Shown here: positions 1 through 60,927 of the stretch, in pieces
Layout of the letters: every line of letters begins with the position of its first letter
Position numbering within the stretch: the first letter of the stretch is position 1
Source: an uncultured Methanosarcinales archaeon
GTDB taxonomy: Archaea; Nanobdellota; Nanobdellia; Woesearchaeales; JAGVZT01
DNA length: 60,927 nt
Assembly (NCBI GenBank): GCA_964419615.1
Contig: CAYQPU010000004.1
Location: 1 to 60,927 of the forward strand
Reading direction: 5' to 3'
Program-made: the position numbers and the translations under genes
The notes under the pieces: generated by a model
What the model saw: the letters and a program-made list of their open reading frames with translations, nothing else
What the model was told of the DNA's origin: nothing
Databases searched by the model: none

Positions 1-1
1 G

Positions 2-517
2 CCACCTTTTGCATCTGAAAAAGCCCTACAAAAAAATTCATATACTCAAAACCAGATAACGAATATCTCTGAGCATTTAATAAATGGTGCAAAGCATCAC
101 TGCATAGATTGGCCAGGTCTTTCTATTGGTGATGAATTATTGGTGCATATATCAGAGGTTCTTGATAGTGGAACAATTATTTTTAATCCTTTGGTAAATT
201 TCAGAAAAGACCAGGATGCATATAACTTAGTCTATCAATTAGACACGAGAGTTGAGACCCCTTGGGGGGCACTAGCTTCAAATACATATGAAAAAGGAGA
301 CATAATTTTTGATTTACCAATTTTGTTTAGTGCAGAGCAACCTCGAAAAGGAATAATGGGAATTGGTTATTTACCTAGAAGCAAATATGAAAAGAATAAA
401 AGAAGAATAAAGGAAGTTTTTGTTATTGATGGTGAGCAGTTCGTTGGGAGTTATGTTCCTAAATGCAAAATTATTTCTGATCAAAAATCATGTATTTATG
501 CAGAAGTTATTCCATAG
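2..517 (+). CDS. Hypothetical protein, 5' truncated by the window edge
   Basis: The frame of the 140..517 ORF is open back to position 2 (PPFASEKALQKNSY...). No recognisable motif. Confidence 0.6.
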   Translation, partial: PPFASEKALQKNSYTQNQITNISEHLINGAKHHCIDWPGLSIGDELLVHISEVLDSGTIIFNPLVNFRKDQDAYNLVYQLDTRVETPWGALASNTYEKGDIIFDLPILFSAEQPRKGIMGIGYLPRSKYEKNKRRIKEVFVIDGEQFVGSYVPKCKIISDQKSCIYAEVIP

Positions 518-558
518 TTGCAAAACATATTTATAGTCTTTTTCTTGAATGTCAACAC

Positions 559-1884
559 ATGGAAATCCACACAATCGGCGGGTACAATGAAGTTGGTAAA
601 AACATGACTGCAATTAAAGTAGGTAATGAAGCAGTGATTATTGACATGGGCCTACACATAGAAAATTACATCCATTGCCAGGGTGAAGATGATATCAGAA
701 ATATCACAGCAAAAGAATTATTGAATGCAGATGCAATTCCAGATGACAGTTGTATTAGAAAATGGAAAGATCAAGTTAAAGTTATTGTACCAAGCCATGC
801 ACACCTTGACCATATTGGAGCAATCCCGTTTTTATCAAATAAATACAAAGCAAAAATTGTTTGTACACCATTTACAGAAGCTGTGCTTAAATCAATTATT
901 CGAGATGAAAAATTCAGACTAAAAAATGGAACACGAGCAGTAAATCCAAACTCAACCTACAAAGTATCTTCAAAACTTAAAATTGAATTCATTAACATGA
1001 CTCATTCAACACCACAGACAGCAATGATTGCATTACACACACCAGAAGGAATCCTTCTTTATGCTAATGACTTTAAATTTGATAGTTTTCCAACATTAGG
1101 TCAAAAACCAAACTACAAAAGACTAAGGGAATTGGGAAAAAAAGGGGTAAAAGTATTGATTGTAGATGGTACCAGAGCAAATGAAGAAGGCAAAACTCCT
1201 TCTGAAAATGTAGCAAAGGAAATGCTCAGAGATGTAATGATTGCCACAGAATCAAAAGGAAAATCAGTGATTGTAACAACATTTTCCTCACATTTAGCAC
1301 GACTAAAAACAATAAAGGAATTTGGTCAGAAAATGGGTAGACAAGTTGTTTTTTTAGGAAGAAGCCTGGCAAAATATGTACAAGCTGGAGAATCAGTTGG
1401 AATTGTTGATTTTTCAGATGTTGAGATCGTAAAATATGGAAGTCAGGTTAAAAAAAGGCTGAAACAGCTGGCAAATGAACCAAGAGATAAATATCTACTA
1501 GTCATGACTGGGCATCAAGGAGAACCAGAAGCAGTACTCCCAAGATTAGCTAGAGGCGAGCTTCCTTTTAAGTTATATGATGGAGACCATGTAGTGTTTT
1601 CATGTAGCGTAATCCCAAGTGCCACTAATGCTGCAAATAGAGAAAAACTAGAAAAAAAACTCAAACAATATGGAGTTAGAATATTCAAAGACATTCACTC
1701 TTCAGGACATGCAGCTAAAGAAGACCTTAGAGACCTCATAAACATAGTCAATCCACAGCACATTATCCCAGCTCATGGGGATTTTCAAAAACTCTCTGCA
1801 TTAACAGATTTGGCTATGGAAATGGGTTATAAACTAGGTTCTACAGTGCATATGATGAGAAATGGCCGGGAAATCAGCTTTTAA
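559..1884 (+). CDS. rnj: Ribonuclease J (MBL-beta-CASP)
   Basis: From ATG 559: MEIHTIGGYNEVGKNMT, SHAHLDHIG, THSTP, DFKFD, HSSGHA and PAHG motifs. Confidence 0.95.
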   Translation: MEIHTIGGYNEVGKNMTAIKVGNEAVIIDMGLHIENYIHCQGEDDIRNITAKELLNADAIPDDSCIRKWKDQVKVIVPSHAHLDHIGAIPFLSNKYKAKIVCTPFTEAVLKSIIRDEKFRLKNGTRAVNPNSTYKVSSKLKIEFINMTHSTPQTAMIALHTPEGILLYANDFKFDSFPTLGQKPNYKRLRELGKKGVKVLIVDGTRANEEGKTPSENVAKEMLRDVMIATESKGKSVIVTTFSSHLARLKTIKEFGQKMGRQVVFLGRSLAKYVQAGESVGIVDFSDVEIVKYGSQVKKRLKQLANEPRDKYLLVMTGHQGEPEAVLPRLARGELPFKLYDGDHVVFSCSVIPSATNAANREKLEKKLKQYGVRIFKDIHSSGHAAKEDLRDLINIVNPQHIIPAHGDFQKLSALTDLAMEMGYKLGSTVHMMRNGREISF

Positions 1885-1973
1885 ATGATTCTTGAGCTTT
1901 TATTATATTACCATTTTTTAACCATAAAAAATATAAACCTGAATATATTATCCAGATTAAGGGGGGAATATAT

Positions 1974-2711
1974 ATGAAATTAACACTTGCAGAACCAAAA
2001 TACCTTAAAGACAGCATTTCGGTTATATCTGACCTAGTCACAGAAGGAAGCTTCCAAGTTACTGAAAATTCTATTGATCTTATAGCTATGGACCCAGCAA
2101 ATGTAGCAATGGTTATGTTTAAACTATTAAGTTCAGCCTTTGTTGAGTATGATGTCAAAGAAAAAACAGAATTAGCAATTAACCTTAATAATTTAAAACA
2201 AGTCTTAAGAAGAATCAAATCAAATGACATGCTCACTTTGGAGCTAGGAGACAATAAACTAAAGGTCACTTTAAAAGGCAACACCACTAGAACTTTTTAT
2301 TTACCAATAATTGAAATCGATGATAAAGATCAAAAAGTACCAGATTTGAAATTTCCAGTATCAATCAGTACAAGTTCTGAAATCTTAAGCGATGCAATTG
2401 AAGATGCAGACATTGTTGGAGAATCAGTGAGTTTTATTGCAGAACCAAAAAAAGTAACTTTCCTTGCTGAAGGAGACTTAAACAAAGCAAAAGTTGTTGT
2501 GCAAGAAGATGACATAACCAAAATTGAAGCAACAGACATGGTCAAAGCCAAATATTCAGTTGAATACCTAAAAAAGATGGTTAATGGAAGTAAGCTTGCA
2601 GACAATGTCACAATCCAATTCAACAAAGATTATCCATTAAAGTTAGATTATAAAGCTGTAGATAAATTGAGTTTAAGTTTTGTGCTTGCACCTAGGGTTG
2701 AGAATGAGTAA
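1974..2711 (+). CDS. pcn: DNA polymerase sliding clamp PCNA
   Basis: 245 aa; AMDPANVAMV, YSVEYLKKM, FNKDYPLKL and C-terminal FVLAPRVE. Confidence 0.97.
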   Translation: MKLTLAEPKYLKDSISVISDLVTEGSFQVTENSIDLIAMDPANVAMVMFKLLSSAFVEYDVKEKTELAINLNNLKQVLRRIKSNDMLTLELGDNKLKVTLKGNTTRTFYLPIIEIDDKDQKVPDLKFPVSISTSSEILSDAIEDADIVGESVSFIAEPKKVTFLAEGDLNKAKVVVQEDDITKIEATDMVKAKYSVEYLKKMVNGSKLADNVTIQFNKDYPLKLDYKAVDKLSLSFVLAPRVENE

Positions 2712-2722
2712 CTAATACTCAA

Positions 2723-3418
2723 ATGATACTACTGATTTTTCTTTTTATTTTAATCTTTTTTATTATTTTGCTTGTATTTCTTCCACTATTTCCTTTTAAA
2801 GGGCCCTTTGATGATCCAAATTCATTATGGAAACTAAATTCAGGTTCAATATACCTAACATTTGATGATGGTCCCAACAGTAAAATAACATCTTTTGTTC
2901 TAGACCAATTAAAGAGAAATAATCAAAAAGCAACGTTCTTTTTAATACCAGAGTTCATTAGAAAAAGTAATCATTATATTGTTAAAAGAATTGTTGATGA
3001 AGGTCATACAATTGGTCTTCATGGAAATTCAAGGTTGTTAGCTTTCCAATCAAGGAGATATGTGAACGATTACATATTGAAATTTAACAAGAAAGTTTCA
3101 TTGATTCTAAAAAAGGAATTTGGTGTGAAATACTTTCGTCCACCTTCTTTATGGAGGAACATCTGGGTGTATGATATCTTGAGGAAGCATGATGTTAAAT
3201 TAGTTGGAGTTAGTAAATTCTGTTGGATAGATGCTTGGGTTAAGAATTCAGACAAGATGGTTGAAAGATTTGAGAAGAACCTTGTAATGGGCAATATTTA
3301 TGTGATGCATGATGGGAAGGCAGAAGTGTTCGAACCTGATTTAGAAGAGATCACAATAATACTACCTGAACTTTTTGAGAAACTTAAAACAAACAATATA
3401 ATCTCAAAACCACTATAG
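2723..3418 (+). CDS. Membrane-anchored polysaccharide deacetylase (NodB/CE4 family)
   Basis: N-terminal hydrophobic helix, LTFDDGP, ATFF, IGLH, FRPP and VMHD. Confidence 0.85.
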   Translation: MILLIFLFILIFFIILLVFLPLFPFKGPFDDPNSLWKLNSGSIYLTFDDGPNSKITSFVLDQLKRNNQKATFFLIPEFIRKSNHYIVKRIVDEGHTIGLHGNSRLLAFQSRRYVNDYILKFNKKVSLILKKEFGVKYFRPPSLWRNIWVYDILRKHDVKLVGVSKFCWIDAWVKNSDKMVERFEKNLVMGNIYVMHDGKAEVFEPDLEEITIILPELFEKLKTNNIISKPL

Positions 3419-3460
3419 TTTTAGGCAAAAATAATAAACTTAATCTATTTACTATGTTAA

Positions 3461-4027
3461 ATGGATATCTATGCATACTTTTGCTTTTGGTATGAAACAA
3501 TATTTAGAAGATGGAATCGTGAAGTAACTTGTGTAGAATCTGTTTTTGAAATTGACTATAAAAAAATTAATAATAAAAAAATTGAATTGATCATATTTGA
3601 TGTTGATGATACACTTACAGGACATCATAATAAAATTGGAAGTAAAAGCTTAAGATTACTATCAAATCTTGAGAAGAAATTCAAAATTGCAATTCTTTCA
3701 AACTGTACAACAAATAGAAGAAATGAAATCCACAAAATGCTAAGTAGCATTCAATTTTATATACCAAACAAAGCTGGAAAACCAGGTGTTAATGGATATA
3801 AAAAAATCTTTGATCAATACCAAATAAAACCTCATCAAGCAGTTATGATCGGTGATAAATTCAGTATGGATATGTGGAGTGCTCACAAAGCAGGAATCAA
3901 ACATAAAATCCTAGTTGAGCCTTTCTCCGAAACAATAGGTGGTGATAAATCAACTTCTATTGAGAGACTCATTAGAAAATTTGAAAACAAGCTTAAGATC
4001 TGTGATACCATTATGATTTTTACATAG
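3461..4027 (+). CDS. YqeG-like HAD IIIA phosphatase
   Basis: IFDVDDTL (DxDxT), ILSN, AGKPG, MIGDKFSMDM. Confidence 0.85.
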   Translation: MDIYAYFCFWYETIFRRWNREVTCVESVFEIDYKKINNKKIELIIFDVDDTLTGHHNKIGSKSLRLLSNLEKKFKIAILSNCTTNRRNEIHKMLSSIQFYIPNKAGKPGVNGYKKIFDQYQIKPHQAVMIGDKFSMDMWSAHKAGIKHKILVEPFSETIGGDKSTSIERLIRKFENKLKICDTIMIFT

Positions 4028-4028
4028 A

Positions 4029-5066
4029 TTAATCAACAATCTCTGTCCTCAGTTTTGGCAGCATACAAAAATCAGTTCGAAAATTATAAGCACCCGCATT
4101 TAGAAACGTGATTGTATCACCTACTTTTGGATTTTTCAAATAAACTTTATACCTAAATATATCAATTGAATCAGGTGTACAGCCCTTAATTGTGTAAGCT
4201 TTCCCTTCATCAGCATTAACCTCTCCTTCAACAAGCAGTTTAATATTGGCAATAAAAGTATCCATAGCAGAATTATAGACAGAAGCATTAATCACAATAT
4301 TGTTATTGTATATGTTCATTATTTTAGCAACAAGTTTTACAGCAGGCGCGGCAATAAATCTTCCAGGTTCAACAATCATTTTGATATTCTGACTGTTTAG
4401 CCAATCTTTAAGTTCATCAACCTTAGTTAGAATACCATTAATAATCTCAGGTCTGTAATTCTTATAAGTACTTGGTAATCCGCCTCCGATGTTTACATAT
4501 TCAATCTTTTCAAAAACCCCTTTACTCAGGCTCTGCTCAAGTTCTTGCTTTAGTGACCACTCACTAATATTCTGTGTTTTTCTATGAAAATGAACTCCTA
4601 TCTCCTTGATTTTAGCATTTTCAGCTAGTCCAGGTATAAGTTCATTAATCTGCTTTGAATAAAAACCATAAACATAGTGTTTACCTGTTTGAACAGTGTG
4701 CTCTTGTAACCTCATTCTAAGTAAAAGCCTTATCTTCACATCTTTTTCATCAAGATACTTAATCAAAACATTAAGATCACTTGTATTATCAACAACAAAA
4801 GATCTGATTCCCATTTTAAATAATCTATCTAATTCCTCGTTGTTCCATGCTTGAGCAAAAAACCACATTCTTGATTTATCTTTGATTTTCTTGGCAGCTT
4901 GAATTGAATGAATATTAAATTCACAATGAGATTCTTCCTGTAATATATCCCCAACTTCATTGTTAGTTTTATAACTATATGAAACTATATCTGAGTGCTG
5001 CTCTGCAATACTCATTTGCTCCAAAACTTTGCTTTTACTTAAAACAAACTTAGCATGGTTAATCAT
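4029..5066 (-). CDS. PLP-dependent decarboxylase, fold type III (ornithine/diaminopimelate/arginine family)
   Basis: SYSYKTN (PLP Lys), GVHFH, NIGGG, IVEPGR, GCTPDSID, NAGAY. Confidence 0.9.
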   Translation of the reverse strand: MINHAKFVLSKSKVLEQMSIAEQHSDIVSYSYKTNNEVGDILQEESHCEFNIHSIQAAKKIKDKSRMWFFAQAWNNEELDRLFKMGIRSFVVDNTSDLNVLIKYLDEKDVKIRLLLRMRLQEHTVQTGKHYVYGFYSKQINELIPGLAENAKIKEIGVHFHRKTQNISEWSLKQELEQSLSKGVFEKIEYVNIGGGLPSTYKNYRPEIINGILTKVDELKDWLNSQNIKMIVEPGRFIAAPAVKLVAKIMNIYNNNIVINASVYNSAMDTFIANIKLLVEGEVNADEGKAYTIKGCTPDSIDIFRYKVYLKNPKVGDTITFLNAGAYNFRTDFCMLPKLRTEIVD

Positions 5067-6010
5067 AACAATCCCTCTGAATCTAATTTTTCCAAAGCAC
5101 TAATCATCATTAAAGGAAAATTAATGGTAACATCTCCAATAACAGTCACAACATCTGAATCATCTTTAACCTTACCCCAGCTCTTAGCTTCTTTAGTTGT
5201 TGCTCCACTCATACTACCTGAAGTCTGCAATGAAGTTGTCATATAAACAGCATACTCAAAGCCACCAGTCAATAGTCCTGCCAAGATTGCATGATGTTTT
5301 GAAACTCCTCCCCCAAGAGCAATTAAACCTTTTTTATCATCATGAGTAGAAGCATTAATAATATTCTTAAAATCCTGCACAACATCAACAATAAAATCAG
5401 GATGCTTTTGCTGAAACATATAAAGATGAAAACCAAAAGCTCCATCTGTTATTGCTGGACAAAAGATTTGAACTTTGTTCTTAGCAGCTTGGTATAAAAT
5501 GCTATCTTCATCTTCCAAATGTTTCCCAATCTCAGCTAGCAATTCTGACACAGGCCATCTTTTCTGCTTTTCATACAACTTGCTCAGAATCGGAGCCATC
5601 TTATCTTCGAACTTACAATAGCTCTCATTAGTAATATACAAATTACCCACACGATTGCATCCTTTTTCATAAAGCTCAACATCATCAGCATTAAAATCTC
5701 CAACAATAAATTCTTCCCCCATTGACTTCATAATATCTTCTTCAATGCCTCCAACAGTAGTCACAATCAGATCAGGAATATTAAGTTTAATCAGCTGTGC
5801 AAAAAACCCTCTTAAGCCAGATGTCACCATATTAGAAGTAAAAGTTAGAAAAACCTTTGCCCCATTTTTTTTCATCTTAACAACTGTGTTTACTGATTTG
5901 CCTAATTCAACACCCTGAAAACCAACAGAACCTAAACTATGTGCCAGCTCTCCAGCTTTAATTCCTTTTTTCCATTTTAAATCTTTAACAATTTTCATGG
6001 TATCCTCCAC
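5063..6010 (-). CDS. dys: Deoxyhypusine synthase
   Basis: FTSNMVTSGLR, GGIEED, NRVGN, CPAITDG, GGGVSKHH, SGATTKEAKSWGK (catalytic Lys present). Confidence 0.93.
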   Translation of the reverse strand: MEDTMKIVKDLKWKKGIKAGELAHSLGSVGFQGVELGKSVNTVVKMKKNGAKVFLTFTSNMVTSGLRGFFAQLIKLNIPDLIVTTVGGIEEDIMKSMGEEFIVGDFNADDVELYEKGCNRVGNLYITNESYCKFEDKMAPILSKLYEKQKRWPVSELLAEIGKHLEDEDSILYQAAKNKVQIFCPAITDGAFGFHLYMFQQKHPDFIVDVVQDFKNIINASTHDDKKGLIALGGGVSKHHAILAGLLTGGFEYAVYMTTSLQTSGSMSGATTKEAKSWGKVKDDSDVVTVIGDVTINFPLMMISALEKLDSEGLL

Positions 6011-6116
6011 AAGTAATATTTAAACTATTTAAAACTATAAGAAATCTATGCACCAGACTTTCTAACAGTGCTCATGATATGTGGTAATATCTATTAATTA
6101 AAAAAGCTTTTGGAAA

Positions 6117-6962
6117 TTATTCATATATACCTGTGTGAATTTTCCACTGTTTCTGCAATAACAAAGCATCTTCTTCAATATTTGGACTTTCACATATAAC
6201 AACACCCTTTATATTGAAATCTTTCCAAGCTTTAAGCATCTCCTTATACTTGAGATCAGAATCATCTAAAATAAGATGATTCCTTTCTCCTTTGTCCCCG
6301 TAATTGATTCCAGAGACATGAATGTGCATATTATCTAATGCCTCTCTTCCCAGGTCATTTTCAATCTTTTCAAGGATCCTAACAAATCCGTCATAAGAAT
6401 TATACTTTCCAATATGCCTTGCATGATAATGAGCAAAATCAATACAAGGTAAAACTTGATCAAATTCTTGGCTTAACTTAATCAATTCATCAACATTTCC
6501 CCACTGAGTTGCCTTACCTGTTAATTCAGGTCTTATCATAACCTTATTGCCTTCTTCTTTCAAAACATCCAACACTTTCTTAATCTGATCCTTGACAATA
6601 TTATAAACTTTCAAAGGATCTTTTTTCATATAATATGCAGCATGAAATGTGATTGATTTAGCACCTGCCCAGTTAGCAGCTCTTGCAGTTTTTAATATTC
6701 TTGATCTGCTTGCACCTCTTTTCTGAGGCTCATCTGAGTTTAAATTAATATAATAAGGACCATGTGCTGTTAAGGAAATATCAAGCTCTTGTGCGGTTTC
6801 TTTGACTTGCTCAGCTTTCCCTTGGCTCATATTAACACCACGCACAAACTCAAGCTCCATGCACTCTAAACCAAGCTCAGCAACCTTTTTAACACCAAAA
6901 ACAGAATCTCTTTTTTCTAAACAAATTGGAATACCTGCTGTACCAAAACGCAATCTATCCAT
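6117..6962 (-). CDS. nfo: Endonuclease IV (archaeal-type AP endonuclease)
   Basis: RFGTAGIP, ELEFVRG, TAHGPYYINL, TFHAAYY, RPELTGK, CIDFAH, HIHVSGI, ICESP. Confidence 0.93.
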   Translation of the reverse strand: MDRLRFGTAGIPICLEKRDSVFGVKKVAELGLECMELEFVRGVNMSQGKAEQVKETAQELDISLTAHGPYYINLNSDEPQKRGASRSRILKTARAANWAGAKSITFHAAYYMKKDPLKVYNIVKDQIKKVLDVLKEEGNKVMIRPELTGKATQWGNVDELIKLSQEFDQVLPCIDFAHYHARHIGKYNSYDGFVRILEKIENDLGREALDNMHIHVSGINYGDKGERNHLILDDSDLKYKEMLKAWKDFNIKGVVICESPNIEEDALLLQKQWKIHTGIYE

Positions 6963-6964
6963 TT

Positions 6965-7891
6965 TTAACTAATATCTGTGTCAACCTCTGTTTGTTTAAC
7001 ATAAGAATACGCAGAAAGACCAGCTTTTGCACCTTCTCCAGCAGCAATAATAGTCTGTTTATATTGTGTTGTTGTTACATCACCAGCAGCAAAAACACCT
7101 GGATGAGAAGTCTTCCCAGAACTATCAACAACAACTTCCATTCTTTCATTTAAATCAACAAGATGCTTGACTAATTCAGCTTTAACTTCATAACCAATTT
7201 CTAAGAATACTCCATCAATTTTTAATTCTCTGGACTCCCCTGACTTACGATCTTTAACAACAATAGAATTTACAAAATCATTTCCTTTGATCTCTTTTGG
7301 TAAATGGCTAAGCAATAGTTCAACATTATTCATCTTTTTTATTTGTTTAACTAAAACTTCATCTCCTCTGAACTCATCCCTTCGATGCATAAGATAAACC
7401 TTTGCAGCAATACCAGATAATAACTGGACAGCATGTAAAGCAGAATTTCCTCCGCCAACAACCATCACATCTTTTCCCTGATACATTGGAGCATCACAAG
7501 TAGCGCAAACATGCACTCCTTTTCCCATAAAAACATCTTCTCCAGGAATTCCAACACTTCTTGGTACTTTTCCAAAGGCTAAAATAATTGATTTACCCTC
7601 AAAAACATCCCCTTCAGATAGCTTAATCTTGAAAACACCATTATCATCATCTACACTAACAGCTTTTCCATCCTTTAATTCAGCACCAAAGGATTCAGCT
7701 TGTTTTTGAAAATGCTCCATCAATTCTAAACCAGAACCTTCAAAACCAGGATAATTCTCCATGTGAGAGGCTAACATTGTCTGGCCACCATAGTTCATAC
7801 TGATAACTAAAGTTTTTAGTTGCTTTCTACAAGTATAAATTGCAGCTGTTAAACCAGCAGGGCCTCCACCAACAATAATTACATCATACAT
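6965..7891 (-). CDS. trxB: Thioredoxin-disulfide reductase
   Basis: GGGPAG FAD motif, CATCD redox pair, GGGNSA NADPH motif, FAAGD. Confidence 0.95.
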   Translation of the reverse strand: MYDVIIVGGGPAGLTAAIYTCRKQLKTLVISMNYGGQTMLASHMENYPGFEGSGLELMEHFQKQAESFGAELKDGKAVSVDDDNGVFKIKLSEGDVFEGKSIILAFGKVPRSVGIPGEDVFMGKGVHVCATCDAPMYQGKDVMVVGGGNSALHAVQLLSGIAAKVYLMHRRDEFRGDEVLVKQIKKMNNVELLLSHLPKEIKGNDFVNSIVVKDRKSGESRELKIDGVFLEIGYEVKAELVKHLVDLNERMEVVVDSSGKTSHPGVFAAGDVTTTQYKQTIIAAGEGAKAGLSAYSYVKQTEVDTDIS

Positions 7892-7947
7892 AGAAAATGT
7901 AAAACTTTGTTTGTTATAAATATGTTTCTTTTAAAGGCTTAAACAAA

Positions 7948-8667
7948 CTATTTAATATGTGCTCCAAGTTGTCTTAATTTTTCAATTGAAAAAATATTTG
8001 GATTTTCTCTTAATCTATTTAGCTGGAAAATAAACTTATCTGGAATCTCACGATCAATTTTCTCAGTAGCAAATTGAATTCTTATCTCATCATATTTCTT
8101 TTCAAATTCGACACCTTTATACTTCATCATGAGCATAGTTAATTTTCTTGCTATGCTAGAATAACCATCTTGTTTTGAAACATCCATTTCATAAATAAGA
8201 TCAAACTTTTTTAGCAATCTTTCAGTTATTTTTGATTCTTCTTCTAAAATTAAAGCAATTTCTTTACAATATTTTTTGTAAAATTCTAAAGTTTTCTCAT
8301 CTAATTCAACATTGTGAACACACTCATAACTCTCATCAACATATTTTGGAATCTTTTCTTTAGGAATATCCGCAAAAACCCAATAAGGAAACAATCTGCA
8401 ATTAAGAGGCCTTGCCTCATAAATATCACACTGTTTATTATTTCTAAACTTGCAGGGTATCTGAAGACCTAAATTAATCTCAAACAAATTTTCTTTGACA
8501 CCAAAAGGCCGTAATCCAACAAAACCTTCAGAAAACAGCTTTTCAACAGGCCAATTAAGAAAATCAGCCATTCTGATAATATCACCTGCAGTCAAGCTGA
8601 TTTGAGTATATACTTTTTCACAACACTTCCCGCTGTGTAGGCATTTGAATTTGATAGTCATAATCAA
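7948..8667 (-). CDS. YkgJ/UPF0153 cysteine-cluster protein
   Basis: CLHSGKCC, CKF..CDIYEARPLNCRLFP. Confidence 0.85.
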   Translation of the reverse strand: MIMTIKFKCLHSGKCCEKVYTQISLTAGDIIRMADFLNWPVEKLFSEGFVGLRPFGVKENLFEINLGLQIPCKFRNNKQCDIYEARPLNCRLFPYWVFADIPKEKIPKYVDESYECVHNVELDEKTLEFYKKYCKEIALILEEESKITERLLKKFDLIYEMDVSKQDGYSSIARKLTMLMMKYKGVEFEKKYDEIRIQFATEKIDREIPDKFIFQLNRLRENPNIFSIEKLRQLGAHIK

Positions 8668-8783
8668 AAATTACGATCTTAACTATATAAATTTTAATAA
8701 ATAACATCAAAATTGCTTAGATTAAACTAAGTTTCATTTTCATTAAACATAACCTCATCTAATCTGAAATTAAGCTATAATTT

Positions 8784-9506
8784 ATGGCATTCAAACCAAT
8801 AAAACGAAAGTATAAAGGAATATCACTAAGTGATTATAAATGGGCACTTGATCGAAAGTTAGATAGAGAAGCTTGTTTAGATGAACTGTTAGGACAAATG
8901 GAGCATTTGGAGCAAACAGGTAATTTCTCCGAAATTGGAAAACTTATAAAAAAAAATGGTTTAAAAGCAGCTTTACACCAAGGAGAAAACTATCCAGGAT
9001 ATTATTATTCAGGAAGATGTCAACACTGCAATAAAAAAGTTGAATGGGTCAGCATTGAATACTTTATCTCTATTGATGGTGATGTTATAACAAGGAATTT
9101 TCGCAATTTTAAGGAATTAAACTATTTTGGATACTTATTAAGGGCCAAAGTTAACCCACATGATTTAAGGGAACAACTGGCTCAAAGGGTTCTTAAACTA
9201 TCAAAAGAAGAACTGGAAACTAGTTTTGAGAGATTTTCAAGTCTAATAGAAAATGATTATGTATCTGATGACACAGATCCGTCTGTTGTTGCATTGTGTA
9301 ATAAACACAATATTCATGAAAATTTGATTAAAGAACTCACAAGGTTAATAGAAAGATTCTGTGGTTTTTATGCTGATTACTTTAAACCAGATGATATTGA
9401 GTATTGGATATCAAACAGATCTAAAAGCATCATCCCTTTAAATAGAAGATTTTTTGCAGATCAAACTGTTGTTTACAATAGATATGCTGAACTCAACTCT
9501 GTTTAA
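8784..9506 (+). CDS. Hypothetical protein with a CxxC motif
   Basis: 240-aa ORF; GRCQHC; no family recognised. Confidence 0.6.
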   Translation: MAFKPIKRKYKGISLSDYKWALDRKLDREACLDELLGQMEHLEQTGNFSEIGKLIKKNGLKAALHQGENYPGYYYSGRCQHCNKKVEWVSIEYFISIDGDVITRNFRNFKELNYFGYLLRAKVNPHDLREQLAQRVLKLSKEELETSFERFSSLIENDYVSDDTDPSVVALCNKHNIHENLIKELTRLIERFCGFYADYFKPDDIEYWISNRSKSIIPLNRRFFADQTVVYNRYAELNSV

Positions 9507-9544
9507 GCATAAACTTATTATAGAAAAATTGATACACAAACTTT

Positions 9545-10348
9545 ATGCAAAAAATCCATGTACCTCTGTTTGACCTGCAAAAAACCTTAGAATGCGGTCA
9601 ATTCTTTAGATACAAAAGGACGAGGGATTGGTATTATATTAACAGTAGAGATCTACTATTTAAAGTACAACAACAAGGAGATAAACTTATTTTTTATGGA
9701 GTAAATAAAAAATTCATCAAACAATTCTTTAGATTGGGAGATCCATATGAGAAAATCATCAAAGAAATTTCTGTTGATGAACATATAAAAAAAGCAATCA
9801 AAAACAACATAGGTTTAAGATTAATCAGACAAGATCCATGGGAATGCCTGATAAGTTACATCTGCTCTCAAAATTCTAATATCCCCAGAATCCAAAACAA
9901 ATTAAATTTTCTGGCAAAAACATTTGGTCAGCAAATAAGATTAGACAATTTTGAGACATACACATTCCCAGCGCCCGGACAATTAAACAACTTAAATAAA
10001 ATAAAAAGCTGTAAAGTTGGTTACAGAGCAAAATACATCTTTGAGGCAAATAAAATTGATCCAAAACCGCTAGCAACCTTGAGAATCAAACATTACAATG
10101 AAGCAAAGGAGTTCTTACTTAATATTCATGGAGTTGGTGAAAAAGTAGCAGATTGTGTCTGTATGTTTAGTCTTGATAAACTAGAAGCATTCCCAGTTGA
10201 TGTATGGATAAAAAGAGTAATGCAGGAAAACTATTTTAATAATCAAGATATATCAAACAAAAAATTAAGAGAATTTGCAGAACAAAGGTTTGGCAAATAT
10301 GCCAGCTATGCAAATCAATTCCTATATCACAGCAGAAGATCAAAATGA
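9545..10348 (+). CDS. 8-oxoguanine DNA glycosylase (OGG1-like HhH-GPD)
   Basis: TLECGQFFR, QDPWECLISYICSQN, HGVGEKVADC (HhH with Lys), FPVDVW. Confidence 0.93.
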   Translation: MQKIHVPLFDLQKTLECGQFFRYKRTRDWYYINSRDLLFKVQQQGDKLIFYGVNKKFIKQFFRLGDPYEKIIKEISVDEHIKKAIKNNIGLRLIRQDPWECLISYICSQNSNIPRIQNKLNFLAKTFGQQIRLDNFETYTFPAPGQLNNLNKIKSCKVGYRAKYIFEANKIDPKPLATLRIKHYNEAKEFLLNIHGVGEKVADCVCMFSLDKLEAFPVDVWIKRVMQENYFNNQDISNKKLREFAEQRFGKYASYANQFLYHSRRSK

Positions 10349-10980
10349 AATATGTTCAAGAGATTGTAGATGAACTAAAAAAACACTATACTGTAGATTT
10401 TTTTGCAGAAGCACATGACAGAGATCCATACAAAGTACTAGTCTCTTGCTTAATCAGCTTGAGAACAAAAGACGAAGTAACATACCCTGCAGCACAAAGA
10501 CTATTCAAATTAGCAGACACTCCAAAAAAGATGATCAAACTTGATGAAGAGCAAATAGAGAAAGCAATTTATCCAGCAGGTTTTTACAAAACAAAAGCAA
10601 AAAGAATCAAAGACATATCTAAGGTATTAGTAGAAGAATACAATTTGAAAGTACCAGATACAATAGAAGAACTAGTCAAGCTACATGGTGTCGGAAGAAA
10701 AACAGCTAACATAGTTTTAGTATTTGGTTATAATATCCCTGCTGTACCAGTAGACACGCATATGCACAAGATACCAAATAGGTTAGGGTGGGTGAGCACA
10801 AAAACACCAGACCAAACTGAAGTTGAACTCAGAAAACACTTGCCAAAGAAATACTGGCTGGAAATAAATGAACTCTTTGTCAGGCATGGTCAGCAAATCT
10901 GCAAAAGTGTAAGTCCTTTCTGTAGTAAGTGTGTAATTAAAAAGTACTGCAGTCAAAATAATGTGGAAAGATCAAGATAA
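10345..10980 (+). CDS. nth: Endonuclease III
   Basis: LHGVGRKTAN, VPVDTH, and C-terminal C-x6-C-x2-C-x5-C [4Fe-4S] motif. Confidence 0.96.
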   Translation: MKYVQEIVDELKKHYTVDFFAEAHDRDPYKVLVSCLISLRTKDEVTYPAAQRLFKLADTPKKMIKLDEEQIEKAIYPAGFYKTKAKRIKDISKVLVEEYNLKVPDTIEELVKLHGVGRKTANIVLVFGYNIPAVPVDTHMHKIPNRLGWVSTKTPDQTEVELRKHLPKKYWLEINELFVRHGQQICKSVSPFCSKCVIKKYCSQNNVERSR

Positions 10981-10988
10981 AAAACTAA

Positions 10989-11777
10989 TCACCACTTTTC
11001 TTTTATAATATCCGCAACAATTGGAATTGCCTTTAGAGATACTAGATCAAGACTTACTGGAGTTACTGATATCTTGCCATCTTCTATTGCTTTTATATCT
11101 GTTCCAGGAAGATCTTCAAATATTTGTGCACAACCTTTATGCACAAACAGTTCTCCCTTTTTCTCAAAAACATCACCATAAGGTAATTTGAATGGTTTTG
11201 CCACAACACATTCTGAGTTAATTGATGCTTTTAGTGGAATATTAATCGAGATCAAATCTGTATAACTTAAAAAATCAGTATCTATGAATATTTCAACAAG
11301 TTTTGCTGTTATCCTAGCTGCATTATCAAAAACAGCATAATCCTTTGGATCCTCAAAATCAATTGTTCCATACAACTCACGAGGGATATATAGGGAAGAA
11401 GCAATTGCTTTATAGTTATTAATTGAAGCTTCAATGGCAGCTCCGACTGTTCCAGAGCTCATCATTCTGGCATGTCCAATATTCTCACCAATATTAATTC
11501 CAGAAACAACTAACCTTGGTTTTTTCTTTAACACATTAAACAAACCCAATTGAACACAGTCAGCAGGAGTTCCAGTACATGTATTAATCTCATTTCCCAT
11601 AAGATCAATCTTGTTTAATTCAAGTGGTTTGTTTGTTGTTATTGCTTTTCCAATCCAACTTCTTTGACCATCTGGAACAACAGAAGTCACTTTATACTTT
11701 TTTATTAATTCTCTAAGTAAAGGGTAAAAACCAATAGCCTTGTAGCCATCATCGTTTGTGAGTAATATGTAGGTCAT
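10989..11777 (-). CDS. surE: 5'/3'-nucleotidase SurE
   Basis: ILLTNDDG, GTPADCV, VSGINIGENIG, SSGTVGAA, ISVTP. Confidence 0.95.
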   Translation of the reverse strand: MTYILLTNDDGYKAIGFYPLLRELIKKYKVTSVVPDGQRSWIGKAITTNKPLELNKIDLMGNEINTCTGTPADCVQLGLFNVLKKKPRLVVSGINIGENIGHARMMSSGTVGAAIEASINNYKAIASSLYIPRELYGTIDFEDPKDYAVFDNAARITAKLVEIFIDTDFLSYTDLISINIPLKASINSECVVAKPFKLPYGDVFEKKGELFVHKGCAQIFEDLPGTDIKAIEDGKISVTPVSLDLVSLKAIPIVADIIKEKW

Positions 11778-12184
11778 AAATACCCCATTTTCGTAAACAT
11801 CTTAATTGTAGGTCTTGCAAGTTCCAAGTCTTTTAACTCAGAAACATCAAACCATCTTAGTTTATTTAGATCACTGTCAGCCTTAACATCCCCTGACTCA
11901 CATTCAGCTTTAAACTCCAAAAACACATATTGAGTCATCTCACCATGCCTATTTGGTTCATGGTCCTCATCAAAATCAATATGCTGTATGTTTTTAATCT
12001 CCAATCCTGTTTCTTCCTTAACCTCTCTTTTGATAGCATCAATAATTGATTCTTGACCTAATCTCACTCCTCCTCCCGGAATTAACCAGCAATTTGGATA
12101 CGGACCTCTATCTTTTTCTCTTCGGCCCAACAGAATTTTCCCTTTATATTCAATAACCGCTGCTACAACAACTCTTGATTTCAT
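11774..12184 (-). CDS. Nudix hydrolase
   Basis: PGGGVRLGQESIIDAIKREVKEETGL Nudix box. Confidence 0.93.
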   Translation of the reverse strand: MKSRVVVAAVIEYKGKILLGRREKDRGPYPNCWLIPGGGVRLGQESIIDAIKREVKEETGLEIKNIQHIDFDEDHEPNRHGEMTQYVFLEFKAECESGDVKADSDLNKLRWFDVSELKDLELARPTIKMFTKMGYL

Positions 12185-12660
12185 TCTTGATCAGGATACT
12201 CTTCTAATTCATTATTAAGAACTTGGAGTGCAACACCAGCTTGTTGGAAATAATCTCTTGTGTGTTTTGCACCATGATATCTCTTCTCACAAACAACTCT
12301 TTTAATACCACTATTAATAATCAACTTTGCACAGTCAAGACATGGTTCCATTTTGCAATAAATAGTTGCACCATTAACAGAAGCACCATGTTTTGCAGCT
12401 TGGGCAATTGCATTTGCCTCAGCATGAGTTGTTCGAACACAGTGTTTTCTTTGAGTACCATCATCTTCAACTACGGTTTTCATCAAATGACCTGCTTCAT
12501 TACAATGTGGAAGACCCGCAGGAGCACCAACATAACCTGTTGATATAATCCTCTTATCTTTGACAATAACGCATCCACTCAGACCTCTGTCACATGTTGC
12601 TCTTTTAGCTACTTCTCTAGAAATCCTAATAAAATACTCATCCCAATTAGGCCTTGTCAT
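12181..12660 (-). CDS. dCMP deaminase (cytidine/deoxycytidylate deaminase family)
   Basis: From ATG 12660: RPNWDEYF, RATCDR, HAEANA, PCLDC Zn motifs. Confidence 0.93.
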   Translation of the reverse strand: MTRPNWDEYFIRISREVAKRATCDRGLSGCVIVKDKRIISTGYVGAPAGLPHCNEAGHLMKTVVEDDGTQRKHCVRTTHAEANAIAQAAKHGASVNGATIYCKMEPCLDCAKLIINSGIKRVVCEKRYHGAKHTRDYFQQAGVALQVLNNELEEYPDQE

Positions 12661-12868
12661 CTTTTTCTTCAACTGCTTTTTTAATATCATTGAGCATCTC
12701 ATCCAACTTTTCATTGTCCATACCATGTGCTCTTGCACCTTGTTCTAAAGTCTCAAAATGAGCAACATGGCAACCAACGCAATGAAAACCATGCTTCATC
12801 ATGGCAATGGCAGCTCTAGGATATTTTGTTAATAACTCTCCAATATTTGAATCTTTTGTTATCTTCAT
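12647..12868 (-). CDS. DUF1858-domain protein
   Basis: ITKDSNIGELL...GFHCVGC...ETLEQGARAHG. Confidence 0.85.
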   Translation of the reverse strand: MKITKDSNIGELLTKYPRAAIAMMKHGFHCVGCHVAHFETLEQGARAHGMDNEKLDEMLNDIKKAVEEKDDKA

Positions 12869-12869
12869 T

Positions 12870-13091
12870 TTAAATCAGTTTATTACCATCCTCAATAATA
12901 TGAATGCAGGTAACAGGACACGATTCAGCCCCATCCATTGCACAACTTAATTCGTCAGTATCTTCATGTGTAGCTTTTGCTTTCATCTCACCATTAACAT
13001 CAACCATTTCAAATGAATCTGGACACACAGCTTGACAAGCAGCACAACCAATACAATCATCTTGAATAACTTCAATCTTAAACTTTGCCAT
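12870..13091 (-). CDS. Single-cluster [4Fe-4S] ferredoxin
   Basis: CIGCAAC..VCP and ESCPVTCI; ATG at 13091. Confidence 0.93.
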   Translation of the reverse strand: MAKFKIEVIQDDCIGCAACQAVCPDSFEMVDVNGEMKAKATHEDTDELSCAMDGAESCPVTCIHIIEDGNKLI

Positions 13092-13458
13092 TCTTACACC
13101 TCTGTTTATAATCATTAATAGCTGCTTCCAATGCTTCAGCAGCTAAATTGGAACAATGCATCTTAATAGGAGGAAGTCCACCAAGCTCATCTGCAACTGT
13201 TTTATTTGAGATATTACTTGCCTCTTCTAAAGTTTTTCCTTTTGCAAGCTCAGTTATCATTGAACTAGTTGCAATAGCAGATACACAACCAAAAGTCTTA
13301 AACTTAATATCATCAATCTTATTATCCTTAACTTTAATGTAGACATACATCAAATCCCCACAAACAGGATTCCCAACTTTTCCAACTCCATCAGCACCAT
13401 CCATCTCACCCATGTTTTTTGGGTTTTTGAAGTGTTCCATTACTTTATCTGTATACAT
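13078..13458 (-). CDS. iscU: Fe-S cluster scaffold IscU/NifU-N
   Basis: YTDKVMEHF, GNPVCGD, FGCVSAIA, LPPIKMHCSNL. Confidence 0.96.
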   Translation of the reverse strand: MYTDKVMEHFKNPKNMGEMDGADGVGKVGNPVCGDLMYVYIKVKDNKIDDIKFKTFGCVSAIATSSMITELAKGKTLEEASNISNKTVADELGGLPPIKMHCSNLAAEALEAAINDYKQRCKNGKV

Positions 13459-13460
13459 TT

Positions 13461-13823
13461 TCACACCAAACACGCATTACATTCTTTTGGAAGATCACAA
13501 TCTTCCTTTCTGTGAATCTTACAAACTAGTAGTTTAACATTAGTAAGATTACAAATCCTTTGTATCTCATCCATAAAAACATCTTTATTTTTTATAATAT
13601 TCCTAGCTGCAATTTTAATCTCATCCAAAATCTCTTGTTCAAATACAATCTCCTTGCCTCTCTTGGCCTTCAGATATTGTGAAATTGCAGCTGGACTAAC
13701 CCCTAATATCTTTGCAGCCTCTTTTTGAGGCATTTTTTCATCATTAACCATAACTTTAGCCAGCTCTTTTCTAATAGTAGGCAAAACATACCAAACAACA
13801 ATTTCCTGAGGCATATGTGTCAT
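13461..13823 (-). CDS. HTH transcriptional regulator (COG2522-like) with Cys/His-rich C-terminus
   Basis: PQEIVVWYVLPTIR, QKEAAKILGVSPAAISQY (HTH), CKIH..C..C..C. Confidence 0.85.
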   Translation of the reverse strand: MTHMPQEIVVWYVLPTIRKELAKVMVNDEKMPQKEAAKILGVSPAAISQYLKAKRGKEIVFEQEILDEIKIAARNIIKNKDVFMDEIQRICNLTNVKLLVCKIHRKEDCDLPKECNACLV

Positions 13824-13970
13824 AAATTTAACAATCGTTAACTTATTTATAAAGATTACGTTTAATATATTTCATATATAAACTCTAAATATGGGGATAT
13901 AATCAATTATATTTATACTATTTTGAGCACTTTTCCTTGCATGATCATATAAAAACCAACCTATTCCCAA

Positions 13971-14345
13971 ATGATCAGAATGGTAAATATATTTGCACTC
14001 AAAGATGAAAGCTTGTATTATAATGATACAGGTATTATACTCGCACTCAGAGAAATCGATGTGAAGTGGAATATTGGTCAACAAAGAAGTCGGGGGCATA
14101 TAGAAAGCACTTATCTTGAATACATTCCTGATGCTAAGTTGTTTGTTATTCACAGCAATCCAGAAAAACTAAGAAGAGATATTTCAAAAGTTGTTGAAAA
14201 TATATTGGAATTATTTCCTAGGATGAAACTAGCTTATTGTGGACAAATACCTGAATCTGACATGCATGAAACAAGACCACAGCCGCTTAATACAGGGCAA
14301 AGTCTGGATATAAAAGTTGAAAATTATGTTAAATATTATCAATGA
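13971..14345 (+). CDS. Hypothetical protein
   Basis: 124-aa ORF, divergent from the Fe-S operon; weak alpha/beta pattern. Confidence 0.55.
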   Translation: MIRMVNIFALKDESLYYNDTGIILALREIDVKWNIGQQRSRGHIESTYLEYIPDAKLFVIHSNPEKLRRDISKVVENILELFPRMKLAYCGQIPESDMHETRPQPLNTGQSLDIKVENYVKYYQ

Positions 14346-14357
14346 TTTGGAGGAAAA

Positions 14358-14720
14358 ATGATAAAAGATAAACAAATGTTAATTGTGGAGAAAAAAGAGA
14401 AGTTTAGGATTTTTTTTTCAATGCACTATGGATATAATGATTTGCACTGGGCTGAAACAGGAAAAGAAGTACTGGAACCAAGAGTTTGGTATGACCTTGA
14501 TGTTATACTATGGAATCTGGATATGTCAGTGGGAGAAGATCATCAAAACTTGGAGAAAATAAGACAAGCTCATCCAGAAATCCCAATTATTGGATATCAT
14601 TCACTCATGGGTCCAAGAGAAGCAAGACAAATCTCCAAAGATTATGATCTTTCAGGTAGAGTTATATTCCCTTCAGCAGGATATGAAGTTGATCATGCGA
14701 TAGACATGGCATTAAAATAA
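14358..14720 (+). CDS. Hypothetical protein, possible pseudo-receiver (CheY-like) domain
   Basis: DLDVILWNLDM...LEKIRQAHPEIPIIGY resembles the receiver consensus DLVILDxxM...LxxIR..P.iPII, but the phospho-Asp and Lys are absent. SD-like GGAGG upstream. Confidence 0.55.
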   Translation: MIKDKQMLIVEKKEKFRIFFSMHYGYNDLHWAETGKEVLEPRVWYDLDVILWNLDMSVGEDHQNLEKIRQAHPEIPIIGYHSLMGPREARQISKDYDLSGRVIFPSAGYEVDHAIDMALK

Positions 14721-14740
14721 GCAAAGTGATCAGATACTAG

Positions 14741-15358
14741 TTAATACTCAACACCCTTTCTTGCCTCAATACCTTTGTCAAAAGGGTGTTTGACATTCTT
14801 AACCTCGCTAACATAATCTGCAGCTTGTTTTAATTCTAAAGGGGCATTTCTTCCAGTAAGCACTAACTCAGTTGTTTTATGCTTATTTTTAATTAAATTA
14901 AGTACTTCCTGTAAATCAACAAGCTTTTCACTAATAGCTCCACAAATCTCATCTAAAATAATAAGATCATACTCTCCTGAACTACTTATATCCTTCGCAA
15001 TATTAAAACCAGTTCTAGCATGCATTTTTTCTGCTTCATCAATTGAAAAGCAATCTCTACACTCTCCACAATATTGATGATTCCTAACTTTATCTCCTTT
15101 TCCAAAGCCGGGTAGTTTCAACTGTTCTTGCTCTTTAATACAATCTTTTCCAAACTGATCCATCAAAATGTGCTCCTTCATAATATTTTTTGCACTAATA
15201 AGTTCACCAGTATATCCACCACCTTTAAGAAATTGAATAATGTAAGTTTTATAACCATGCCCAATAGCTCTAAAAGCTAAACCTAAAGATGCAGTGGTCT
15301 TACCTTTACCATCACCAGTATAAAGATGAACCAAACCAAGCTCTTTTTTATCCTCCAT
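14741..15358 (-). CDS. cobO: ATP:cob(I)alamin adenosyltransferase, CobA/CobO type, with Cys-rich insertion
   Basis: YTGDGKGKTTAS P-loop, QFLKG, YDLIILDEI, ELVLTGRNAP, ADYVSEV, KHPF..G..ARKGVEY. Confidence 0.95.
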   Translation of the reverse strand: MEDKKELGLVHLYTGDGKGKTTASLGLAFRAIGHGYKTYIIQFLKGGGYTGELISAKNIMKEHILMDQFGKDCIKEQEQLKLPGFGKGDKVRNHQYCGECRDCFSIDEAEKMHARTGFNIAKDISSSGEYDLIILDEICGAISEKLVDLQEVLNLIKNKHKTTELVLTGRNAPLELKQAADYVSEVKNVKHPFDKGIEARKGVEY

Positions 15359-17408
15359 CTCCAGACCTCTTTTTCTTACCAGTATCAATATTTAAAACCT
15401 GTTCTGTCCTGCTCTTATCCCTATAAATTGTAATCCCTTTACTTCCCAATTTATACGAAAGTAAATAGACTTTTTTTACATCTTTTATTTTGGCATCATG
15501 TGGAAAATTAACAGTTTTTGAAACAGCATTATCAGTATGAGTTTGAAAAGCAGCTTGAATCTTAACATGCCATTCAGGTGTAATATCATGGGCAGTAACA
15601 AAAACTCTTTTAATGTCCTCTGGAAAATCCATATCAGCAATTGTTCCTTTTTCAGCCACTTTTCTCATAACTTCACCACTATACAAATTTTTTTTTCTAA
15701 GCTCCTCTTCAAATCTTTTGTTAATAACAATCATCTCAAGCTCAGCTTTACCATCACTTCGATTATAAGATTTATTAGTATAAGCAAGGGCAAACAAAGG
15801 TTCAATACCTCCATTACAATCAGCAATCAAAGACAAAGTACCAGTAGGAGCAATTGTGGTTATTGTAGCATTCCTCATATGTTTAAATCCGTTCTTGTCC
15901 CACATACTACCTGCAAAATTAGGAAATGAACCTCTCTTCTCTCCAAGCTGTTCTGAAGCCTCTCTTCCCTTATCAGAAATAAACTTAATTAACTTCTCTG
16001 CTAACTTCACAGCTTCATTACTATTATATGGAATCCCAAGTTTAATCAACATATCTGAAAATCCCATAACTCCTAAACCTATCTTCCTGTTTGACAAAGT
16101 AACCTCTTCAATCTCTTTTATTGGATACTTGTTCATCTCAATTACATTATCCAGAAAATGAACTGCAATTTGTACTGTCTCTTTTAACTTGTCCCAATCA
16201 ACTGTCCACTTCTCTTCAAACATCAGCATCTTTGATAAATTGATTGAGCCAAGATTACATGACTCAAACGGAAGCAAAGGTTGCTCACCACAAGGATTAG
16301 TAGATTCAATCTTTCCAACATGAGGAGTAGGATTATCCATATTCATTCTATCTAAAAACACAATCCCTGGTTCACCAGTTCTCCAAGCATGTTCTGCAAT
16401 AGTATCAAAAACAAGCTTTGCAGATATGCTCTTAACTCTTTTATTATCTCGAGGATTAATTAAGCTAAACTCTTCATCCTTAGAAAGAGCATCCATAAAC
16501 TTTTTAGTTAATCCCACCGAAATATTAAAACTTGTCAGAGAAACACCATCATCTTTTGCAGTAATAAAATCAAGAATTTGAGGATGATGTGCAGGCAAAA
16601 TACCCATCATCCCATATGCTCTAAAACCACTATGGCTAACCTCCTTTGCAACAGTATCAAACACTTTCATAAATGATAAAGGTCCACCCGCAGTATTAAC
16701 AGTCTGACTAACATAATCTCCACTTGGTCTCAAATGACCAAAATTAAAACCAACTCCTCCTCCTTTTTGACAAAGAATTGCAGTATATTTAACAGCATCA
16801 AAAATTGAAATCATAGAATCCTGTATTGGCAGCACAAAACAAGCAGATAATTGCTGAGTCTTTCGGCCAGCGTTTCTGAGGGTTGGTGCATTTGGCAAGA
16901 AAGCCAAACTACACATTACATTGTAAAACTTTTCTTTTGCTGCTTTTGGATCTTTCCCATGCTTTATATCACCATTGGCTACATTCTCTGCCACTCTTAA
17001 AAACAAATCACCAACAGATTCAATTGCATTGCCTTCTTCATCTTTTTCCAAGAATTTTTTCTTTAGAACCTTTGCAGCATTCAAAGATAGTTTTAATTCA
17101 TCTTTAACACCAAGCAAAGATTTTTTATGTCTTAATTTATTTCTTTGCTCTCTATAAAGAATATACGACTTAGCAATCTTACTATGCCCTGAATCCATCA
17201 AAACTTTTTCAACTGTATCATGAACTTGATTAACAGTTGCTATCTCACCATTAAATTTTTCCAGTTTTTTAGTAACTTGATCACTTAACTTTTTTGCAAG
17301 CTTTGGATTAGGGTCTCCAACAGAATCTGAAGCTTTGAAAATTGCTCTAACGATTTTTCCCTGATCAAAGTCTACAACTGATCCCTCTCTCTTCTTGATC
17401 TTCTTCAT
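15348..17408 (-). CDS. nrdJ: Class II (AdoCbl-dependent) ribonucleotide reductase with ATP-cone; paralog A (third in operon)
   Basis: N-terminal ATP-cone (KKREG..VDFD..KI), [44 protein letters not shown]. Confidence 0.95.
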
Positions 17409-19102
17409 TTTGAAAAAGTTTGATCTTTTTTACTTCGGTCTCTATAAATAGTTGTTCCCTTGCAGCCCAATTTCCAAGCAAGCACAAAAGCTTCCTTGAT
17501 TTCATCAATAGAAGCATCATGCGGGAAATTAACAGTCTTTGAGACTGCGTTTTCAGTATATCTTTGGAAAGCAGCTTGGATCCGAATATGCCACTCAGGT
17601 GATATTTCATGTGATGTTACAAAAACCTCTTTTATATCATCAGGTAAATCAAGACTTTTAATAGAACCCTCTTTAGCAATTCTGTCCATTAAAGACTGAC
17701 TATATAATCCTCTTTCCCTTAACTCTTTTTCAAAAACAGGATTAACAATAGTGATAGATGAACCTTTATGATTTTGATCCAAAAGCACTTTTGCTTTTGT
17801 CACAAGTGAAAAAACAGGTTCTATTCCAGAAGAACAACCTGCAATAATTGAAATACCTCCTGTTGGAGCAATAGTTGTTACAGTTGCATTTCTTCTATTA
17901 ATTCTAAAAATACTCTTAGTAAAATTTGGAAAAGCTCCTCTTATCTCAGCAAGCTCTTGTGAAGCAATAACCGCTTGTTCAGAAATAAACTTCATAACCT
18001 TCATTGCAGTCTTTTCACTTTCTTCTGAATTGTAAACAATTTCTAATTTAAACAACATATCTGCAAAACCCATAATGCCCAAACCGATCTTACGATTAGC
18101 AGTAGACATTTTTTCAATTTCAATAAGTGGATACCTATTAACATCAATCACATTATCAAGAAAATGAACCGCATTATGTACAGTCTCCTTTAACATATCC
18201 CAATCAATTTCTTTATCCTTAACCATCTTTGATAAATTAATTGAACCAAGATTGCAGGATTCAAAAGGAAGCAAAGGTTGTTCACCACAAGGATTTGTAG
18301 CATTAATATCACCTACTTGAGGAGTTGTATTTGATTCCTTTATTCTATCTAAGAAAAGTAGGCCAGGATCACCAGTTCTCCATGCACTTTCTGCAATCAT
18401 ATCAAAAACTTCGCAAGCTTTAAGCCTCTCAATAATCTGCTTATTCCTAGGATTAACTAAAACATAACTATCCTCTTCAATCACTTTTTGCATAAACTCA
18501 TCAGTTATTCCAACAGACACATTAAAATTCTTAATTCTACCATCAACAGATTTAAGTTTAATAAACTCAATAATATCTGGGTGGTCAACATTTAAAACAC
18601 CCATGTTTGCACCATGTCTTTTACTACCCTGCATAATTCGATTTAGAGCAGTATCATATGTTTCAATATAGTGTATAGGTCCTGCGGCAACTCCTTCAAC
18701 ATTCCCAACAACATCAAGCGCAGGCCTGATGCTAGAAAAATTAAAACCAGTCCCGCCACCAACAGATTGCACCATCACTGCATGTTTTAGAGTTGTAAAC
18801 AAAGAATCAAGAGAATCTTTTAGAGGCAATACAAAACAAGCACTTAATTGTTGAAACACTCTCCCTGCATTTAAAAGAGTTGGCGAATTAGGAATAAAAA
18901 AACCTTTCGCCATAATTTCATAAAAATCTATTGAAGTTTTATTAACATTGTTTGTATACCTTAAATCAACCTGAGCAATATTCTTAGCAACCCTCCAAAA
19001 CAAATCTTTTGAAGTCTCACCTTCTTTTAAGTATCTATGTTTAAGCACAAACAAAGAATTCCCTTTCATTACAGGTTCTATTAACTCTTTTGTGGACGTC
19101 AT
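17405..19102 (-). CDS. nrdJ: Class II ribonucleotide reductase without ATP-cone; paralog B (second in operon)
   Basis: [44 protein letters not shown]; starts directly at the catalytic core. Confidence 0.95.
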
Positions 19103-27654: not shown

Positions 27655-28310
27655 AAAATGTTTTCAATGTTGATTATGGATTTTTGAAAGTGCATTGAAT
27701 CATCAAAACCAATCCTTGGGCAAGCAGCATTAACAAAACAATCAATAAATGGAAAATTCTCAAGATCATTAAAATTAATTGTGTTAAATATCAAATAATA
27801 AAAATTCTTTTCCTTGTATTTATCTTTAAGAGCTAGTGCTTCTTTGTAATAATTCTGACCTGGTTTTGTGCTGATAATAATTCCAATCTCATCTGAATCT
27901 AAAAACTTAAGATAAGCACCTTTTTGTTTTTGCAATAGTTTTCTTACATGTTTATCTTTTAGTTGGTAAAACTTTCTTGACATTGGATTAAAAACAAAAA
28001 CAGGCCTGTCATGCTTTATCAAAATCTGCTTAGGATGAAACTCGCCGGTTCCAATATATAAAAATGCACCAGCATCAACTTCTAAATCAAAAACATCACA
28101 ACCAAGCATCTGACCTTCATGCTTTGAATGCTTTCCTTTTACTAAAACAACTTTCCTATCTGTCTCTTCAATACTCTTTTTAATATTATCAACATGGCAG
28201 ATATGCTGCACAGTTGTAACTAAAGCCACTGTTTTAGGTAATTTGTTTATAGCGGATCCTGGAAGACTGACATCTAATTTTGAATGTGCTTCAACAAACA
28301 TTACTTTCAT
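27651..28310 (-). CDS. dph2: Diphthamide synthesis protein Dph2, short form lacking the N-terminal domain
   Basis: TTVQH, QMLGCD, YIGTGEFH, GIIISTKPGQ, NAACPRI; about 220 aa. Confidence 0.85.
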   Translation of the reverse strand: MKVMFVEAHSKLDVSLPGSAINKLPKTVALVTTVQHICHVDNIKKSIEETDRKVVLVKGKHSKHEGQMLGCDVFDLEVDAGAFLYIGTGEFHPKQILIKHDRPVFVFNPMSRKFYQLKDKHVRKLLQKQKGAYLKFLDSDEIGIIISTKPGQNYYKEALALKDKYKEKNFYYLIFNTINFNDLENFPFIDCFVNAACPRIGFDDSMHFQKSIINIENIL

Positions 28311-28370
28311 AAGTAAAAGTGAGCTAGTGGTATTTAAATAACTTTTCACGAATGGAACTTGTTAATATGG

Positions 28371-28521
28371 TATTGACTCCACCTGGCCAGTTCGCTCGAC
28401 AGTTTGTTATTCTACACTTCATTTTATTAACAATCATGCTCCCAGGCTAACAAACTGTTCCTTATTTAGTCTTACGAGGATTCAGGTCTTGCTCACTCCC
28501 TTTGGGCCAAGGTGGAGCCAA
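28371..28521. ncRNA. Unassigned structured ncRNA candidate (~150 nt)
   Basis: Terminal stem 28373-28388 pairs with 28505-28521; perfect 11-bp inner stem 28399-28409 with 28448-28458; GC-richer than flanks; no ORF. Confidence 0.5.
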
Positions 28522-28572
28522 TGTATCAGAACTCTACAAACATTTAAATAAATCTTTATTATCTGACAAGCT

Positions 28573-29262
28573 ATGAAAAAAGTAGCATTAGTTGTTAGAA
28601 ATCCTGAGGATATTATCAAACTAAAATCCCAGCTAACTGATTTTGAATATGATGAGGAACAACCTGATTTTGTTGTCAGCTTTGGAGGAGATGGAACATT
28701 CCTTGTATCTGAAAGACTATATCCAAATATTCCAAAACTTATTGTGAAAAATAAACCCAGTATCTGTAAGAAATGTGCAGAAGGTGATATTTATCACTTA
28801 GTATCAAAGATTCTTAGAAAAGAGTATGAACTTGAAGAACACATCAAACTTAAAGCTGCACTTGACTCAAAAGAAGTAGTATGCACAAATGATTTTGTTA
28901 TTAGAAATAAATACCCAACCCATGCATTAAGATTTAAAATAAAAATCAATAATGAACCAGTGGATGACATTCTAATTGGAGATGGAGTTGTGATTTCAAC
29001 TCCTTTCGGTTCAACAGCTTATCATCACTCAATTACAAAGAAAAACTTTAACAAAGGTATTGGGATTGCTTTTAACAATCTAACAACAGATCCCAGGCAC
29101 CAAATTGTTAATGAATCAAGTAAAATTGAAATTGAAATTACAAGAGGGCAAGCAGTATTCGCTGCTGATAACAATCCAGACATAATAGATCTACTAGAAG
29201 GACAAAAAGTATCAATTGTAAAATCAAATCAAAAAGTAAAAACAATCAAGATTCATAGCTAA
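28573..29262 (+). CDS. nadK: NAD kinase
   Basis: SFGGDGTFL, CTND, GDGVVISTPFGSTAY. Confidence 0.9.
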   Translation: MKKVALVVRNPEDIIKLKSQLTDFEYDEEQPDFVVSFGGDGTFLVSERLYPNIPKLIVKNKPSICKKCAEGDIYHLVSKILRKEYELEEHIKLKAALDSKEVVCTNDFVIRNKYPTHALRFKIKINNEPVDDILIGDGVVISTPFGSTAYHHSITKKNFNKGIGIAFNNLTTDPRHQIVNESSKIEIEITRGQAVFAADNNPDIIDLLEGQKVSIVKSNQKVKTIKIHS

Positions 29263-30241
29263 TTATTCTTTCAGGCAGACTTTGTTGATTCTTTAGCATC
29301 AAAACAAAGTTGGAGAACTTATCGCTAATATCCTTTTGGATACATTTATTTAATTCAGACCTAAAATAATTTCTTTTATGAAAAACATTTTCTCCAATAA
29401 CAACTATTTTATTATACATAAATTTCTGCTGAGGAGCTTCTTGAATTTCAAAGTGGTTATTAACAAAGTTAAAATAAAATAATTTATCAAGGAAAATAAA
29501 ACCTTTGGCTCGAGGTAAATTACTCTTGCTAAGCAAACCTTTTAGTTTATCTAAGTCAACTTGACCATGACTTGAATAAACATAAGCATTAATATTCTTA
29601 TGTGCTTCATCTTTTTTTCTAATTCCAAGATTGTTCCTAATCTTCCAAAACAAATATCTTTCAGTATGTGCTTTTACCTTATTTGTCTTGACTGCATTTA
29701 ACTGACTCCATAAATTTGTAATATTAACCTTGCACTTGACACATGACACAACATTTTTGTTTAAAAAACTTAGGTTCCTTACTTGTTTTTGTTGTTGTTC
29801 TAAGGAAATTAAATCACATTTGTTTAGTAAAACAATTGATGCACTTTTTATATGTTCAAGAGTATGTGTGCTCAATTTGTCTGCTTTTGCAAATCTTTCC
29901 CCATCAATAACACAGAAAACATAAACTTCAAAATCTCTAAGTATGCTTAGAACAGGATCAAGATTAGCTGCCCCTGAAGTTTCCACGACAATGAGATCAT
30001 AATTAAGCATTGAATTAACAACTTTCTTGAACAAATTTAGATTGACACTGGATATACTACCATCATTAATTTCAACAACTTTTACATTCCCTAAACTTGA
30101 GATCTTACCATCCACACCAAACTCTGCAACCTCATTTTCAATAACACCTATCTTTTTATTGGGGTTTTGTCTAATAATCTGTTTAAGAAGCTCTGTTTTA
30201 CCACAACCCAGAAATCCACTAATTATAATTACCTTTACCAT
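29246..30241 (-). CDS. CobW/COG0523 (G3E) P-loop GTPase with altered metal motif
   Basis: SGFLGCGKT, IENEVAEFGVDG, VETSGAA, VIDGERF, LLNKCDL, RAKG; EINDGSISS at the position of the canonical GCxCC. Confidence 0.88.
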   Translation of the reverse strand: MVKVIIISGFLGCGKTELLKQIIRQNPNKKIGVIENEVAEFGVDGKISSLGNVKVVEINDGSISSVNLNLFKKVVNSMLNYDLIVVETSGAANLDPVLSILRDFEVYVFCVIDGERFAKADKLSTHTLEHIKSASIVLLNKCDLISLEQQQKQVRNLSFLNKNVVSCVKCKVNITNLWSQLNAVKTNKVKAHTERYLFWKIRNNLGIRKKDEAHKNINAYVYSSHGQVDLDKLKGLLSKSNLPRAKGFIFLDKLFYFNFVNNHFEIQEAPQQKFMYNKIVVIGENVFHKRNYFRSELNKCIQKDISDKFSNFVLMLKNQQSLPERIISYES

Positions 30242-30651
30242 CCTACGTGGCATTTTTTATTATAAAAATCAACTTCTTTACAATACGTGTAATCCGGAAA
30301 TATGCAAATTGCAAAAGTGGCATTTGTATCTCCATCAACTACTGTTTTTTGATTTAAAAGATGTCCCTGAGATTCACAAAGTGAATATTCTCTACCACAC
30401 TCGCCTGTTACAAATGCAAATGCTTCACATTCATTCCCATCATGGAAAACACAATAACCAATTTGTCTGTTATCTTCCAGTCTTAAGTCATATTCATAAC
30501 CAATCCCTTCACAATAATTAACATCTATGCCAAAAACCCTTGGATATTTGGGTAGTTTATCTGACTCAGAAGGATTGTAAAAACAAAATACTGCAAGCAC
30601 AGCTACTAGTAATATAAACATAAAAATTCCAATTTTACTCTTTTTTTCCAT
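30235..30651 (-). CDS. Secreted/membrane-anchored protein with two DUF333-like Cys repeats
   Basis: N-terminal hydrophobic helix; YCEGIG..GYCVF..G.ECE and LCESQG..AICIFPD..CKE. Confidence 0.65.
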   Translation of the reverse strand: MEKKSKIGIFMFILLVAVLAVFCFYNPSESDKLPKYPRVFGIDVNYCEGIGYEYDLRLEDNRQIGYCVFHDGNECEAFAFVTGECGREYSLCESQGHLLNQKTVVDGDTNATFAICIFPDYTYCKEVDFYNKKCHVGW

Positions 30652-30747
30652 AGTATTAGGTTGTGCAAATCTGTATTTAAACTTTTGGTTAGCTTTAAAA
30701 ACATCGCTATCAAAACCTTTTTAAAACCATAAATCATACCTAGAATA

Positions 30748-31923
30748 ATGCCTACTTTCTCAAACTCCAAATTAAATACATTTGAACAGTGTAAACTCAG
30801 GTACAAATACGCATATATTGACAGAATTAAAACTGAAATTGAAACAACAATTGAAGCATTTATGGGTGACATGGTTCACCAAACCTTAGAAAAGCTATAC
30901 AAAGATGTAAAATTCAAGCATCTTCCAAGTGTGCAGGAACTACTTGATTTCTATGGACAATTATGGGACAAAAACTGGAATGATGCAATAGTAGTTGTAA
31001 GAAAAGGCTATACTTCTGAGAACTATAAGCAAATGGGTGTGCAATTTATCAAAGATTACTATAAAAGAAAAAAACCATTTGACCGAACAAAAACCTTAGG
31101 TTTGGAAACAATGGATCTAGCTGAAATTGCACCAGGTATAAAATACCATATAAGAATAGACAGATTAGCTATAGTTGGTGATACATATGAAATTCATGAC
31201 TACAAAACATCAAATTCTCTTCCAACTCAAGAAAAAGTTGATCAGGATATGCAACTAACACTGTACACTTATGGACTACGCAAAATGTATCCAGATGCCA
31301 TAAAAGTAAAACAAATTTGGCATTACTTGGCATTTGACAAAGACATAATAATTCAAAGAACAGATGATCAAATAGAAAAAGCACGACTTGATGTACTTGA
31401 TATAATAAAAGACATTGGTAAAAATACAGAGTGGCCACCATCAGTCTCTGCACTTTGTGGTTGGTGTCAATTCAAACCAATTTGTCCAAAATGGAAACAC
31501 AAATATGACTTAGAAGACAAATCTCCTGGTGAGTACTTGGAAGATGATGGTGTAAAATTAGTAAACAAATTTGCTGAAGTCTCAAACAAAATAACTTCAC
31601 TTGAACTTGAAAAAGAACAAGTAAGACAAGCTCTTGTCGGATTTGCCAAGAAAAACAACATTGAAATGGTATATGGTTCTGATGTAAAAGCAACAGTTAA
31701 AACATATCCCAGATCATCATTCCCCAAAAAAGATGATCCACTTAGAAAAGAATTCTTTAAAACACTTAAATTAATTGGACTATGGGATCGGTTAGCAATA
31801 GCAGACGTATATGAACTAACAAAGTTGATCAATAGAAAAGATCTGCATCAGGATATTGTTGATCTGCTTGAACCTTTTATTACAAAAGGTAGTATTGATA
31901 AGATATATTTGAGAAAAAGCTAA
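30748..31923 (+). CDS. PD-(D/E)XK nuclease (RecB-family) with probable Fe-S cysteines
   Basis: FSNSKL..FEQCKLRY, RIDRL, IHDYKT, QLTLY, LCGWCQFKPICP. Confidence 0.88.
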   Translation: MPTFSNSKLNTFEQCKLRYKYAYIDRIKTEIETTIEAFMGDMVHQTLEKLYKDVKFKHLPSVQELLDFYGQLWDKNWNDAIVVVRKGYTSENYKQMGVQFIKDYYKRKKPFDRTKTLGLETMDLAEIAPGIKYHIRIDRLAIVGDTYEIHDYKTSNSLPTQEKVDQDMQLTLYTYGLRKMYPDAIKVKQIWHYLAFDKDIIIQRTDDQIEKARLDVLDIIKDIGKNTEWPPSVSALCGWCQFKPICPKWKHKYDLEDKSPGEYLEDDGVKLVNKFAEVSNKITSLELEKEQVRQALVGFAKKNNIEMVYGSDVKATVKTYPRSSFPKKDDPLRKEFFKTLKLIGLWDRLAIADVYELTKLINRKDLHQDIVDLLEPFITKGSIDKIYLRKS

Positions 31924-31944
31924 AGAAAATCCTGAAAATTTGCT

Positions 31945-32070
31945 ATCCCTTATCCAAAGGAGTGGGGAATTTCACCAACTTTCCTAAGTGGATTTTCTAA
32001 AATCAAGAAGGCAAATTGACAGGCATTCAGCCCCAATCATTAATGATGGGGATTTCTACCTTCTTGATTT
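31945..32070. repeat. Nested inverted repeats / hairpins resembling IS200/IS605 ends
   Basis: 12-bp perfect IR at 32000-32011 and 32059-32070 encloses the CCCC-A-ATCAT-TA-ATGAT-GGGG hairpin (32031-32051). A second ATCCC..GGGGAATTTCAC element lies at 31945-31975. Confidence 0.55.
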
Positions 32071-33103
32071 AAATAAATTCAAAATAACCCTGTTCTTCAA
32101 ATTGCCAAAAACGTAATTTTTCAATAATTTCATCTCCCTTGAAAGTTCTTATGTTACCTCTTGGTCTCTGTTCATGTTTAACAATTGCATATGCTGCTCT
32201 AATAGAATCAATATCAGTTGGATGTTCTTGGGGTTTAAAACCTCTAAGTTTTCTATGATTCACAAAATTAAAAAACTTGTACAATACTGGTTCTCCTGAA
32301 GAAAAATCAACAGCATTTCCATCTATATGTCTACCTGGTCTTAGGTTGTATCCATCTCCAAGCAAGTTTGTACTATGATCAGGTACCCAAATAGCATCCA
32401 ATTTTTCAATAACTGCATCTCTTTCTTTAATGTCAATCACATCTTTTGGCTTTGCGGTTGGTCTTTGAAATCCTCTGAAGGCAAGGTAGTGTGCAGCAGC
32501 ACCAAGGAAATCTTCATCTGCTATCTCATTAGGACTTGTATGAACAATTGTTGGAGCAAAATCTTCGTCTGCTATCCAGTCAAGTTTCATTGAACATACC
32601 TCATGAGGATAAAAACGCATGGCAAAATCTTGGACAAAATCATCTTTGCCAATATTTACATGAACATATGCAGGAACTTTACCTTGTTCAACATGTGTTT
32701 TTGCTTTAACAGTTGTTGCAGAGGATAAAACTTTTCCCCTTGTCGCCTCATGTGGTCTATATGGTAAAGGTACATTTAATTCAAAATCAATGAACTCATC
32801 TTGAAAAGGTATTTGGAGATACTGTTCCACGAATCTTATAAGATTTGATCTTTCAGAAGATACTGAATTTATTGGTATACCAGGAAAATGAGTAACTGGA
32901 TCCGCACACAATTCCATTGAAACTGCATTAACAATCTTTGGATGATACACAATTGCACTATACAAAATCAAATTCATCTCATCAGTTACATAATTTAAAG
33001 CAACTGGGTCAGTGTTAGTATGTATAATTTCTAATCTTTCTTCAAGAGCATCATTCATCTCATCTAATTCCATATCTTTAACATGTTTGCTTAGGGCTTT
33101 CAT
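32069..33103 (-). CDS. Hypothetical protein
   Basis: 344-aa ORF with SD-like upstream sequence; internal IADEDF duplication. Confidence 0.7.
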   Translation of the reverse strand: MKALSKHVKDMELDEMNDALEERLEIIHTNTDPVALNYVTDEMNLILYSAIVYHPKIVNAVSMELCADPVTHFPGIPINSVSSERSNLIRFVEQYLQIPFQDEFIDFELNVPLPYRPHEATRGKVLSSATTVKAKTHVEQGKVPAYVHVNIGKDDFVQDFAMRFYPHEVCSMKLDWIADEDFAPTIVHTSPNEIADEDFLGAAAHYLAFRGFQRPTAKPKDVIDIKERDAVIEKLDAIWVPDHSTNLLGDGYNLRPGRHIDGNAVDFSSGEPVLYKFFNFVNHRKLRGFKPQEHPTDIDSIRAAYAIVKHEQRPRGNIRTFKGDEIIEKLRFWQFEEQGYFEFI

Positions 33104-33312
33104 ATTATATGAGGAAAATAATTGGTTTAATAAATCTTTTTGTTTTTGACTACTAGAAAGTGGTCTGGATCACTTGTAATGGTACATTAAGCCAATAATC
33201 AGTTCATTCAAACATAATTTGGACAGTGTTACTTTGTGGTGGTAAAAAAATCGAAAGATTTAAATATAATATATGCATACTGAATGCTATTATTTATGAG
33301 GCGAGTATTAAA

Positions 33313-34380
33313 ATGAATATTTTTAGCAAAACAAACTTTCCAGACATGGTTCTTCCAAAAGATGGAGAAGACTTAGCTTTAAAACAAGTAATGGTAACTA
33401 GTGCAGTTCTACCTATAGACCATGAATTTGGAGGTCAATATGGAGCTGCTCAACTAGATAGATTTATGTTAATGCGAAAAATTGATGGTGGCGTTGATAC
33501 CTACCCTTGTCCTTCAATTGAATTTGATGAAACATACAAGATTCTTGAAGAATTACAACCTGGAAACCCTGATGCAGACCATATTTTTAGAATTTTTGGT
33601 CCTGAAGTTACAGTGCAACAGGCAAAGAAAGTCATGCCAAATAGAGTGATAGGGTTTTCTAAAGAAGAAGGGTTTTTTGAGACTGAGCAAGGACTTGAAG
33701 ATTTGTATATTGGTGATGCCATTGTTACTAATGCTACTTATGATGAAACAATTAATCCTGTTTGGCCGATACCAGCTGCACAATTTAATAATAGTTTCCG
33801 ATTTCCATTAAATGCTAATATTTATTGTACTGCAAATATGCCTGAAATTTTGGATGGAGTGCAGGGATATGCATTACCTGCAGCAGGAAATCCGGTAGCT
33901 GCTTGTTTGGTTCCTGAAGACACAGTTTTGACAACACCTTGGGGTCAGAGATTATTTGCACAAGGTGGATTTCATTATCACCAAGCTATGGTTGATAATC
34001 CAGATGACAATTACCCAAATTTCGAATTTGAGCAGTTCTATAGTATTATTAGCCGAATCGATTCTGATCAATCTAGTGATAATCCTGCTGTAAACTATCT
34101 AAGACACTATTGGGGAGAGCAAGGACATGGAGATATTGAGATTGTGATTGCTGAAAAAACAAAACCTTCTATATTTTTAGGATCAGCAATTGTACCCGAT
34201 GAAGAGTATGGATATTGGTTGAGTGAAGAAGGATTAACATCTCTTAAAACAGGTGATGTTGTGTTGGCTAGTCCTGTATTAACTGATGTGGCGTGGAGAA
34301 TATTCCCTAATATTTTTAATAAGAAATATGATGGTTTTGTCCAGGGAGAAATGCCTGTAGAATTAATGCCTGAAGGTTAA
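33313..34380 (+). CDS. Hypothetical protein built from four copies of a phage-like GD...[YW]P-x5-F-x3-Y domain
   Basis: Repeats YPCPSIEFDETY, WPIPAAQFNNSF, YPNFEFEQFY, WRIFPNIFNKKY; ETEQG..LYIGD and LSEEG..LKTGD. Confidence 0.7.
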   Translation: MNIFSKTNFPDMVLPKDGEDLALKQVMVTSAVLPIDHEFGGQYGAAQLDRFMLMRKIDGGVDTYPCPSIEFDETYKILEELQPGNPDADHIFRIFGPEVTVQQAKKVMPNRVIGFSKEEGFFETEQGLEDLYIGDAIVTNATYDETINPVWPIPAAQFNNSFRFPLNANIYCTANMPEILDGVQGYALPAAGNPVAACLVPEDTVLTTPWGQRLFAQGGFHYHQAMVDNPDDNYPNFEFEQFYSIISRIDSDQSSDNPAVNYLRHYWGEQGHGDIEIVIAEKTKPSIFLGSAIVPDEEYGYWLSEEGLTSLKTGDVVLASPVLTDVAWRIFPNIFNKKYDGFVQGEMPVELMPEG

Positions 34381-34433
34381 TACGATCTACAAAAACAGTT
34401 ACCTATTAATATAATTCTATATTACCACTATTA

Positions 34434-35570
34434 ATGACAACATTTGTGATGGATGCAAAACAGAAAAAAAAATACATCTATGATAGAAAGCTCCACAGAG
34501 ATGCAAAAGTCCTATCAGAGCAAGAACAACTTCTAAACAAAGTAATTATACATAATGCTCTAACAACAAAAGAAGTTGAAACATTATTAAAAGATCATGT
34601 TAAGTATTATCCTCCTTGCTCAACAGAAGCTCACTTTTGGATAAAAAACAAAGGTGAAATCCATGTTGTAAATCCAAGAGGAGTTACAAGAAAAAAAAGA
34701 GATATTGATTTGGTTAAAGGTCTTAGTAAAATTCTTGGAAGAAAACTTGAATTAGAAGTAAAACATTACAAAGAAAGTAGCGTAGAAGCATCAAGAAGGT
34801 TTGAAGAATTTGCATATGAACTAGTAAAAGAAATATTTGATAACATTGATCATGAAAAAACAATTGAACATGGCCAGATCTTTCTAATACTTGGACCACA
34901 TAAAGCATACAAATTTGAAAATGTTTTGTTTGAAAAACAAAATGACTATCTAAACTGTAAGATCATCAATAATAATGGCCATCAGGTAATTTACTTTGAC
35001 TATATTTTTGCTGACCAAGCAAAAAACATACTTGAACATGTATACTCTATAGTCAGTTCATATTATAAAAATGTTGATGTAAATGTGTTTCACTATGGGA
35101 AAATTGGATCAATAAAAGAAGATGTTTCTGTTGGAGATGTCTGCTTGCCAATAGCTGCTCTAGATGAAAACAAAGTTATTAATGGAGACACAAGAGCATA
35201 TCCTATACATAATAAATTAGTATTCAGTAAGAAAAGCAATGATTTATTTAAACAATCTGTTGGAAACAAAGTTATCCATGGAATCACAATCAACACTACT
35301 TCTGTATTAAACCAATCATTTGAGGTTTTAAGACAAATAAAAAATGCAGGTGGCGATTTTCTTGAAATGGAATGGTCAGTAATGGCATCACTTGATCACG
35401 GATATCACAGCAACTATCCAAATTTAGGGAAAATTAACTATTATTTTGCAGGAATAGTATCTGACAAACCACTAGATGGAAAAACCCTTGCAGACACCAA
35501 ATACCCAGCTGAAAAAATGAGAAAAATAGTAAAATCATATATTAAGATTATAACTCTTTTTACTAGTTAG
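34434..35570 (+). CDS. Nucleoside phosphorylase/nucleosidase-fold protein with unknown N-terminal domain
   Basis: HYGKIGS, VGDVCLP, TTSVLNQS, FLEMEW match the PNP/UDP/AMP-nucleosidase pattern (GxxG, GD, EME). Confidence 0.7.
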   Translation: MTTFVMDAKQKKKYIYDRKLHRDAKVLSEQEQLLNKVIIHNALTTKEVETLLKDHVKYYPPCSTEAHFWIKNKGEIHVVNPRGVTRKKRDIDLVKGLSKILGRKLELEVKHYKESSVEASRRFEEFAYELVKEIFDNIDHEKTIEHGQIFLILGPHKAYKFENVLFEKQNDYLNCKIINNNGHQVIYFDYIFADQAKNILEHVYSIVSSYYKNVDVNVFHYGKIGSIKEDVSVGDVCLPIAALDENKVINGDTRAYPIHNKLVFSKKSNDLFKQSVGNKVIHGITINTTSVLNQSFEVLRQIKNAGGDFLEMEWSVMASLDHGYHSNYPNLGKINYYFAGIVSDKPLDGKTLADTKYPAEKMRKIVKSYIKIITLFTS

Positions 35571-35673
35571 TGGTGACAATTATGAAACATTTAAATATTG
35601 ATTATTCTTCCCACATAACAGGCTGTAATATACAGTTGATGATAATATGTGAATATTGAAGGGTGAAGAAAAT

Positions 35674-36285
35674 ATGGATGATGCAAGAATTTTTTTAGGA
35701 GATTGGTACCAGCAAGGACATAATATGCTTGATATACTACCAAATACACATTTAGTTGCCTATGGTTTTAATGGAATGGAATTAGATTCATTATTGACTG
35801 GAGAAGGATTTGATATTGCAGAACTAAAAACAGGTGATGGTTTAGAATTTGAAATACCTATTTTTAATGCAAGAGAAAGAGGACCAAAGAGTGAGCTTAT
35901 ACCAAGAGGTCGAGAGTTCTATAGCCAATTAAAAGGACAAAATGTTATTGTTGAAAATGCACTAACTATCAAAGGAGTTGTAGCAACAAAAGCTGAATAC
36001 CTGATTTTAAAATTGGATTATAGTGAAACATCATTGGATGATCCGGTATTTACTTGTAGTGACATTACAAAAGGAGAATACCTAGCATTGGATTATGATG
36101 ATCAAATTCCTGGATTTGAAGAATTACCTGAATTTGCTGAAAGTGGTTATACAAGGAGGGATGCAGCAAATGCAATGTGGCATAAAGTTCATGAGATTGT
36201 ATCTCCAGAGAGATCATTAGGATCTATTGTTCAGAAACCTTATTTTAAAAGACCTGACGTACCTGAAGAAATGTTCGAGGAATGA
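35674..36285 (+). CDS. Hypothetical acidic protein
   Basis: ATG 35674 with upstream GGGTGA; no family recognised. Confidence 0.65.
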   Translation: MDDARIFLGDWYQQGHNMLDILPNTHLVAYGFNGMELDSLLTGEGFDIAELKTGDGLEFEIPIFNARERGPKSELIPRGREFYSQLKGQNVIVENALTIKGVVATKAEYLILKLDYSETSLDDPVFTCSDITKGEYLALDYDDQIPGFEELPEFAESGYTRRDAANAMWHKVHEIVSPERSLGSIVQKPYFKRPDVPEEMFEE

Positions 36286-36288
36286 AAA

Positions 36289-36855
36289 ATGCCACTACCA
36301 AACCCAGCATCAGGAGCGTCAGATTATGGACCTGTAGAAAAGGATCCAACTTTTCCAAAAGTAATTGGTCATAATGTATTACCATTAGGAGCATTAAAAG
36401 CAATGTATGCAGATAATTTCTTTGAAGCAGGGACAGATATTCTTGAAAGACCTGCCGTGAGAGGATTAGAGGGATCAAGAGATGTACATCCACTAACAGA
36501 AATTGAATCAGTTGATGCAATAATTAATGCAATGCAAGTTAATGATGGACCAATGAGTTTAGGAGACCTTGGAACAAAGGAAATTGCAGGAGATAAACAC
36601 TGTTATGAATTCTTTGGCACATATGATCCTGAAATAGATACCATATTCTTAGAGGTTGAAGATCCAAACAGAGTAGGTTCTTTCAGCGGAATGGTATCTG
36701 AAAGAGTTAGATCAGCGATTCTAAGCCTAACTCAGTATGATGTGAATGTCTTCTTTGTAAACAAATTTCCAAAACCAGGACAACAAGAACCCGTTTGGGG
36801 CCAAACTCTTGGATATGGGAGTGGAGATACAAGGAACTTTCCCAGAAAAGGTTAA
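36289..36855 (+). CDS. Hypothetical protein
   Basis: 188 aa; 3 nt after the previous stop codon. Confidence 0.65.
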   Translation: MPLPNPASGASDYGPVEKDPTFPKVIGHNVLPLGALKAMYADNFFEAGTDILERPAVRGLEGSRDVHPLTEIESVDAIINAMQVNDGPMSLGDLGTKEIAGDKHCYEFFGTYDPEIDTIFLEVEDPNRVGSFSGMVSERVRSAILSLTQYDVNVFFVNKFPKPGQQEPVWGQTLGYGSGDTRNFPRKG

Positions 36856-36899
36856 CTTAAATCATTGTTTATTTTTTAATCTTTTTTAATGCAGGCAAA

Positions 36900-37751
36900 A
36901 TGAAACTAGATCAAGCGCTAAAAGTTGTTGAAGATATGTGGTCATATAATGCACATACCGATATTTTAGATAATCCTGCGCTAGAAAAACTACTAGAGGA
37001 GCTTCATCAAGGTTCTGGTCAAATCTTATCAGAATTTTTATCTGATAGAGGAGATAGTTGGTTAGTTGATAACTCTGATGTATCTATGATTATACCTTCC
37101 TTTGGAGAAGTAGGATCTGATTCAAAAGAGTTGTTAGGTGACATAACAACATTTCTCTTCCTAAAGCGTTCCTTTTACCACGAGCTAGAAAACTACTCTA
37201 ATTGGAGTCAAACCGAACATCCAGATGTTGTTGATTATGGAGAAGACGCAGAAGCTTGGTATAATAGTATGAGTGTAACTCTTAAGAGTATATCTGCTTT
37301 TGTTGCTGGACTTCCATTTCTAATTGGTGGTCAGTTTTATGGTCCATCACTATTTGTTGGATTAACCTTATGGATAGGGGGTTTAGTTGGCTACCTAGCT
37401 AACTTTAAAAACACCCATGAACTAGATGATGAAGGAAGTGCTTTGTGTTTGTTAGATGAGTTGAAGTCAAGAAGTATGGATGACAATGATTTTTATGATC
37501 TATTGTCTGAAGAATTTGATCAGCTTAGTTACTTTTCTAGAAACTTCTCAGCAATAACCTCAGCCATAGAAAGAAGTAGAACTGGTGGAATTGAGAAATA
37601 CTTTGGAGACATTAGGGTTGGAATAGCACAAGCTCAAGGCAGGATTAGCCTTGAGGCATTTAGATATGATGCAAAATCTATTAGTACTTCTCGAAAGGAT
37701 ATTGATTGTGCAACATCTTATAATGATACTACTTTTAGCAACCTTAATTAA
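36900..37751 (+). CDS. Hypothetical membrane protein (two TM helices)
   Basis: Hydrophobic hairpin ISAFVAGLPFLIGG..LFVGLTLWIGGLVGYL. Confidence 0.65.
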   Translation: MKLDQALKVVEDMWSYNAHTDILDNPALEKLLEELHQGSGQILSEFLSDRGDSWLVDNSDVSMIIPSFGEVGSDSKELLGDITTFLFLKRSFYHELENYSNWSQTEHPDVVDYGEDAEAWYNSMSVTLKSISAFVAGLPFLIGGQFYGPSLFVGLTLWIGGLVGYLANFKNTHELDDEGSALCLLDELKSRSMDDNDFYDLLSEEFDQLSYFSRNFSAITSAIERSRTGGIEKYFGDIRVGIAQAQGRISLEAFRYDAKSISTSRKDIDCATSYNDTTFSNLN

Positions 37752-37825
37752 CTCATATTTTGTCACCACTATTAAGATATAAAAAATACAAAGGCTTATA
37801 TACAAAAACACTTTCCTGATTATAT

Positions 37826-39526
37826 ATGAAATCTGCACTTGATAACTTAGTAGACTACAATGTTTTATGGCTTGGAAGACATGTTGCTTTAAGCACTCAT
37901 CAAGTAAAATATGGTCATCAAATAGCAGGTGCATTAACTGAAGATTTAGATTTTATAGGAGACAAACCAAAGCCGGGTAGAATATCAAATATCATATTTG
38001 CAGTGACATCAGGTAATCAACATCTTCTAAGAGACAACCCAATCGGTTTTGCAGATAGAATTGTTCCATTAAATGACTTAGGGCGTCTTTTGGAAGATAA
38101 TTATGATGTAACTTACAGTGTTGTAAGCATACCTCATTTTCCTCAAATTCATAACTGGCCAGAAGTTGTCACAAAAATTGTCTCAAGACATTATGGACTT
38201 GGGGATAAACCATTTTTTAATCCTGATAATATGATCTTTTTGGGATCCACTCCTGCTATTGTTAGATTATTTCAAATGGAAGGATACTCAGTTTTGGGTT
38301 CTGAATTAATTTCACTACAACCCGAACCAAAATACTGTGCAAGAAATCCATGGGATATTTTAATGGAAGCAATAAAAATTCCAAATATAAATAAAATTCC
38401 AGATCTATCTTCTTATACCAAAAGATGGTGGGCATCAAATACCAAAATTTTGAATGATGCTAAAAAACTATTCGCTGATCCACTAATGGGAGGACTAACT
38501 TCAACAAGAGATTACTTCTCGTATGGTTGGGACATGAGTAACCCTGCTGTTATGCAATCTAAATATGATTCCTTAGATAAATTTTTATTCCCAGGAAAAA
38601 TTGTTGATGAAGGATGTTCTGATGGTGCTTTACTAGCAGTAATCTCAAGAGAATTTCATAAAAAATACACTGATCAGCAATTAGCAGACATTTCTTTATA
38701 TGGTGTAGATATCAGTACTGAATTTTTTAATAGATGTTTATCAAAACGACAATCAGGAGCATTTGGTAAAATATTAGCATATTTTGATCTGGCAAATATA
38801 ATGAACATAGAAAGTGGACCTGGTAAAAGAGACATTACTATTTGTAATTCCACACTACATGAATTATGGTCTTATGGTGAGCAAGAAGAAACATTAGGAG
38901 AATATTTTAACCTGAAATATGGACAAACAAATGATAATGGAAGATTAATCATAAGAGATGTTTTAGCTCCAGACAATCCAGATGATGAAATCTATTTACT
39001 GGTAAATCATGAAGATGGAAGCAATGAAGATTGGAACAAACAATTCTCAACAGAAGATAGAGTTGCTCTGCAAGGTCACCTAGAGAATCTTTCAACTCAC
39101 GCTAGGTTCAAAAGATTTGCAGTAGATTATTTGGCTTCAGTAAGAGATGTGAAAAGAAGAGGACCTGAAACACAAATTCAATATGAAGAAAACGAAATTG
39201 ATGGTCAAACATACATAATAACAAAAAGAAAATGGGCAGCTGAATTTATGATAAGAAAAGATTGGACAGACAGTTGGTACAGTGAGATGAATGAAGAATT
39301 CTCATTTTGGACTCATGATCAATGGAAAGCAGAACTAGAAGATTCTGGTTGGAGTTTAATTGTTAATGAAGAACACCCAGAACTTGGAAGCCGAGCTTAT
39401 GTTGACCATTGGAAAATCAAAGATTGGATTGGAAGTGTTGAGATGTTTGAACTTGTAAATGGAGATTTAGTAAAAGCTGAACTTCCGTATACTAATCAAA
39501 TATTGATAGCTGAAAAAATAAAATAA
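37826..39526 (+). CDS. Fusion of a degenerate NadM/NMNAT-like nucleotidyltransferase domain and a class I SAM methyltransferase
   Basis: N-terminal LGRHVALSTHQ / IIFAVTSGNQ..RDNPIGFADR parallels NadM GRFQPFHxGH / IGIGS..NPF..ER. C-terminal VDEGCSDG, YGVDIS, NSTLHEL, GRLIIRD. Confidence 0.65.
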   Translation: MKSALDNLVDYNVLWLGRHVALSTHQVKYGHQIAGALTEDLDFIGDKPKPGRISNIIFAVTSGNQHLLRDNPIGFADRIVPLNDLGRLLEDNYDVTYSVVSIPHFPQIHNWPEVVTKIVSRHYGLGDKPFFNPDNMIFLGSTPAIVRLFQMEGYSVLGSELISLQPEPKYCARNPWDILMEAIKIPNINKIPDLSSYTKRWWASNTKILNDAKKLFADPLMGGLTSTRDYFSYGWDMSNPAVMQSKYDSLDKFLFPGKIVDEGCSDGALLAVISREFHKKYTDQQLADISLYGVDISTEFFNRCLSKRQSGAFGKILAYFDLANIMNIESGPGKRDITICNSTLHELWSYGEQEETLGEYFNLKYGQTNDNGRLIIRDVLAPDNPDDEIYLLVNHEDGSNEDWNKQFSTEDRVALQGHLENLSTHARFKRFAVDYLASVRDVKRRGPETQIQYEENEIDGQTYIITKRKWAAEFMIRKDWTDSWYSEMNEEFSFWTHDQWKAELEDSGWSLIVNEEHPELGSRAYVDHWKIKDWIGSVEMFELVNGDLVKAELPYTNQILIAEKIK

Positions 39527-39642
39527 AAAATAATATAATTAAAATTTTTTCAATATGTTACTTATTCCTCAGGAATTTTCAGTGTCCCATTATCATACAA
39601 ACGCTTTCCATTTGCTACCAAATTAACAACAAGTACAATTCC

Positions 39643-39873
39643 CTATATCCCAGCATGGGCAACTGTACCTAGAGGAAAATAAAACCAAGAACCAAAAGAA
39701 GCACCACCCATTATAGCTTTGCCAAATCCTTCATTTTTTCTAAAATTTTCCATTTGTTCTTCAAAATCTGCATGAGGTCCACCATAAAATGCTACACCCC
39801 CAATTGTTCGAATATCATACCCTAGTTTTTGTCCTGCCCATTGTAATGGTATACCCAGTGGATCAAAACCCAT
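39643..39873 (-). CDS. Small hypothetical membrane protein, possibly interrupted by an in-frame TAG
   Basis: 76 aa to TAG; the frame continues for 26 sense codons to TAA at 39562-39564. Confidence 0.45.
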   Translation of the reverse strand: MGFDPLGIPLQWAGQKLGYDIRTIGGVAFYGGPHADFEEQMENFRKNEGFGKAIMGGASFGSWFYFPLGTVAHAGI

Positions 39874-39903
39874 TAATAATCCTTTGATTGGTATATCTCT
39901 AAG

Positions 39904-40809
39904 TTATTCTTCAACACTTTTGAAATAATGAGCTCTTTTATGAGAAATATCTCCTAGTAATGTCAATGGTTCTCCAAATGATAATTCTAGAATCCAACCT
40001 TCAGGCAAATCATAAACAATACTTTTACCATCTACGTAAATTTTTCCTGTTGGTGTTAGTGACTGAATATAAAGTGTATCTGCAAATCTATATTTATCCC
40101 TTTCTTCAAGGTTACCTCTTATGTGATATTGAATTTCTTTTTGATCCAGCGGCATAATGATTCCACCTTCATTTTTCATTGATGCTGTGGAACCTGCAGC
40201 AGTACATACCAGAACTCCATAACTCTCTCTAAAAAACTGAGGGTCAGGATCTTTATTTGTCCAATACCTAAATGAAGTATTTGCTTGAGGTATATGGTGA
40301 GCAAACATAATATCATTAATAATTAGTTCATCAAGTATTTTAGGACCTCCATTTGAATTAACACCATTCGCAACCTTCATTTTTAGTCTATGGATTGTTG
40401 TGGTTGGCTGGGATTCAATACTTTCCAAAAATTCCCTTAATTCAGCTGTTACAATAGAACAAAAATGTCCAACACTCCAATAATCATCTGTATTTTGAGC
40501 TAAAAGAGGAATTCCACTTAAGTGATGTCCTGCACTGAGAAAAGTTCCATCTCCACCTGAACTTAAAACAGCTTTATATTTGTTTTCATCTATGAAAGAT
40601 CCTCTCCTAACATGGTCAAATTCCACACCTAGGTCATTAAGGATCAGAATTGTTTCCTGAACATTGAAAAAATGCTCTCTATAGCTTCTTCTCATATCAA
40701 CAGCATCTTCCTGATCACTAAATAAGAACATTACATCATCTAAGTCACCAGAAAGAATGATCTCTTCATACCTAGTAATTTTTTCATATAGTAAGAGTTT
40801 TCCAATCAT
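39904..40809 (-). CDS. nadK: NAD kinase family protein (divergent)
   Basis: SSGGDGTFL, IINDI, GVLVCTAAGSTA; own TATA (TTTATATA, 40833-40840). Confidence 0.85.
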   Translation of the reverse strand: MIGKLLLYEKITRYEEIILSGDLDDVMFLFSDQEDAVDMRRSYREHFFNVQETILILNDLGVEFDHVRRGSFIDENKYKAVLSSGGDGTFLSAGHHLSGIPLLAQNTDDYWSVGHFCSIVTAELREFLESIESQPTTTIHRLKMKVANGVNSNGGPKILDELIINDIMFAHHIPQANTSFRYWTNKDPDPQFFRESYGVLVCTAAGSTASMKNEGGIIMPLDQKEIQYHIRGNLEERDKYRFADTLYIQSLTPTGKIYVDGKSIVYDLPEGWILELSFGEPLTLLGDISHKRAHYFKSVEE

Positions 40810-40876
40810 TAATATATGCAAACAATTTCTCATATATAAATGTTACCACTAAATAATGGCTAAATCTTGCAGGTTT

Positions 40877-41716
40877 TCACTTAAATCCTTTTAATCTTCT
40901 ATTCTCATCTAGATCCCCAACCATTTCCAAAGGTTCACCATACTCACAAACAATCCTATCACCTAGTCCAAACCTATACCAAACATGCTCTCCATCTACT
41001 CTCATAATACCTTCCCTTGTTTTTGAAACAAGCTCTAAATGTGTTGAGGGTACAAACTCTCCAATCTTGTCCCTAGAACCAGTAATAAAATAAACAAAAT
41101 CAGCATCCAAAGGTAAAACCTCTGATCCAAAGTTGTGCACTCCTCCAGTACTTCCAGAAGGAGTTGCAACAAACAAATCATAACAATCTCTAATCTCATG
41201 AAGCTTCCCCTCTTCAATAAGATCATGCCTAAAATTGCCTCTATTTTCGTGATAAACTAAAATATCATTAAGCACAAGTTCATCCAAAACCTTATCATTA
41301 AAAGTCAACTGTAATCTTTGTACCTTTGTTCTAGGAAAACATTCTAAACTATCCAAAACATCAGCGAACTCATAGGCATTACAGCATGTGTAAATACCTC
41401 TGCTTTTATCTGGATCAGAATTAATACCTAACAAAGGTATACCTCTAATAAAATGTCCAGCTTCAATAAAAGTTCCATCCCCACCAACAGTAACAATAAG
41501 ATCATAACTAGAAAGATCTGGTCTTTTGGATCTATGGAAAATATCAAACTTAACATTTGTGTTAGATAGGGTATTAACAACAGTCTCAAGAGATTTTTCA
41601 TGAGCATCATGACTTTTTAATAAAACAGGATTCTCTGCATAATCTCTTGTCTGTTTATCTGGTGATGATTTATAGTAGCTATGCAAACTATTCTTGTGCA
41701 AGACTAAGATTGTCAT
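40877..41716 (-). CDS. nadK: NAD kinase family protein (divergent)
   Basis: TVGGDGTFI, GINSDP, VLNDIL, VATPSGST, VDGE. Confidence 0.85.
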   Translation of the reverse strand: MTILVLHKNSLHSYYKSSPDKQTRDYAENPVLLKSHDAHEKSLETVVNTLSNTNVKFDIFHRSKRPDLSSYDLIVTVGGDGTFIEAGHFIRGIPLLGINSDPDKSRGIYTCCNAYEFADVLDSLECFPRTKVQRLQLTFNDKVLDELVLNDILVYHENRGNFRHDLIEEGKLHEIRDCYDLFVATPSGSTGGVHNFGSEVLPLDADFVYFITGSRDKIGEFVPSTHLELVSKTREGIMRVDGEHVWYRFGLGDRIVCEYGEPLEMVGDLDENRRLKGFK

Positions 41717-42270
41717 GCTGTCATCAACACCTCTAGTAGATCTTTATCATAAACCTGTTTGACCCGAGCATTACCTTCAATTCTTTCAAGGACTTTTAGT
41801 GTTCCAGCTGGAACATACTCTACCACGCTAAGACCATTATGCATCCTATGCCTAATATCAGTGCCAGATACATGCTTAAACCTTGGAAAATCTGAAGACT
41901 CAAAACCACGCTGCTCAAAATACTCTCTCTCACTTTCAGAAGGAGTATACACTCTATAGAATTCAGGAAATATATCCTTTAAAGACTCAAACCATTTATC
42001 ATAATCATGTAGGTCTGGAATGGGATAAATTGAAACTTGTTTTGTAACAATCTCTTCAACAGATTTTTCAACCATCTCTTTTCTTTCTTCAAATGTAAAT
42101 GGATTACGTTTCCAAGCCTCAACCAAACTCTTATTCTCATGGTCATATTGACTGCTTCCAATACCTATTAGAATCTCATCAATAGATTCATCCTCATCCA
42201 TGAATTTAATAACTTCCAAATGAGCTGTGTGAAAAGGTTGAAACCTTCCAACATATAATCCCCTGTTCAT
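41713..42270 (-). CDS. nadM: Nicotinamide/nicotinate mononucleotide adenylyltransferase
   Basis: GRFQPFHTAH, IGIGSSQ, NPFTFEER, SGTDIR. Confidence 0.92.
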   Translation of the reverse strand: MNRGLYVGRFQPFHTAHLEVIKFMDEDESIDEILIGIGSSQYDHENKSLVEAWKRNPFTFEERKEMVEKSVEEIVTKQVSIYPIPDLHDYDKWFESLKDIFPEFYRVYTPSESEREYFEQRGFESSDFPRFKHVSGTDIRHRMHNGLSVVEYVPAGTLKVLERIEGNARVKQVYDKDLLEVLMTA

Positions 42271-43661
42271 ATCAATACCTCCAATCTTTGCCTTACATCT
42301 ACTGCACATGGTCTTTTCAATGGATCTTTGTCTAGCATCTCATAGACCAATTCCTTTAATTCAGGATTAACATTCAAAACTTCAGAATCTCTGACAGGAC
42401 TATAGGCATGTGCAAGTCCATATTTTAACACCTCACTTTGCCTGCAATCTTCACCTTCTTTGAAATCAAAAAATTCAAAAGGATGTTCTCCAGTCAAAGT
42501 TTCATAAAGAACAATACCAAGCTGAAAAATATCTGAAGCCTTATAAGAAGTAAAACTTAAAACCATCTCTGGTGTCAAGTATCTTGGTGTGGACAATAAT
42601 GAATGAGCTTTTTCACCATGTTGTACCATACCAAAATCAAGTAATGTCAAATCTTCACAATGCACAATAATATTCTTAGGCTTTACATCCATGTAGATAA
42701 TATCTTGTTCGTGCAGATACTTCAAAACATCAGCTAAATCTCTAGCATAACTTATTGCTAATTCTTGTGAAAGCAAATTAGCTGGATCAATATGTTCAGT
42801 GAGTTCATGTCCTTGTGCAAACTCAAAGATCAAAAACTCTGTACCTTCATGGAAAAAACTACCATAATAACCCACAATATTTGGATGTTCAATTTGTTCT
42901 AAAATCTCTTTTTCTCTTGTTTGACCTTTAGGATCAGCATAATCTAGCTGAAACCTAAGTCTTTCTTTTAAAACTCGATCTCCATCTGGAGTGTGTATAG
43001 CACATAAAAAAGCAGAATTTGGAAAAAACCTATCTTCATCACCCTCTTGGATAACACCTAAAACCCTAGCACCATTTTTACAAGCATAATCTTCCACTAA
43101 ACTTAGATTCTGTTCTCTATTAGAGCTCTTTCTAATATTGTAATCAATCTTTGCCAAATGGATTAAATCAGGATTCTTTGTTTTCTTAGCAAGAAAATAT
43201 TTAATAGGAGTGTTACCTCCTCCAGTTGAAACCAATTCCTTAACATTTTCCTTTAGCACCTCAGTTGGATCAAGACCAATTTGTGAAATCTCATTTTTAA
43301 TCCTCTCAAAATCAACAGTTTGAATATAAAAACCATCTTCATCATGATAAAGAGGGATCATAGAAAATGATCTATCAAGTAGAAAGTCAAAATACTCATC
43401 AGGAGATGCAAGTGCTTTTACGACATTAATGTCTCCACCATACCATAATGCTACTTGTCTTAATTCATCAATTCTATCTTGATTACCTGATTTACTATAG
43501 TATTGCAAAGCTTTTTCCAAACTCAAGTTTAATAGATATGCTGTTCCTGCAAACTCAGACGATTGAGAATCATTAGAACTTAAGACAACCTGATCAATAC
43601 TCTCAAGACTAGCAACATCTCCAAGATCAAAAACCTGTTTCATTAATTCATTAAGTTTCAT
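42267..43661 (-). CDS. Hanks-type Ser/Thr protein kinase (non-RD) with ~200-aa unknown N-terminal domain
   Basis: RVLK, REKEIL..IEHPNIV, YMDVKPKN, LLDFG, TPRYLTPE, SDIFQLG, KRP. Confidence 0.92.
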   Translation of the reverse strand: MKLNELMKQVFDLGDVASLESIDQVVLSSNDSQSSEFAGTAYLLNLSLEKALQYYSKSGNQDRIDELRQVALWYGGDINVVKALASPDEYFDFLLDRSFSMIPLYHDEDGFYIQTVDFERIKNEISQIGLDPTEVLKENVKELVSTGGGNTPIKYFLAKKTKNPDLIHLAKIDYNIRKSSNREQNLSLVEDYACKNGARVLGVIQEGDEDRFFPNSAFLCAIHTPDGDRVLKERLRFQLDYADPKGQTREKEILEQIEHPNIVGYYGSFFHEGTEFLIFEFAQGHELTEHIDPANLLSQELAISYARDLADVLKYLHEQDIIYMDVKPKNIIVHCEDLTLLDFGMVQHGEKAHSLLSTPRYLTPEMVLSFTSYKASDIFQLGIVLYETLTGEHPFEFFDFKEGEDCRQSEVLKYGLAHAYSPVRDSEVLNVNPELKELVYEMLDKDPLKRPCAVDVRQRLEVLI

Positions 43662-44449
43662 TCTTCAAACTCATCTCTAAACATACTTATGCTTGCATTA
43701 GCGTACAATTTGCAAAGTGTTGTAATTGCATAAACAGAAGCATCATACTCCCTACCTGCAAGAAGAGTATTTTCGATAAACTCAATATCACATTCATCAT
43801 CAATAAAATCCAAAGCAGCATCACAAAAAATTGCAGCTTTTATGTCATACCTTGAATTAATTGTTGGCAGAACATCTTTTATCACTTCATTATTAATCTG
43901 ATCTACAACTAAAGCTGCAAGACTAATATAGTGACTTGGCACATCCCTAAGATTGTCAAAAGAACCTCCTGCAACCACATTAAGTCTATCATATCTCTCT
44001 TTACTCTCAGCTTCAGTGGATGGATCCAGGATGTTATTCATCAAGTATTGAGCAACAATATACTTTAGCACAAACTCTAGATTTGGATCAAGTTCTGGAT
44101 CTCTTCTCTCCATCTCATCCCCAAATTCAGCAATCCTTGCAAACATAGAAAAATCATCAAAGAAAACTGTGGCAGCATAATCCATCACTACAAAAGCTTT
44201 AAAAAAATCTTCTCTGGTAGTTTTTATAGGATTATTAATAGCCTCATCACTAACAAGTTTATCAATATAAAGAGCTTGTACTGGACCAAAGTTTAATGGA
44301 AAATCCTTGCTAGAGTCATCTGGTAGATTCTGTAAAGTATAACCAAACATTACTAGTTGATGAGTTTCAATCTCACCCAGGTCAATCTCTCTAATGTTTG
44401 TTTTTGTATTCTTGTTCTTTAATGCTGCAATTAAATCTATATCATTCAT
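43658..44449 (-). CDS. Hypothetical helical acidic protein with a DDxxD motif
   Basis: ATG 44449 overlaps the E1 stop; FFDDF and FIDDECD segments; family not established. Confidence 0.6.
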   Translation of the reverse strand: MNDIDLIAALKNKNTKTNIREIDLGEIETHQLVMFGYTLQNLPDDSSKDFPLNFGPVQALYIDKLVSDEAINNPIKTTREDFFKAFVVMDYAATVFFDDFSMFARIAEFGDEMERRDPELDPNLEFVLKYIVAQYLMNNILDPSTEAESKERYDRLNVVAGGSFDNLRDVPSHYISLAALVVDQINNEVIKDVLPTINSRYDIKAAIFCDAALDFIDDECDIEFIENTLLAGREYDASVYAITTLCKLYANASISMFRDEFEE

Positions 44450-45860
44450 TTTGTTCACCATACAAATGCCCCATTTTTTCCATCCAATCACTTTTGTGAG
44501 CTCTTGGTTTACATCCCCCTTGCATTGAGAAAACACCGAATCTAAGGTCCTCTCTAGTACTATACTTGATGATACCCTTCAATGGATCCTTACCATTTGC
44601 AAGCCTTATTGCCTCACCAACAAGAGCAGAACCCATTGTCTTATTTGTATTAATTACAGAGGCATCAGGTGCGTAAATGCAACTAGCAGGATTATAAGAT
44701 GCAAGAGCCATGTCATCAATACCAGTCTGGCAATCAAGGCATGCAGTTCTACCTGGAAACACAGTACTAACCTGACCACCACTAGTACTAGTACCAACAC
44801 TCAGATATGGAACACCATATTCATTGACTAAATAATTTAGCAAAGCTCTAGTTGCATGATTGTCAACACAATCCACAACCAAATCAATACCCTCAAATAG
44901 ATAATCAGAATCTAAATCTACTTTAGCGTCAATAGCAGTAATGTTTGCTTCAGGTTTAATCCTAAGCAATTCTCTTCTTAAGGCCTCAGACTTCTTATGA
45001 CCAACAGAATTATGGAAAAATACTTGTCTGTTTAGATTATGATCTTCAACAACATCATAATCAACTATGATTAATTCACCAACTCCAGCTACAACAAAAC
45101 CCTTTGCAGTAAAATTACCTGAAGCACCTGCTCCAATCTGTAAAACAGTCAAATCAGAAATATCAGTTGAAGTAAGAGGAGAATTTCTCTTCCAATCAAA
45201 TCTACTTGCAGACTCCAAATTATAAACAATAATATCCTCAAGTTCCTCCTCTCTTTCAAGAGGCATTACTAATTTTCTTGCCTCATCAACACCAAATCCT
45301 GCAATAAATTGACTAGGAATCACTCCCTGAGGTTCTCCAAAAAAATCATGAAACAAAGCATTTTGAAAAATCTCCATGCTTGAGTCAAGAGTATAAACCG
45401 CACCAGCTGAAACTTTCTCAGATGCAACCAAACTAACAACTGGAATATCAAAATCTGCTGCATATTCCAAAACATTAAGCTTTGATATAGGGTTATTTGT
45501 TGCTTCAATAATAACATCAGGATCACCAATGAGAGTAACATTCCTACCTTTAGCAACATCTATGTTATGAGCTCTAACTTCAACATCTGGATTTATTTTC
45601 TGGGCAAACTCTGCAATTGACTTTGCTCTGACCCTTCCTGGTGAATGCACATAACCCTGTGTGAAATCTCTTTCCTGTGCAATTCCATGTCCATATATTT
45701 CTATTTGACCAAAACCAAGAGCTGCTAAAGTGACTGCACAGTCGTTGGCTAAAGCATCTCTGCCAATCAAAGCAACCTTGGCATCACTTAATAGCTCTTG
45801 ATCCCATCCATCTATTAGTTCTTGTCTATTGTATCTATTAACCTGGTTCATATTATTCAC
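44442..45860 (-). CDS. Ubiquitin-like activating enzyme E1 with two ThiF domains (inactive + active adenylation)
   Basis: N-domain RYNRQ with degenerate IGRDALA. C-domain GAGASG, DYDVVEDHNLNRQ, DCVDN, TACLDC and PASC (candidate catalytic Cys). Confidence 0.9.
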   Translation of the reverse strand: MNNMNQVNRYNRQELIDGWDQELLSDAKVALIGRDALANDCAVTLAALGFGQIEIYGHGIAQERDFTQGYVHSPGRVRAKSIAEFAQKINPDVEVRAHNIDVAKGRNVTLIGDPDVIIEATNNPISKLNVLEYAADFDIPVVSLVASEKVSAGAVYTLDSSMEIFQNALFHDFFGEPQGVIPSQFIAGFGVDEARKLVMPLEREEELEDIIVYNLESASRFDWKRNSPLTSTDISDLTVLQIGAGASGNFTAKGFVVAGVGELIIVDYDVVEDHNLNRQVFFHNSVGHKKSEALRRELLRIKPEANITAIDAKVDLDSDYLFEGIDLVVDCVDNHATRALLNYLVNEYGVPYLSVGTSTSGGQVSTVFPGRTACLDCQTGIDDMALASYNPASCIYAPDASVINTNKTMGSALVGEAIRLANGKDPLKGIIKYSTREDLRFGVFSMQGGCKPRAHKSDWMEKMGHLYGEQNE

Positions 45861-47392
45861 CTTGTTTTGTATCTCCTCAACTTATTGCCACTCAGTAAGT
45901 GAGATTCAATCAAACCATCAACTTGATGAGCATCCTCTTGGTATAAAACTGGAAAATCTGTGAGAAAAGTAACAAAATTCTCGTCTAAATTACCTCTAAA
46001 AAGATCATCAGTCAACTGATAACAGACATAAGATCTTTGTGGAAGCAAGAAGAAATCTCTTACACCGGCTTTTGGTCTTCGTTTTGAAAATTTTACTGCG
46101 TGTGAAAAATCACAGTAATCAGTTCCAACCATCTTATCAACAATGTTGGCAACAAATTTTCTATACTTATGATCATATCTCTTATCAAAATCAATATGCT
46201 CCCCCATTGCATACTCAGCCATTGCCCACTGTACTTCTTGGGCAAGAAAGTAACAATCTTCTAACCTGGAAGCTTGATCTTTTCCCATGGCAACAGCAGT
46301 ATCAGGATCAATTAGAAAATTCTGAACAAATTCCAAAAAGACTGTATTCCTAAGCTCAAATATCTCAAGTTTTTCTCCTGAATTCAATTCTTGCATTGAG
46401 GTATAGCTAAACCTCTCCATAAAATCAGCAATAAACTCTTCTTCTGACAATGGGTCATTTAGATTAGCAAATTCTTCGTTTACTAAACTCTCATAGAGCA
46501 TTTCCTCAGGATTAGCACCTAAAATGCTCGTAATCATATGAGAATGCTCACCACCACTAGAAATATAATCAATAGCACACCCAAAAAATTGTCTTCCTAG
46601 TTCCTGATACTCTTTTGAGAAATCCGGACCTCTAACTCTTTCTCTGTAAAATACTCCACTAATTGAGATCTTATTTCTAATATCCTTTTCAATATTTGTA
46701 AGTGTATATGATACACTTTCTGGATCGTTAAAAACAAACATCCTTGGTCTAGTGGGACTATTTCGCAAAAATTCACCATTGACTTTTGTTTTACTCATAT
46801 GCTCTAAGTAAAACTCTTCTCTAACATTTACAACAAGGCTGTATGCAAATGGATCTCTCTCAATTTTCCTTAGAATTCTAGCATCATCACTAACCTGTAC
46901 ACCAGACAAAGTATAATTATCAAACTCAAGCAAATCATCTTCAGTAGTAAACACAGCTTCACTGGTCTTAAACATGGTGTGTGGGGCAATTCCATTTAGA
47001 ACCTTTTGAAAGTTCCTCACATCAGTATCAGAATGAAAGGTACTCATTGTTCCATGTGAGTGCCACCAACCAGCTATCTCGTAATTCATACTATCAATAA
47101 TTCTAACCGAACGAGCTACTCCCTCTGGACTAACTCTAACATAAGCACTCTCTGCAGACTGATTATCGGCTAGGTAAACATCGGTTATAACATCATCTAA
47201 GGAGCCTTTTGGTTTAAGCAAGTAACCATAAGCTTCCATCGGTTGGTTGGACATCTCTGTAATTAATTTTGAATACAAAAAAGCCTTATTCAGAGCAGCA
47301 CTAGAAATATGAAATTCTCTAGATACATCAAATTCAGTTTGTTGCTGAGCCAATTGATTTAATATTTGTAATCTTTGTAATCTTTGTGTCAT
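45857..47392 (-). CDS. JAB/JAMM metallopeptidase with ~300-aa C-terminal extension
   Basis: PMEAYGYL and GWWHSHGTMSTFHSDTD form a complete E..HxH-x7-S-x2-D motif. Confidence 0.9.
   Translation of the reverse strand: MTQRLQRLQILNQLAQQQTEFDVSREFHISSAALNKAFLYSKLITEMSNQPMEAYGYLLKPKGSLDDVITDVYLADNQSAESAYVRVSPEGVARSVRIIDSMNYEIAGWWHSHGTMSTFHSDTDVRNFQKVLNGIAPHTMFKTSEAVFTTEDDLLEFDNYTLSGVQVSDDARILRKIERDPFAYSLVVNVREEFYLEHMSKTKVNGEFLRNSPTRPRMFVFNDPESVSYTLTNIEKDIRNKISISGVFYRERVRGPDFSKEYQELGRQFFGCAIDYISSGGEHSHMITSILGANPEEMLYESLVNEEFANLNDPLSEEEFIADFMERFSYTSMQELNSGEKLEIFELRNTVFLEFVQNFLIDPDTAVAMGKDQASRLEDCYFLAQEVQWAMAEYAMGEHIDFDKRYDHKYRKFVANIVDKMVGTDYCDFSHAVKFSKRRPKAGVRDFFLLPQRSYVCYQLTDDLFRGNLDENFVTFLTDFPVLYQEDAHQVDGLIESHLLSGNKLRRYKTR
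46699..46719. promoter_or_regulatory. Intragenic copy of the NrtR-like operator
   Basis: TAAGTGTA-TATGA-TACACTTT, with a perfect AGTGTA-N5-TACACT core. Confidence 0.4.
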
Positions 47393-47399
47393 TTTATTC

Positions 47400-48818
47400 T
47401 CACTCCATTAATTCATTTAATACAACAAGACCTCTTCTATCCACTTGTTCTCTTGTTAACCAATCTGAGAAATGGTTTTTGTCAAGTCTGTTGTATGGAT
47501 TATTCCCGGATCTATATCCTGTCATTAGTGTTTTTGTGCCCTGGTCTAACAATCTTGCAACTTTTTCCTCAGAATTTAAACGATGAGTGTTTGAAGCAGT
47601 ACTCCAACTACCAAGGCAAATTTTTTGCATTGATGAACTGCCAGACAAGAATGGATGTGCGTAGCTGTTTATAACAATTGGATTACCTACATCAAAACCA
47701 CTTCCACTTTGAGAAATTCTTACAGCAACCTCAGCAGGTCCAAAAGGAACATAACAATCCTGACTACTTACATGAGGACTCTTTAGTGCATATGGTGGAG
47801 TTCTAACAAAAGCATAATAACCTCCATTTAATATCTTAAATCCTGCATCATTAACAACATATTCCCGTCTATTGGCTAATTGTTCCAACCTTTGTCTTTG
47901 CTCAGCAATCTTGTGTAGTTCAAGACTTTGATATTCATCATTTTCAATTGCAGCAATTTTAATTCTTTTCTCAAGCAAATTTCCATGAAGCCTTTCAACA
48001 TCATCTGCACTTCCAACAAGAATTGGAAAATACAACCTATCATCTAGGAAGACAGATGAAGTATTAACTAAGTTTTTTAATTTTGAATATAATCTTCTAT
48101 CAATATCGAATCTTTCTGTTGTAAGTAATGAAGCTGCTTCATCTTTACTTGCTGTGGTTGGAAATCGTCTAAATGCAGCACAAGCACTCGGTGTCATTTC
48201 CTCCTGAAATTCTTCTCCAAGTTCAGGTACAGTAAACAACATGTAAACTCTGTCATCAACTATTAAGAAAGGATTGGTACCCAAGGCCTGTGTTAGGGCA
48301 GAATAATCTCCTGAAGCATTTGTAACAGGTCTATACTCATTTTCAATTCTTGAAACTAAATCCCTTTTTACCCGAGCCAGCTCCCGTAATACAGATAAAG
48401 GAACTTCAACTGCACCTTCTGGTTGTTCATAAACAATATCTTCACCTAGTAACTCAAGCAATCTTTGATCACGATTCTCATCAGTAATTAATGGTAAAAC
48501 TCTATCCGCCAAAAATGCTAAAGTTCTGTTATTACTTATTAGCTGATTGATTCTATCCCTTGACATGTAATCTTGTCTTGACAAAGTACGCATGAATCTT
48601 GTTTGAAAAGCAACAATAGCTTCCTGATTTCTTTCCATATACAGTGACTCTAATTCATCAATCTCCATAACAGGCTCAACAGAATAATCTATACCTGCAA
48701 GATCTAGAAAATCAACCCCATTATCTCCTAATGTTGTTTGAAAAAGTGTATCATTGTAAATAATTAAAGGTGTTTCTAAATCAAATAAATTTGTTCCAGG
48801 TAATGTGCTTGATCTCAT
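47400..48818 (-). CDS. E2 (UBC-fold)-like conjugating protein with long N-terminal region
   Basis: ATG 48818 with GAGGA SD; C-terminal YAHPFLSGSSSMQKICLGSW resembles the E2 HP..ICL active site; preceded by a coiled-coil segment. Confidence 0.68.
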   Translation of the reverse strand: MRSSTLPGTNLFDLETPLIIYNDTLFQTTLGDNGVDFLDLAGIDYSVEPVMEIDELESLYMERNQEAIVAFQTRFMRTLSRQDYMSRDRINQLISNNRTLAFLADRVLPLITDENRDQRLLELLGEDIVYEQPEGAVEVPLSVLRELARVKRDLVSRIENEYRPVTNASGDYSALTQALGTNPFLIVDDRVYMLFTVPELGEEFQEEMTPSACAAFRRFPTTASKDEAASLLTTERFDIDRRLYSKLKNLVNTSSVFLDDRLYFPILVGSADDVERLHGNLLEKRIKIAAIENDEYQSLELHKIAEQRQRLEQLANRREYVVNDAGFKILNGGYYAFVRTPPYALKSPHVSSQDCYVPFGPAEVAVRISQSGSGFDVGNPIVINSYAHPFLSGSSSMQKICLGSWSTASNTHRLNSEEKVARLLDQGTKTLMTGYRSGNNPYNRLDKNHFSDWLTREQVDRRGLVVLNELME

Positions 48819-48835
48819 TTTATTCCTCAGTTTTG

Positions 48836-48883
48836 AAAAAAAAATTGCCAGAAGAAAACCAGCAGCTAGCGGTTTTAATCTGG
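48836..48883 (-). terminator. Hairpin plus T9 tract between the Ubl and E2 genes
   Basis: Stems CCAGA/TCTGG (48848-52 with 48879-83) and AAAACC/GGTTTT (48855-60 with 48871-76), then A9 at 48836-44 (T9 on the minus strand). Confidence 0.55.
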
Positions 48884-48900
48884 ACAAAGTAAAACTAATA

Positions 48901-49368
48901 TTACCTACCTCCTTCCTCATGCGTTAGTATTGCAAGTTTTAGGTAATTGAAAGGAGCTGCACCTGCAATCTCTTCCTGATAAAACCTATCACTTTGCGAT
49001 ACTGTTTGAGTTAGGGTGCTTCCACCTGTAGGTTGTCTCTCATTGTACATAACCATGTGGTTATGTTGACCCAAACGCTCAACAACGTTATCTTTAATCG
49101 TTACTTCAGATCCTTGTATTGAGGTTTCATTGATCATGTAATCAACAATTCCTGCAATACTCAAGTTACCGTCCTCCATAACGTCTGGTGGAATTGTTCT
49201 AGTGATATACGAACTAGACAACCCACCTCCGAGCTCAACAATTGTTTTTAACTCCGGGTCAAATTCGGGTGTTATCTCTGGAAGTACATCTACTTCCGTT
49301 TCAATCGGTTCTACATCTGTACTTAATCTTCTTTGATATGTACTAGATGATGAATCCATACTTACCAT
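48901..49368 (-). CDS. Ubiquitin-like (beta-grasp) modifier candidate, C-terminus ...LKLAILTHEEGG-R
   Basis: C-terminal GG plus one residue after a hydrophobic strand; first gene of the Ubl-E2-JAB-E1 run; strong GGAGGT SD. The fold is inferred. Confidence 0.62.
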   Translation of the reverse strand: MVSMDSSSSTYQRRLSTDVEPIETEVDVLPEITPEFDPELKTIVELGGGLSSSYITRTIPPDVMEDGNLSIAGIVDYMINETSIQGSEVTIKDNVVERLGQHNHMVMYNERQPTGGSTLTQTVSQSDRFYQEEIAGAAPFNYLKLAILTHEEGGR

Positions 49369-49823
49369 TTTTTTACCTCCACATTTATTATCTGATGACT
49401 AATATGTCCCTTCATGACCAGATAATCTGTTAGTATCTGCTCATGATCAAATGCAAACTGGTTCTTTCCAAGCATATCTACAACATCATCAATTGTATAG
49501 AACTTGGCAGCTTTTGCATCACTACCACTCCTGATTATTCCGCGAGCTTTTGCAGTGTATACCACACTAACAATCCTAGCTCTTGGATCTCTGCTTGGTT
49601 GAGAATAAATACCAAACAATTTAGGAGTGGAAATTTCTAAACCAATCTCTTCCCATGTTTCCTTCCTTGCATTCTCTTCTGTTGTTGTATATGGTTCAAG
49701 AATACCTCCTGGAATAGCTTTTTTACCAGCAGGATTATAGCGGTCAATCAAAACCAAACCATCTACACCATTGCTAGAATATTCAATTATAACATCTGTA
49801 GCAACATACAAAGGTTCGTTCAT
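49362..49823 (-). CDS. Nudix hydrolase, ADP-ribose pyrophosphatase-like
   Basis: AIPGG..ARKETWEEIGL (partly degenerate box), SQPSRDPR, SDAK, AFDH. Confidence 0.82.
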   Translation of the reverse strand: MNEPLYVATDVIIEYSSNGVDGLVLIDRYNPAGKKAIPGGILEPYTTTEENARKETWEEIGLEISTPKLFGIYSQPSRDPRARIVSVVYTAKARGIIRSGSDAKAAKFYTIDDVVDMLGKNQFAFDHEQILTDYLVMKGHISHQIINVEVKKW

Positions 49824-51619
49824 GGTAGCACCTCAATTCTTCTTTTAATATGAGAATAAACATCATTGATGTCATAGCCACCAAGGTAATGGTTAATGAT
49901 TGTCTCTCTATTACTAAAACCTCTACTACGGGGAGAAATTATTACTATTGGAGCTCCTTGAGCACTTTTGAAGACAGACCGTCTTGAATTATCAAATGCC
50001 TCCCAAGTCTCATTGCTAAACTGCTGGGCGGAGTACTTTTCATAAACAGATTTTCCTTCAAAGTCAAGAGGGAAAAAATCCTGAGTTAATGTTCCTTGTT
50101 GAAAATCTGCAATAATCTCCAAAGGACCTTTTCTATTTCTTATTAGCTCAGCATCAATACCGGATCTAACCCAATAATCAATAGGATCTTCTTTAGCATC
50201 AGCAAGTTCAGCCATTGGCTTAATAGTACCATCAAATAATGGCTGAGGAATAACCTCATCACCAAATCTTTCATTTATGTAATCAGCAAATTGATAAAGC
50301 TCAACTTTAGTAAGATCACCAATTAAAGCATGCACACCAATACTACCAATATCGTGAAAAGTAGCCCAACCTTCAACAATTTCAGTATGGTTACCAGTAG
50401 CAACTATTCCAGACTTAAAATGATGATACGCACCAATACCTTGAACTGTTCTCAATACAGCTTGAATACATGCTTTTCCAACAAGGCTCGGTTCTTTTCC
50501 AAAAGCATTTTTATGTGACTCAACAACACTCTGGTATGGTTCTTGAGTAGAGTTCCAATGCAGCTTAACACTTAACTTATCAGCAAGATACTGCGCAAAA
50601 CCTTTTGTAATATCACCATTATCCTCAGTTGGATTGGTTATAAGGACAGTATGATCAGCACCCATTGCATCATAAACAATTGTTGCAACAATAGCACTAT
50701 CAATACCACCACTTACATGAACTTGAGCGTTTGGAATACCTATAACATCAAAGATTTCCTTTTGCTCAAACACAAGTGCATCATAAATCTCTTGATACTT
50801 AGTAAAAGAAGGTAATTTAGCAGCAGATCCTTTACCTGTTAATGGTACATCCACAACACAATAATCTGATTGAAATCTTTCTAATTCTACAAGTGGATTT
50901 CCTTCACTGTCAAAAGCAAAACTTCCACCATCATAAATAAGGATATTCTTAACAATATCCCCAACACCAACACCATTAGTCATCACTACAGGAATACCTT
51001 TGTTGGCTGCATGACCACCAAACAAATCCCTTCTGATCTCTTGTTTGTCATAGTGAAAGTAAGATTGATTAGGACTAACAATCAAATCTGCACCAAGATC
51101 CTTCAGTTCTTGTATTATATCTCTCTCATGATTTTGATGCCAAGCATCTTCACATATAGACACTCCCAGATTGATAGTCTCTCCATTTATTTGTACAGGT
51201 ATAACCTTTGTTACTTCACCTGATGTAAAGTACTTCCTATCTTCATGATGCTCTCCATTTGCCAGCAATACTTTGTCATAAGTGTCAATAACCTTTCCAC
51301 CTTGAATAACAGCAGCAGAGTTTGCAATTCGAAGGTCTCCATTGACTTTTTTCCCAAGCTGATCAACAAAGCCAACAATAGCGACCATATCATCAGGTAC
51401 TTCTTTTGCTATGATTTCCTCAAGCATTGAAATATTGTATTGTACGAAAGATTCTTGCTCAAAAAGAGCTCCGCAACAATAACCTGTAATAGCAGTTTCA
51501 GGAAACACCACAATATCTGCATTATCTTCCTTTGCCCATCTAATATTGCGGACTATTTGCTCAGTGTTTCCCACCAAATCTCCGGTTACAGGTTTTGTTT
51601 GTGCTAGAGCTACTTTCAT
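49820..51619 (-). CDS. nadE: Glutamine-dependent NAD+ synthetase
   Basis: Nitrilase triad FPE / YDK / ICED plus synthetase domain SGGIDS, TGNHTE, DLTK, PMAEL. Confidence 0.93.
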   Translation of the reverse strand: MKVALAQTKPVTGDLVGNTEQIVRNIRWAKEDNADIVVFPETAITGYCCGALFEQESFVQYNISMLEEIIAKEVPDDMVAIVGFVDQLGKKVNGDLRIANSAAVIQGGKVIDTYDKVLLANGEHHEDRKYFTSGEVTKVIPVQINGETINLGVSICEDAWHQNHERDIIQELKDLGADLIVSPNQSYFHYDKQEIRRDLFGGHAANKGIPVVMTNGVGVGDIVKNILIYDGGSFAFDSEGNPLVELERFQSDYCVVDVPLTGKGSAAKLPSFTKYQEIYDALVFEQKEIFDVIGIPNAQVHVSGGIDSAIVATIVYDAMGADHTVLITNPTEDNGDITKGFAQYLADKLSVKLHWNSTQEPYQSVVESHKNAFGKEPSLVGKACIQAVLRTVQGIGAYHHFKSGIVATGNHTEIVEGWATFHDIGSIGVHALIGDLTKVELYQFADYINERFGDEVIPQPLFDGTIKPMAELADAKEDPIDYWVRSGIDAELIRNRKGPLEIIADFQQGTLTQDFFPLDFEGKSVYEKYSAQQFSNETWEAFDNSRRSVFKSAQGAPIVIISPRSRGFSNRETIINHYLGGYDINDVYSHIKRRIEVLP

Positions 51620-51623
51620 TTTA

Positions 51624-52451
51624 TTATTCTCTTAGATACTCGGCAGTTGTAATGTAATTGATACCAACTTGTTGACACATTCTTCTTGCGGCGTCATCTG
51701 CACTTTGTTCAGTATCAAAACCAAGTGGTTCATACACAAGATGAGTTGCGGCATCTGCGATTATGTTGATATCAGCTTTTGGGAACATTTGTCTAATCCC
51801 ACTTCCAGTTTGATATACACAAATACCCATGACAACTCCTGTGATATCAAACGATAATTCTTCACCCTGTCCATACATCTCTTTGAGTAAAGTAAAAACA
51901 TTCATCTCAGCAGAAGGTACACCCGAAACTTCACCTAAGAAATCAGTTGCTTGCGTGGCTGAGCCATTAAACATGTGCTTTGCATTTATCACATACTCAA
52001 TTTTGCCTTCCAAGAAATCCTCTGGATCTAATCTTTGAACACCAAAAGTATCCTCAACATCTTCAAAAGAAAAGGCAGGTCTTGGCTTACCACCTTCATA
52101 ATTCTGAAAAAACACATGTCTTGGAACAATTAAGCCAGAACTTTTTCCTTGAACTGATTGGAGTAATTTATCTGTCAATTGTGGACTTGTTGTCTGTCCA
52201 GGTTGCACATCCAATTCTTCTAAATTATATTCATCACCTTTAACAAGATTATGCGCAGGGTATAATCCTCCATTTGAAATGAACTCTGAGCTATCCCTTG
52301 GATGAACATCAGTTAAGAATAAAGTAAGATCAGCTCTTTCATTTATTCTAACTGCATTATTTTTCTGCTCTTCTGTTGTTCCACAATAAAAACTCCCATT
52401 TTCATCAACGAAACTTTTTCCCCAATCAACTAACACATTTATTGTTTTCAT
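51624..52451 (-). CDS. pncA: Nicotinamidase (isochorismatase family)
   Basis: VDW (Asp), TDVH, YPAH, AKH (Lys), GVVMGICV (Cys); lies between pncB and nadE. Confidence 0.8.
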   Translation of the reverse strand: MKTINVLVDWGKSFVDENGSFYCGTTEEQKNNAVRINERADLTLFLTDVHPRDSSEFISNGGLYPAHNLVKGDEYNLEELDVQPGQTTSPQLTDKLLQSVQGKSSGLIVPRHVFFQNYEGGKPRPAFSFEDVEDTFGVQRLDPEDFLEGKIEYVINAKHMFNGSATQATDFLGEVSGVPSAEMNVFTLLKEMYGQGEELSFDITGVVMGICVYQTGSGIRQMFPKADINIIADAATHLVYEPLGFDTEQSADDAARRMCQQVGINYITTAEYLRE

Positions 52452-52467
52452 TTTTCCTCACCTTTAT

Positions 52468-52488
52468 ATATTGTATATTTTACACTAT
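52468..52488. promoter_or_regulatory. NrtR-like operator upstream of pncA
   Basis: ATATTGTA-TATTT-TACACTAT; one mismatch from a perfect 8-bp arm palindrome; lies in the 42-nt pncB-pncA spacer. Confidence 0.7.
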
Positions 52489-52493
52489 TTAAG

Positions 52494-53846
52494 TTAAAAA
52501 GTTTTAACCCATGGTTTTCTGTTTTGATATTTCTCAAACAGTTCAGTTTTTATTTCATCAAGACCAAAAGAGTGATCTATATCATACTTCTTTGTAACTT
52601 GTAGTTGTTTTAATTCAGAAGGCAGCATGCAAACACTATCAAGGGCATAATTCCTAATCTCATTCAAATCCCTTTTCTGAACAACTCTTTCTCCGCCCTC
52701 TACCATTAACTCAAGTAAAGATTCACCTTCTACAAATTCATCTTCAAGCGCAATAACATCTTTGTGCATGTGATCATCTTGATAAAATCTATACACCTGT
52801 TTTTTTCCAGGCAAAGTAACTTTACCTGGAGAAAGTTTCATCTTTGGACCTTGCTCATCTTCAACTAATTTGTAAACACCAGAAATCGCTGAAACTGGTT
52901 TTGCAGTAATCATCTCAGTTCCAACACCATAACCATCCATTGGACAACCTGCATCCACAAAATCAGCAATCTTGTACTCATTTAGATCACTGCTAACAAA
53001 AACATCAACATATTCAAGATCTTCACTATTTAGAATTGCCCTAACTCTTTCAGAGAGATAGGCAAGATCACCTGAATCAAGCCTAACAGCTTTCAACCTA
53101 TGACCTTGCTCTTCCATCTCTCTTGCTACAATGGCAGCTTTTCTTGCTCCTTCAAGAGTATTATATGTATCAATCAACAAAACACAATCATCAGGAAATG
53201 TTTTTGCATAAGCTCTAAATGCATCAATCTCATCTTCATAACTCATAATATAACTATGGGCTTGAGTTCCACTAATTGGAATACCATACTCCATACCAGC
53301 TTTAACATTACTTGTTGCAACTGCTCCTCCAATATAGGTAGCTCTTGCACCTTTAACAGCTGCATCCTCTTCCTGAGCTCTTCGAAGTCCAAACTCAACA
53401 ACAGCTGCTCCCTCAGCAGCATTAACAACCCTACTGGTTTTTGAAGCAATCATTGTCTGAAAATTTATCATATTAAGAAGAGCAGTTTCTAGGAACTGAG
53501 CCTCTGTTCTTGAAGCAGTAACCCTCATAATTGGTTCATTAGGAAAAACAACTGTACCTTCTTTTACAGAATAAATTTCTCCTTCAAACCTGAAATCATC
53601 TAAAAAGTCTAAAAACTCCTCATCAAACAAATTCTGTTCTCTCAAATAATCAATATCCTTATCTGAAAAATCAATAGAAGTTGCATAATCAATTGCATCT
53701 TCAATTCCAGCAGCAATAAAATAACCCCAATCTTCTGGCAGCTTTCTAATAAACAAATCAAAAGTTGCAGTATCATCTTTTAAGTCATCAACATAGGCAG
53801 CCATCATTGTCAGCTGGTACAAATCCGTTAGCATTGTTTTACTCAT
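52494..53846 (-). CDS. pncB: Nicotinate phosphoribosyltransferase
   Basis: LTDLYQLTM, EFGLRRAQ, GTQAHS, LIDTY, VRLDSGD, YGVGT. Confidence 0.96.
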   Translation of the reverse strand: MSKTMLTDLYQLTMMAAYVDDLKDDTATFDLFIRKLPEDWGYFIAAGIEDAIDYATSIDFSDKDIDYLREQNLFDEEFLDFLDDFRFEGEIYSVKEGTVVFPNEPIMRVTASRTEAQFLETALLNMINFQTMIASKTSRVVNAAEGAAVVEFGLRRAQEEDAAVKGARATYIGGAVATSNVKAGMEYGIPISGTQAHSYIMSYEDEIDAFRAYAKTFPDDCVLLIDTYNTLEGARKAAIVAREMEEQGHRLKAVRLDSGDLAYLSERVRAILNSEDLEYVDVFVSSDLNEYKIADFVDAGCPMDGYGVGTEMITAKPVSAISGVYKLVEDEQGPKMKLSPGKVTLPGKKQVYRFYQDDHMHKDVIALEDEFVEGESLLELMVEGGERVVQKRDLNEIRNYALDSVCMLPSELKQLQVTKKYDIDHSFGLDEIKTELFEKYQNRKPWVKTF

Positions 53847-53934
53847 CTTTATCACTTATTGTATTATTCACACTTAGTATAACCAAAAAAATATCCAGTC
53901 ATTTTTTGACTGGATCATATATAATCTGGTTACC

Positions 53935-53955
53935 TTAGTGTATAGAGTACACTAA
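53935..53955. promoter_or_regulatory. NrtR-like operator at the pncB promoter
   Basis: Perfect TTAGTGTA-TAGAG-TACACTAA palindrome (GT-N7-AC core), 4 nt downstream of the TATA box. Confidence 0.8.
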
Positions 53956-53959
53956 TAAC

Positions 53960-53974
53960 TATAAATATTTTTCG
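53960..53974 (-). promoter_or_regulatory. BRE-TATA promoter of the pncB operon
   Basis: Minus strand reads CGAAAAATATTTATA. Confidence 0.65.
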
Positions 53975-53992
53975 GTGTTTTAGTACATATTT

Positions 53993-54457
53993 TCAGAAAA
54001 TGCGAGTAACTTTATGCTTAGCTGGACCTTCCATTGGTTTGTTTTCTACAACAAAATATAATGGAACACTCTCTAAATCCTCTGATTGGAGATGGTCCCT
54101 AACCTGTCCCCTAATAAACCTCTTTAATTTCCTTTTGTGAGTATTTACTGTTCTATCAATAGACCATTCTTCTCCTCTTTCTATAGGTAATGAAGATTTA
54201 ATATTAGGATCCATCCTATTATATGAGACCTCTGCCAGAAATGTTGGTGTATTCTTAGAAGTATCTGGATTAGCAAGACGGTTTTGAATGTATGTCTCTA
54301 ATCCATATTGTGTGTTGATAGAAAGTTTATGACTATTTATCCTTTTATCCCAAGAGGTTAATAAACCATCCTCGAGCTGTAGAAGGGGCCAAATACCTGT
54401 TAAATCTGGATCACATACTAAGTACATTCTGGTTCTGAATGTATCACTTGGATTCAT
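53993..54457 (-). CDS. Hypothetical protein
   Basis: 154-aa ORF with upstream TATA; no family recognised. Confidence 0.6.
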   Translation of the reverse strand: MNPSDTFRTRMYLVCDPDLTGIWPLLQLEDGLLTSWDKRINSHKLSINTQYGLETYIQNRLANPDTSKNTPTFLAEVSYNRMDPNIKSSLPIERGEEWSIDRTVNTHKRKLKRFIRGQVRDHLQSEDLESVPLYFVVENKPMEGPAKHKVTRIF

Positions 54458-54574
54458 TTTAACTAAAATAAGTCTTTTTAGTATATAAATATTTCTATTT
54501 TCACCACTTGAAAGTGATGTTTAATCGCAATATTTATATATTGATAATTGTTTCAACATTATAAAGGTAGTAAT

Positions 54575-55228
54575 ATGAATATAACTCAATTAGCCTCATT
54601 CGGATTAATGCTTGGTGGTTTGAGATCTGCTACTAGAAGATCCAGATCAAGCTATGCATTAAGTTCTAGAAGAAGAGAAAAACAAAAGCCTGCTGAACCT
54701 GTTGACAGATCAGATATTGTTAAGGATCCAAACATGGTATATCATGAATATGAAGGAATTATATCTCCTAAGATTTTTTTATCTTATCTTAAGTTTTTTG
54801 AAAGTGAATTAATTGAACAATTCTCTAATGAACCAGTATCATATGAAATAGGATATTTCTTAAGAAATAGAAAACAAACAGAGCAGTTTATGATGGATGG
54901 AGACACAAAAGCTGTTATTAAACCAGGTTCAATTGATGATTTATTTGGAGAGACATTCCAAGCAAACAGAGCTAATTGGTTAATTGATGATTTCAAAATA
55001 GTTTATCAAGTGCAAGAACAAGATGTTACTGTAACTGTTGAATATGATGCAGAAACAGACCTAGCAGATGAATTACACATTACTGTTGAAGGTGATAATG
55101 ACTTTGCTGAGTCACTCAGAAAAAAGTTAAAGGACACTGATTTTCAACTTAAAGGTTTGCCTTCACCTAAGGAAGGTACGATTATGATTGATGACTGGTA
55201 TGGAGAATACAACTCTCCATTCTATTAA
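54575..55228 (+). CDS. Hypothetical protein
   Basis: ATG 54575; Arg/Ser-rich N-terminus, acidic C-terminus. Confidence 0.6.
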   Translation: MNITQLASFGLMLGGLRSATRRSRSSYALSSRRREKQKPAEPVDRSDIVKDPNMVYHEYEGIISPKIFLSYLKFFESELIEQFSNEPVSYEIGYFLRNRKQTEQFMMDGDTKAVIKPGSIDDLFGETFQANRANWLIDDFKIVYQVQEQDVTVTVEYDAETDLADELHITVEGDNDFAESLRKKLKDTDFQLKGLPSPKEGTIMIDDWYGEYNSPFY

Positions 55229-55234
55229 TAATCA

Positions 55235-55903
55235 TTATAAAAACACATGCACCTTTTCCTTAATACTACAATACTTCTTATCTTTAAAATAATATAATAA
55301 TGCAGGTCTATGAGCACCATCCTGATAATACTGATTAGTTTTATTTAAAAGCTCAAGCTTTCTAATCCTTTTTCTAAAGTTTCTTTTATCAAGCTCTTTA
55401 TCCAAAATGGTCTCATAAAGTTGCTGTAATTGGGTTAATGTAAATCTCTTTGGGAGAATCTGAAAAGCAATATTAGTTGTCTGTATCTCAAACTTTAATT
55501 CATCAAGAGCATCGTTAATAATTTTCCTATGGTCAAAGGCTAAATTTGGAAGAGTATCAATGTCAAACCACTTTGCCTGTTTTGCATCTGTTGAAGCAAC
55601 TAACTCATAATTTGGATTAACCAGAGCAATAAAAGCATTTGAAATTACTCTACCTCTTGGATCTCTACCAATGGTTCCATAAGTGCCAAGCTGCTTTAAA
55701 AAAACATCCTTAACACCAGTCTCCTCTTCAAGCTCTCTTTTAACAGCATCTTCAAGTTCTTCATCTGCATTAACAAAACCACCAGGTAATGCAAATTTAT
55801 TCTTAAATGGATTATTTTTTCTTTGAACCAACAGAATCTTAAGACTGTCATTTAAGACTGTAAACACCACAGCATCCACTGTATTACTAATTTGACTGCT
55901 CAT
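55235..55903 (-). CDS. nrtR: NrtR transcriptional regulator (Nudix + winged HTH)
   Basis: TVDAVVF, FALPGGFV..RELEEETGV, RDPRGRVIS, LAFDH, then FTLTQLQQLYETIL..LDKRNFRKR..HRPA.LY. Confidence 0.93.
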   Translation of the reverse strand: MSSQISNTVDAVVFTVLNDSLKILLVQRKNNPFKNKFALPGGFVNADEELEDAVKRELEEETGVKDVFLKQLGTYGTIGRDPRGRVISNAFIALVNPNYELVASTDAKQAKWFDIDTLPNLAFDHRKIINDALDELKFEIQTTNIAFQILPKRFTLTQLQQLYETILDKELDKRNFRKRIRKLELLNKTNQYYQDGAHRPALLYYFKDKKYCSIKEKVHVFL

Positions 55904-55907
55904 TTCA

Positions 55908-55928
55908 ATAGTGTACAACATACACAAT
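55908..55928. promoter_or_regulatory. NrtR-like operator at the nrtR promoter (autoregulation)
   Basis: ATAGTGTA-CAACA-TACACAAT; abuts the minus-strand TATA TTTATATA (55928-55935) and ends 4 nt before the ATG. Confidence 0.78.
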
Positions 55929-55982
55929 ATATAAATGTTCTGCTAAGAAACCTTTATAAATAAGTGAACTAAATAGCATATT

Positions 55983-57059
55983 ATGTTGGACTGGAATGGA
56001 GTATATAATGCATTAATTAGTAATGGTCATGGTAATAAACTAAATGAAGCGGCCATTATCTTGGGAATATTTGTATTCATTGCAGTTTTCATAAATGTGT
56101 TCTTCTATAAATTGTTCAGATTACTAACTAAACTAACAAAATCAGAACTTGATGATAAACTCAGAAAAGTTTTAAGAACACCAATATTCTTTACAATAAT
56201 CAACATTGGTTTTCTAGTTGCATACAATCATTCTGGACTATACCCAGATAATTCAGTCATGATTGCGAATCTCTTTTACTCTTTATTCATATTAATCTGG
56301 TTACTAACAACATTTAAAATAATCAAAACCACTTTAGATTATTATGGTGAGCACACGAAAAAATTCAAGATGGGTGGTTTGTCAAAAGAAATGCTTCCAT
56401 TTTTTGAAAAAATCCTTGGTGCAGGGTTTATTGTAATTGCCATGTTTTTTCTTATGAAGATTTGGAAATTAGATATAAGTCCATTGATCGCATCTGCTGG
56501 AGTTGCAGGAATTGCTTTGGCATTTGCAGCCAAAGACACAATTGCAAATGTTTTTGGCGGTGTATTTATATTCTTTGATAAAACATATGAAATCGGAAGT
56601 TATGTGTTAATTGATGACAGATATCGGGGCGAAGTAGTAGACATGGGACTTAGAACCACAAAAATAAAAACAAGGGACGATATTGAACTTACGATCCCAA
56701 ACAGTATAATGGCTAATTCTGTTGTTGTAAATGAAAGTGGTGGACACAAAGGAATGCTAAGAGTAAGAATGAAACTGGGAATCCAATATGGTGAAGACAT
56801 AAAAAAAATGGAAAAAACTCTGAGACAAATAGCCGCAAAAGCAGATTGGGTTGAAGAAAATCCAGAACCCAGATTAAGATTTAGAAATATGGGTGAATCT
56901 GCACTTGAATTTGAATTTTTATTTTGGGTAAAAAAACCAGAGCTAAGAGGACGAGCACTATCCGAAATGAACCATTTAGTATATGATGCTTTTAGAAAAA
57001 AGAAAATAAAATTTGGATATGTTTCAGATTTTCATGTAGATATTCATAAGACCAAATAA
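55983..57059 (+). CDS. mscS: Small-conductance mechanosensitive channel
   Basis: ASAGVAGIALAFAAKDTIANVFGG, G.V.DMGLRTTKI, TIPNS. Confidence 0.92.
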   Translation: MLDWNGVYNALISNGHGNKLNEAAIILGIFVFIAVFINVFFYKLFRLLTKLTKSELDDKLRKVLRTPIFFTIINIGFLVAYNHSGLYPDNSVMIANLFYSLFILIWLLTTFKIIKTTLDYYGEHTKKFKMGGLSKEMLPFFEKILGAGFIVIAMFFLMKIWKLDISPLIASAGVAGIALAFAAKDTIANVFGGVFIFFDKTYEIGSYVLIDDRYRGEVVDMGLRTTKIKTRDDIELTIPNSIMANSVVVNESGGHKGMLRVRMKLGIQYGEDIKKMEKTLRQIAAKADWVEENPEPRLRFRNMGESALEFEFLFWVKKPELRGRALSEMNHLVYDAFRKKKIKFGYVSDFHVDIHKTK

Positions 57060-57073
57060 AATTAGATAATTAA

Positions 57074-57811
57074 TTAAATTCTCCAAGAACCGGTAGCGTT
57101 TTCTCTTGAACAAACAAAATATTCTGATTTGGCTTTAACCATTGATTCAAAAGTTTTTGCAGCTACCTTTGGAGTGTTATTGTGACCAGACAAATGACCT
57201 AAAAAAATATAATCTAAATTTCTCCCTTTACTTTCGAGCAAGGTACAGGCATCAAAATTACTCAAATGACCATGATCAGAAAGAATGTGTTGTTTAAGGG
57301 GATAAGGGTATGGTCCATTAACAAGCATATCTACATCATGATTTGATTCTAGTAAAACCATTTTTAATTTGGGTATTGATTTCTTCATTTCTGTTGTCAC
57401 CATTCCAGTATCTGTAAACAAACCAAACTTGTCAATCACAAAACCAGATGAAGGAACAGCATGTGAAGTTTTTACAGGTTTAACCTGAATTCCTTTAATA
57501 CCAAAGCTTTTGTTTAAAGAGAAATACTTAACTTCAATTTTACCAAGATTTCTTGAATGTTCAATAGTATCTCTGGTTGAATAAATTGGAATATCATAAC
57601 GCCTGTGCACCACACCAGCTCCACGAACATGATCACTATGTGCATGTGTTAAAACAAGAGCATCAACATTCTCAAGGCTTCTACCAAGAGAATTCATTCT
57701 CTTTTCTAGCTCTCTACCGCTCTTACCAGCATCAATAAGAATTGACACACCTTTTTTTTCCACAAGACAACAATTCCCATTACTACCTGAAGCAATCACT
57801 GACACTTCCAT
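57074..57811 (-). CDS. MBL-fold metallo-hydrolase (YycJ/WalJ-like)
   Basis: ASGSNGNC, LIDAG, THAHSDHVRG, TDTG, LESNHD, GHLSN, LGHLS.HNN. Confidence 0.9.
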   Translation of the reverse strand: MEVSVIASGSNGNCCLVEKKGVSILIDAGKSGRELEKRMNSLGRSLENVDALVLTHAHSDHVRGAGVVHRRYDIPIYSTRDTIEHSRNLGKIEVKYFSLNKSFGIKGIQVKPVKTSHAVPSSGFVIDKFGLFTDTGMVTTEMKKSIPKLKMVLLESNHDVDMLVNGPYPYPLKQHILSDHGHLSNFDACTLLESKGRNLDYIFLGHLSGHNNTPKVAAKTFESMVKAKSEYFVCSRENATGSWRI

Positions 57812-58287
57812 TAAATTATCCTCTTTTTACAATCTAAAGATTTTATAAACTTTTGAAAAGCTCTTCCACTTATTTCTAATGTTTCAGTATTTATATTTGG
57901 ATGAAAACTAACAAAATCAGAATGCCATACCTTTTTATCAATTAAGACCTCTGTTCTCTTGTCCTTATCAAAAATCAAACCAAAGGGACTAACAGCACCA
58001 GAAGTTGTATTTAGAATGTGATTTAGATCTTCATCATTCGCAAATTTCAATTTCTCATTAACTATCATCCCAAGCTCCCTTAGATCAGCTTTTTTATCTT
58101 CTGGAATAATCACAAGATAAAACCTTCTTGATTTCTTATCTTTTAAAAACAAATTCTTTGAATGCACACCCTTAATTTCTTTTAGATGATCATGTTGCTT
58201 AACATCCTCACATGTAAAAACAGGAGGATGTTCAAATTTCTTAAATTCTATTGCATGCTTTGTTAAGAAATCCTTAACCTCTTTCAT
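57811..58287 (-). CDS. YbaK/ProX (PrdX-like) aminoacyl-tRNA deacylase
   Basis: HPPVFT, SKNLFLKDKK, GAVSPFGL, FHPNINTET. Confidence 0.9.
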   Translation of the reverse strand: MKEVKDFLTKHAIEFKKFEHPPVFTCEDVKQHDHLKEIKGVHSKNLFLKDKKSRRFYLVIIPEDKKADLRELGMIVNEKLKFANDEDLNHILNTTSGAVSPFGLIFDKDKRTEVLIDKKVWHSDFVSFHPNINTETLEISGRAFQKFIKSLDCKKRII

Positions 58288-58330
58288 CAGGATTAAAATG
58301 AGTTTATCACTTTAATATCTTTCCATAGAA

Positions 58331-58762
58331 TTAACTAACAGTAAATTTAAACCGATACCTATCTTTACCAACACGTTTGGGTTTAGTTATAATAAATTCC
58401 CCAATCTCTTTTGTGTTCTGAACATGAGGATCTCTACAAGGCCTTTTATCAAAACCAACAATCTCAACAATTCTAACCTCTTGAACAGAATCTGGAATAC
58501 TTTTCAAAGAAATCTCATTCTCTGCTTCAGATCTAGATTTTGTTTTAATGATAACATTAAGATTCTTTTTAGTAATATCATTTAGTTTGTCTTGGTAATC
58601 TCTAAGGTCATTTTCTCTTAAATCACTTTCACAATTAACATCAATTTCTCCATAATCTTCATAGAATCTGGCCATAACAAACTGGCAATCATACTCATCT
58701 TCTAAAATTTTAGCTAGAATATGTTCTCCTGTTTGAAGGCGTCCTGAGGATTTCATAAACAA
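58331..58762 (-). CDS. Free-standing tRNA editing (AlaX/ThrRS-N2 type, tRNA_SAD) domain protein
   Basis: QTGEHIL, VRIVEI..FDKRPCRDPHVQNTKEIG. Confidence 0.75.
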   Translation of the reverse strand: MFMKSSGRLQTGEHILAKILEDEYDCQFVMARFYEDYGEIDVNCESDLRENDLRDYQDKLNDITKKNLNVIIKTKSRSEAENEISLKSIPDSVQEVRIVEIVGFDKRPCRDPHVQNTKEIGEFIITKPKRVGKDRYRFKFTVS

Positions 58763-58805
58763 TGCTATATTTGTCTAGAATATATAAAATTAATTGTTAG
58801 AAAAA

Positions 58806-59561
58806 CTAAGGTCTAAGCTCTTCTGGAAATTCAGCTGAACCCCATGGAACATATCTTACTTCACCAGCCATAAGTGGTCCTGGTTGAAGTGCATTTATTG
58901 CATCTTCATATTCTGTAGGAGTCATACAATCAATTCCTGAAATCCCCAAAAGTGCTCCTGCGTTAGAACCGTAAGGTATTCTTATTTCAATTGCAGAATC
59001 TCCCACTACCCAGCATTGATCACCAAAGTATTGATTTCCAATATCAACAACCTGTTTAATAATTTCAGGTGTTGCATGAGATGCTATGTCAAACAATTCA
59101 TTTGGTGAAATATATATTTCAGGAACTAAAGTTTTTTCACCTGGAAAACCATCTAATTCACCATTATCATTAAGATCCATTAGACAAACAAATCCATATC
59201 CTTCAACTTTACTAAAAGGAGGATAATCTTTGCCGCACATTCTGGTTAAGTATCCTGTAAGATCTAAAAATTGATCATCTGTAAAATCATGTTCCCACCA
59301 TTCATTCATATAATGTTCCCACCATTGTTGGCCATTTTCAGTTAATGGCACTACAAAAACATTATGTTTTGTACTCCAAGGGTCTGTTGGAGCAATAAAA
59401 GGAGGTTCGTTTTCTCCATGTAATTCTTCCTGTATACCATTTTCAAAAACATTTGTAGTTTCAATTACTTGATCTGGAGGAGCTGCATATGCTGAACTTG
59501 CTATTGCAATAATAGTTGTAAATAGCAATGCTCTTTTTATGGCAGAATAATTATTTGTCAT
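58806..59561 (-). CDS. Hypothetical secreted acidic protein
   Basis: Signal-peptide-like KRALLFTTIIAIASSAYA/AP. Confidence 0.65.
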   Translation of the reverse strand: MTNNYSAIKRALLFTTIIAIASSAYAAPPDQVIETTNVFENGIQEELHGENEPPFIAPTDPWSTKHNVFVVPLTENGQQWWEHYMNEWWEHDFTDDQFLDLTGYLTRMCGKDYPPFSKVEGYGFVCLMDLNDNGELDGFPGEKTLVPEIYISPNELFDIASHATPEIIKQVVDIGNQYFGDQCWVVGDSAIEIRIPYGSNAGALLGISGIDCMTPTEYEDAINALQPGPLMAGEVRYVPWGSAEFPEELRP

Positions 59562-59624
59562 ATACTTGAGCAAGAATCGCCAATATATAAATCTTTCTAT
59601 TTTTTAACTACTTTCAAGTGATAA

Positions 59625-60029
59625 TCAATCATTAGAAACCCTATACTCCTCCCAACTAACATTCCCTTGCTTAATGGCATCCCTAAGCTTTCTCTCAACA
59701 GTTGATAATTGAGATTTACCACTCTTAACTTCAACAAAAACAACCTCCTGGGGCTCTCTACTATCAAGACCCTTAAAAACAACAAAATCAATAGGTTTTC
59801 CAATAAACCTCACTTCTGTGGGAGAATACTTAAAACCAGGCATATATGGAGCCAATTGCTCTGAAAATGAGCCAGTTAGAGCAGCTCTAGAGCGCTTAAT
59901 TGCATCTTTTCGAATGCCATCAGTTTTTTGCTTCCATTTTCTAGCCTCAATAAGCTTACCCACAAAAAAGCCGATAAACAAGAATAGTGTAAGCAATAAA
60001 ATTACGATCACAAGCTCTGCAAAGATCAT
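59625..60029 (-). CDS. Membrane-anchored Holliday junction resolvase-like endonuclease
   Basis: N-terminal TM; R.DAIKRSRA.L.G..SEQLAP, PIDFVVF, FVEVKSG. Confidence 0.88.
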   Translation of the reverse strand: MIFAELVIVILLLTLFLFIGFFVGKLIEARKWKQKTDGIRKDAIKRSRAALTGSFSEQLAPYMPGFKYSPTEVRFIGKPIDFVVFKGLDSREPQEVVFVEVKSGKSQLSTVERKLRDAIKQGNVSWEEYRVSND

Positions 60030-60063
60030 AAAGAAATAAAAGAAAAAGAATTAATAAATATTT

Positions 60064-60498
60064 CTAGACAAATGAACCCATCTGTCCCATGAAAAATATG
60101 GCTGCAATCAATCCCATTATGATCCCAACAAAAAATCCAACTGCAAACATCAGACCCATCCAAACAGCACCCACTTTAAGTGAATCATTCCATTCAAGTT
60201 TTAATAATAATTTTGGAAGAGTAAGGTACAGTGCAACACTTGTTAGGAAACTTATTGCTATCATCACACCTGCGACAGTATCATTTTGAGTTGCAGGTCC
60301 AACTAATCCCAAACCATAACTTGCTAAGCCAACAATTGATGATGGTAACAAAGCACTCACAAAAGAAATCTCCTTTTTAAAAATTTTCCCAGCTAAAAAC
60401 AACATTAAAGCTCCAAGTGGAATAGTTAAAACAAGTCCAATTAACCCATAAAGTGCTTGTGCTCCAAAAGATAATAATCCCATAGCCATAATATTCAC
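60064..60498 (-). CDS. Hypothetical integral membrane protein
   Basis: Four to five hydrophobic segments. Confidence 0.65.
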   Translation of the reverse strand: MNIMAMGLLSFGAQALYGLIGLVLTIPLGALMLFLAGKIFKKEISFVSALLPSSIVGLASYGLGLVGPATQNDTVAGVMIAISFLTSVALYLTLPKLLLKLEWNDSLKVGAVWMGLMFAVGFFVGIIMGLIAAIFFMGQMGSFV

Positions 60499-60578
60499 CT
60501 CTTTGATTCACAATCAGAAATTAGAGTATAAATATGTTGTTAAAATATAATGAAAACAAGAAACAATTAAATTGAGAT

Positions 60579-60905
60579 TTATACTTGTTCTTTAGCAATA
60601 CGTTCTGTTAAGCCGCATTGTGCATAAAACTCCTGTGTTTTCTGAACAATACCTTCTACAGTTAAGTCTTTGACACCTTCATCTAATCTAATAAAGAAGA
60701 ATCTTTTTGGATCTTGATCTGGTTTTTCATAGATATCAACTTGAACTGAGCCAAGTCTAGTAATTATTACTCCAAATTCAAGTTGATTATATGGTTTTTC
60801 AACTGTAGTAGCATAATCTGCAAGCTCTCTGGTCATTATTACAGTTGCACCCACAATATCAGTAACATAATTGTTCTCATCAGGATTTTTCATTTTAACC
60901 ATCAA
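60579..60905 (-). CDS. Hypothetical protein
   Basis: 108-aa ORF with upstream TATA-like sequence. Confidence 0.55.
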   Translation of the reverse strand: MMVKMKNPDENNYVTDIVGATVIMTRELADYATTVEKPYNQLEFGVIITRLGSVQVDIYEKPDQDPKRFFFIRLDEGVKDLTVEGIVQKTQEFYAQCGLTERIAKEQV

Positions 60906-60927
60906 CTATAAGATTTAATTAGAATAT

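What the first reader, a model, noticed from the sequence alone, without database searches (positions are those of the whole stretch)
42267..44449. Non-RD Ser/Thr kinase and a DDxxD protein fused into the ubiquitin-like cassette
Seen: the E1 stop overlaps the DDxxD gene (8 nt), which overlaps the kinase (ATGA), which overlaps nadM (ATGA). The kinase catalytic loop is YMDVKPKN (non-RD). The middle protein has FFDDF and FIDDECD, reminiscent of class I isoprenoid-synthase Mg sites (weak). Established: Bil operons as I know them have four genes and no kinase. Inference: phosphorylation-conjugation cross-talk, where the kinase or the DDxxD protein is the Ubl target or effector, or the kinase modifies the Ubl.
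Basis: partly seen in the sequence, partly recalled or inferred. Interest (0 to 1): 0.65.

Follow-up and report, generated by a model that had tools for sequence, protein, structure and literature searches.

The report
Kinase module joined to archaeal ubiquitin-like cassette
A protein kinase and an orphan helical protein are fixed parts of a rare gene cluster in small archaea that also holds a ubiquitin-like tagging machine and an NAD-making enzyme, and part of this cluster recurs in bacteria without the tagging machine, so it looks like a new, undescribed system rather than an ordinary operon.

Summary
The gene overlaps (8, 4 and 4 nt) and the non-RD catalytic loop YMDVKPKN are real. The two "DDxxD" motifs are present but are not conserved in any homologue. 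The protein is an orphan all-alpha family with no terpene-synthase fold.

The kinase and this helical protein (DD) are not chance neighbours. In a sample of 401 genomes of the same archaeal order, 10 carry DD. Those same 10 carry the full-length E2-like gene, and in all 10 the kinase gene follows DD. Where contigs allow, the order is Ubl, E2-like, JAB, E1, DD, kinase, NadM and usually a barrel-only pyruvate kinase (absent from this genome).

DD, kinase, NadM and the pyruvate kinase barrel also occur together in high-GC contigs (one member labelled Proteobacteria) that lack Ubl, E1 and JAB. Those contigs also hold a standalone homologue of the E2-like protein's N-terminal part. There the archaeal Ubl's N-terminal tail (MGSY..., Ser/Thr-rich) sits on vWA-like proteins.

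About 45 other genomes, and this genome on another contig, have related cassettes without the kinase.

My best reading is a mobile, nucleotide/NAD-linked system in which an active, atypical kinase acts on the Ubl tail. The conserved linkage is solid. The mechanism is inferred. I found no description of it in the searched literature.

The parts
42267..43661 (-). Ser/Thr protein kinase, 464 aa. It has a family-specific helical N-domain (aa 1-198) followed by a complete bilobal ePK domain.
   Evidence: Pfam Pkinase 136 bits. The AF2 model has pLDDT 83.7. Foldseek matches DCLK1 and CaMKII with TM 0.75 normalised to the target. K232, E250/E252, D325, K327, N330, D342-F-G and SLLSTPxYxxPE are invariant in 6 orthologues.
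43068..43661 (-). Kinase N-terminal domain (aa 1-198): helical with one beta hairpin.
   Evidence: The A7 profile finds 51 representatives among 1.84 billion proteins, 44 of them at E<=1e-10. Nearly all are 400-690 aa with the domain at the N-terminus. All 10 sampled carry Pkinase behind it.
42672..42695 (-). Catalytic loop YMDVKPKN (non-RD; Tyr replaces the His of HRD).
   Evidence: Read directly. Y-x-D-[VILM]-K-x-x-N occurs in 29 of the 33 representatives with a readable loop, and Arg never precedes the Asp.
43020..43049 (-). Atypical nucleotide-binding loop Q205-x-G207-D208-x-D-x-F-F-P214, in place of GxGxxG between beta1 and beta2.
   Evidence: Q205, G207, D208 and P214 are invariant in alignment A5. 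The strands at 199-205 and 219-224 are from the model.
43658..44449 (-). DD protein, 263 aa: an orphan all-alpha family. Conserved motifs are FDP, EDFFKG-x-V-x-LDY, ELE-x5-LDPDL and NDL+A-x4-D.
   Evidence: No Pfam, NCBIfam or PADLOC match. There are 16 clusters among 5.8 billion proteins. The AF2 model has pLDDT 79 and 15 helices. Foldseek found nothing in PDB or BFVD.
44150..44164 (-). It is not conserved.
   Evidence: Alignments.
43787..43807 (-). It is not conserved.
   Evidence: Alignments.
41713..42270 (-). NadM (NMNAT-type nucleotidyltransferase, 185 aa), of the cluster type. It is the only NMNAT-like gene in the genome.
   Evidence: NCBIfam PRK01153 scores 120.6 bits against a cut-off of 127. 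It is single-copy. In the tree it falls with the NadMs that follow the kinase, including the bacterial ones, with support 93/79.
44442..45860 (-). E1, 472 aa, with two ThiF domains.
   Evidence: Pfam ThiF 188.5 bits in 2 stretches.
45857..47392 (-). JAB/JAMM protease, 511 aa, with a long C-terminal extension.
   Evidence: Pfam Prok-JAB 33.8 bits against a cut-off of 25.
47400..48920 (-). E2-like protein, 506 aa. The N-terminal roughly 330 aa are homologous to a standalone bacterial protein of about 280 aa (here called UNK282). The C-terminal core carries the invariant H422-P-F-L...C435-x-G437.
   Evidence: hhalign of UNK282 against the E2 family gives probability 99.8 and E 5.6e-30. The E2 fold is not confirmed.
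48901..49368 (-). Ubl precursor, 155 aa. It has a 46-aa Ser/Thr-rich N-terminal tail and ends in ...HEEGG-R.
   Evidence: The orthologues share (T/S)H(D/E)EGG followed by a tail of 1-14 aa, and 8 of 9 begin MGSY or MGGGS (the window's copy does not). The tails are 16-33% Ser+Thr against 7-17% in the rest of the protein.

Best explanation
Shown: the kinase and the helical DD protein are two fixed subunits of a rare multi-gene system that moves between genomes. In one order of small-genome archaea the system reads Ubl, E2-like, JAB, E1, DD, kinase, NadM and usually a barrel-only pyruvate kinase. The four genes from DD to the pyruvate kinase, together with the N-terminal domain of the E2-like protein, form a module of their own. 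This module also occurs in bacteria, where it is joined to AAA+, vWA-like and radical-SAM genes instead of a Ubl cascade. The kinase keeps every catalytic residue. It belongs to a small dedicated family defined by a helical N-domain, a Y-x-D catalytic loop without the RD arginine, and an acidic loop in place of the glycine-rich loop. A non-RD kinase generally does not need activation-loop phosphorylation, so this one is probably controlled by its partners.

Inferred: the kinase phosphorylates the Ser/Thr-rich N-terminal tail of the system's own Ubl. In bacteria the same tail sits on vWA-like proteins. Phosphorylation of the tail would gate whether the E1 and the E2-like enzyme conjugate the Ubl, and JAB would mature the Ubl precursor and reverse conjugation. 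DD and the E2-like N-domain would act as the scaffold or recognition part. DD is not a terpene synthase. NadM and the pyruvate kinase barrel would tie the system to the NAD/ATP pool.

Most likely biological role: a nucleotide/NAD-centred conflict or stress-response system, not core housekeeping.
For: Linkage:
- DD-family genes were found in 10 of 401 genomes of the order.
- Full-length E2-like genes were found in exactly the same 10 genomes.
- The kinase follows DD in all 10.
- The same gene order occurs in the metagenome loci L013/L014 and L015.
- Start and stop codons overlap in the window and in several orthologous loci.

Independent module:
- L016, L018/L019, L020 and L021 carry DD, NadM, UNK282, kinase and the pyruvate kinase barrel but no Ubl, E1 or JAB.
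- UNK282 equals the E2-like N-domain, with hhalign probability 99.8.
- The window's NadM clusters with the NadMs that follow the kinase and is at most 43% identical to a bacterial one.

Active, dedicated kinase.

Tail:
- MGSY or MGGGS followed by a Ser/Thr-rich tail is found on 8 of 9 Ubls and on 8 of 8 vWA-like proteins.
- The same start occurs on 1 of 1846 ORFs in the window's own genome.
- It is absent from the Ubls of kinase-less cassettes.

Conflict-like traits:
- The distribution is patchy, across about 9 families, and the system is absent from the same genus and family.
- It has been exchanged between domains.
- The partner gene sets are swappable, including a Ham1/ThyA-like/QueC-like variant and a transglutaminase variant.
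Against: - There is no biochemical or expression evidence.
- The G011 variant keeps the tailed protein, the pyruvate kinase barrel, UNK282 and DD but has no kinase and no NadM. The tail therefore tracks DD and UNK282 at least as well as it tracks the kinase, and its partner may be one of those.
- The window's own Ubl lacks the literal MGSY start.
- The E2 fold is unconfirmed.
- In the window, and in at least five other loci, the cluster lies among NAD salvage genes, and here NadM is the genome's only NMNAT. This fits a metabolic-regulation role as well as a conflict role.
- No PADLOC defence model fits beyond generic kinase and ThiF domain hits.
Confidence: 0.42

Rival explanations
1. NAD-homeostasis controller. 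The kinase and the Ubl cascade regulate the NAD salvage enzymes encoded around them (NadM, NadK, NadE, Nudix) after translation. This would adjust NAD(P) supply in a symbiotic archaeon. The targets are metabolic enzymes, not viral proteins.
For: In the window the cluster lies between NadE/Nudix and NadM/NadK/NadK. NadM, Nudix, NadE, NadK or PncB genes flank the cluster in L013, L024, L025, L027 and L028. The cluster NadM is the only NMNAT in this genome.
Against: The bacterial versions keep NadM but have no other NAD genes nearby. The G011 variant has no NadM at all. The cluster is absent from the same genus and from most of the family. A barrel-only pyruvate kinase and radical-SAM or QueC-like partners are not NAD enzymes.
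Confidence: 0.25
2. Biosynthetic pathway for a modified nucleotide or cofactor. NadM, the pyruvate kinase barrel, the kinase and DD would be enzymes acting on a small molecule. The Ubl and E1 would act as a ThiS/MoaD-like carrier rather than a protein tag.
For: The partner sets are nucleotide enzymes: NadM, pyruvate kinase barrel, a QueE-like radical-SAM protein, and Ham1, ThyA-like and QueC-like proteins. DD has many invariant acidic residues.
Against: The E1 has a tandem inactive-plus-active ThiF layout. A Cys-bearing E2-like protein and a JAB with a long extension are also conserved, which points to protein conjugation. The kinase is a normal protein-kinase fold. The tail motif sits on proteins. 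DD has no detectable enzyme fold.
Confidence: 0.12
3. The DD protein is a class I isoprenoid (terpenoid) synthase-like enzyme that uses the two DDxxD-like sites to bind Mg2+.
For: Only the presence of FFDDF and FIDDECD in this one sequence.
Against: Neither site is conserved in 26 family members. There is no Pfam hit in any member, no PDB profile hit, and no Foldseek match to any terpene synthase (best E 0.48, TM below 0.21).
Confidence: 0.01
4. Chance neighbourhood. The kinase and DD are unrelated genes that happen to lie between a Ubl cassette and nadM in this genome.
For: None beyond the absence of direct functional data.
Against: Co-occurrence is 10 of 10 in the same order, across about 9 families, at 22-40% identity, and the same holds in metagenome loci and across domains.
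Confidence: 0.02

Closest known systems
BilABCD operons (type I and type II Bil; bacterial Ubl, E2, JAB DUB, E1 antiphage systems; Hör et al. 2023 and Chambers et al. 2023 preprints)
   Same: Both have a Ubl precursor with a conserved Gly and a short tail that a JAB must remove, an E1 with two ThiF-type domains, a JAB protease and a Cys-bearing E2-position protein, all in one tightly packed operon.
   Different: Here there are seven to eight conserved genes. An obligate Hanks-type kinase, an orphan helical protein, an NMNAT and usually a pyruvate kinase barrel are added. The E2-position protein is about 500 aa with a large N-domain and shows no significant profile match to BilB. The Ubl has a long Ser/Thr-rich N-terminal tail. 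The hosts are archaea. The Bil papers do not mention any kinase.
Type II CBASS Cap2/Cap3 (E1-E2 fusion plus JAB regulating a nucleotidyltransferase)
   Same: In both, E1/E2/JAB chemistry is coupled to a nucleotidyltransferase in one operon. The E1's ThiF domain hits PADLOC Cap2 'E1-E2' models.
   Different: Here there is a separate Ubl. The nucleotidyltransferase is of the NMNAT type, not a CD-NTase. There is no recognisable effector, and a kinase is present.
Defence-associated Hanks kinases (PD-T4-6, MADS6, PglW of BREX)
   Same: The kinase domain scores against these PADLOC and NCBIfam models (mad6 138 bits; PD-T4-6 up to 118 bits).
   Different: The matches cover the generic kinase domain only and lie far below NCBIfam cut-offs (72.6 against 460 for MADS6). 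The N-domain, the Y-x-D loop and the gene neighbourhood are specific to this family.
Archaeal SAMP/UbaA/HvJAMM1 sampylation
   Same: Both are archaeal Ubl conjugation systems with an E1 and a JAMM protease. NCBIfam SAMP-E1 scores 115 bits.
   Different: UbaA is a single-domain homodimeric E1 with no E2. Here the score is far below the cut-off (450), the E1 has tandem domains, an E2-like protein is present, and the system is an accessory, patchily distributed cluster.

Membership tests
Hanks-type (eukaryotic-like) Ser/Thr protein kinase | Pkinase profile match above the curated cut-off and a bilobal fold | tested here: met
   Pfam PF00069 scores 136 bits against 31.7. Foldseek matches DCLK1 and CaMKII at E 4e-12 with TM 0.75 normalised to the target.
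Hanks-type (eukaryotic-like) Ser/Thr protein kinase | Catalytic residues: beta3 Lys, alphaC Glu, catalytic Asp, Asn, DFG Asp and the APE motif | tested here: met
   K232, E250/E252, D325, N330, D342-F-G and TPRYLTPE are invariant in the orthologues.
Hanks-type (eukaryotic-like) Ser/Thr protein kinase | HRD arginine (RD class) and a GxGxxG glycine-rich loop | tested here: not met
   The catalytic loop is Y-M-D, and this holds across the family. The glycine-rich loop is replaced by QxGDxDxFFP. It is a non-RD, atypical-loop subclass.
Class I terpenoid/isoprenoid synthase | Conserved DDxxD and a second metal-binding motif | tested here: not met
   Neither site is conserved in 26 members.
Class I terpenoid/isoprenoid synthase | Terpene-synthase alpha fold | tested here: not met
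   Foldseek against PDB gives a best E of 0.48 and no synthase among the hits. There are no Pfam or PDB profile hits.
BilABCD (Bil) operon | E1 with inactive plus active adenylation (ThiF) domains | tested here: met
   There are two ThiF stretches, 188.5 bits. The catalytic details of the domains were not examined here.
BilABCD (Bil) operon | JAB/JAMM deubiquitinase | tested here: met
   Prok-JAB scores 33.8 bits against 25.
BilABCD (Bil) operon | BilB-type E2 | tested here: inconclusive
   A conserved HPFL...C-x-G motif is present. hhalign gives probability 0.24 to E. aridi BilB and 0.64 to UbcH5b. PDB profile searches found nothing.
BilABCD (Bil) operon | Ubl with a beta-grasp fold and a conserved C-terminal Gly plus tail | tested here: inconclusive
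   (T/S)H(D/E)EGG followed by a tail of 1-14 aa is conserved in 9 orthologues. The fold was not predicted.
BilABCD (Bil) operon | Four-gene composition; protects against phage | tested here: not met
   The composition is seven to eight conserved genes including a kinase. Antiviral function cannot be tested with these tools.
Archaeal NMNAT (NadM) | Equivalog profile above cut-off; GRxQPFHxGH and SGTxIR motifs | tested here: inconclusive
   PRK01153 scores 120.6 bits against 127, and TIGR01527 scores 110.8 against 181.2. The motifs GRFQPFHTAH and SGTDIR are present. The activity was not assayed.

The most novel reading that the evidence does not exclude
This is a previously undescribed family of nucleotide-centred conflict systems shared by archaea and bacteria. 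Its invariant core is a tailed substrate protein, an orphan helical protein (DD), the UNK282 domain and a pyruvate kinase barrel. In the archaeal form the core is wired to a complete Ubl cascade and a dedicated kinase. That would make it the first prokaryotic case in which phosphorylation of a Ubl's own tail gates its conjugation, coupled to NAD synthesis.
Probability: 0.3. Interest if true: 0.85.

Novelty: new variant of a known kind. Interest (0 to 1): 0.66.

Why it matters
Known prokaryotic Ubl conjugation systems (Bil, Cap2/Cap3, SAMP) have no dedicated kinase. Interplay between phosphorylation and ubiquitin-type tagging is regarded as a eukaryotic hallmark. Here a kinase, an NAD-forming enzyme and a Ubl cascade are locked together in archaea, and half of the system recurs in bacteria with a different protein-handling set (AAA+ and vWA). 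This offers three things:
- A tractable entry to how such cross-talk could arise.
- A candidate new defence or stress system centred on NAD and nucleotides.
- Three orphan families with a defined genomic context: DD, the kinase N-domain and UNK282.

Tried and rejected
Searches that led nowhere:
- Pfam, NCBIfam and PADLOC on the DD protein gave nothing. Pfam on 26 family members at E<=10 gave only scattered single hits.
- The PDB sequence-profile search with the DD family gave noise only.
- Foldseek of the DD model against PDB and BFVD gave a best E of 0.48 and 0.7. A few weak Pho80-cyclin rows (TM about 0.2) are not evidence.
- The genome-contig scan with the E2-like alignment recovered only one locus that I already held.
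- Literature searches for this gene combination, for DUF1257/DUF2997 and for DPANN Ubl systems found no description.
- Earlier findings of this scan looked up by sequence returned only notes on this same window.

Tests that were inconclusive or negative:
None was significant.
- hhalign among all the cluster families, looking for hidden relationships, found only UNK282 to E2-like, plus a weak link between the vWA-like and Ubl N-termini.
- The 277-aa protein downstream of the second E1 on contig C6 is not detectably DD-like (probability 3.6).

Rejected: the terpene synthase reading, the chance-neighbourhood reading, and membership in PD-T4-6 or MADS6.
Full report
OBSERVATION

I read the minus strand of 42200-44600.
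- The E1 gene ends with TGA at 44444-44442.
- The next gene starts at ATG 44449, so the two overlap by 8 nt.
- That gene's stop and the kinase start share ATGA at 43661-43658.
- The kinase stop and the NadM start share ATGA at 42270-42267.

Homologue alignments support ATG 44449 as the true start of the middle gene: MNDIDLIAALK aligns with MSDDQLLAAIR and MDDLTSIMDDLK. The same 8-nt E1 overlap recurs in locus L008.

The kinase loop YMDVKPKN lies at residues 323-330. FFDDF (residues 96-100) and FIDDECD (residues 215-221) are present in the middle protein. So the sequence-level observation is correct.

THE GENOME

The window is a whole contig (C4) of an assembly of 1.48 Mb in 64 contigs with about 33% G+C. 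The assembly has an archaeal 16S-tRNA-23S operon. Relatives in the same order have genomes of 0.6-2.7 Mb spread over more than 100 families. Earlier notes call the organism DPANN-like; I did not verify the taxon.

The minus-strand gene row is:
- PncB-like, PncA-like, NadE, Nudix
- Ubl (155 aa), E2-like (506 aa), JAB (511 aa), E1 (472 aa, two ThiF stretches)
- the middle protein, 263 aa, called DD below
- kinase (464 aa), NadM, and two NAD-kinase-like genes

THE KINASE

It matches Pfam Pkinase at 136 bits. An AF2 model built on six orthologues (pLDDT 83.7) superposes on DCLK1, CaMKII and PknB as a full bilobal kinase. K232, E250/E252, D325, K327, N330, D342-F-G and SLLSTPxYxxPE are invariant, so it looks catalytically competent.

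Three features set the family apart.
1. The HRD triplet is replaced by Y-x-D. This holds in 29 of the 33 library representatives with a readable loop, and Arg never precedes the Asp.
2. The glycine-rich loop is replaced by a conserved, acidic QxGDxDxFFP.
3. There is an N-terminal helical domain of about 200 residues. A profile of this domain alone finds only 51 representatives among 1.84 billion proteins, 44 of them at E<=1e-10, and nearly all are 400-690 aa with the domain at the N-terminus. All ten that I sampled carry Pkinase behind it.

The PADLOC and NCBIfam hits to PD-T4-6, MADS6, PglW and LanL cover only the generic kinase domain and lie far below the curated cut-offs.

THE 'DDxxD' PROTEIN

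It has no Pfam, NCBIfam or PADLOC match. A profile search of 5.8 billion proteins finds 16 clusters.

The first site reads FFNEY, IRGST, VLGDE or VAGRS. The second reads VQDEPAK, IESK, LENKKY or LPDDEV.

The family's real signatures are FDP, EDFFKG-x-V-x-LDY, ELE-x5-LDPDL and NDL+A-x4-D, with D121 and D210 invariant.

The AF2 model (pLDDT 79, pTM 0.79) is a bundle of 15 helices. Foldseek finds nothing in PDB (best E 0.48, TM below 0.21) or in BFVD. The PDB profile search and Pfam scans of all 26 members give only noise. The isoprenoid-synthase idea is therefore rejected. DD is an orphan all-alpha family.

IS THE LINKAGE REAL?

Yes.
- In a sample of 401 genomes of the order, the DD profile hits 10 genomes strongly (E<=1e-44). 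It also hits one divergent variant (G011) and one fragment.
- A profile of the E2-like protein gives full-length hits (E<=1e-130) in exactly the same 10 genomes.
- These 10 genomes belong to about 9 families.
- The same genus and the rest of the window's family lack the system.
- In every locus with enough contig (G027, G181, G243, G302, G332, G371, G388 and the metagenome contigs L013/L014 and L015) the order is Ubl, E2-like, JAB, E1, DD, kinase, NadM, and then usually a barrel-only pyruvate kinase.
- In the fragmented genomes G015 and G127 the kinase, or its N-domain, starts right after DD.
- Identities to the window proteins are 22-45%, so this is not recent shared ancestry.

In a phylum-wide sample of 401 genomes, the DD family was found only in genomes of this order.

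CASSETTES WITHOUT THE KINASE ALSO EXIST

About 45 other genomes of the order carry more distant E2-like genes (E 1e-44 to 1e-4). The loci I inspected are Ubl, E2-like, JAB and E1 cassettes with other accessories and no kinase N-domain. For example, L029 carries a second JAB, a transglutaminase-like protein and two unknown proteins.

The window's own genome has such a second set on contig C6. It has an E2-like core of 191 aa (hhalign probability 93), a tandem-ThiF E1 of 467 aa (27% identical to the window's E1) and unknown neighbours.

So the kinase-bearing form is one distinct sub-type of a broader archaeal cassette family.

THE MODULE HAS A LIFE OF ITS OWN

DD-family members also lie in high-G+C contigs: L016, L018/L019, L020 and L021. 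One family member is labelled Proteobacteria. These contigs have no Ubl, E1 or JAB.

There the order is:
- DUF1257, DUF2997, a classic AAA ATPase, a vWA-like protein
- DD, NadM, an unknown protein of about 280 aa (UNK282), the kinase, the pyruvate kinase barrel
- a small radical-SAM (Fer4_12) protein, a YfaP_C protein, and a second vWA-like protein

UNK282 is homologous to the N-terminal two thirds of the archaeal E2-like protein (hhalign probability 99.8, E 5.6e-30, 247 columns). The '506-aa E2' is therefore an UNK282-type domain plus a C-terminal core that carries the invariant H422-P-F-L...C435-x-G437.

A NadM tree places the window's NadM with the NadMs that follow the kinase, including the bacterial ones (best identity 43%). 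It is separate from the NadM and NadM-Nudix genes that lie upstream of some clusters (support 93/79). NadM is thus a component of the module and not its border.

A third version, in archaeon G011, keeps a vWA-like protein, a pyruvate kinase barrel, UNK282 and DD (probability 99.7). It replaces the kinase and NadM with Ham1, a thymidylate-synthase-like protein, a QueC-like protein and an AAA_5 ATPase. The most constant core is therefore a tailed protein, the pyruvate kinase barrel, UNK282 and DD. The enzyme sets that vary around this core are nucleotide enzymes.

A SHARED TAIL

Eight of the nine archaeal Ubls start MGSYDTGE... or MGGGSSGV.... A disordered tail of 44-70 residues follows, with 16-33% Ser+Thr against 7-17% in the rest of the protein.

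All eight vWA-like proteins start MGSYAGSSDWDD... (MGGGSTDY in G011), followed by a similar tail. The hhalign match is weak (probability 27.7, E 6e-4). However, only 1 of 1846 ORFs in the window's genome starts this way. The Ubls of kinase-less cassettes lack the tail.

All the Ubls end in (T/S)H(D/E)EGG plus 1-14 residues, which means a JAB must process them. The window's copy has a Ser/Thr-rich tail but not the literal MGSY.

MECHANISM

What is shown:
- a conserved, mobile cluster of 7-8 genes
- an apparently active, dedicated, non-RD kinase
- an orphan helical partner
- an E2-like protein whose N-domain belongs to the same module
- a shared tail on the 'substrate-like' protein

What I infer: the kinase, DD and the UNK282 domain assemble around the tail. 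The kinase phosphorylates the tail and so controls whether the Ubl is conjugated. NadM and the pyruvate kinase barrel couple the system to NAD and ATP.

The overall role is most likely a nucleotide/NAD-centred conflict or stress system. The reasons are the patchy distribution, the exchange between domains and the swappable partner sets.

The main rival is post-translational control of NAD salvage. It is favoured by the NAD genes around the cluster in the window and in L013, L024, L025, L027 and L028, and by NadM being the only NMNAT here. NadM is also missing from 5 of 6 relatives in the family.

The caveat against a kinase-tail pairing is the G011 variant, which has the tail but no kinase.

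COMPARISON WITH KNOWN SYSTEMS

The Ubl, E1 and JAB part resembles Bil operons and, more loosely, Cap2/Cap3 and SAMP systems. Membership in Bil is not established. The E2 is unconfirmed, the composition differs, and the Bil preprints never mention a kinase. I found no paper that describes this gene combination.

LIMITS

- Gene starts in the fetched loci were chosen by script.
- The census rests on samples of 401 genomes.

Noticed in passing
own genome, contig C6:47000-53400 (locus L034 3075-9337, minus strand): There is a second Ubl-type cassette without a kinase in the same genome. It has an E2-like core of 191 aa (hhalign probability 93 to the C-terminus of the E2-like family), a 382-aa protein weakly JAB-like, a tandem-ThiF E1 of 467 aa (27% identical to the window's E1), and then proteins of 277, 569 and 198 aa with no Pfam match. 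A RelA_SpoT-like gene lies next to it on the other strand.
   Followed up: partly
L009 (G011:C27), about 11870-19328: Variant cluster in an archaeon of the same order: vWA-like protein with an MGGGS tail, pyruvate kinase barrel, Ham1/ITPase, thymidylate-synthase-like, QueC-like, UNK282, DD-family protein, AAA_5 ATPase. It has no kinase and no NadM, which points to nucleotide modification chemistry around the same core.
   Followed up: partly
L018 1-11878, L016, L020, L021 (high-GC metagenome contigs): Bacterial cluster: YfaP_C/vWA protein, DUF1257, DUF2997, AAA ATPase (weak IetA-like PADLOC hit), vWA-like, DD, NadM, UNK282, kinase, pyruvate kinase barrel, small radical-SAM (Fer4_12, NrdG/QueE-like), YfaP_C, vWA-like. 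I found no description of it in the searched literature.
   Followed up: partly
L029 (G318:C58) 3317-13981: Kinase-less relative of the cassette: Ubl, E2-like (414 aa), JAB, E1, a second JAB-containing protein of 761 aa, a transglutaminase-like protein of 230 aa, a 500-aa protein with a distant DD-like segment (hhalign probability 84), and a 689-aa unknown.
   Followed up: partly
window 39904-41716 and the whole genome: The window's cluster lacks the barrel-only pyruvate kinase and the roughly 200-aa NadM extension found in most orthologous clusters. No pyruvate kinase is detectable anywhere in the genome by tblastn. Two divergent NAD-kinase-like paralogues (30% identical to each other) follow NadM instead.
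   Followed up: partly
L013 12516-13760, L015 11970-13124, L022 4745-5914, L024 11839-13011, L025 6288-7166: The cluster-type NadM often carries a C-terminal extension of about 200 aa, or is followed by it as a separate gene. The extension has no Pfam match.
   Followed up: no
L026 (G243:C9) 14312-17671: Two tandem full-length E2-like genes (541 and 575 aa) lie in one cluster.
   Followed up: no
genomes G001-G007 (same genus and family): NadM is detectable in only 1 of 6 close relatives (G005). The NAD salvage genes, and not only the Ubl/kinase cassette, therefore seem to be accessory in this lineage.
   Followed up: partly
own genome C1:6953-10092 (L001 3283-3408): The tRNA in the 16S-23S spacer spans 126 nt, which suggests an intron.
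   Followed up: no
L022 (G302:C13) 8593-9729: About 1.1 kb lies between E1 and the DD gene in this orthologous cluster, where the other loci overlap or nearly abut. I did not examine its content.
   Followed up: no

What the first reader, a model, noticed from the sequence alone, without database searches (positions are those of the whole stretch)
44442..45860. E1 has eukaryote-like inactive + active adenylation domains in one chain
Seen: domain 1 has the Arg-finger RYNRQ but IGRDALA in place of GxGxxG and no NLNRQ; domain 2 has GAGASG, DxDxVExxNLNRQ, CxxC and SC. Established: eukaryotic Uba1 and type II BilD use an IAD-AAD pseudo-dimer, whereas ThiF/MoeB/UbaA are homodimers. Inference: an archaeal example relevant to the origin of eukaryotic E1 architecture.
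Basis: partly seen in the sequence, partly recalled or inferred. Interest (0 to 1): 0.68.

Follow-up and report, generated by a model that had tools for sequence, protein, structure and literature searches.

The report
Two-domain E1 in archaeal ubiquitin-like operon
This gene from a tiny marine DPANN archaeon encodes a ubiquitin-activating-type enzyme built, like the eukaryotic ones, from a dead and a live copy of the same domain in one chain, and it belongs to a widespread, apparently undescribed four-gene ubiquitin-like tagging cassette.

Summary
ORF 44442-45860 (-) encodes a 472-aa protein with two ThiF-fold domains. The N-domain keeps the RYNRQ arginine-finger helix but has lost the ATP and Mg motifs. 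The C-domain keeps every catalytic residue, plus an invariant Cys on a short, disordered crossover loop. The AlphaFold2 model (pLDDT 87, pTM 0.89) superposes over both domains on UBA7, Uba1 and Uba6.

It is not an isolated oddity. It is the last gene of a cassette in the same order as bacterial Bil operons: a small protein ending in GG, a conserved-Cys "E2-like" protein, a JAMM peptidase, then the E1. I found the cassette in about 45 DPANN archaeal and about 30 bacterial genomes (mainly Desulfobacterota). At least 186 clusters at 50% identity score E<=1e-30.

It differs from BilD:
- there is no CYS domain;
- the inactive domain is MoeB-like;
- sequence similarity to BilD is almost undetectable.

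No curated model or paper found describes the cassette. The link to eukaryotic E1 origins is not supported by sequence: neither domain is specifically eukaryote-like, and bacteria carry the family too. The E2 fold of the partner protein was not confirmed. Verdict: a new variant of a known kind, of moderately high interest.

The parts
44442..45860 (-). E1 gene, 472 aa: N-terminal inactive plus C-terminal active ThiF-fold adenylation domains in one chain
   Evidence: ORF. Pfam ThiF matched twice. AF2 pLDDT 86.8, pTM 0.89. Foldseek top hits UBA7, Uba1 and Uba6 over both domains, TMq 0.62-0.72.
45246..45839 (-). Inactive adenylation domain (IAD), res 8-205
   Evidence: Pfam ThiF E 6.9e-15 on its own. 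hhalign to the C-domain 99.4%. ATP and Mg motifs lost family-wide.
45822..45836 (-). RYNRQ, the arginine-finger helix of the IAD (R9, R12, Q13)
   Evidence: Translation. R9, R12 and Q13 invariant in the 13-sequence alignment. R12 in 125/136 representatives. Role inferred from MoeB and BilD Arg9.
45747..45767 (-). IGRDALA, the degenerate remnant of the Rossmann GxGxxG loop in the IAD
   Evidence: Translation. Aligned to GAGASG of the C-domain by hhalign.
44445..45215 (-). Active adenylation domain (AAD), res 216-472
   Evidence: Pfam ThiF E 6.3e-40. PDB profile hits Uba1 AAD 1.7e-34 and MoeB 6.8e-33.
45117..45134 (-). GAGASG nucleotide-binding loop of the AAD
   Evidence: G243 and G245 in 136/136, G248 in 133/136.
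45024..45062 (-). DYDVVEDHNLNRQ: ribose-binding Asp residues and phosphate-binding Arg/Gln of the AAD
   Evidence: D267 136/136, D269 135, N275 135, R278 135, Q279 136.
44862..44864 (-). Asp333, predicted Mg2+-binding Asp of the AAD
   Evidence: 136/136 conserved. The equivalent IAD position is Thr/Asn.
44730..44741 (-). CLDC (C374, C377), first half of a probable structural Zn site at the start of the crossover loop
   Evidence: C374 in 125/136, C377 in 111/136. Zn role inferred from MoeB, SUMO/NEDD8 E1 and BilD.
44679..44681 (-). Cys394, candidate catalytic (thioester) cysteine on the short crossover loop
   Evidence: 135/136 conserved. Lies in the only internal segment with pLDDT below 50 (391-396). 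No inserted CYS domain.
44496..44513 (-). C450-KPRA-H455, C-terminal half of the probable Zn site (CxC in most relatives; Cys...His here)
   Evidence: C450 in 120/136; the second position is Cys in 107/136 but Ala here, with His455 next to it. Inference.
48901..49368 (-). Small protein (155 aa) ending ...THEEGG-R: candidate ubiquitin-like modifier with a one-residue tail after Gly-Gly (GG codons 48907-48912)
   Evidence: GG is the only invariant pair in 37 homologues from archaea and bacteria; tails are 0-17 aa. Beta-grasp fold not tested. No Pfam or PDB sequence hit.
47400..48818 (-). 'E2-like' protein (472 aa from the likely ATG; the ORF could extend to 48920). C-terminal domain has Y-x-HPF (47649-47657) and an invariant Cys (47616-47618)
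   Evidence: Present in 62 of 78 related loci, always between the GG protein and the JAB. Cys invariant in 50 sequences. AF2 pLDDT 81.7. No Foldseek, Pfam or PDB hit, so the E2 fold is unconfirmed.
45857..47392 (-). JAMM/MPN+ metallopeptidase (511 aa) with an intact HSHx7SxxD motif (47021-47062) and a ~350-aa C-terminal extension. Its stop overlaps the E1 start
   Evidence: Pfam Prok-JAB E 3.4e-8. Motif and junction read directly. Found in 61 related loci.
43658..44449 (-). Conserved 263-aa protein of unknown function ('X292'). Its ATG overlaps the end of the E1 gene
   Evidence: Only in the sub-clade nearest the window. No Pfam, PHROG, PADLOC or NCBIfam hit. Start inferred from homologues.
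42267..43661 (-). Ser/Thr protein kinase (464 aa; kinase domain res 245-457) that closes the cassette
   Evidence: Pfam Pkinase E 2e-39. Co-occurs with the cassette in 11 archaeal loci.

Best explanation
The gene encodes a monomeric, pseudo-dimeric E1 (Ubl-activating enzyme) that serves the three genes upstream of it.

Proposed cycle:
1. The JAMM peptidase trims the residue(s) after the Gly-Gly of the 155-aa modifier.
2. The C-terminal domain of the E1 binds ATP-Mg and adenylates the exposed Gly. The N-terminal domain no longer binds ATP. It acts as the obligatory dimer partner and supplies the RYNRQ arginine finger to the single active site.
3. Cys394 on the flexible crossover loop takes the modifier as a thioester.
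4. The modifier passes to the invariant Cys of the neighbouring 472-aa 'E2-like' protein, whose large N-terminal part would choose targets.
5. The JAMM peptidase can reverse the mark.

Shown here: the two ThiF folds, the asymmetric motif loss, the conservation, the Uba1-like relative placement of the domains in the model, and the conserved four-gene order.

Inferred: catalysis, the thioester relay, the E2 role, the targets, and the meaning of the kinase and NAD-salvage neighbours.
For: - Two independent ThiF matches, homologous to each other at 99.4% probability.
- Family-wide asymmetry of catalytic residues with retention of the N-terminal Arg helix.
- AF2 model with pTM 0.89, whose best PDB matches are single-chain eukaryotic E1s aligned across both domains.
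- Invariant Cys394 in a disordered crossover loop.
- Cassette of GG protein, conserved-Cys protein, JAB and E1 in the same order and strand in about 45 DPANN and about 30 bacterial loci.
- The gene order equals that of Bil operons, for which the mechanism is experimentally established.
- Intact JAMM motif, and overlapping stop/start codons that suggest translational coupling.
- C-terminal tails after GG in most homologues, but none in some bacterial ones.
Against: - No biochemistry, and the model coordinates could not be inspected, so the reach of R9/R12 into the active site is inferred.
- The E2 assignment rests on an HPF...Cys motif, topology and gene position only. Foldseek, Pfam, PDB-sequence and hhalign tests found no E2 relative.
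- The modifier has no detectable sequence similarity to known beta-grasp proteins.
- Archaeal SAMP/UbaA systems conjugate without an E2, so an E2 is not strictly required.
- About half of the family's N-domains keep a GxGxx(G/A)-like loop (52 of 136), so some may still bind a nucleotide.
Confidence: 0.72

Rival explanations
1. The cassette is a Bil-like antiviral (or other conflict) system, not a housekeeping modifier pathway. The E1 works as described, but its purpose is to tag virion or invader proteins.
For: - Same gene order as BilABCD.
- Patchy distribution across DPANN and unrelated bacteria, suggesting horizontal transfer.
- Two or three cassettes per small genome and multiple E2-like paralogues.
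- The kinase resembles kinases of defence systems in PADLOC and NCBIfam (mad6, PD-T4-6), though below their cut-offs.
Against: - In the window and six related loci, the cassette is embedded in a conserved NAD-salvage gene cluster, not an obvious defence island.
- No PADLOC model hits the modifier, the E2-like protein or X292.
- The kinase hits are generic Pkinase similarity.
Confidence: 0.2
2. The E1 activates the GG protein as a sulfur carrier (MoaD/ThiS/SAMP/Urm1-like thiocarboxylate), not for protein conjugation, or in addition to it.
For: - Closest sequence relatives of both domains are MoeB, ThiF, Uba4 and UbaA.
- The catalytic Cys sits on the crossover loop, as in these enzymes.
Against: - No rhodanese domain or sulfurtransferase in the cassette.
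- All NCBIfam ThiF, MoeB and UbaA equivalog cut-offs are missed.
- The constant presence of a JAMM peptidase and a conserved-Cys partner, and of AAA+ unfoldases in many loci, points to protein tagging.
- A pseudo-dimer with one site is not seen in known sulfur-carrier E1s (established knowledge).
Confidence: 0.08
3. One reading: this archaeal E1 is a direct relative or ancestor-grade form of the eukaryotic canonical E1, so its IAD is orthologous to eukaryotic IADs.
For: - The best structural matches are UBA7, Uba1 and Uba6.
- The architecture is intermediate: pseudo-dimer present, Cys domain absent.
- The E2-like partner keeps a His-Pro-x motif upstream of the Cys, as classical E2s do, unlike BilB.
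Against: - The IAD profile prefers active MoeB, Uba4 and ThiF over eukaryotic IADs.
- The AAD shows no eukaryote-specific affinity.
- The IAD HMM scores its own family's AADs (16-65 bits) no better than it scores MoeB (73 bits), so the age and source of the duplication are unresolved.
- The family occurs in bacteria as well.
- The only Asgard hit in the genome scan, a Heimdallarchaeota locus, encodes a single-domain E1.
Confidence: 0.1
4. The N-domain is not merely a scaffold. It retains nucleotide binding and acts as an allosteric or second catalytic site.
For: GxGxx(G/A) is present in 52/136 and the first Asp in 73/136 of family N-domains.
Against: - NLxRQ is found in 0/136 N-domains, and the Lys and Mg-Asp equivalents are absent.
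- The window copy has only the first Gly (IGRDALA) and Gly in place of the Asp.
Confidence: 0.06

Closest known systems
BilD, the E1 of bacterial Type I/II BilABCD (Bacterial ISG15-like) operons (Chambers et al., bioRxiv 10.1101/2023.09.26.559546; Ye et al., bioRxiv 10.1101/2024.11.21.623953)
   Same: - Prokaryotic single-chain IAD-AAD pseudo-dimer with one active site and an Arg supplied by the IAD.
- Probable Zn site formed by two Cys in the crossover loop plus two ligands near the C-terminus.
- No FCCH or UFD.
- Identical operon order Ubl-E2-JAB-E1.
- The Ubl carries a short tail after the conserved Gly that a JAMM peptidase removes.
   Different: - No ~80-aa helical CYS domain: the conserved Cys sits on a ~20-residue loop.
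- The IAD is still clearly MoeB-like with RYxRQ, whereas the family IAD HMM scores BilD's IAD at 1.9 bits.
- The AAD HMM scores BilD's AAD at only 23.5 bits, against 146 for an archaeal UbaA-like E1.
- The partner protein has HPF upstream of its Cys, not the Cys...His (CEHH) pattern.
- The hosts are DPANN archaea and Desulfobacterota, not mostly Rhizobiaceae.
Canonical eukaryotic E1s (Uba1, UBA6, UBA7; SAE1-UBA2; NAE1-UBA3)
   Same: - IAD plus AAD arrangement.
- The best Foldseek matches span both domains (8oif_A E 7e-23, TMq 0.72).
- Active-site residues of the AAD are conserved.
   Different: - Half the size.
- No FCCH/SCCH catalytic-Cys domain, no UFD, no coiled-coil insert.
- Cys on the crossover loop, as in non-canonical E1s.
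- 12-15% sequence identity.
- No specific sequence affinity of the IAD for eukaryotic IADs.
Homodimeric MoeB/ThiF/Uba4/UbaA-type E1-like enzymes
   Same: - Closest in sequence for both domains (MoeB 1.5e-19 to the IAD and 6.8e-33 to the AAD).
- CxxC plus a crossover-loop Cys.
- No extra catalytic domains.
   Different: - Two fused, non-equivalent copies instead of a symmetric homodimer.
- Below every curated NCBIfam cut-off for ThiF, MoeB and UbaA.
- No rhodanese domain.
- Accompanied by JAMM and conserved-Cys partner genes.
Caldiarchaeum/Asgard-type archaeal Ub-E1-E2-RING-Rpn11 clusters (Nunoura 2011, PMC3082918; Hennell James 2017, PMC5654768)
   Same: Archaeal operon encoding a modifier, an E1, an E2 candidate and a JAMM peptidase.
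   Different: - Per the review PMC11354881, those E1s have a distinct ~60-aa Cys-containing domain.
- Those clusters include a recognisable UBC E2 and a RING E3. Here there is no RING, the E2 is unrecognisable by sequence, and the E1 is a tandem.
- Not compared directly by sequence here.

Membership tests
Pfam ThiF family (PF00899) / E1-like superfamily | Match to the family profile above the gathering score | tested here: met
   Whole protein 188.5 bits. N-half alone 55.3 bits and C-half alone 137.3 bits, against a cut-off of 28.1.
Canonical (Uba1-type) E1 | Inactive plus active adenylation domains packed as a pseudo-dimer | tested here: met
   Predicted only: AF2 pTM 0.89, and Foldseek alignments to UBA7, Uba1 and Uba6 span both domains with TMq 0.62-0.72. 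Asymmetric motif loss.
Canonical (Uba1-type) E1 | Catalytic Cys carried on a separate Cys domain (FCCH/SCCH) inserted in the adenylation domains | tested here: not met
   Only about 16 residues separate CLDC from Cys394. The secondary-structure map shows no inserted domain.
Canonical (Uba1-type) E1 | [quoted passage not shown] | tested here: not met
   The chain ends about 45 residues after the last Rossmann-associated helix, with two short strands and one helix.
BilD (Bil Type I/II E1) | IAD-AAD-CYS architecture with a mobile helical CYS domain | tested here: not met
   IAD-AAD is present but the CYS domain is absent.
BilD (Bil Type I/II E1) | Detectable sequence homology to BilD across the protein | tested here: not met
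   hhalign against E. aridi BilD aligns only 81 columns around the AAD P-loop, at 70% probability. IAD HMM 1.9 bits, AAD HMM 23.5 bits. Type I BilD was not available for comparison.
Bil-type operon | Gene order Ubl - E2 - JAB peptidase - E1 on one strand | tested here: met
   Window 49368 to 44442, and about 60 related loci. The order is as described. E2 and Ubl identities are inferred.
MoeB/ThiF/UbaA equivalogs (NCBIfam) | Score above the curated equivalog cut-off; single active domain forming a homodimer | tested here: not met
   Best is TIGR02356 at 149.9 bits against a cut-off of 275; UbaA 115 against 450; MoeB 113 against 377. Two domains in one chain.
JAMM/MPN+ metallopeptidase (neighbour gene) | E...HxHx7SxxD metal and catalytic motif | tested here: met
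   HSHGTMSTFHSDTD at 47021-47062, with an upstream Glu (EAYGY). Pfam Prok-JAB 33.8 bits against a cut-off of 25.
UBC/E2 fold (neighbour gene) | UBC-like alpha/beta fold with the catalytic Cys after an HPN-type loop | tested here: inconclusive
   An invariant Cys lies 11-13 residues after a near-invariant HPF. The model topology is helix, beta-meander, loop with HPF...C, short helix, long helix. Against this, Foldseek's best E is about 1 and there is no Pfam, PDB or hhalign match to UBE2D2 or BilB.
Ubiquitin-like beta-grasp modifier (neighbour gene) | Beta-grasp fold ending in an exposed Gly(-Gly) | tested here: inconclusive
   The C-terminal GG is invariant in 37 homologues. No significant Pfam or PDB sequence hit; one member matches ThiS-like at E 0.014.

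The most novel reading that the evidence does not exclude
The cassette (GG modifier, HPF-Cys E2-like protein, JAMM peptidase, tandem E1) is a third, previously undescribed lineage of complete prokaryotic ubiquitin-like conjugation systems. It would be housekeeping, not defensive, in genome-reduced DPANN archaea. In one clade it is wired to a Ser/Thr kinase and to NAD salvage enzymes, and elsewhere to AAA+ unfoldases.

Its E1 would preserve an evolutionary intermediate in which the homodimer had already become an IAD-AAD pseudo-dimer but the catalytic Cys had not yet moved onto a separate domain. That would show the order of steps by which canonical E1s were built.
Probability: 0.2. Interest if true: 0.85.

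Novelty: new variant of a known kind. Interest (0 to 1): 0.62.

Why it matters
Until 2023, single-chain IAD-AAD E1s were considered a eukaryotic hallmark, and BilD then showed that bacteria have them. This family adds a second, sequence-independent prokaryotic example.

Three features make it useful:
- It is common in DPANN archaea.
- It lacks the Cys domain.
- Its inactive domain is still recognisably MoeB-like, with the arginine finger intact.

Whether the pseudo-dimer evolved once or repeatedly, and whether asymmetry came before the Cys domain, can therefore be tested with small, tractable proteins.

At the system level, two or three complete cascades in ~1-Mb symbiont genomes point to regulatory protein tagging in organisms for which I found no such pathway described. 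So do the recurrent links to a kinase, to NAD salvage and to AAA+ unfoldases.

Tried and rejected
- **Phage origin.** tblastn of the E1 against 50,697 phage records found only single-domain ThiF hits covering 40% or less of the query. Together with the archaeal housekeeping genes in the window, I dropped a viral origin for the window.
- **Membership of BilD.** Tested with the published E. aridi sequence and rejected at the sequence level.
- **E2 fold of the 506/472-aa protein.** Every test was negative: Pfam on 50 members, a PDB profile search, hhalign against UBE2D2 and BilB, and AF2 plus Foldseek on the full-length model. The excised C-terminal domain could not be searched alone.
- **Deeper homologue search for the E2-like protein.** Word-indexed searches returned only two proteins.
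- **Beta-grasp identity of the modifier.** Pfam and PDB profile searches were negative.
- **Domain-wise phylogeny.** Not run. Eukaryotic IAD and Type I BilD sequences could not be obtained, and at 16% IAD/AAD identity a distance tree would not be informative. HMM score comparisons were used instead, and they do not resolve the origin of the duplication.
- **Literature.** Seven full-text searches found no description of a DPANN or Desulfobacterota tandem E1. Two Aravind-group papers were not held. Iyer et al. 2006, Table 1 rows 6a-6e, does not list this cassette.
- **Expression.** Only one 188-nt metatranscriptome contig matched. That is too little to claim expression.
Full report
**1. The observation**

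The finding's coordinates are exactly one ORF on the minus strand (44442-45860, GTG start, 472 aa). A public gene call for the same protein starts three codons later (P0001, 469 aa). All the quoted motifs are present at the expected places: RYNRQ (res 9-13), IGRDALA (32-38), GAGASG (243-248), DYDVVEDHNLNRQ (267-279), CLDC (374-377) and SC (393-394).

Pfam ThiF matches the protein in two stretches. When the halves are scanned separately, each passes the gathering score. The N-half (res 15-159) gives E 6.9e-15 and the C-half (res 232-427 of the full-length protein) E 6.3e-40. A profile of the N-halves of 13 family members aligns to a profile of their C-halves with 99.4% probability over 185 columns at only 16% identity. 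That alignment places G-R-D-A-L-A opposite G-A-G-A-S-G, a Gly-His-Gly stretch opposite Asp-Tyr-Asp, and a gap opposite NLNRQ.

**2. Is the N-domain really inactive, and is this family-wide?**

An exhaustive HMMER search of 1.84 billion representatives found 186 clusters at E<=1e-30. Nearly all of the best 150 are full-length two-domain proteins of 430-530 aa. I aligned 136 of them.

| Feature | C-domain | N-domain |
|---|---|---|
| P-loop | G243 and G245 136/136, G248 133/136; GxGxxG in 133 | first Gly (G33) in 134/136; GxGxxG in 19; GxGxx(G/A) in 52 |
| NLxRQ | 126/136 (N275 135, R278 135, Q279 136) | 0/136 (relaxed form 2/136) |
| Asp residues | D267 136, D269 135 | first Asp in 73/136 |
| Lys290 | 136/136 | no equivalent |
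| Mg-binding Asp (D333) | 136/136 | Thr/Asn at that position |
| Crossover-loop Cys394 | 135/136 | not applicable |
| N-terminal Arg helix | largely decayed to R-F-x | R9 91, R12 125, Q13 107 |

This is the pattern expected if the N-domain's only remaining catalytic contribution is the arginine finger. In MoeB-type dimers and in BilD, that finger is supplied in trans to the partner's ATP site (established knowledge; BilD Arg9). About half of the family's N-domains keep a GxGxx(G/A)-like remnant (52 of 136) and the first Asp, so residual nucleotide binding in some members cannot be excluded. The window's copy is among the more decayed.

**3. Structure**

AlphaFold2 with the 13-sequence alignment gave mean pLDDT 86.8 and pTM 0.89. 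The only internal segment below pLDDT 50 is 391-396, which is the loop carrying Cys394.

Foldseek against the PDB returned UBA7 (8oif_A, E 7e-23, TMq 0.72), followed by dozens of Uba1 and UBA6 entries with TMq 0.62-0.68. The alignments are about 570-615 columns long, so they span both domains at once. A TMq above 0.6 for a two-domain query means the relative placement of the domains matches the IAD-AAD pseudo-dimer. I could not inspect coordinates, so the position of R9/R12 is an inference.

There is no inserted Cys domain and no UFD. Only about 16 residues separate CLDC from Cys394, and the chain ends about 45 residues after the last core helix. Most relatives have CxxC plus a C-terminal CxC, a probable Zn site like those of MoeB, SUMO/NEDD8 E1 and BilD. 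The window protein has C374, C377, C450 and His455 instead of the fourth Cys.

**4. Surroundings: a four-gene cassette**

Upstream on the same strand, with overlapping or near-abutting junctions, lie three genes:
- **A 155-aa protein ending ...THEEGG-R** (48901-49368).
- **A 472/506-aa protein** (47400-48818 or 48920) with no database match.
- **A 511-aa JAMM peptidase** (45857-47392; Pfam Prok-JAB; intact HSHx7SxxD).

Downstream lie a conserved unknown protein (43658-44449) and a Ser/Thr kinase (42267-43661).

A scan of one genome per GTDB species returned 80 loci. About 45 are from Woesearchaeota, Nanoarchaeota, Pacearchaeota and Aenigmatarchaeota MAGs. About 30 are from Thermodesulfobacteriota/Desulfobacterota, Methylomirabilota and Binatia. 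A few loci carry other labels, and one of them, a Heimdallarchaeota hit, proved to be an ordinary single-domain E1 next to an 81-aa Ubl.

In these loci the order small protein, large protein, JAB, E1 is kept on one strand. Clustering of all neighbouring ORFs shows E1 in 78 loci, the large protein in 62, the JAB in 61 and the small protein in at least 40.

The small protein always ends in (Q/H/D)EGG followed by 0-17 residues, and GG is the only invariant pair in 37 sequences. The large protein has an invariant Cys 11-13 residues after a near-invariant Y-x-HPF.

This order is the same as Ubl-E2-JAB-E1 in BilABCD operons. There the JAB peptidase trims the Ubl tail, and the E1 and E2 form thioesters.

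Variations on the core cassette:
- Bacterial versions add a ClpX/HslU-like AAA+ ATPase and a ~180-aa protein between the large protein and the JAB.
- Seven DPANN loci have a classic AAA ATPase just upstream.
- Some DPANN MAGs carry two or three cassettes, and some loci have two to four paralogues of the large protein.

**5. What is not established**

The E2 identity of the large protein is an inference. Pfam on 50 members, a PDB profile search, and hhalign against UBE2D2 and against BilB all gave nothing significant. An AF2 model (pLDDT 81.7, pTM 0.59) had no Foldseek match better than E about 1.

The topology of its C-terminal domain is compatible with a UBC/RWD-like fold bearing extra strands, but that is not a test. 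The order is long helix, beta-meander, loop with HPF...Cys, short helix, long helix. A His/Cys dyad enzyme of another kind remains possible.

All homologues carry the name 'hypothetical protein'.

**6. Relation to known E1s**

The family is not close to BilD. hhalign of the family alignment against E. aridi BilD aligns only 81 columns around the AAD P-loop, at 70% probability.

| HMM (bits) | BilD same domain | E. coli MoeB | Uba4 | Heimdall UbaA-like E1 | Human UBA2 |
|---|---|---|---|---|---|
| Family IAD | 1.9 | 72.8 | 62.9 | 58.9 | 19.0 |
| Family AAD | 23.5 | 110 | 93 | 146 | 101 |

(All values.)

Against the whole PDB, the IAD profile ranks MoeB (1.5e-19), Uba4 and ThiF above eukaryotic IADs (UBA7 1e-11, SAE1 1e-9, NAE1 2.5e-7). 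The AAD profile ranks Uba1 AAD (1.7e-34) and MoeB (6.8e-33) together.

The IAD HMM scores the family's own AADs at 16-65 bits, no better than it scores MoeB. So neither a recent internal duplication nor a shared origin with eukaryotic IADs or BilD's IAD is indicated.

No NCBIfam model (June 2026) reaches its cut-off for the E1, and none hits the other cassette proteins. The operon classes 6a-6e of Iyer et al. 2006 do not include this cassette. Class 6d, the nearest, has an E2-like protein that lacks the classical His and has a His after the Cys, plus a JAB with a special N-domain and an extra helical protein. Seven full-text searches found no description of this family. Subscription literature is not covered.

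**7. Host and context**

The window is cellular and archaeal. It carries deoxyhypusine synthase, RtcA, RNase J, a MoxR-VWA pair and three tandem RNR paralogues. No tRNA gene was found in it. GC content is about 33%. Near-identical DNA occurs in marine and seawater metagenomes.

One 188-nt metatranscriptome contig matches the 3' part of the E1 gene. This is weak evidence of transcription.

In the window and in six related loci whose E1s are 37-43% identical to the window's, the cassette plus X292 and the kinase is inserted in an NAD salvage cluster. That cluster comprises NAPRT, NadE, NUDIX, NMNAT and NAD kinase in the window; the related loci retain NMNAT and, in some, NUDIX or NAPRT. At that divergence the conserved linkage suggests a functional connection, but its nature is unknown.

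**8. Verdict**

The mechanistic reading, a pseudo-dimeric E1 with one active site, is well supported by sequence, conservation and a confident model.

The evolutionary reading is only partly supported. The gene is archaeal, and it is an interesting intermediate-grade architecture: pseudo-dimer without a Cys domain. But the same family is bacterial too, and no sequence signal ties it specifically to eukaryotic E1s.

Relative to published Bil systems, it is a new variant of a known kind, embedded in what appears to be an undescribed and widespread Ubl cassette.

Noticed in passing
window 15348-21147 (-): Three ribonucleotide reductase large-subunit genes in tandem (686, 565 and 682 aa; 50-54% identical to each other). 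The middle one lacks the ATP-cone. This is unusual for a small DPANN genome.
   Followed up: partly
window 40877-42309 and 49362-53855 (-): A complete Preiss-Handler NAD salvage set flanks the Ubl cassette on both sides: NAPRT, glutamine-dependent NadE, NUDIX, NMNAT and NAD kinase. Related loci keep part of it around the cassette: NMNAT in L001, L002, L005, L007, L009 and L037, with NUDIX and NAPRT in only some of them. L001 also has a nicotinamidase.
   Followed up: partly
L044 5341-7158 (and 23 other bacterial loci): Bacterial versions of the cassette carry a ClpX/HslU-like AAA+ ATPase (PF07724) and a ~180-aa protein between the E2-like gene and the JAB. Seven DPANN loci (e.g. L013 1492-3000) have a classic AAA (PF00004) gene just upstream of the modifier. 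This hints at coupling of tagging to unfolding.
   Followed up: partly
L011, L013, L014; MAGs JACRKG01, DATDYQ01, CAYNQH01, JABJCP01, CAZJUI01, CAZGQD01: Some loci encode two to four paralogues of the E2-like protein beside one E1. Several DPANN MAGs hold two or three separate cassettes.
   Followed up: no
L078 7749-8972: A Heimdallarchaeota locus has an 81-aa Ubl ending TEGG-LEY directly followed by a single-domain 325-aa ThiF-type E1 with a C-terminal extension. Its N-terminal helix (DDRYNRQQLIPDWNQ) closely resembles that of the window's inactive domain.
   Followed up: partly
window 43658-44449 (-): A conserved protein of unknown function is translationally coupled to the E1 (its ATG overlaps the E1 stop region). 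It is found only in the sub-clade that also has the kinase. No hit in Pfam, PHROGs, PADLOC or NCBIfam.
   Followed up: partly
window 21263-23426 (-): A MoxR-type AAA ATPase followed by a VWA-domain protein, a classic MoxR-VWA pair, about 20 kb from the cassette.
   Followed up: no
window 4029-6010 (-): Deoxyhypusine synthase sits next to a PLP-dependent Orn/DAP/Arg decarboxylase (a hypusine/polyamine pair). This supports an archaeal host.
   Followed up: no
window 44515-44702: A single 188-nt contig from a seawater metatranscriptome (run X8) matches the 3' part of the E1 gene at 100% identity. DNA runs holding the region are marine or seawater metagenomes.
   Followed up: yes
window 48819-48920 (-): The longest ORF of the E2-like gene starts inside the end of the modifier gene. 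Homologues and the public gene call indicate the real start is the ATG at 48818. The extra 34 codons are probably not translated.
   Followed up: yes

What the first reader, a model, noticed from the sequence alone, without database searches (positions are those of the whole stretch)
52468..55935. Bacterial-type NrtR regulon wired onto archaeal TATA promoters
Seen: three intergenic 21-bp palindromes, TTAGTGTA-N5-TACACTAA (53935), ATAGTGTA-N5-TACACAAT (55908) and ATATTGTA-N5-TACACTAT (52468). The first two lie directly downstream of TATA boxes, over the expected start site. NrtR has an intact Nudix box. Established: NrtR binds 21-bp GT-N7-AC palindromes and is released by ADP-ribose. Inference: ADP-ribose derepresses nrtR, pncB and the pncA-to-nadK run including the Ubl cassette, making it an NAD-breakdown-inducible system.
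Basis: partly seen in the sequence, partly recalled or inferred. Interest (0 to 1): 0.8.

Follow-up and report, generated by a model that had tools for sequence, protein, structure and literature searches.

The report
NrtR NAD regulon in DPANN archaea
A small archaeon carries a regulator family so far described only in bacteria (NrtR), and its DNA binding sites sit directly on archaeal-type promoters of NAD-recycling genes in an arrangement conserved across many related archaea, which gives a first testable model for how archaea control NAD supply.

Summary
At most 1 mismatch to WWAGTGTA-N5-TACACTWW gives 4 hits in the window against 0.03 expected.

The host is archaeal (PCNA, deoxyhypusine synthase). 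The NrtR homologues listed at 56-68% identity that carry a source name are nearly all labelled Woesearchaeota or Nanoarchaeota.

In 10 related archaeal loci the same motif occurs 37 times (at most 2 mismatches) in 103 kb from the nrtR promoter onward, and 0 times in 95.5 kb of upstream flank.

Geometry is conserved:
- At nrtR the operator fills the gap between a TTTATATA box and a leaderless ATG.
- At the NAD operon a BRE/TATA is followed within 0-4 bp by a near-perfect operator.

The NrtR recognition helix (DKRNFRK) is identical to that of Bacteroides AraR, whose co-crystal reads GTGT and whose validated operators are GTGTA-N5-TACAC.

New here:
- a fourth site next to the pncB start (53856) and a fifth inside the JAB ORF (46699);
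- a second operator class with an A-rich spacer placed just before Shine-Dalgarno sequences;
- a terminator-like hairpin plus T-run between the two operators.

ADP-ribose as effector is plausible from pocket residues and an invariant Nudix box, but untested. The E1/JAB cassette is a lineage-specific insertion. I call it a new variant of a known kind.

The parts
55235..55903 (-). nrtR gene (222 aa): N-terminal Nudix domain with an intact Nudix box, plus a C-terminal NrtR-type winged helix
   Evidence: Pfam NUDIX 1.9e-22 and NrtR_WHD 2e-25. Translation. PDB BtAraR 4e-46 and SoNrtR 1.5e-31.
55908..55928 (.). Autoregulatory NrtR operator ATAGTGTA-CAACA-TACACAAT, filling the gap between the TATA box and the leaderless ATG
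   Evidence: A candidate site at the same place (ending about 1-4 nt before the nrtR ATG) passes the motif screen in 7 of the 10 related loci and is degenerate in the other three.
55928..55935 (-). TATA box of nrtR (TTTATATA on the minus strand), centre about 28 nt from the ATG
   Evidence: The window's usual TATA-to-ATG distance is 26-28 nt.
53958..53974 (-). BRE (cGAAAA) plus TATA (TTTATAGT) of NAD-operon promoter P1
   Evidence: BRE-like cGAAA/AGAAA plus TTTATATA lies 0-4 nt upstream of the distal site in all 14 distal sites listed (window, ten related loci and L005).
53935..53955 (.). Distal (class 1) NrtR operator, perfect palindrome TTAGTGTA-N5-TACACTAA. The predicted transcription start falls at its 3' edge (about 53933-53935).
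53885..53915 (-). Terminator-like element in the leader: a 9-bp hairpin (53915-53893) followed by ATTTTTTT (T-run 53891-53885)
   Evidence: RNA fold -20.7 kcal/mol, z -5.19. Flagged as terminator-like. A hairpin is seen at the same place in most related loci and is followed by a T-run in L038, L041, L045, L048 and L005.
53856..53876 (.). On the minus strand it reads TAAGTGTG-AATAA-TACAATAA. It lies 8 nt after the T-run and 9 nt before the pncB ATG.
   Evidence: The same module is seen in L038, L041, L044, L045, L047, L048 and L005.
52494..53846 (-). pncB, nicotinate phosphoribosyltransferase
   Evidence: NCBIfam NF006696, 557 bits, above its cut-off of 503. Pfam NAPRTase_N.
52468..52488 (.). 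Class 2 NrtR operator in the pncB/275-aa spacer. On the minus strand it reads ATAGTGTA-AAATA-TACAATAT, followed by SD GGTGAGG (52456-52462) and the ATG at 52451.
   Evidence: Sites directly after the pncB stop are also present in L041 (15353), L044 (15260) and L048 (10557).
51624..52451 (-). 275-aa divergent isochorismatase-like protein, the likely nicotinamidase (pncA) substitute
   Evidence: No Pfam hit. PDB isochorismatase E 0.033, N-terminus only. hhalign against the canonical pncA genes of related loci: probability 70.6%, E 3.9e-5, with invariant D9, K158 and C211 on the catalytic D, K and C.
40877..51619 (-). Rest of the tightly packed run: nadE (49820-51619), Nudix hydrolase (49362-49823), inserted cassette (155-aa, 506-aa, JAB 45857-47392, E1 44442-45860, 292-aa), Ser/Thr kinase (42267-43661), NMNAT-like (41713-42309), NAD kinase (40877-41716)
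   Evidence: Pfam and NCBIfam. Junction gaps run from -95 to +7 nt. The cassette has no homologue in 11 related loci.
46699..46719 (.). Fifth motif match with a perfect GTGTA-N5-TACAC core, inside the JAB ORF. TTTTTAAC lies 7 nt upstream on the minus strand. Its function is unknown.

Best explanation
The palindromes are operators of the adjacent NrtR-family repressor in a Woesearchaeota-like (DPANN) archaeon. They form a lineage-wide NAD-salvage regulon.

DNA recognition. An NrtR dimer reads T(T/A)AGTGTA-N5-TACACT(A/T)A. Its recognition helix is identical to that of Bacteroides AraR.

At its own gene, the operator occupies the roughly 24 bp between a TTTATATA box and a leaderless ATG. At the NAD operon, a strong BRE/TATA is followed within 2 bp by a perfect operator, so transcription should start at the operator's edge. 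Bound NrtR would therefore block TFB/RNA polymerase recruitment. This is the usual way archaeal repressors act. That step is inferred.

A second class of operator has an A-rich spacer and a weaker right half. It sits immediately before the Shine-Dalgarno sequences of pncB (53856) and of the pncA-like gene (52468). I infer that it acts as a second checkpoint. It could be a roadblock placed 8-10 bp beyond a hairpin plus T-run in the leader, or an internal promoter whose TATA lies in the operator spacer.

The inducer is most likely ADP-ribose or a close relative. The invariant Nudix catalytic motif suggests the regulator also hydrolyses it. This is inferred.

The output is pncB, a nicotinamidase-like gene, nadE, an ADPR-type Nudix hydrolase, NMNAT and NAD kinase. 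In this genome the output probably also includes an inserted E1/JAB cassette and a kinase.
For: The host is archaeal: PCNA, deoxyhypusine synthase and a beta-CASP RNase.

The protein is an NrtR: Nudix plus NrtR_WHD, with full-length matches to BtAraR (4e-46) and SoNrtR (1.5e-31).

The recognition residues match. K173, R174, N175, K178 and R199 correspond to BtAraR K179, R180, N181, K184 and R205. These are stated to define GTGT, and the validated BtAraR operators are AGTGTA-TTTGA-TACACC and AAGTGTA-AAAAA-GACACTT (PMC4666351). The residues are invariant, with K178 allowing K or R, in 120 homologues.

Motif statistics: 4 hits against 0.03 expected in the window. Across 10 archaeal loci there are 37 hits in 103 kb at and downstream of nrtR, and 0 in 95.5 kb of flank.

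The geometry is conserved. The window's own promoters calibrate the TATA centre at 26-28 nt from leaderless ATGs.

The gene order nrtR-pncB-pncA-nadE-Nudix-NMNAT-kinase is conserved.

The effector pocket is of the ADP-ribose type. SoNrtR ADPR contacts R41, N43 and R98 are kept as R28, N30 and R83. BtAraR has F36 and G89 at the latter two positions. R28 and R83 are invariant, and the Nudix residues E48, R56, E57, E60 and E61 are 99-100% conserved.

The leader hairpin plus T7 is supported.
Against: There is no binding, transcription or transcript-end data. Every mechanistic step is inferred from position.

The effector is not fixed within the family. BtAraR, the closest solved homologue, senses L-arabinose, and NdnR senses NAD. 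The N-terminal arm that holds adenine in SoNrtR (Y10, F15) has no counterpart in this shorter protein, and N30 varies (N, Y or K) among homologues.

The protein scores 153 bits on NCBIfam NF050029 against a cut-off of 400.

Class 2 sites lie 20-27 nt (site centre) from the ATG. That is shorter than the 26-28 nt of leaderless promoters here, so their role is unresolved.

T6-T9 runs occur inside genes of the operon, so a single transcript down to nadK is not assured.

Only about 20-kb windows of the related genomes were scanned, not whole genomes.
Confidence: 0.8

Rival explanations
1. The operators and regulator are as described, but the signal is not ADP-ribose. It could be NAD+, NaMN or NMN, ribose-5-phosphate, 2'-phospho- or O-acetyl-ADP-ribose, or a pentose. 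In that case the regulon reports NAD sufficiency or another pool rather than NAD breakdown.
For: Effectors differ within the family: L-arabinose for BtAraR and NAD for NdnR. The adenine-binding N-terminal arm of SoNrtR is missing here. The pocket position N30 is variable.
Against: The phosphate and ribose contacts R28 and R83 are invariant. They match the ADPR-binding SoNrtR, not BtAraR. The canonical Nudix metal-binding glutamates are conserved. The operon carries an ADPR-type Nudix hydrolase, and relatives carry ADP-ribosylglycohydrolase.
Confidence: 0.3
2. The palindromes act at the RNA level, as hairpins in leaders and between cistrons that control processing, stability or translation next to the Shine-Dalgarno sequence. 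They are not protein operators.
For: Class 2 sites lie 0-3 nt upstream of Shine-Dalgarno sequences and would be transcribed. They would form 8-bp hairpins.
Against: The nrtR site lies between the TATA box and a leaderless ATG, so it is not transcribed. The sequence is conserved across 32-55% GC genomes, not merely the ability to pair. The motif equals validated BtAraR operators, and the recognition helix is identical.
Confidence: 0.05
3. A different transcription factor binds the palindromes, and the NrtR homologue is only an ADP-ribose hydrolase encoded nearby.
For: The Nudix box is intact, so the protein could be purely an enzyme. No binding data exist.
Against: The winged-helix domain and all DNA-contact residues are invariant. 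A site sits in the nrtR promoter itself in most loci. The operon already carries a separate plain Nudix hydrolase.
Confidence: 0.04
4. The palindromes are chance AT-rich repeats, or the sequence is a bacterial or chimeric contig, so that the 'TATA boxes' mean nothing.
For: The genome is 33% GC, so TATA-like strings are common. The nearest bacterial NrtR homologues are from Bacteroidota.
Against: Shuffle statistics. Conservation in 10 loci, including genomes of 46-55% GC. Archaeal marker genes in the window and in related loci: PCNA and deoxyhypusine synthase, Cdc6/Orc1, an archaeal-type helicase domain. TATA position is regular at 26-28 nt across the window.
Confidence: 0.01

Closest known systems
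Bacteroides thetaiotaomicron AraR (BT0354; PDB 5BS6, 5DD4, 5DDG, 5DEQ), an NrtR-family repressor
   Same: It is the best solved homologue, E 4e-46, aligned without gaps over 204 residues. The DNA-reading helix DKRNFRK is identical and the wing arginine is kept. Both use the operator type GTGTA-N5-TACAC, including A-rich spacers and tandem sites.
   Different: AraR senses L-arabinose, has a degenerate Nudix box, controls pentose genes, and acts on bacterial promoters. The archaeal protein has an intact Nudix box and ADPR-type pocket residues (R83 where AraR has G89, N30 where AraR has F36). It controls NAD genes from BRE/TATA promoters.
Shewanella oneidensis NrtR (PDB 3GZ5, 3GZ6, 3GZ8) and the NrtR regulons of Rodionov et al. 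2008 (PMC2330246)
   Same: The two-domain architecture is the same. Both use a 21-bp palindrome with a GT-N7-AC core, and both pair autoregulation with control of pncA, pncB, nadE and nadD-type genes. The ADP-ribose contacts R41, N43 and R98 are conserved.
   Different: SoNrtR has a degenerate Nudix box and a long N-terminal arm that holds adenine. Its operator sequence differs. In the literature I could search, the family is described only for bacteria.
Archaeal repressors that bind over or just downstream of the TATA box and block polymerase recruitment (for example MDR1, LrpA, Phr, TrmB-type and NrpR; cited from my own knowledge)
   Same: The operator lies between the TATA box and the transcription start, or over the start. 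The factor is a bacterial-type DNA-binding protein working with the archaeal basal machinery.
   Different: Those regulators belong to other protein families and control other pathways. To my knowledge none controls NAD metabolism, and none is a Nudix fusion.
Bacteroidota NrtR loci, for example Chryseolinea, with ATTGTGTA-N5-TACACAAC upstream of nrtR
   Same: The core GTGTA-N5-TACAC is the same, and the site is upstream of nrtR.
   Different: In these bacteria the site lies about 90-115 bp upstream of the start codon. In the archaea it abuts a leaderless ATG behind a TATA box.

Membership tests
NrtR family (Nudix-related transcriptional regulators) | N-terminal Nudix-fold domain | tested here: met
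   Pfam PF00293, E 1.9e-22, residues 18-138 of the ORF.
NrtR family (Nudix-related transcriptional regulators) | C-terminal NrtR-type winged helix-turn-helix | tested here: met
   Pfam PF21906 at 2e-25 and PF19368 at 2.4e-17. Full-length alignment to BtAraR and SoNrtR.
NrtR family (Nudix-related transcriptional regulators) | 21-bp palindromic operators with a GT-N7-AC core at its own gene and at target genes | tested here: met
   for the window. for 10 related loci. The family definition is in PMC2330246.
NrtR family (Nudix-related transcriptional regulators) | DNA-contact residues matching a member with a solved DNA complex | tested here: met
   K173, R174, N175, K178 and R199 correspond to BtAraR K179, R180, N181, K184 and R205. 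K204 is replaced by H198.
NrtR family (Nudix-related transcriptional regulators) | Genomic and regulon link to NAD metabolism | tested here: met
   pncB, nadE, Nudix hydrolase, NMNAT and NAD kinase lie next to nrtR. The gene order is conserved.
NrtR family (Nudix-related transcriptional regulators) | DNA binding relieved by a small-molecule effector (ADP-ribose in the founding members) | not testable with these tools
   Only pocket residues could be compared. R28, N30 and R83 are of the SoNrtR type. The adenine-binding arm is absent.
NCBIfam NF050029 'ADPR responsive transcriptional repressor NtrR' (equivalog) | Score above the curated cut-off of 400 bits | tested here: not met
   153.5 bits. 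The protein is a family member but not an equivalog of that subfamily.
Catalytically active Nudix ADP-ribose pyrophosphatase | Intact Nudix box GX5EX7REUXEEXGU | tested here: met
   GGFVNADEELEDAVKRELEEETGV. E48, R56, E57 and E61 are in 120 of 120 homologues and E60 in 119 of 120. The 2008 paper links an intact box with activity. Activity itself was not tested.
Archaeal BRE/TATA promoter with repressor occlusion | Archaeal host, with a TATA box about 26-28 nt upstream of the start and the operator between the TATA box and the start | tested here: met
   Archaeal marker genes. Calibration on the window's own genes. The nrtR and P1 geometry in the window and the related loci.
Archaeal BRE/TATA promoter with repressor occlusion | Mapped transcription start and loss of pre-initiation complex when the repressor is bound | not testable with these tools
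   This needs transcript 5'-end mapping and in vitro transcription.
Leader terminator or attenuator | Stable hairpin followed by a T-run in the 5' leader, conserved in relatives | tested here: inconclusive
   In the window: -20.7 kcal/mol, z -5.19, T7. Hairpin plus T5-8 is seen in L038, L041, L045, L048 and L005. Other loci have a hairpin without a clear T-run. No transcript data are available.
Ubiquitin-like conjugation cassette (Ubl, E1, E2, JAB) | Recognisable E1 and JAB, plus a Ubl and an E2 | tested here: inconclusive
   E1 ThiF 1.4e-55. JAB 3.4e-8. The 155-aa, 506-aa and 292-aa proteins have no hit in Pfam, NCBIfam or PADLOC, so no Ubl or E2 was identified.

The most novel reading that the evidence does not exclude
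The paired operators that flank a hairpin plus T-run form a protein-dependent transcription attenuator. NrtR bound at the proximal operator sits 8-10 bp beyond the U-tract. It would stall RNA polymerase exactly on the terminator and force release. NAD-operon expression would then be gated twice by one metabolite sensor, once at initiation and once at elongation, and that sensor also destroys its own ligand. In this genome the same switch would place an inserted E1/JAB conjugation cassette and a protein kinase under the control of NAD breakdown.
Probability: 0.2. Interest if true: 0.75.

Novelty: new variant of a known kind. Interest (0 to 1): 0.58.

Why it matters
As far as I could find, how archaea regulate NAD synthesis and salvage is essentially undescribed. 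In the searchable literature NrtR is described only for bacteria.

This analysis gives a concrete and testable regulon for a whole branch of uncultured DPANN archaea. It specifies the regulator, the operator consensus, the promoter geometry and the target genes.

It also shows how one operator-regulator pair, shared with Bacteroidota, is placed differently in the two domains. In bacteria it lies about 100 bp upstream of the gene. In archaea it is wedged between the TATA box and a leaderless start.

DPANN cells depend on salvage, so this switch probably governs a central part of their cofactor economy.

The invariant catalytic Nudix motif suggests an enzyme-regulator that consumes its own inducer. 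The conserved terminator-like leader between the two operators hints at a second control layer.

Tried and rejected
- tRNA and Rfam scans of the window found nothing. A permissive Rfam scan of the pncB leader gave only chance-level hits, with no NAD riboswitch.
- The PWM hit at 9293 has the wrong half-site spacing (GTGT-N5-ACAC) and is coding. The hit at 59984 is a single half-site. Both were rejected as chance.
- I meant to use the Bacteroidota loci as a negative control, but several carry their own GTGTA-N5-TACAC sites upstream of nrtR. I therefore used the upstream flanks of the archaeal loci as the control instead.
- I considered reading class 2 sites as leaderless promoters with the TATA in the spacer. 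The site centre lies 20-27 nt from the ATG, against 26-28 nt for real leaderless promoters here, and a Shine-Dalgarno sequence intervenes. This was left open rather than adopted.
- I considered the hairpin plus T-run as simply the terminator of the upstream gene. I rejected this as a general explanation. In L038 and L044 the upstream gene is on the other strand, and in L048 nrtR has its own T-runs before the distal TATA.
- PADLOC did not recognise the cassette as a known defence system. It matched only the E1 part of the E1-E2 models and generic kinase models.
- The Structure 2009 paper on SoNrtR (PMC2896262) could not be read. I took the ADPR contacts from PMC4666351 instead.
- One further locus (P0091) came back without DNA.

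Full report
**Observation.**
- 52468-52488 ATATTGTA-TATTT-TACACTAT
- 53935-53955 TTAGTGTA-TAGAG-TACACTAA (perfect)
- 55908-55928 ATAGTGTA-CAACA-TACACAAT

Each carries G6T7...A15C16. That is the GT-N7-AC core that Rodionov et al. give for most NrtR motifs (PMC2330246).

A strict degenerate pattern finds 2 of them against 0.00 expected. At most 1 mismatch to WWAGTGTA-N5-TACACTWW gives 4 hits against 0.03 expected, with a maximum of 1 in 200 dinucleotide-preserving shuffles. At most 2 mismatches gives 6 against 0.5.

The additional hits are 46699-46719, which has a perfect core and lies inside the JAB ORF, and 53856-53876, which lies next to the pncB start. A hit at 59984 is only a half-site, and one at 9293 has the wrong spacing.

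**Genes.**
- The ORF at 55235-55903 (minus strand; the true ATG is at 55903) has a Nudix domain and an NrtR-type winged helix (Pfam 1.9e-22 and 2e-25).
- Its Nudix box GGFVNADEELEDAVKRELEEETGV is intact.
- pncB is unambiguous at 557 bits.
- Downstream on the same strand lie a 275-aa protein, nadE, a Nudix hydrolase, five cassette genes that include a JAB protein and a ThiF-type E1, a Ser/Thr kinase, an NMNAT-like protein and NAD kinase.
- The junction gaps from pncB to nadK run from -95 to +42 nt.
- The 275-aa protein has no Pfam hit. Its family aligns to the canonical isochorismatase/pncA genes of related loci with hhalign probability 70.6% and E 3.9e-5. Its invariant D9, K158 and C211 fall on the catalytic triad.

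**Host.**
The window encodes PCNA, deoxyhypusine synthase and a beta-CASP RNase, so it is archaeal. Its GC content is 33%.

The best 120 NrtR homologues listed share 56-68% identity. The source names among them are almost all Woesearchaeota, Nanoarchaeota or plain "archaeon", with one KSB1 bacterium. The nearest bacterial relatives found (Saprospiraceae and other Bacteroidota) reach only 53%. The regulator is thus a stable feature of a DPANN lineage and not a one-off transfer.

**Comparative evidence.**
I fetched 10 independent archaeal loci with GC from 32 to 55%: L038-L042 and L044-L048. All keep the gene order nrtR, then pncB, a pncA-type gene, nadE, Nudix, NMNAT and a kinase.

The same motif is present in every one. 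At most 2 mismatches gives 37 sites in 103 kb from the nrtR promoter onward, and none in 95.5 kb of upstream flank.

**Geometry at nrtR.**
Anchoring the window and the ten related loci on the nrtR ATG shows a TTTATATA-type box ending about 24 nt upstream of the ATG. The interval down to the ATG is where the operator lies. A site there passes the motif screen in the window and in 7 of the 10 related loci. In L040, L042 and L046 the interval holds only a degenerate palindrome.

In the window the TATA box is at 55928-55935 and the operator at 55908-55928, followed by 4 nt and then the ATG.

The window's other genes calibrate this. Many have TTTATATA or TTTAAATA centred 26-28 nt before the ATG and no Shine-Dalgarno sequence, so leaderless transcripts are the norm. 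The nrtR operator therefore covers the region from the TATA edge to the transcription start.

BtAraR covers 25 bp of its duplex (PMC4666351). If NrtR does the same, bound NrtR should exclude TFB and RNA polymerase. That last step is inference.

**Geometry at the NAD operon.**
In the window, the ten related loci and L005, a purine-rich BRE-like element (cGAAA or AGAAA) and TTTATATA lie 0-4 nt upstream of a near-perfect "class 1" site with consensus TTAGTGTATAcyATACAMTAA.

In the window the BRE/TATA is at 53958-53974 and the site at 53935-53955. Using the 26-28 nt calibration, transcription should start at about 53933-53935, the 3' edge of the operator.

**Second operator class.**
A "class 2" site lies 49-85 bp downstream of class 1 in most loci. 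Its consensus is TAAGTGTA-WAAAA-TACAATAA. The spacer is A-rich and the right half is weaker.

It is followed within 0-3 nt by a Shine-Dalgarno sequence (GGTGA or GGAGG) and, 5-8 nt later, by the start codon.

The window has two such sites. Sites directly after the pncB stop recur in L041, L044 and L048.

**Leader element.**
A hairpin lies between the class 1 and class 2 sites. Its sequence differs between loci.

In the window it is a 9-bp stem followed by ATTTTTTT. The leader folds at -20.7 kcal/mol with z -5.19, and the terminator scan flags it.

A hairpin followed by T5-8 also occurs in L038, L041, L045, L048 and the more distant L005. The T-run ends 8-10 nt before the class 2 site. Other loci have a hairpin without a clear T-run.

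It is not simply the terminator of the upstream gene. In L038 and L044 that gene is on the other strand, and in L048 nrtR has its own T-runs before the distal TATA.

I see two readings:
- NrtR on the proximal site acts as a roadblock that holds polymerase on the U-tract, which would be a second, elongation-level checkpoint.
- Class 2 sites are internal promoters with the TATA in their spacer. The site centre is only 20-27 nt from the ATG, which is short of the 26-28 nt norm, so I leave this open.

**Why NrtR is the binder.**
The closest solved structure is B. thetaiotaomicron AraR (4e-46, gapless over 204 residues).

Its co-crystal shows K179, R180, N181, K184, K204 and R205 making the specific contacts that "define the GTGT motif". 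Its experimentally validated operators are AGTGTA-TTTGA-TACACC, AAGTGTT-ACTTT-TACACC and AAGTGTA-AAAAA-GACACTT (PMC4666351).

The archaeal protein has the identical helix DKRNFRK (residues 172-178) and R199. Only K204 is changed, to H198. D172 to F176 and R199 are invariant in 120 homologues, R177 is in 119 of 120, and residue 178 is K or R.

Several Bacteroidota loci also carry GTGTA-N5-TACAC upstream of their nrtR, but about 90-115 bp from the start codon. The operator-regulator pair is thus shared across domains while its placement differs.

**Effector.**
This step is not shown. ADP-ribose releases the Shewanella, Synechocystis and Mycobacterium NrtR proteins. BtAraR senses L-arabinose and NdnR senses NAD.

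I mapped the contacts listed in PMC4666351 onto the alignments:
- SoNrtR R41, N43 and R98, which contact the phosphates and ribose of ADP-ribose, correspond to R28, N30 and R83 here. BtAraR has F36 and G89 at the latter two positions.
- SoNrtR K76 corresponds to E61, a canonical Nudix metal-binding glutamate.
- R28, R80, R83 and H125 are invariant. The catalytic residues E48, R56, E57 and E61 are in 120 of 120 homologues and E60 in 119 of 120.

The 2008 paper links an intact Nudix box with activity. Against ADP-ribose, the N-terminal arm that holds adenine in SoNrtR is absent and N30 varies.

I rate ADP-ribose or a close relative as the most likely signal, at roughly 0.55. The protein may also hydrolyse it.

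**Cassette.**
The 155-aa, 506-aa, JAB, E1 and 292-aa proteins have no homologue in any of the 11 related loci. The cassette is therefore an insertion into a conserved NAD operon.

Only the E1 (1.4e-55) and the JAB protein are recognisable. No Ubl or E2 was found with Pfam, NCBIfam or PADLOC.

Its co-regulation rests on overlapping or near-abutting genes. T6-T9 runs occur inside several genes of the run. The perfect-core site at 46699 inside the JAB ORF may be a further control point or may be chance (about 3%).

**Novelty.**
Full-text searches combining NrtR with archaea, Woesearchaeota or DPANN returned no description of an archaeal NrtR or of its regulon. A 2023 study of Sulfolobus Nudix proteins describes NrtR as bacterial and found no HTH-fused Nudix protein there.

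Bacterial-type regulators acting on archaeal promoters are the rule, so the principle is not surprising. What is new:
- the family's presence and conserved regulon in DPANN archaea;
- the re-placement of a Bacteroidota-type operator between the TATA box and a leaderless start;
- the invariant catalytic Nudix motif;
- the two operator classes with a terminator-like leader between them.

**Verdict.**
I rate it a new variant of a known kind, interest about 0.58.

Noticed in passing
window 43658-49368 (minus strand): Five genes (155 aa, 506 aa, JAB 511 aa, ThiF-type E1 472 aa, 292 aa) are inserted into an otherwise conserved NAD operon. None has a homologue in 11 related archaeal loci. No Ubl or E2 is recognisable, and PADLOC matches only the E1 part of its E1-E2 models.
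   Followed up: partly
window 46699-46719: A motif match with a perfect GTGTA-N5-TACAC core lies inside the JAB reading frame (it encodes ...ESVSYTLT...). TTTTTAAC lies 7 nt upstream. The same octamer also precedes site 52468 by 4 nt. It could be an internal operator or promoter, or chance.
   Followed up: partly
window 53885-53934 (minus strand); L038, L041, L045, L048, L005 at the same relative place: A terminator-like hairpin plus T-run lies between the two NrtR operators, with the T-run ending 8-10 nt before the proximal operator. In the window the leader also forms an outer 9-bp stem. It contains a 14-codon micro-ORF (ATGATCCAG...TAA) that is not conserved elsewhere.
   Followed up: partly
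window 42267-43661; L038-L048: A eukaryotic-type Ser/Thr protein kinase is a conserved member of the NAD operon across these archaea. It is followed by conserved proteins of about 330 aa and about 300 aa, the latter 'PK'-like. The window's copy has an extra N-terminal extension of about 200 aa. Its role in NAD metabolism is unknown.
   Followed up: no
window 51624-52451; L038, L039, L045, L047: A 275-290-aa divergent isochorismatase-like protein takes the place of canonical pncA in some genomes. It has an insertion of about 50 aa and invariant D, K and C residues. L045 has both forms.
   Followed up: yes
window 15348-21147 (minus strand): Three adjacent ORFs (686, 565 and 682 aa) each encode a ribonucleotide reductase large-subunit barrel. 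Two have ATP cones. A tandem triplication like this is unusual.
   Followed up: no
L041 12021-13055 and L045 16845-17873: ADP-ribosylglycohydrolase genes lie inside the motif-bearing clusters of two relatives. In L041 a site sits 1 nt before the gene's start. This fits an ADP-ribose-centred regulon.
   Followed up: partly
L041, L042, L045, L047, L048, and the P0091 locus (gene table only, no DNA), between the distal operator and pncB: One to three small conserved-position ORFs (68-127 aa, no Pfam hit) are the first genes of the NrtR-controlled operon in several relatives. The window lacks them. Instead it has two unrelated orphan genes (53993-54457 on the minus strand and 54548-55228 on the plus strand) between nrtR and pncB.
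   Followed up: no
L005 and L026 (42% identical NrtR; labelled Methanosarcinales MAG and Hainich groundwater 0.1-um fraction): A more distant NrtR clade shows the same module just after nrtR: distal operator, hairpin plus T-run, then proximal operator. The architecture therefore extends beyond the closest relatives.
   Followed up: partly
window 55953-55985: The divergent mscS-like gene (55983-57059) has its own TTTATAAA box 26 nt before a leaderless ATG. That box lies 24 bp from the nrtR operator, so NrtR probably does not control it.
   Followed up: partly
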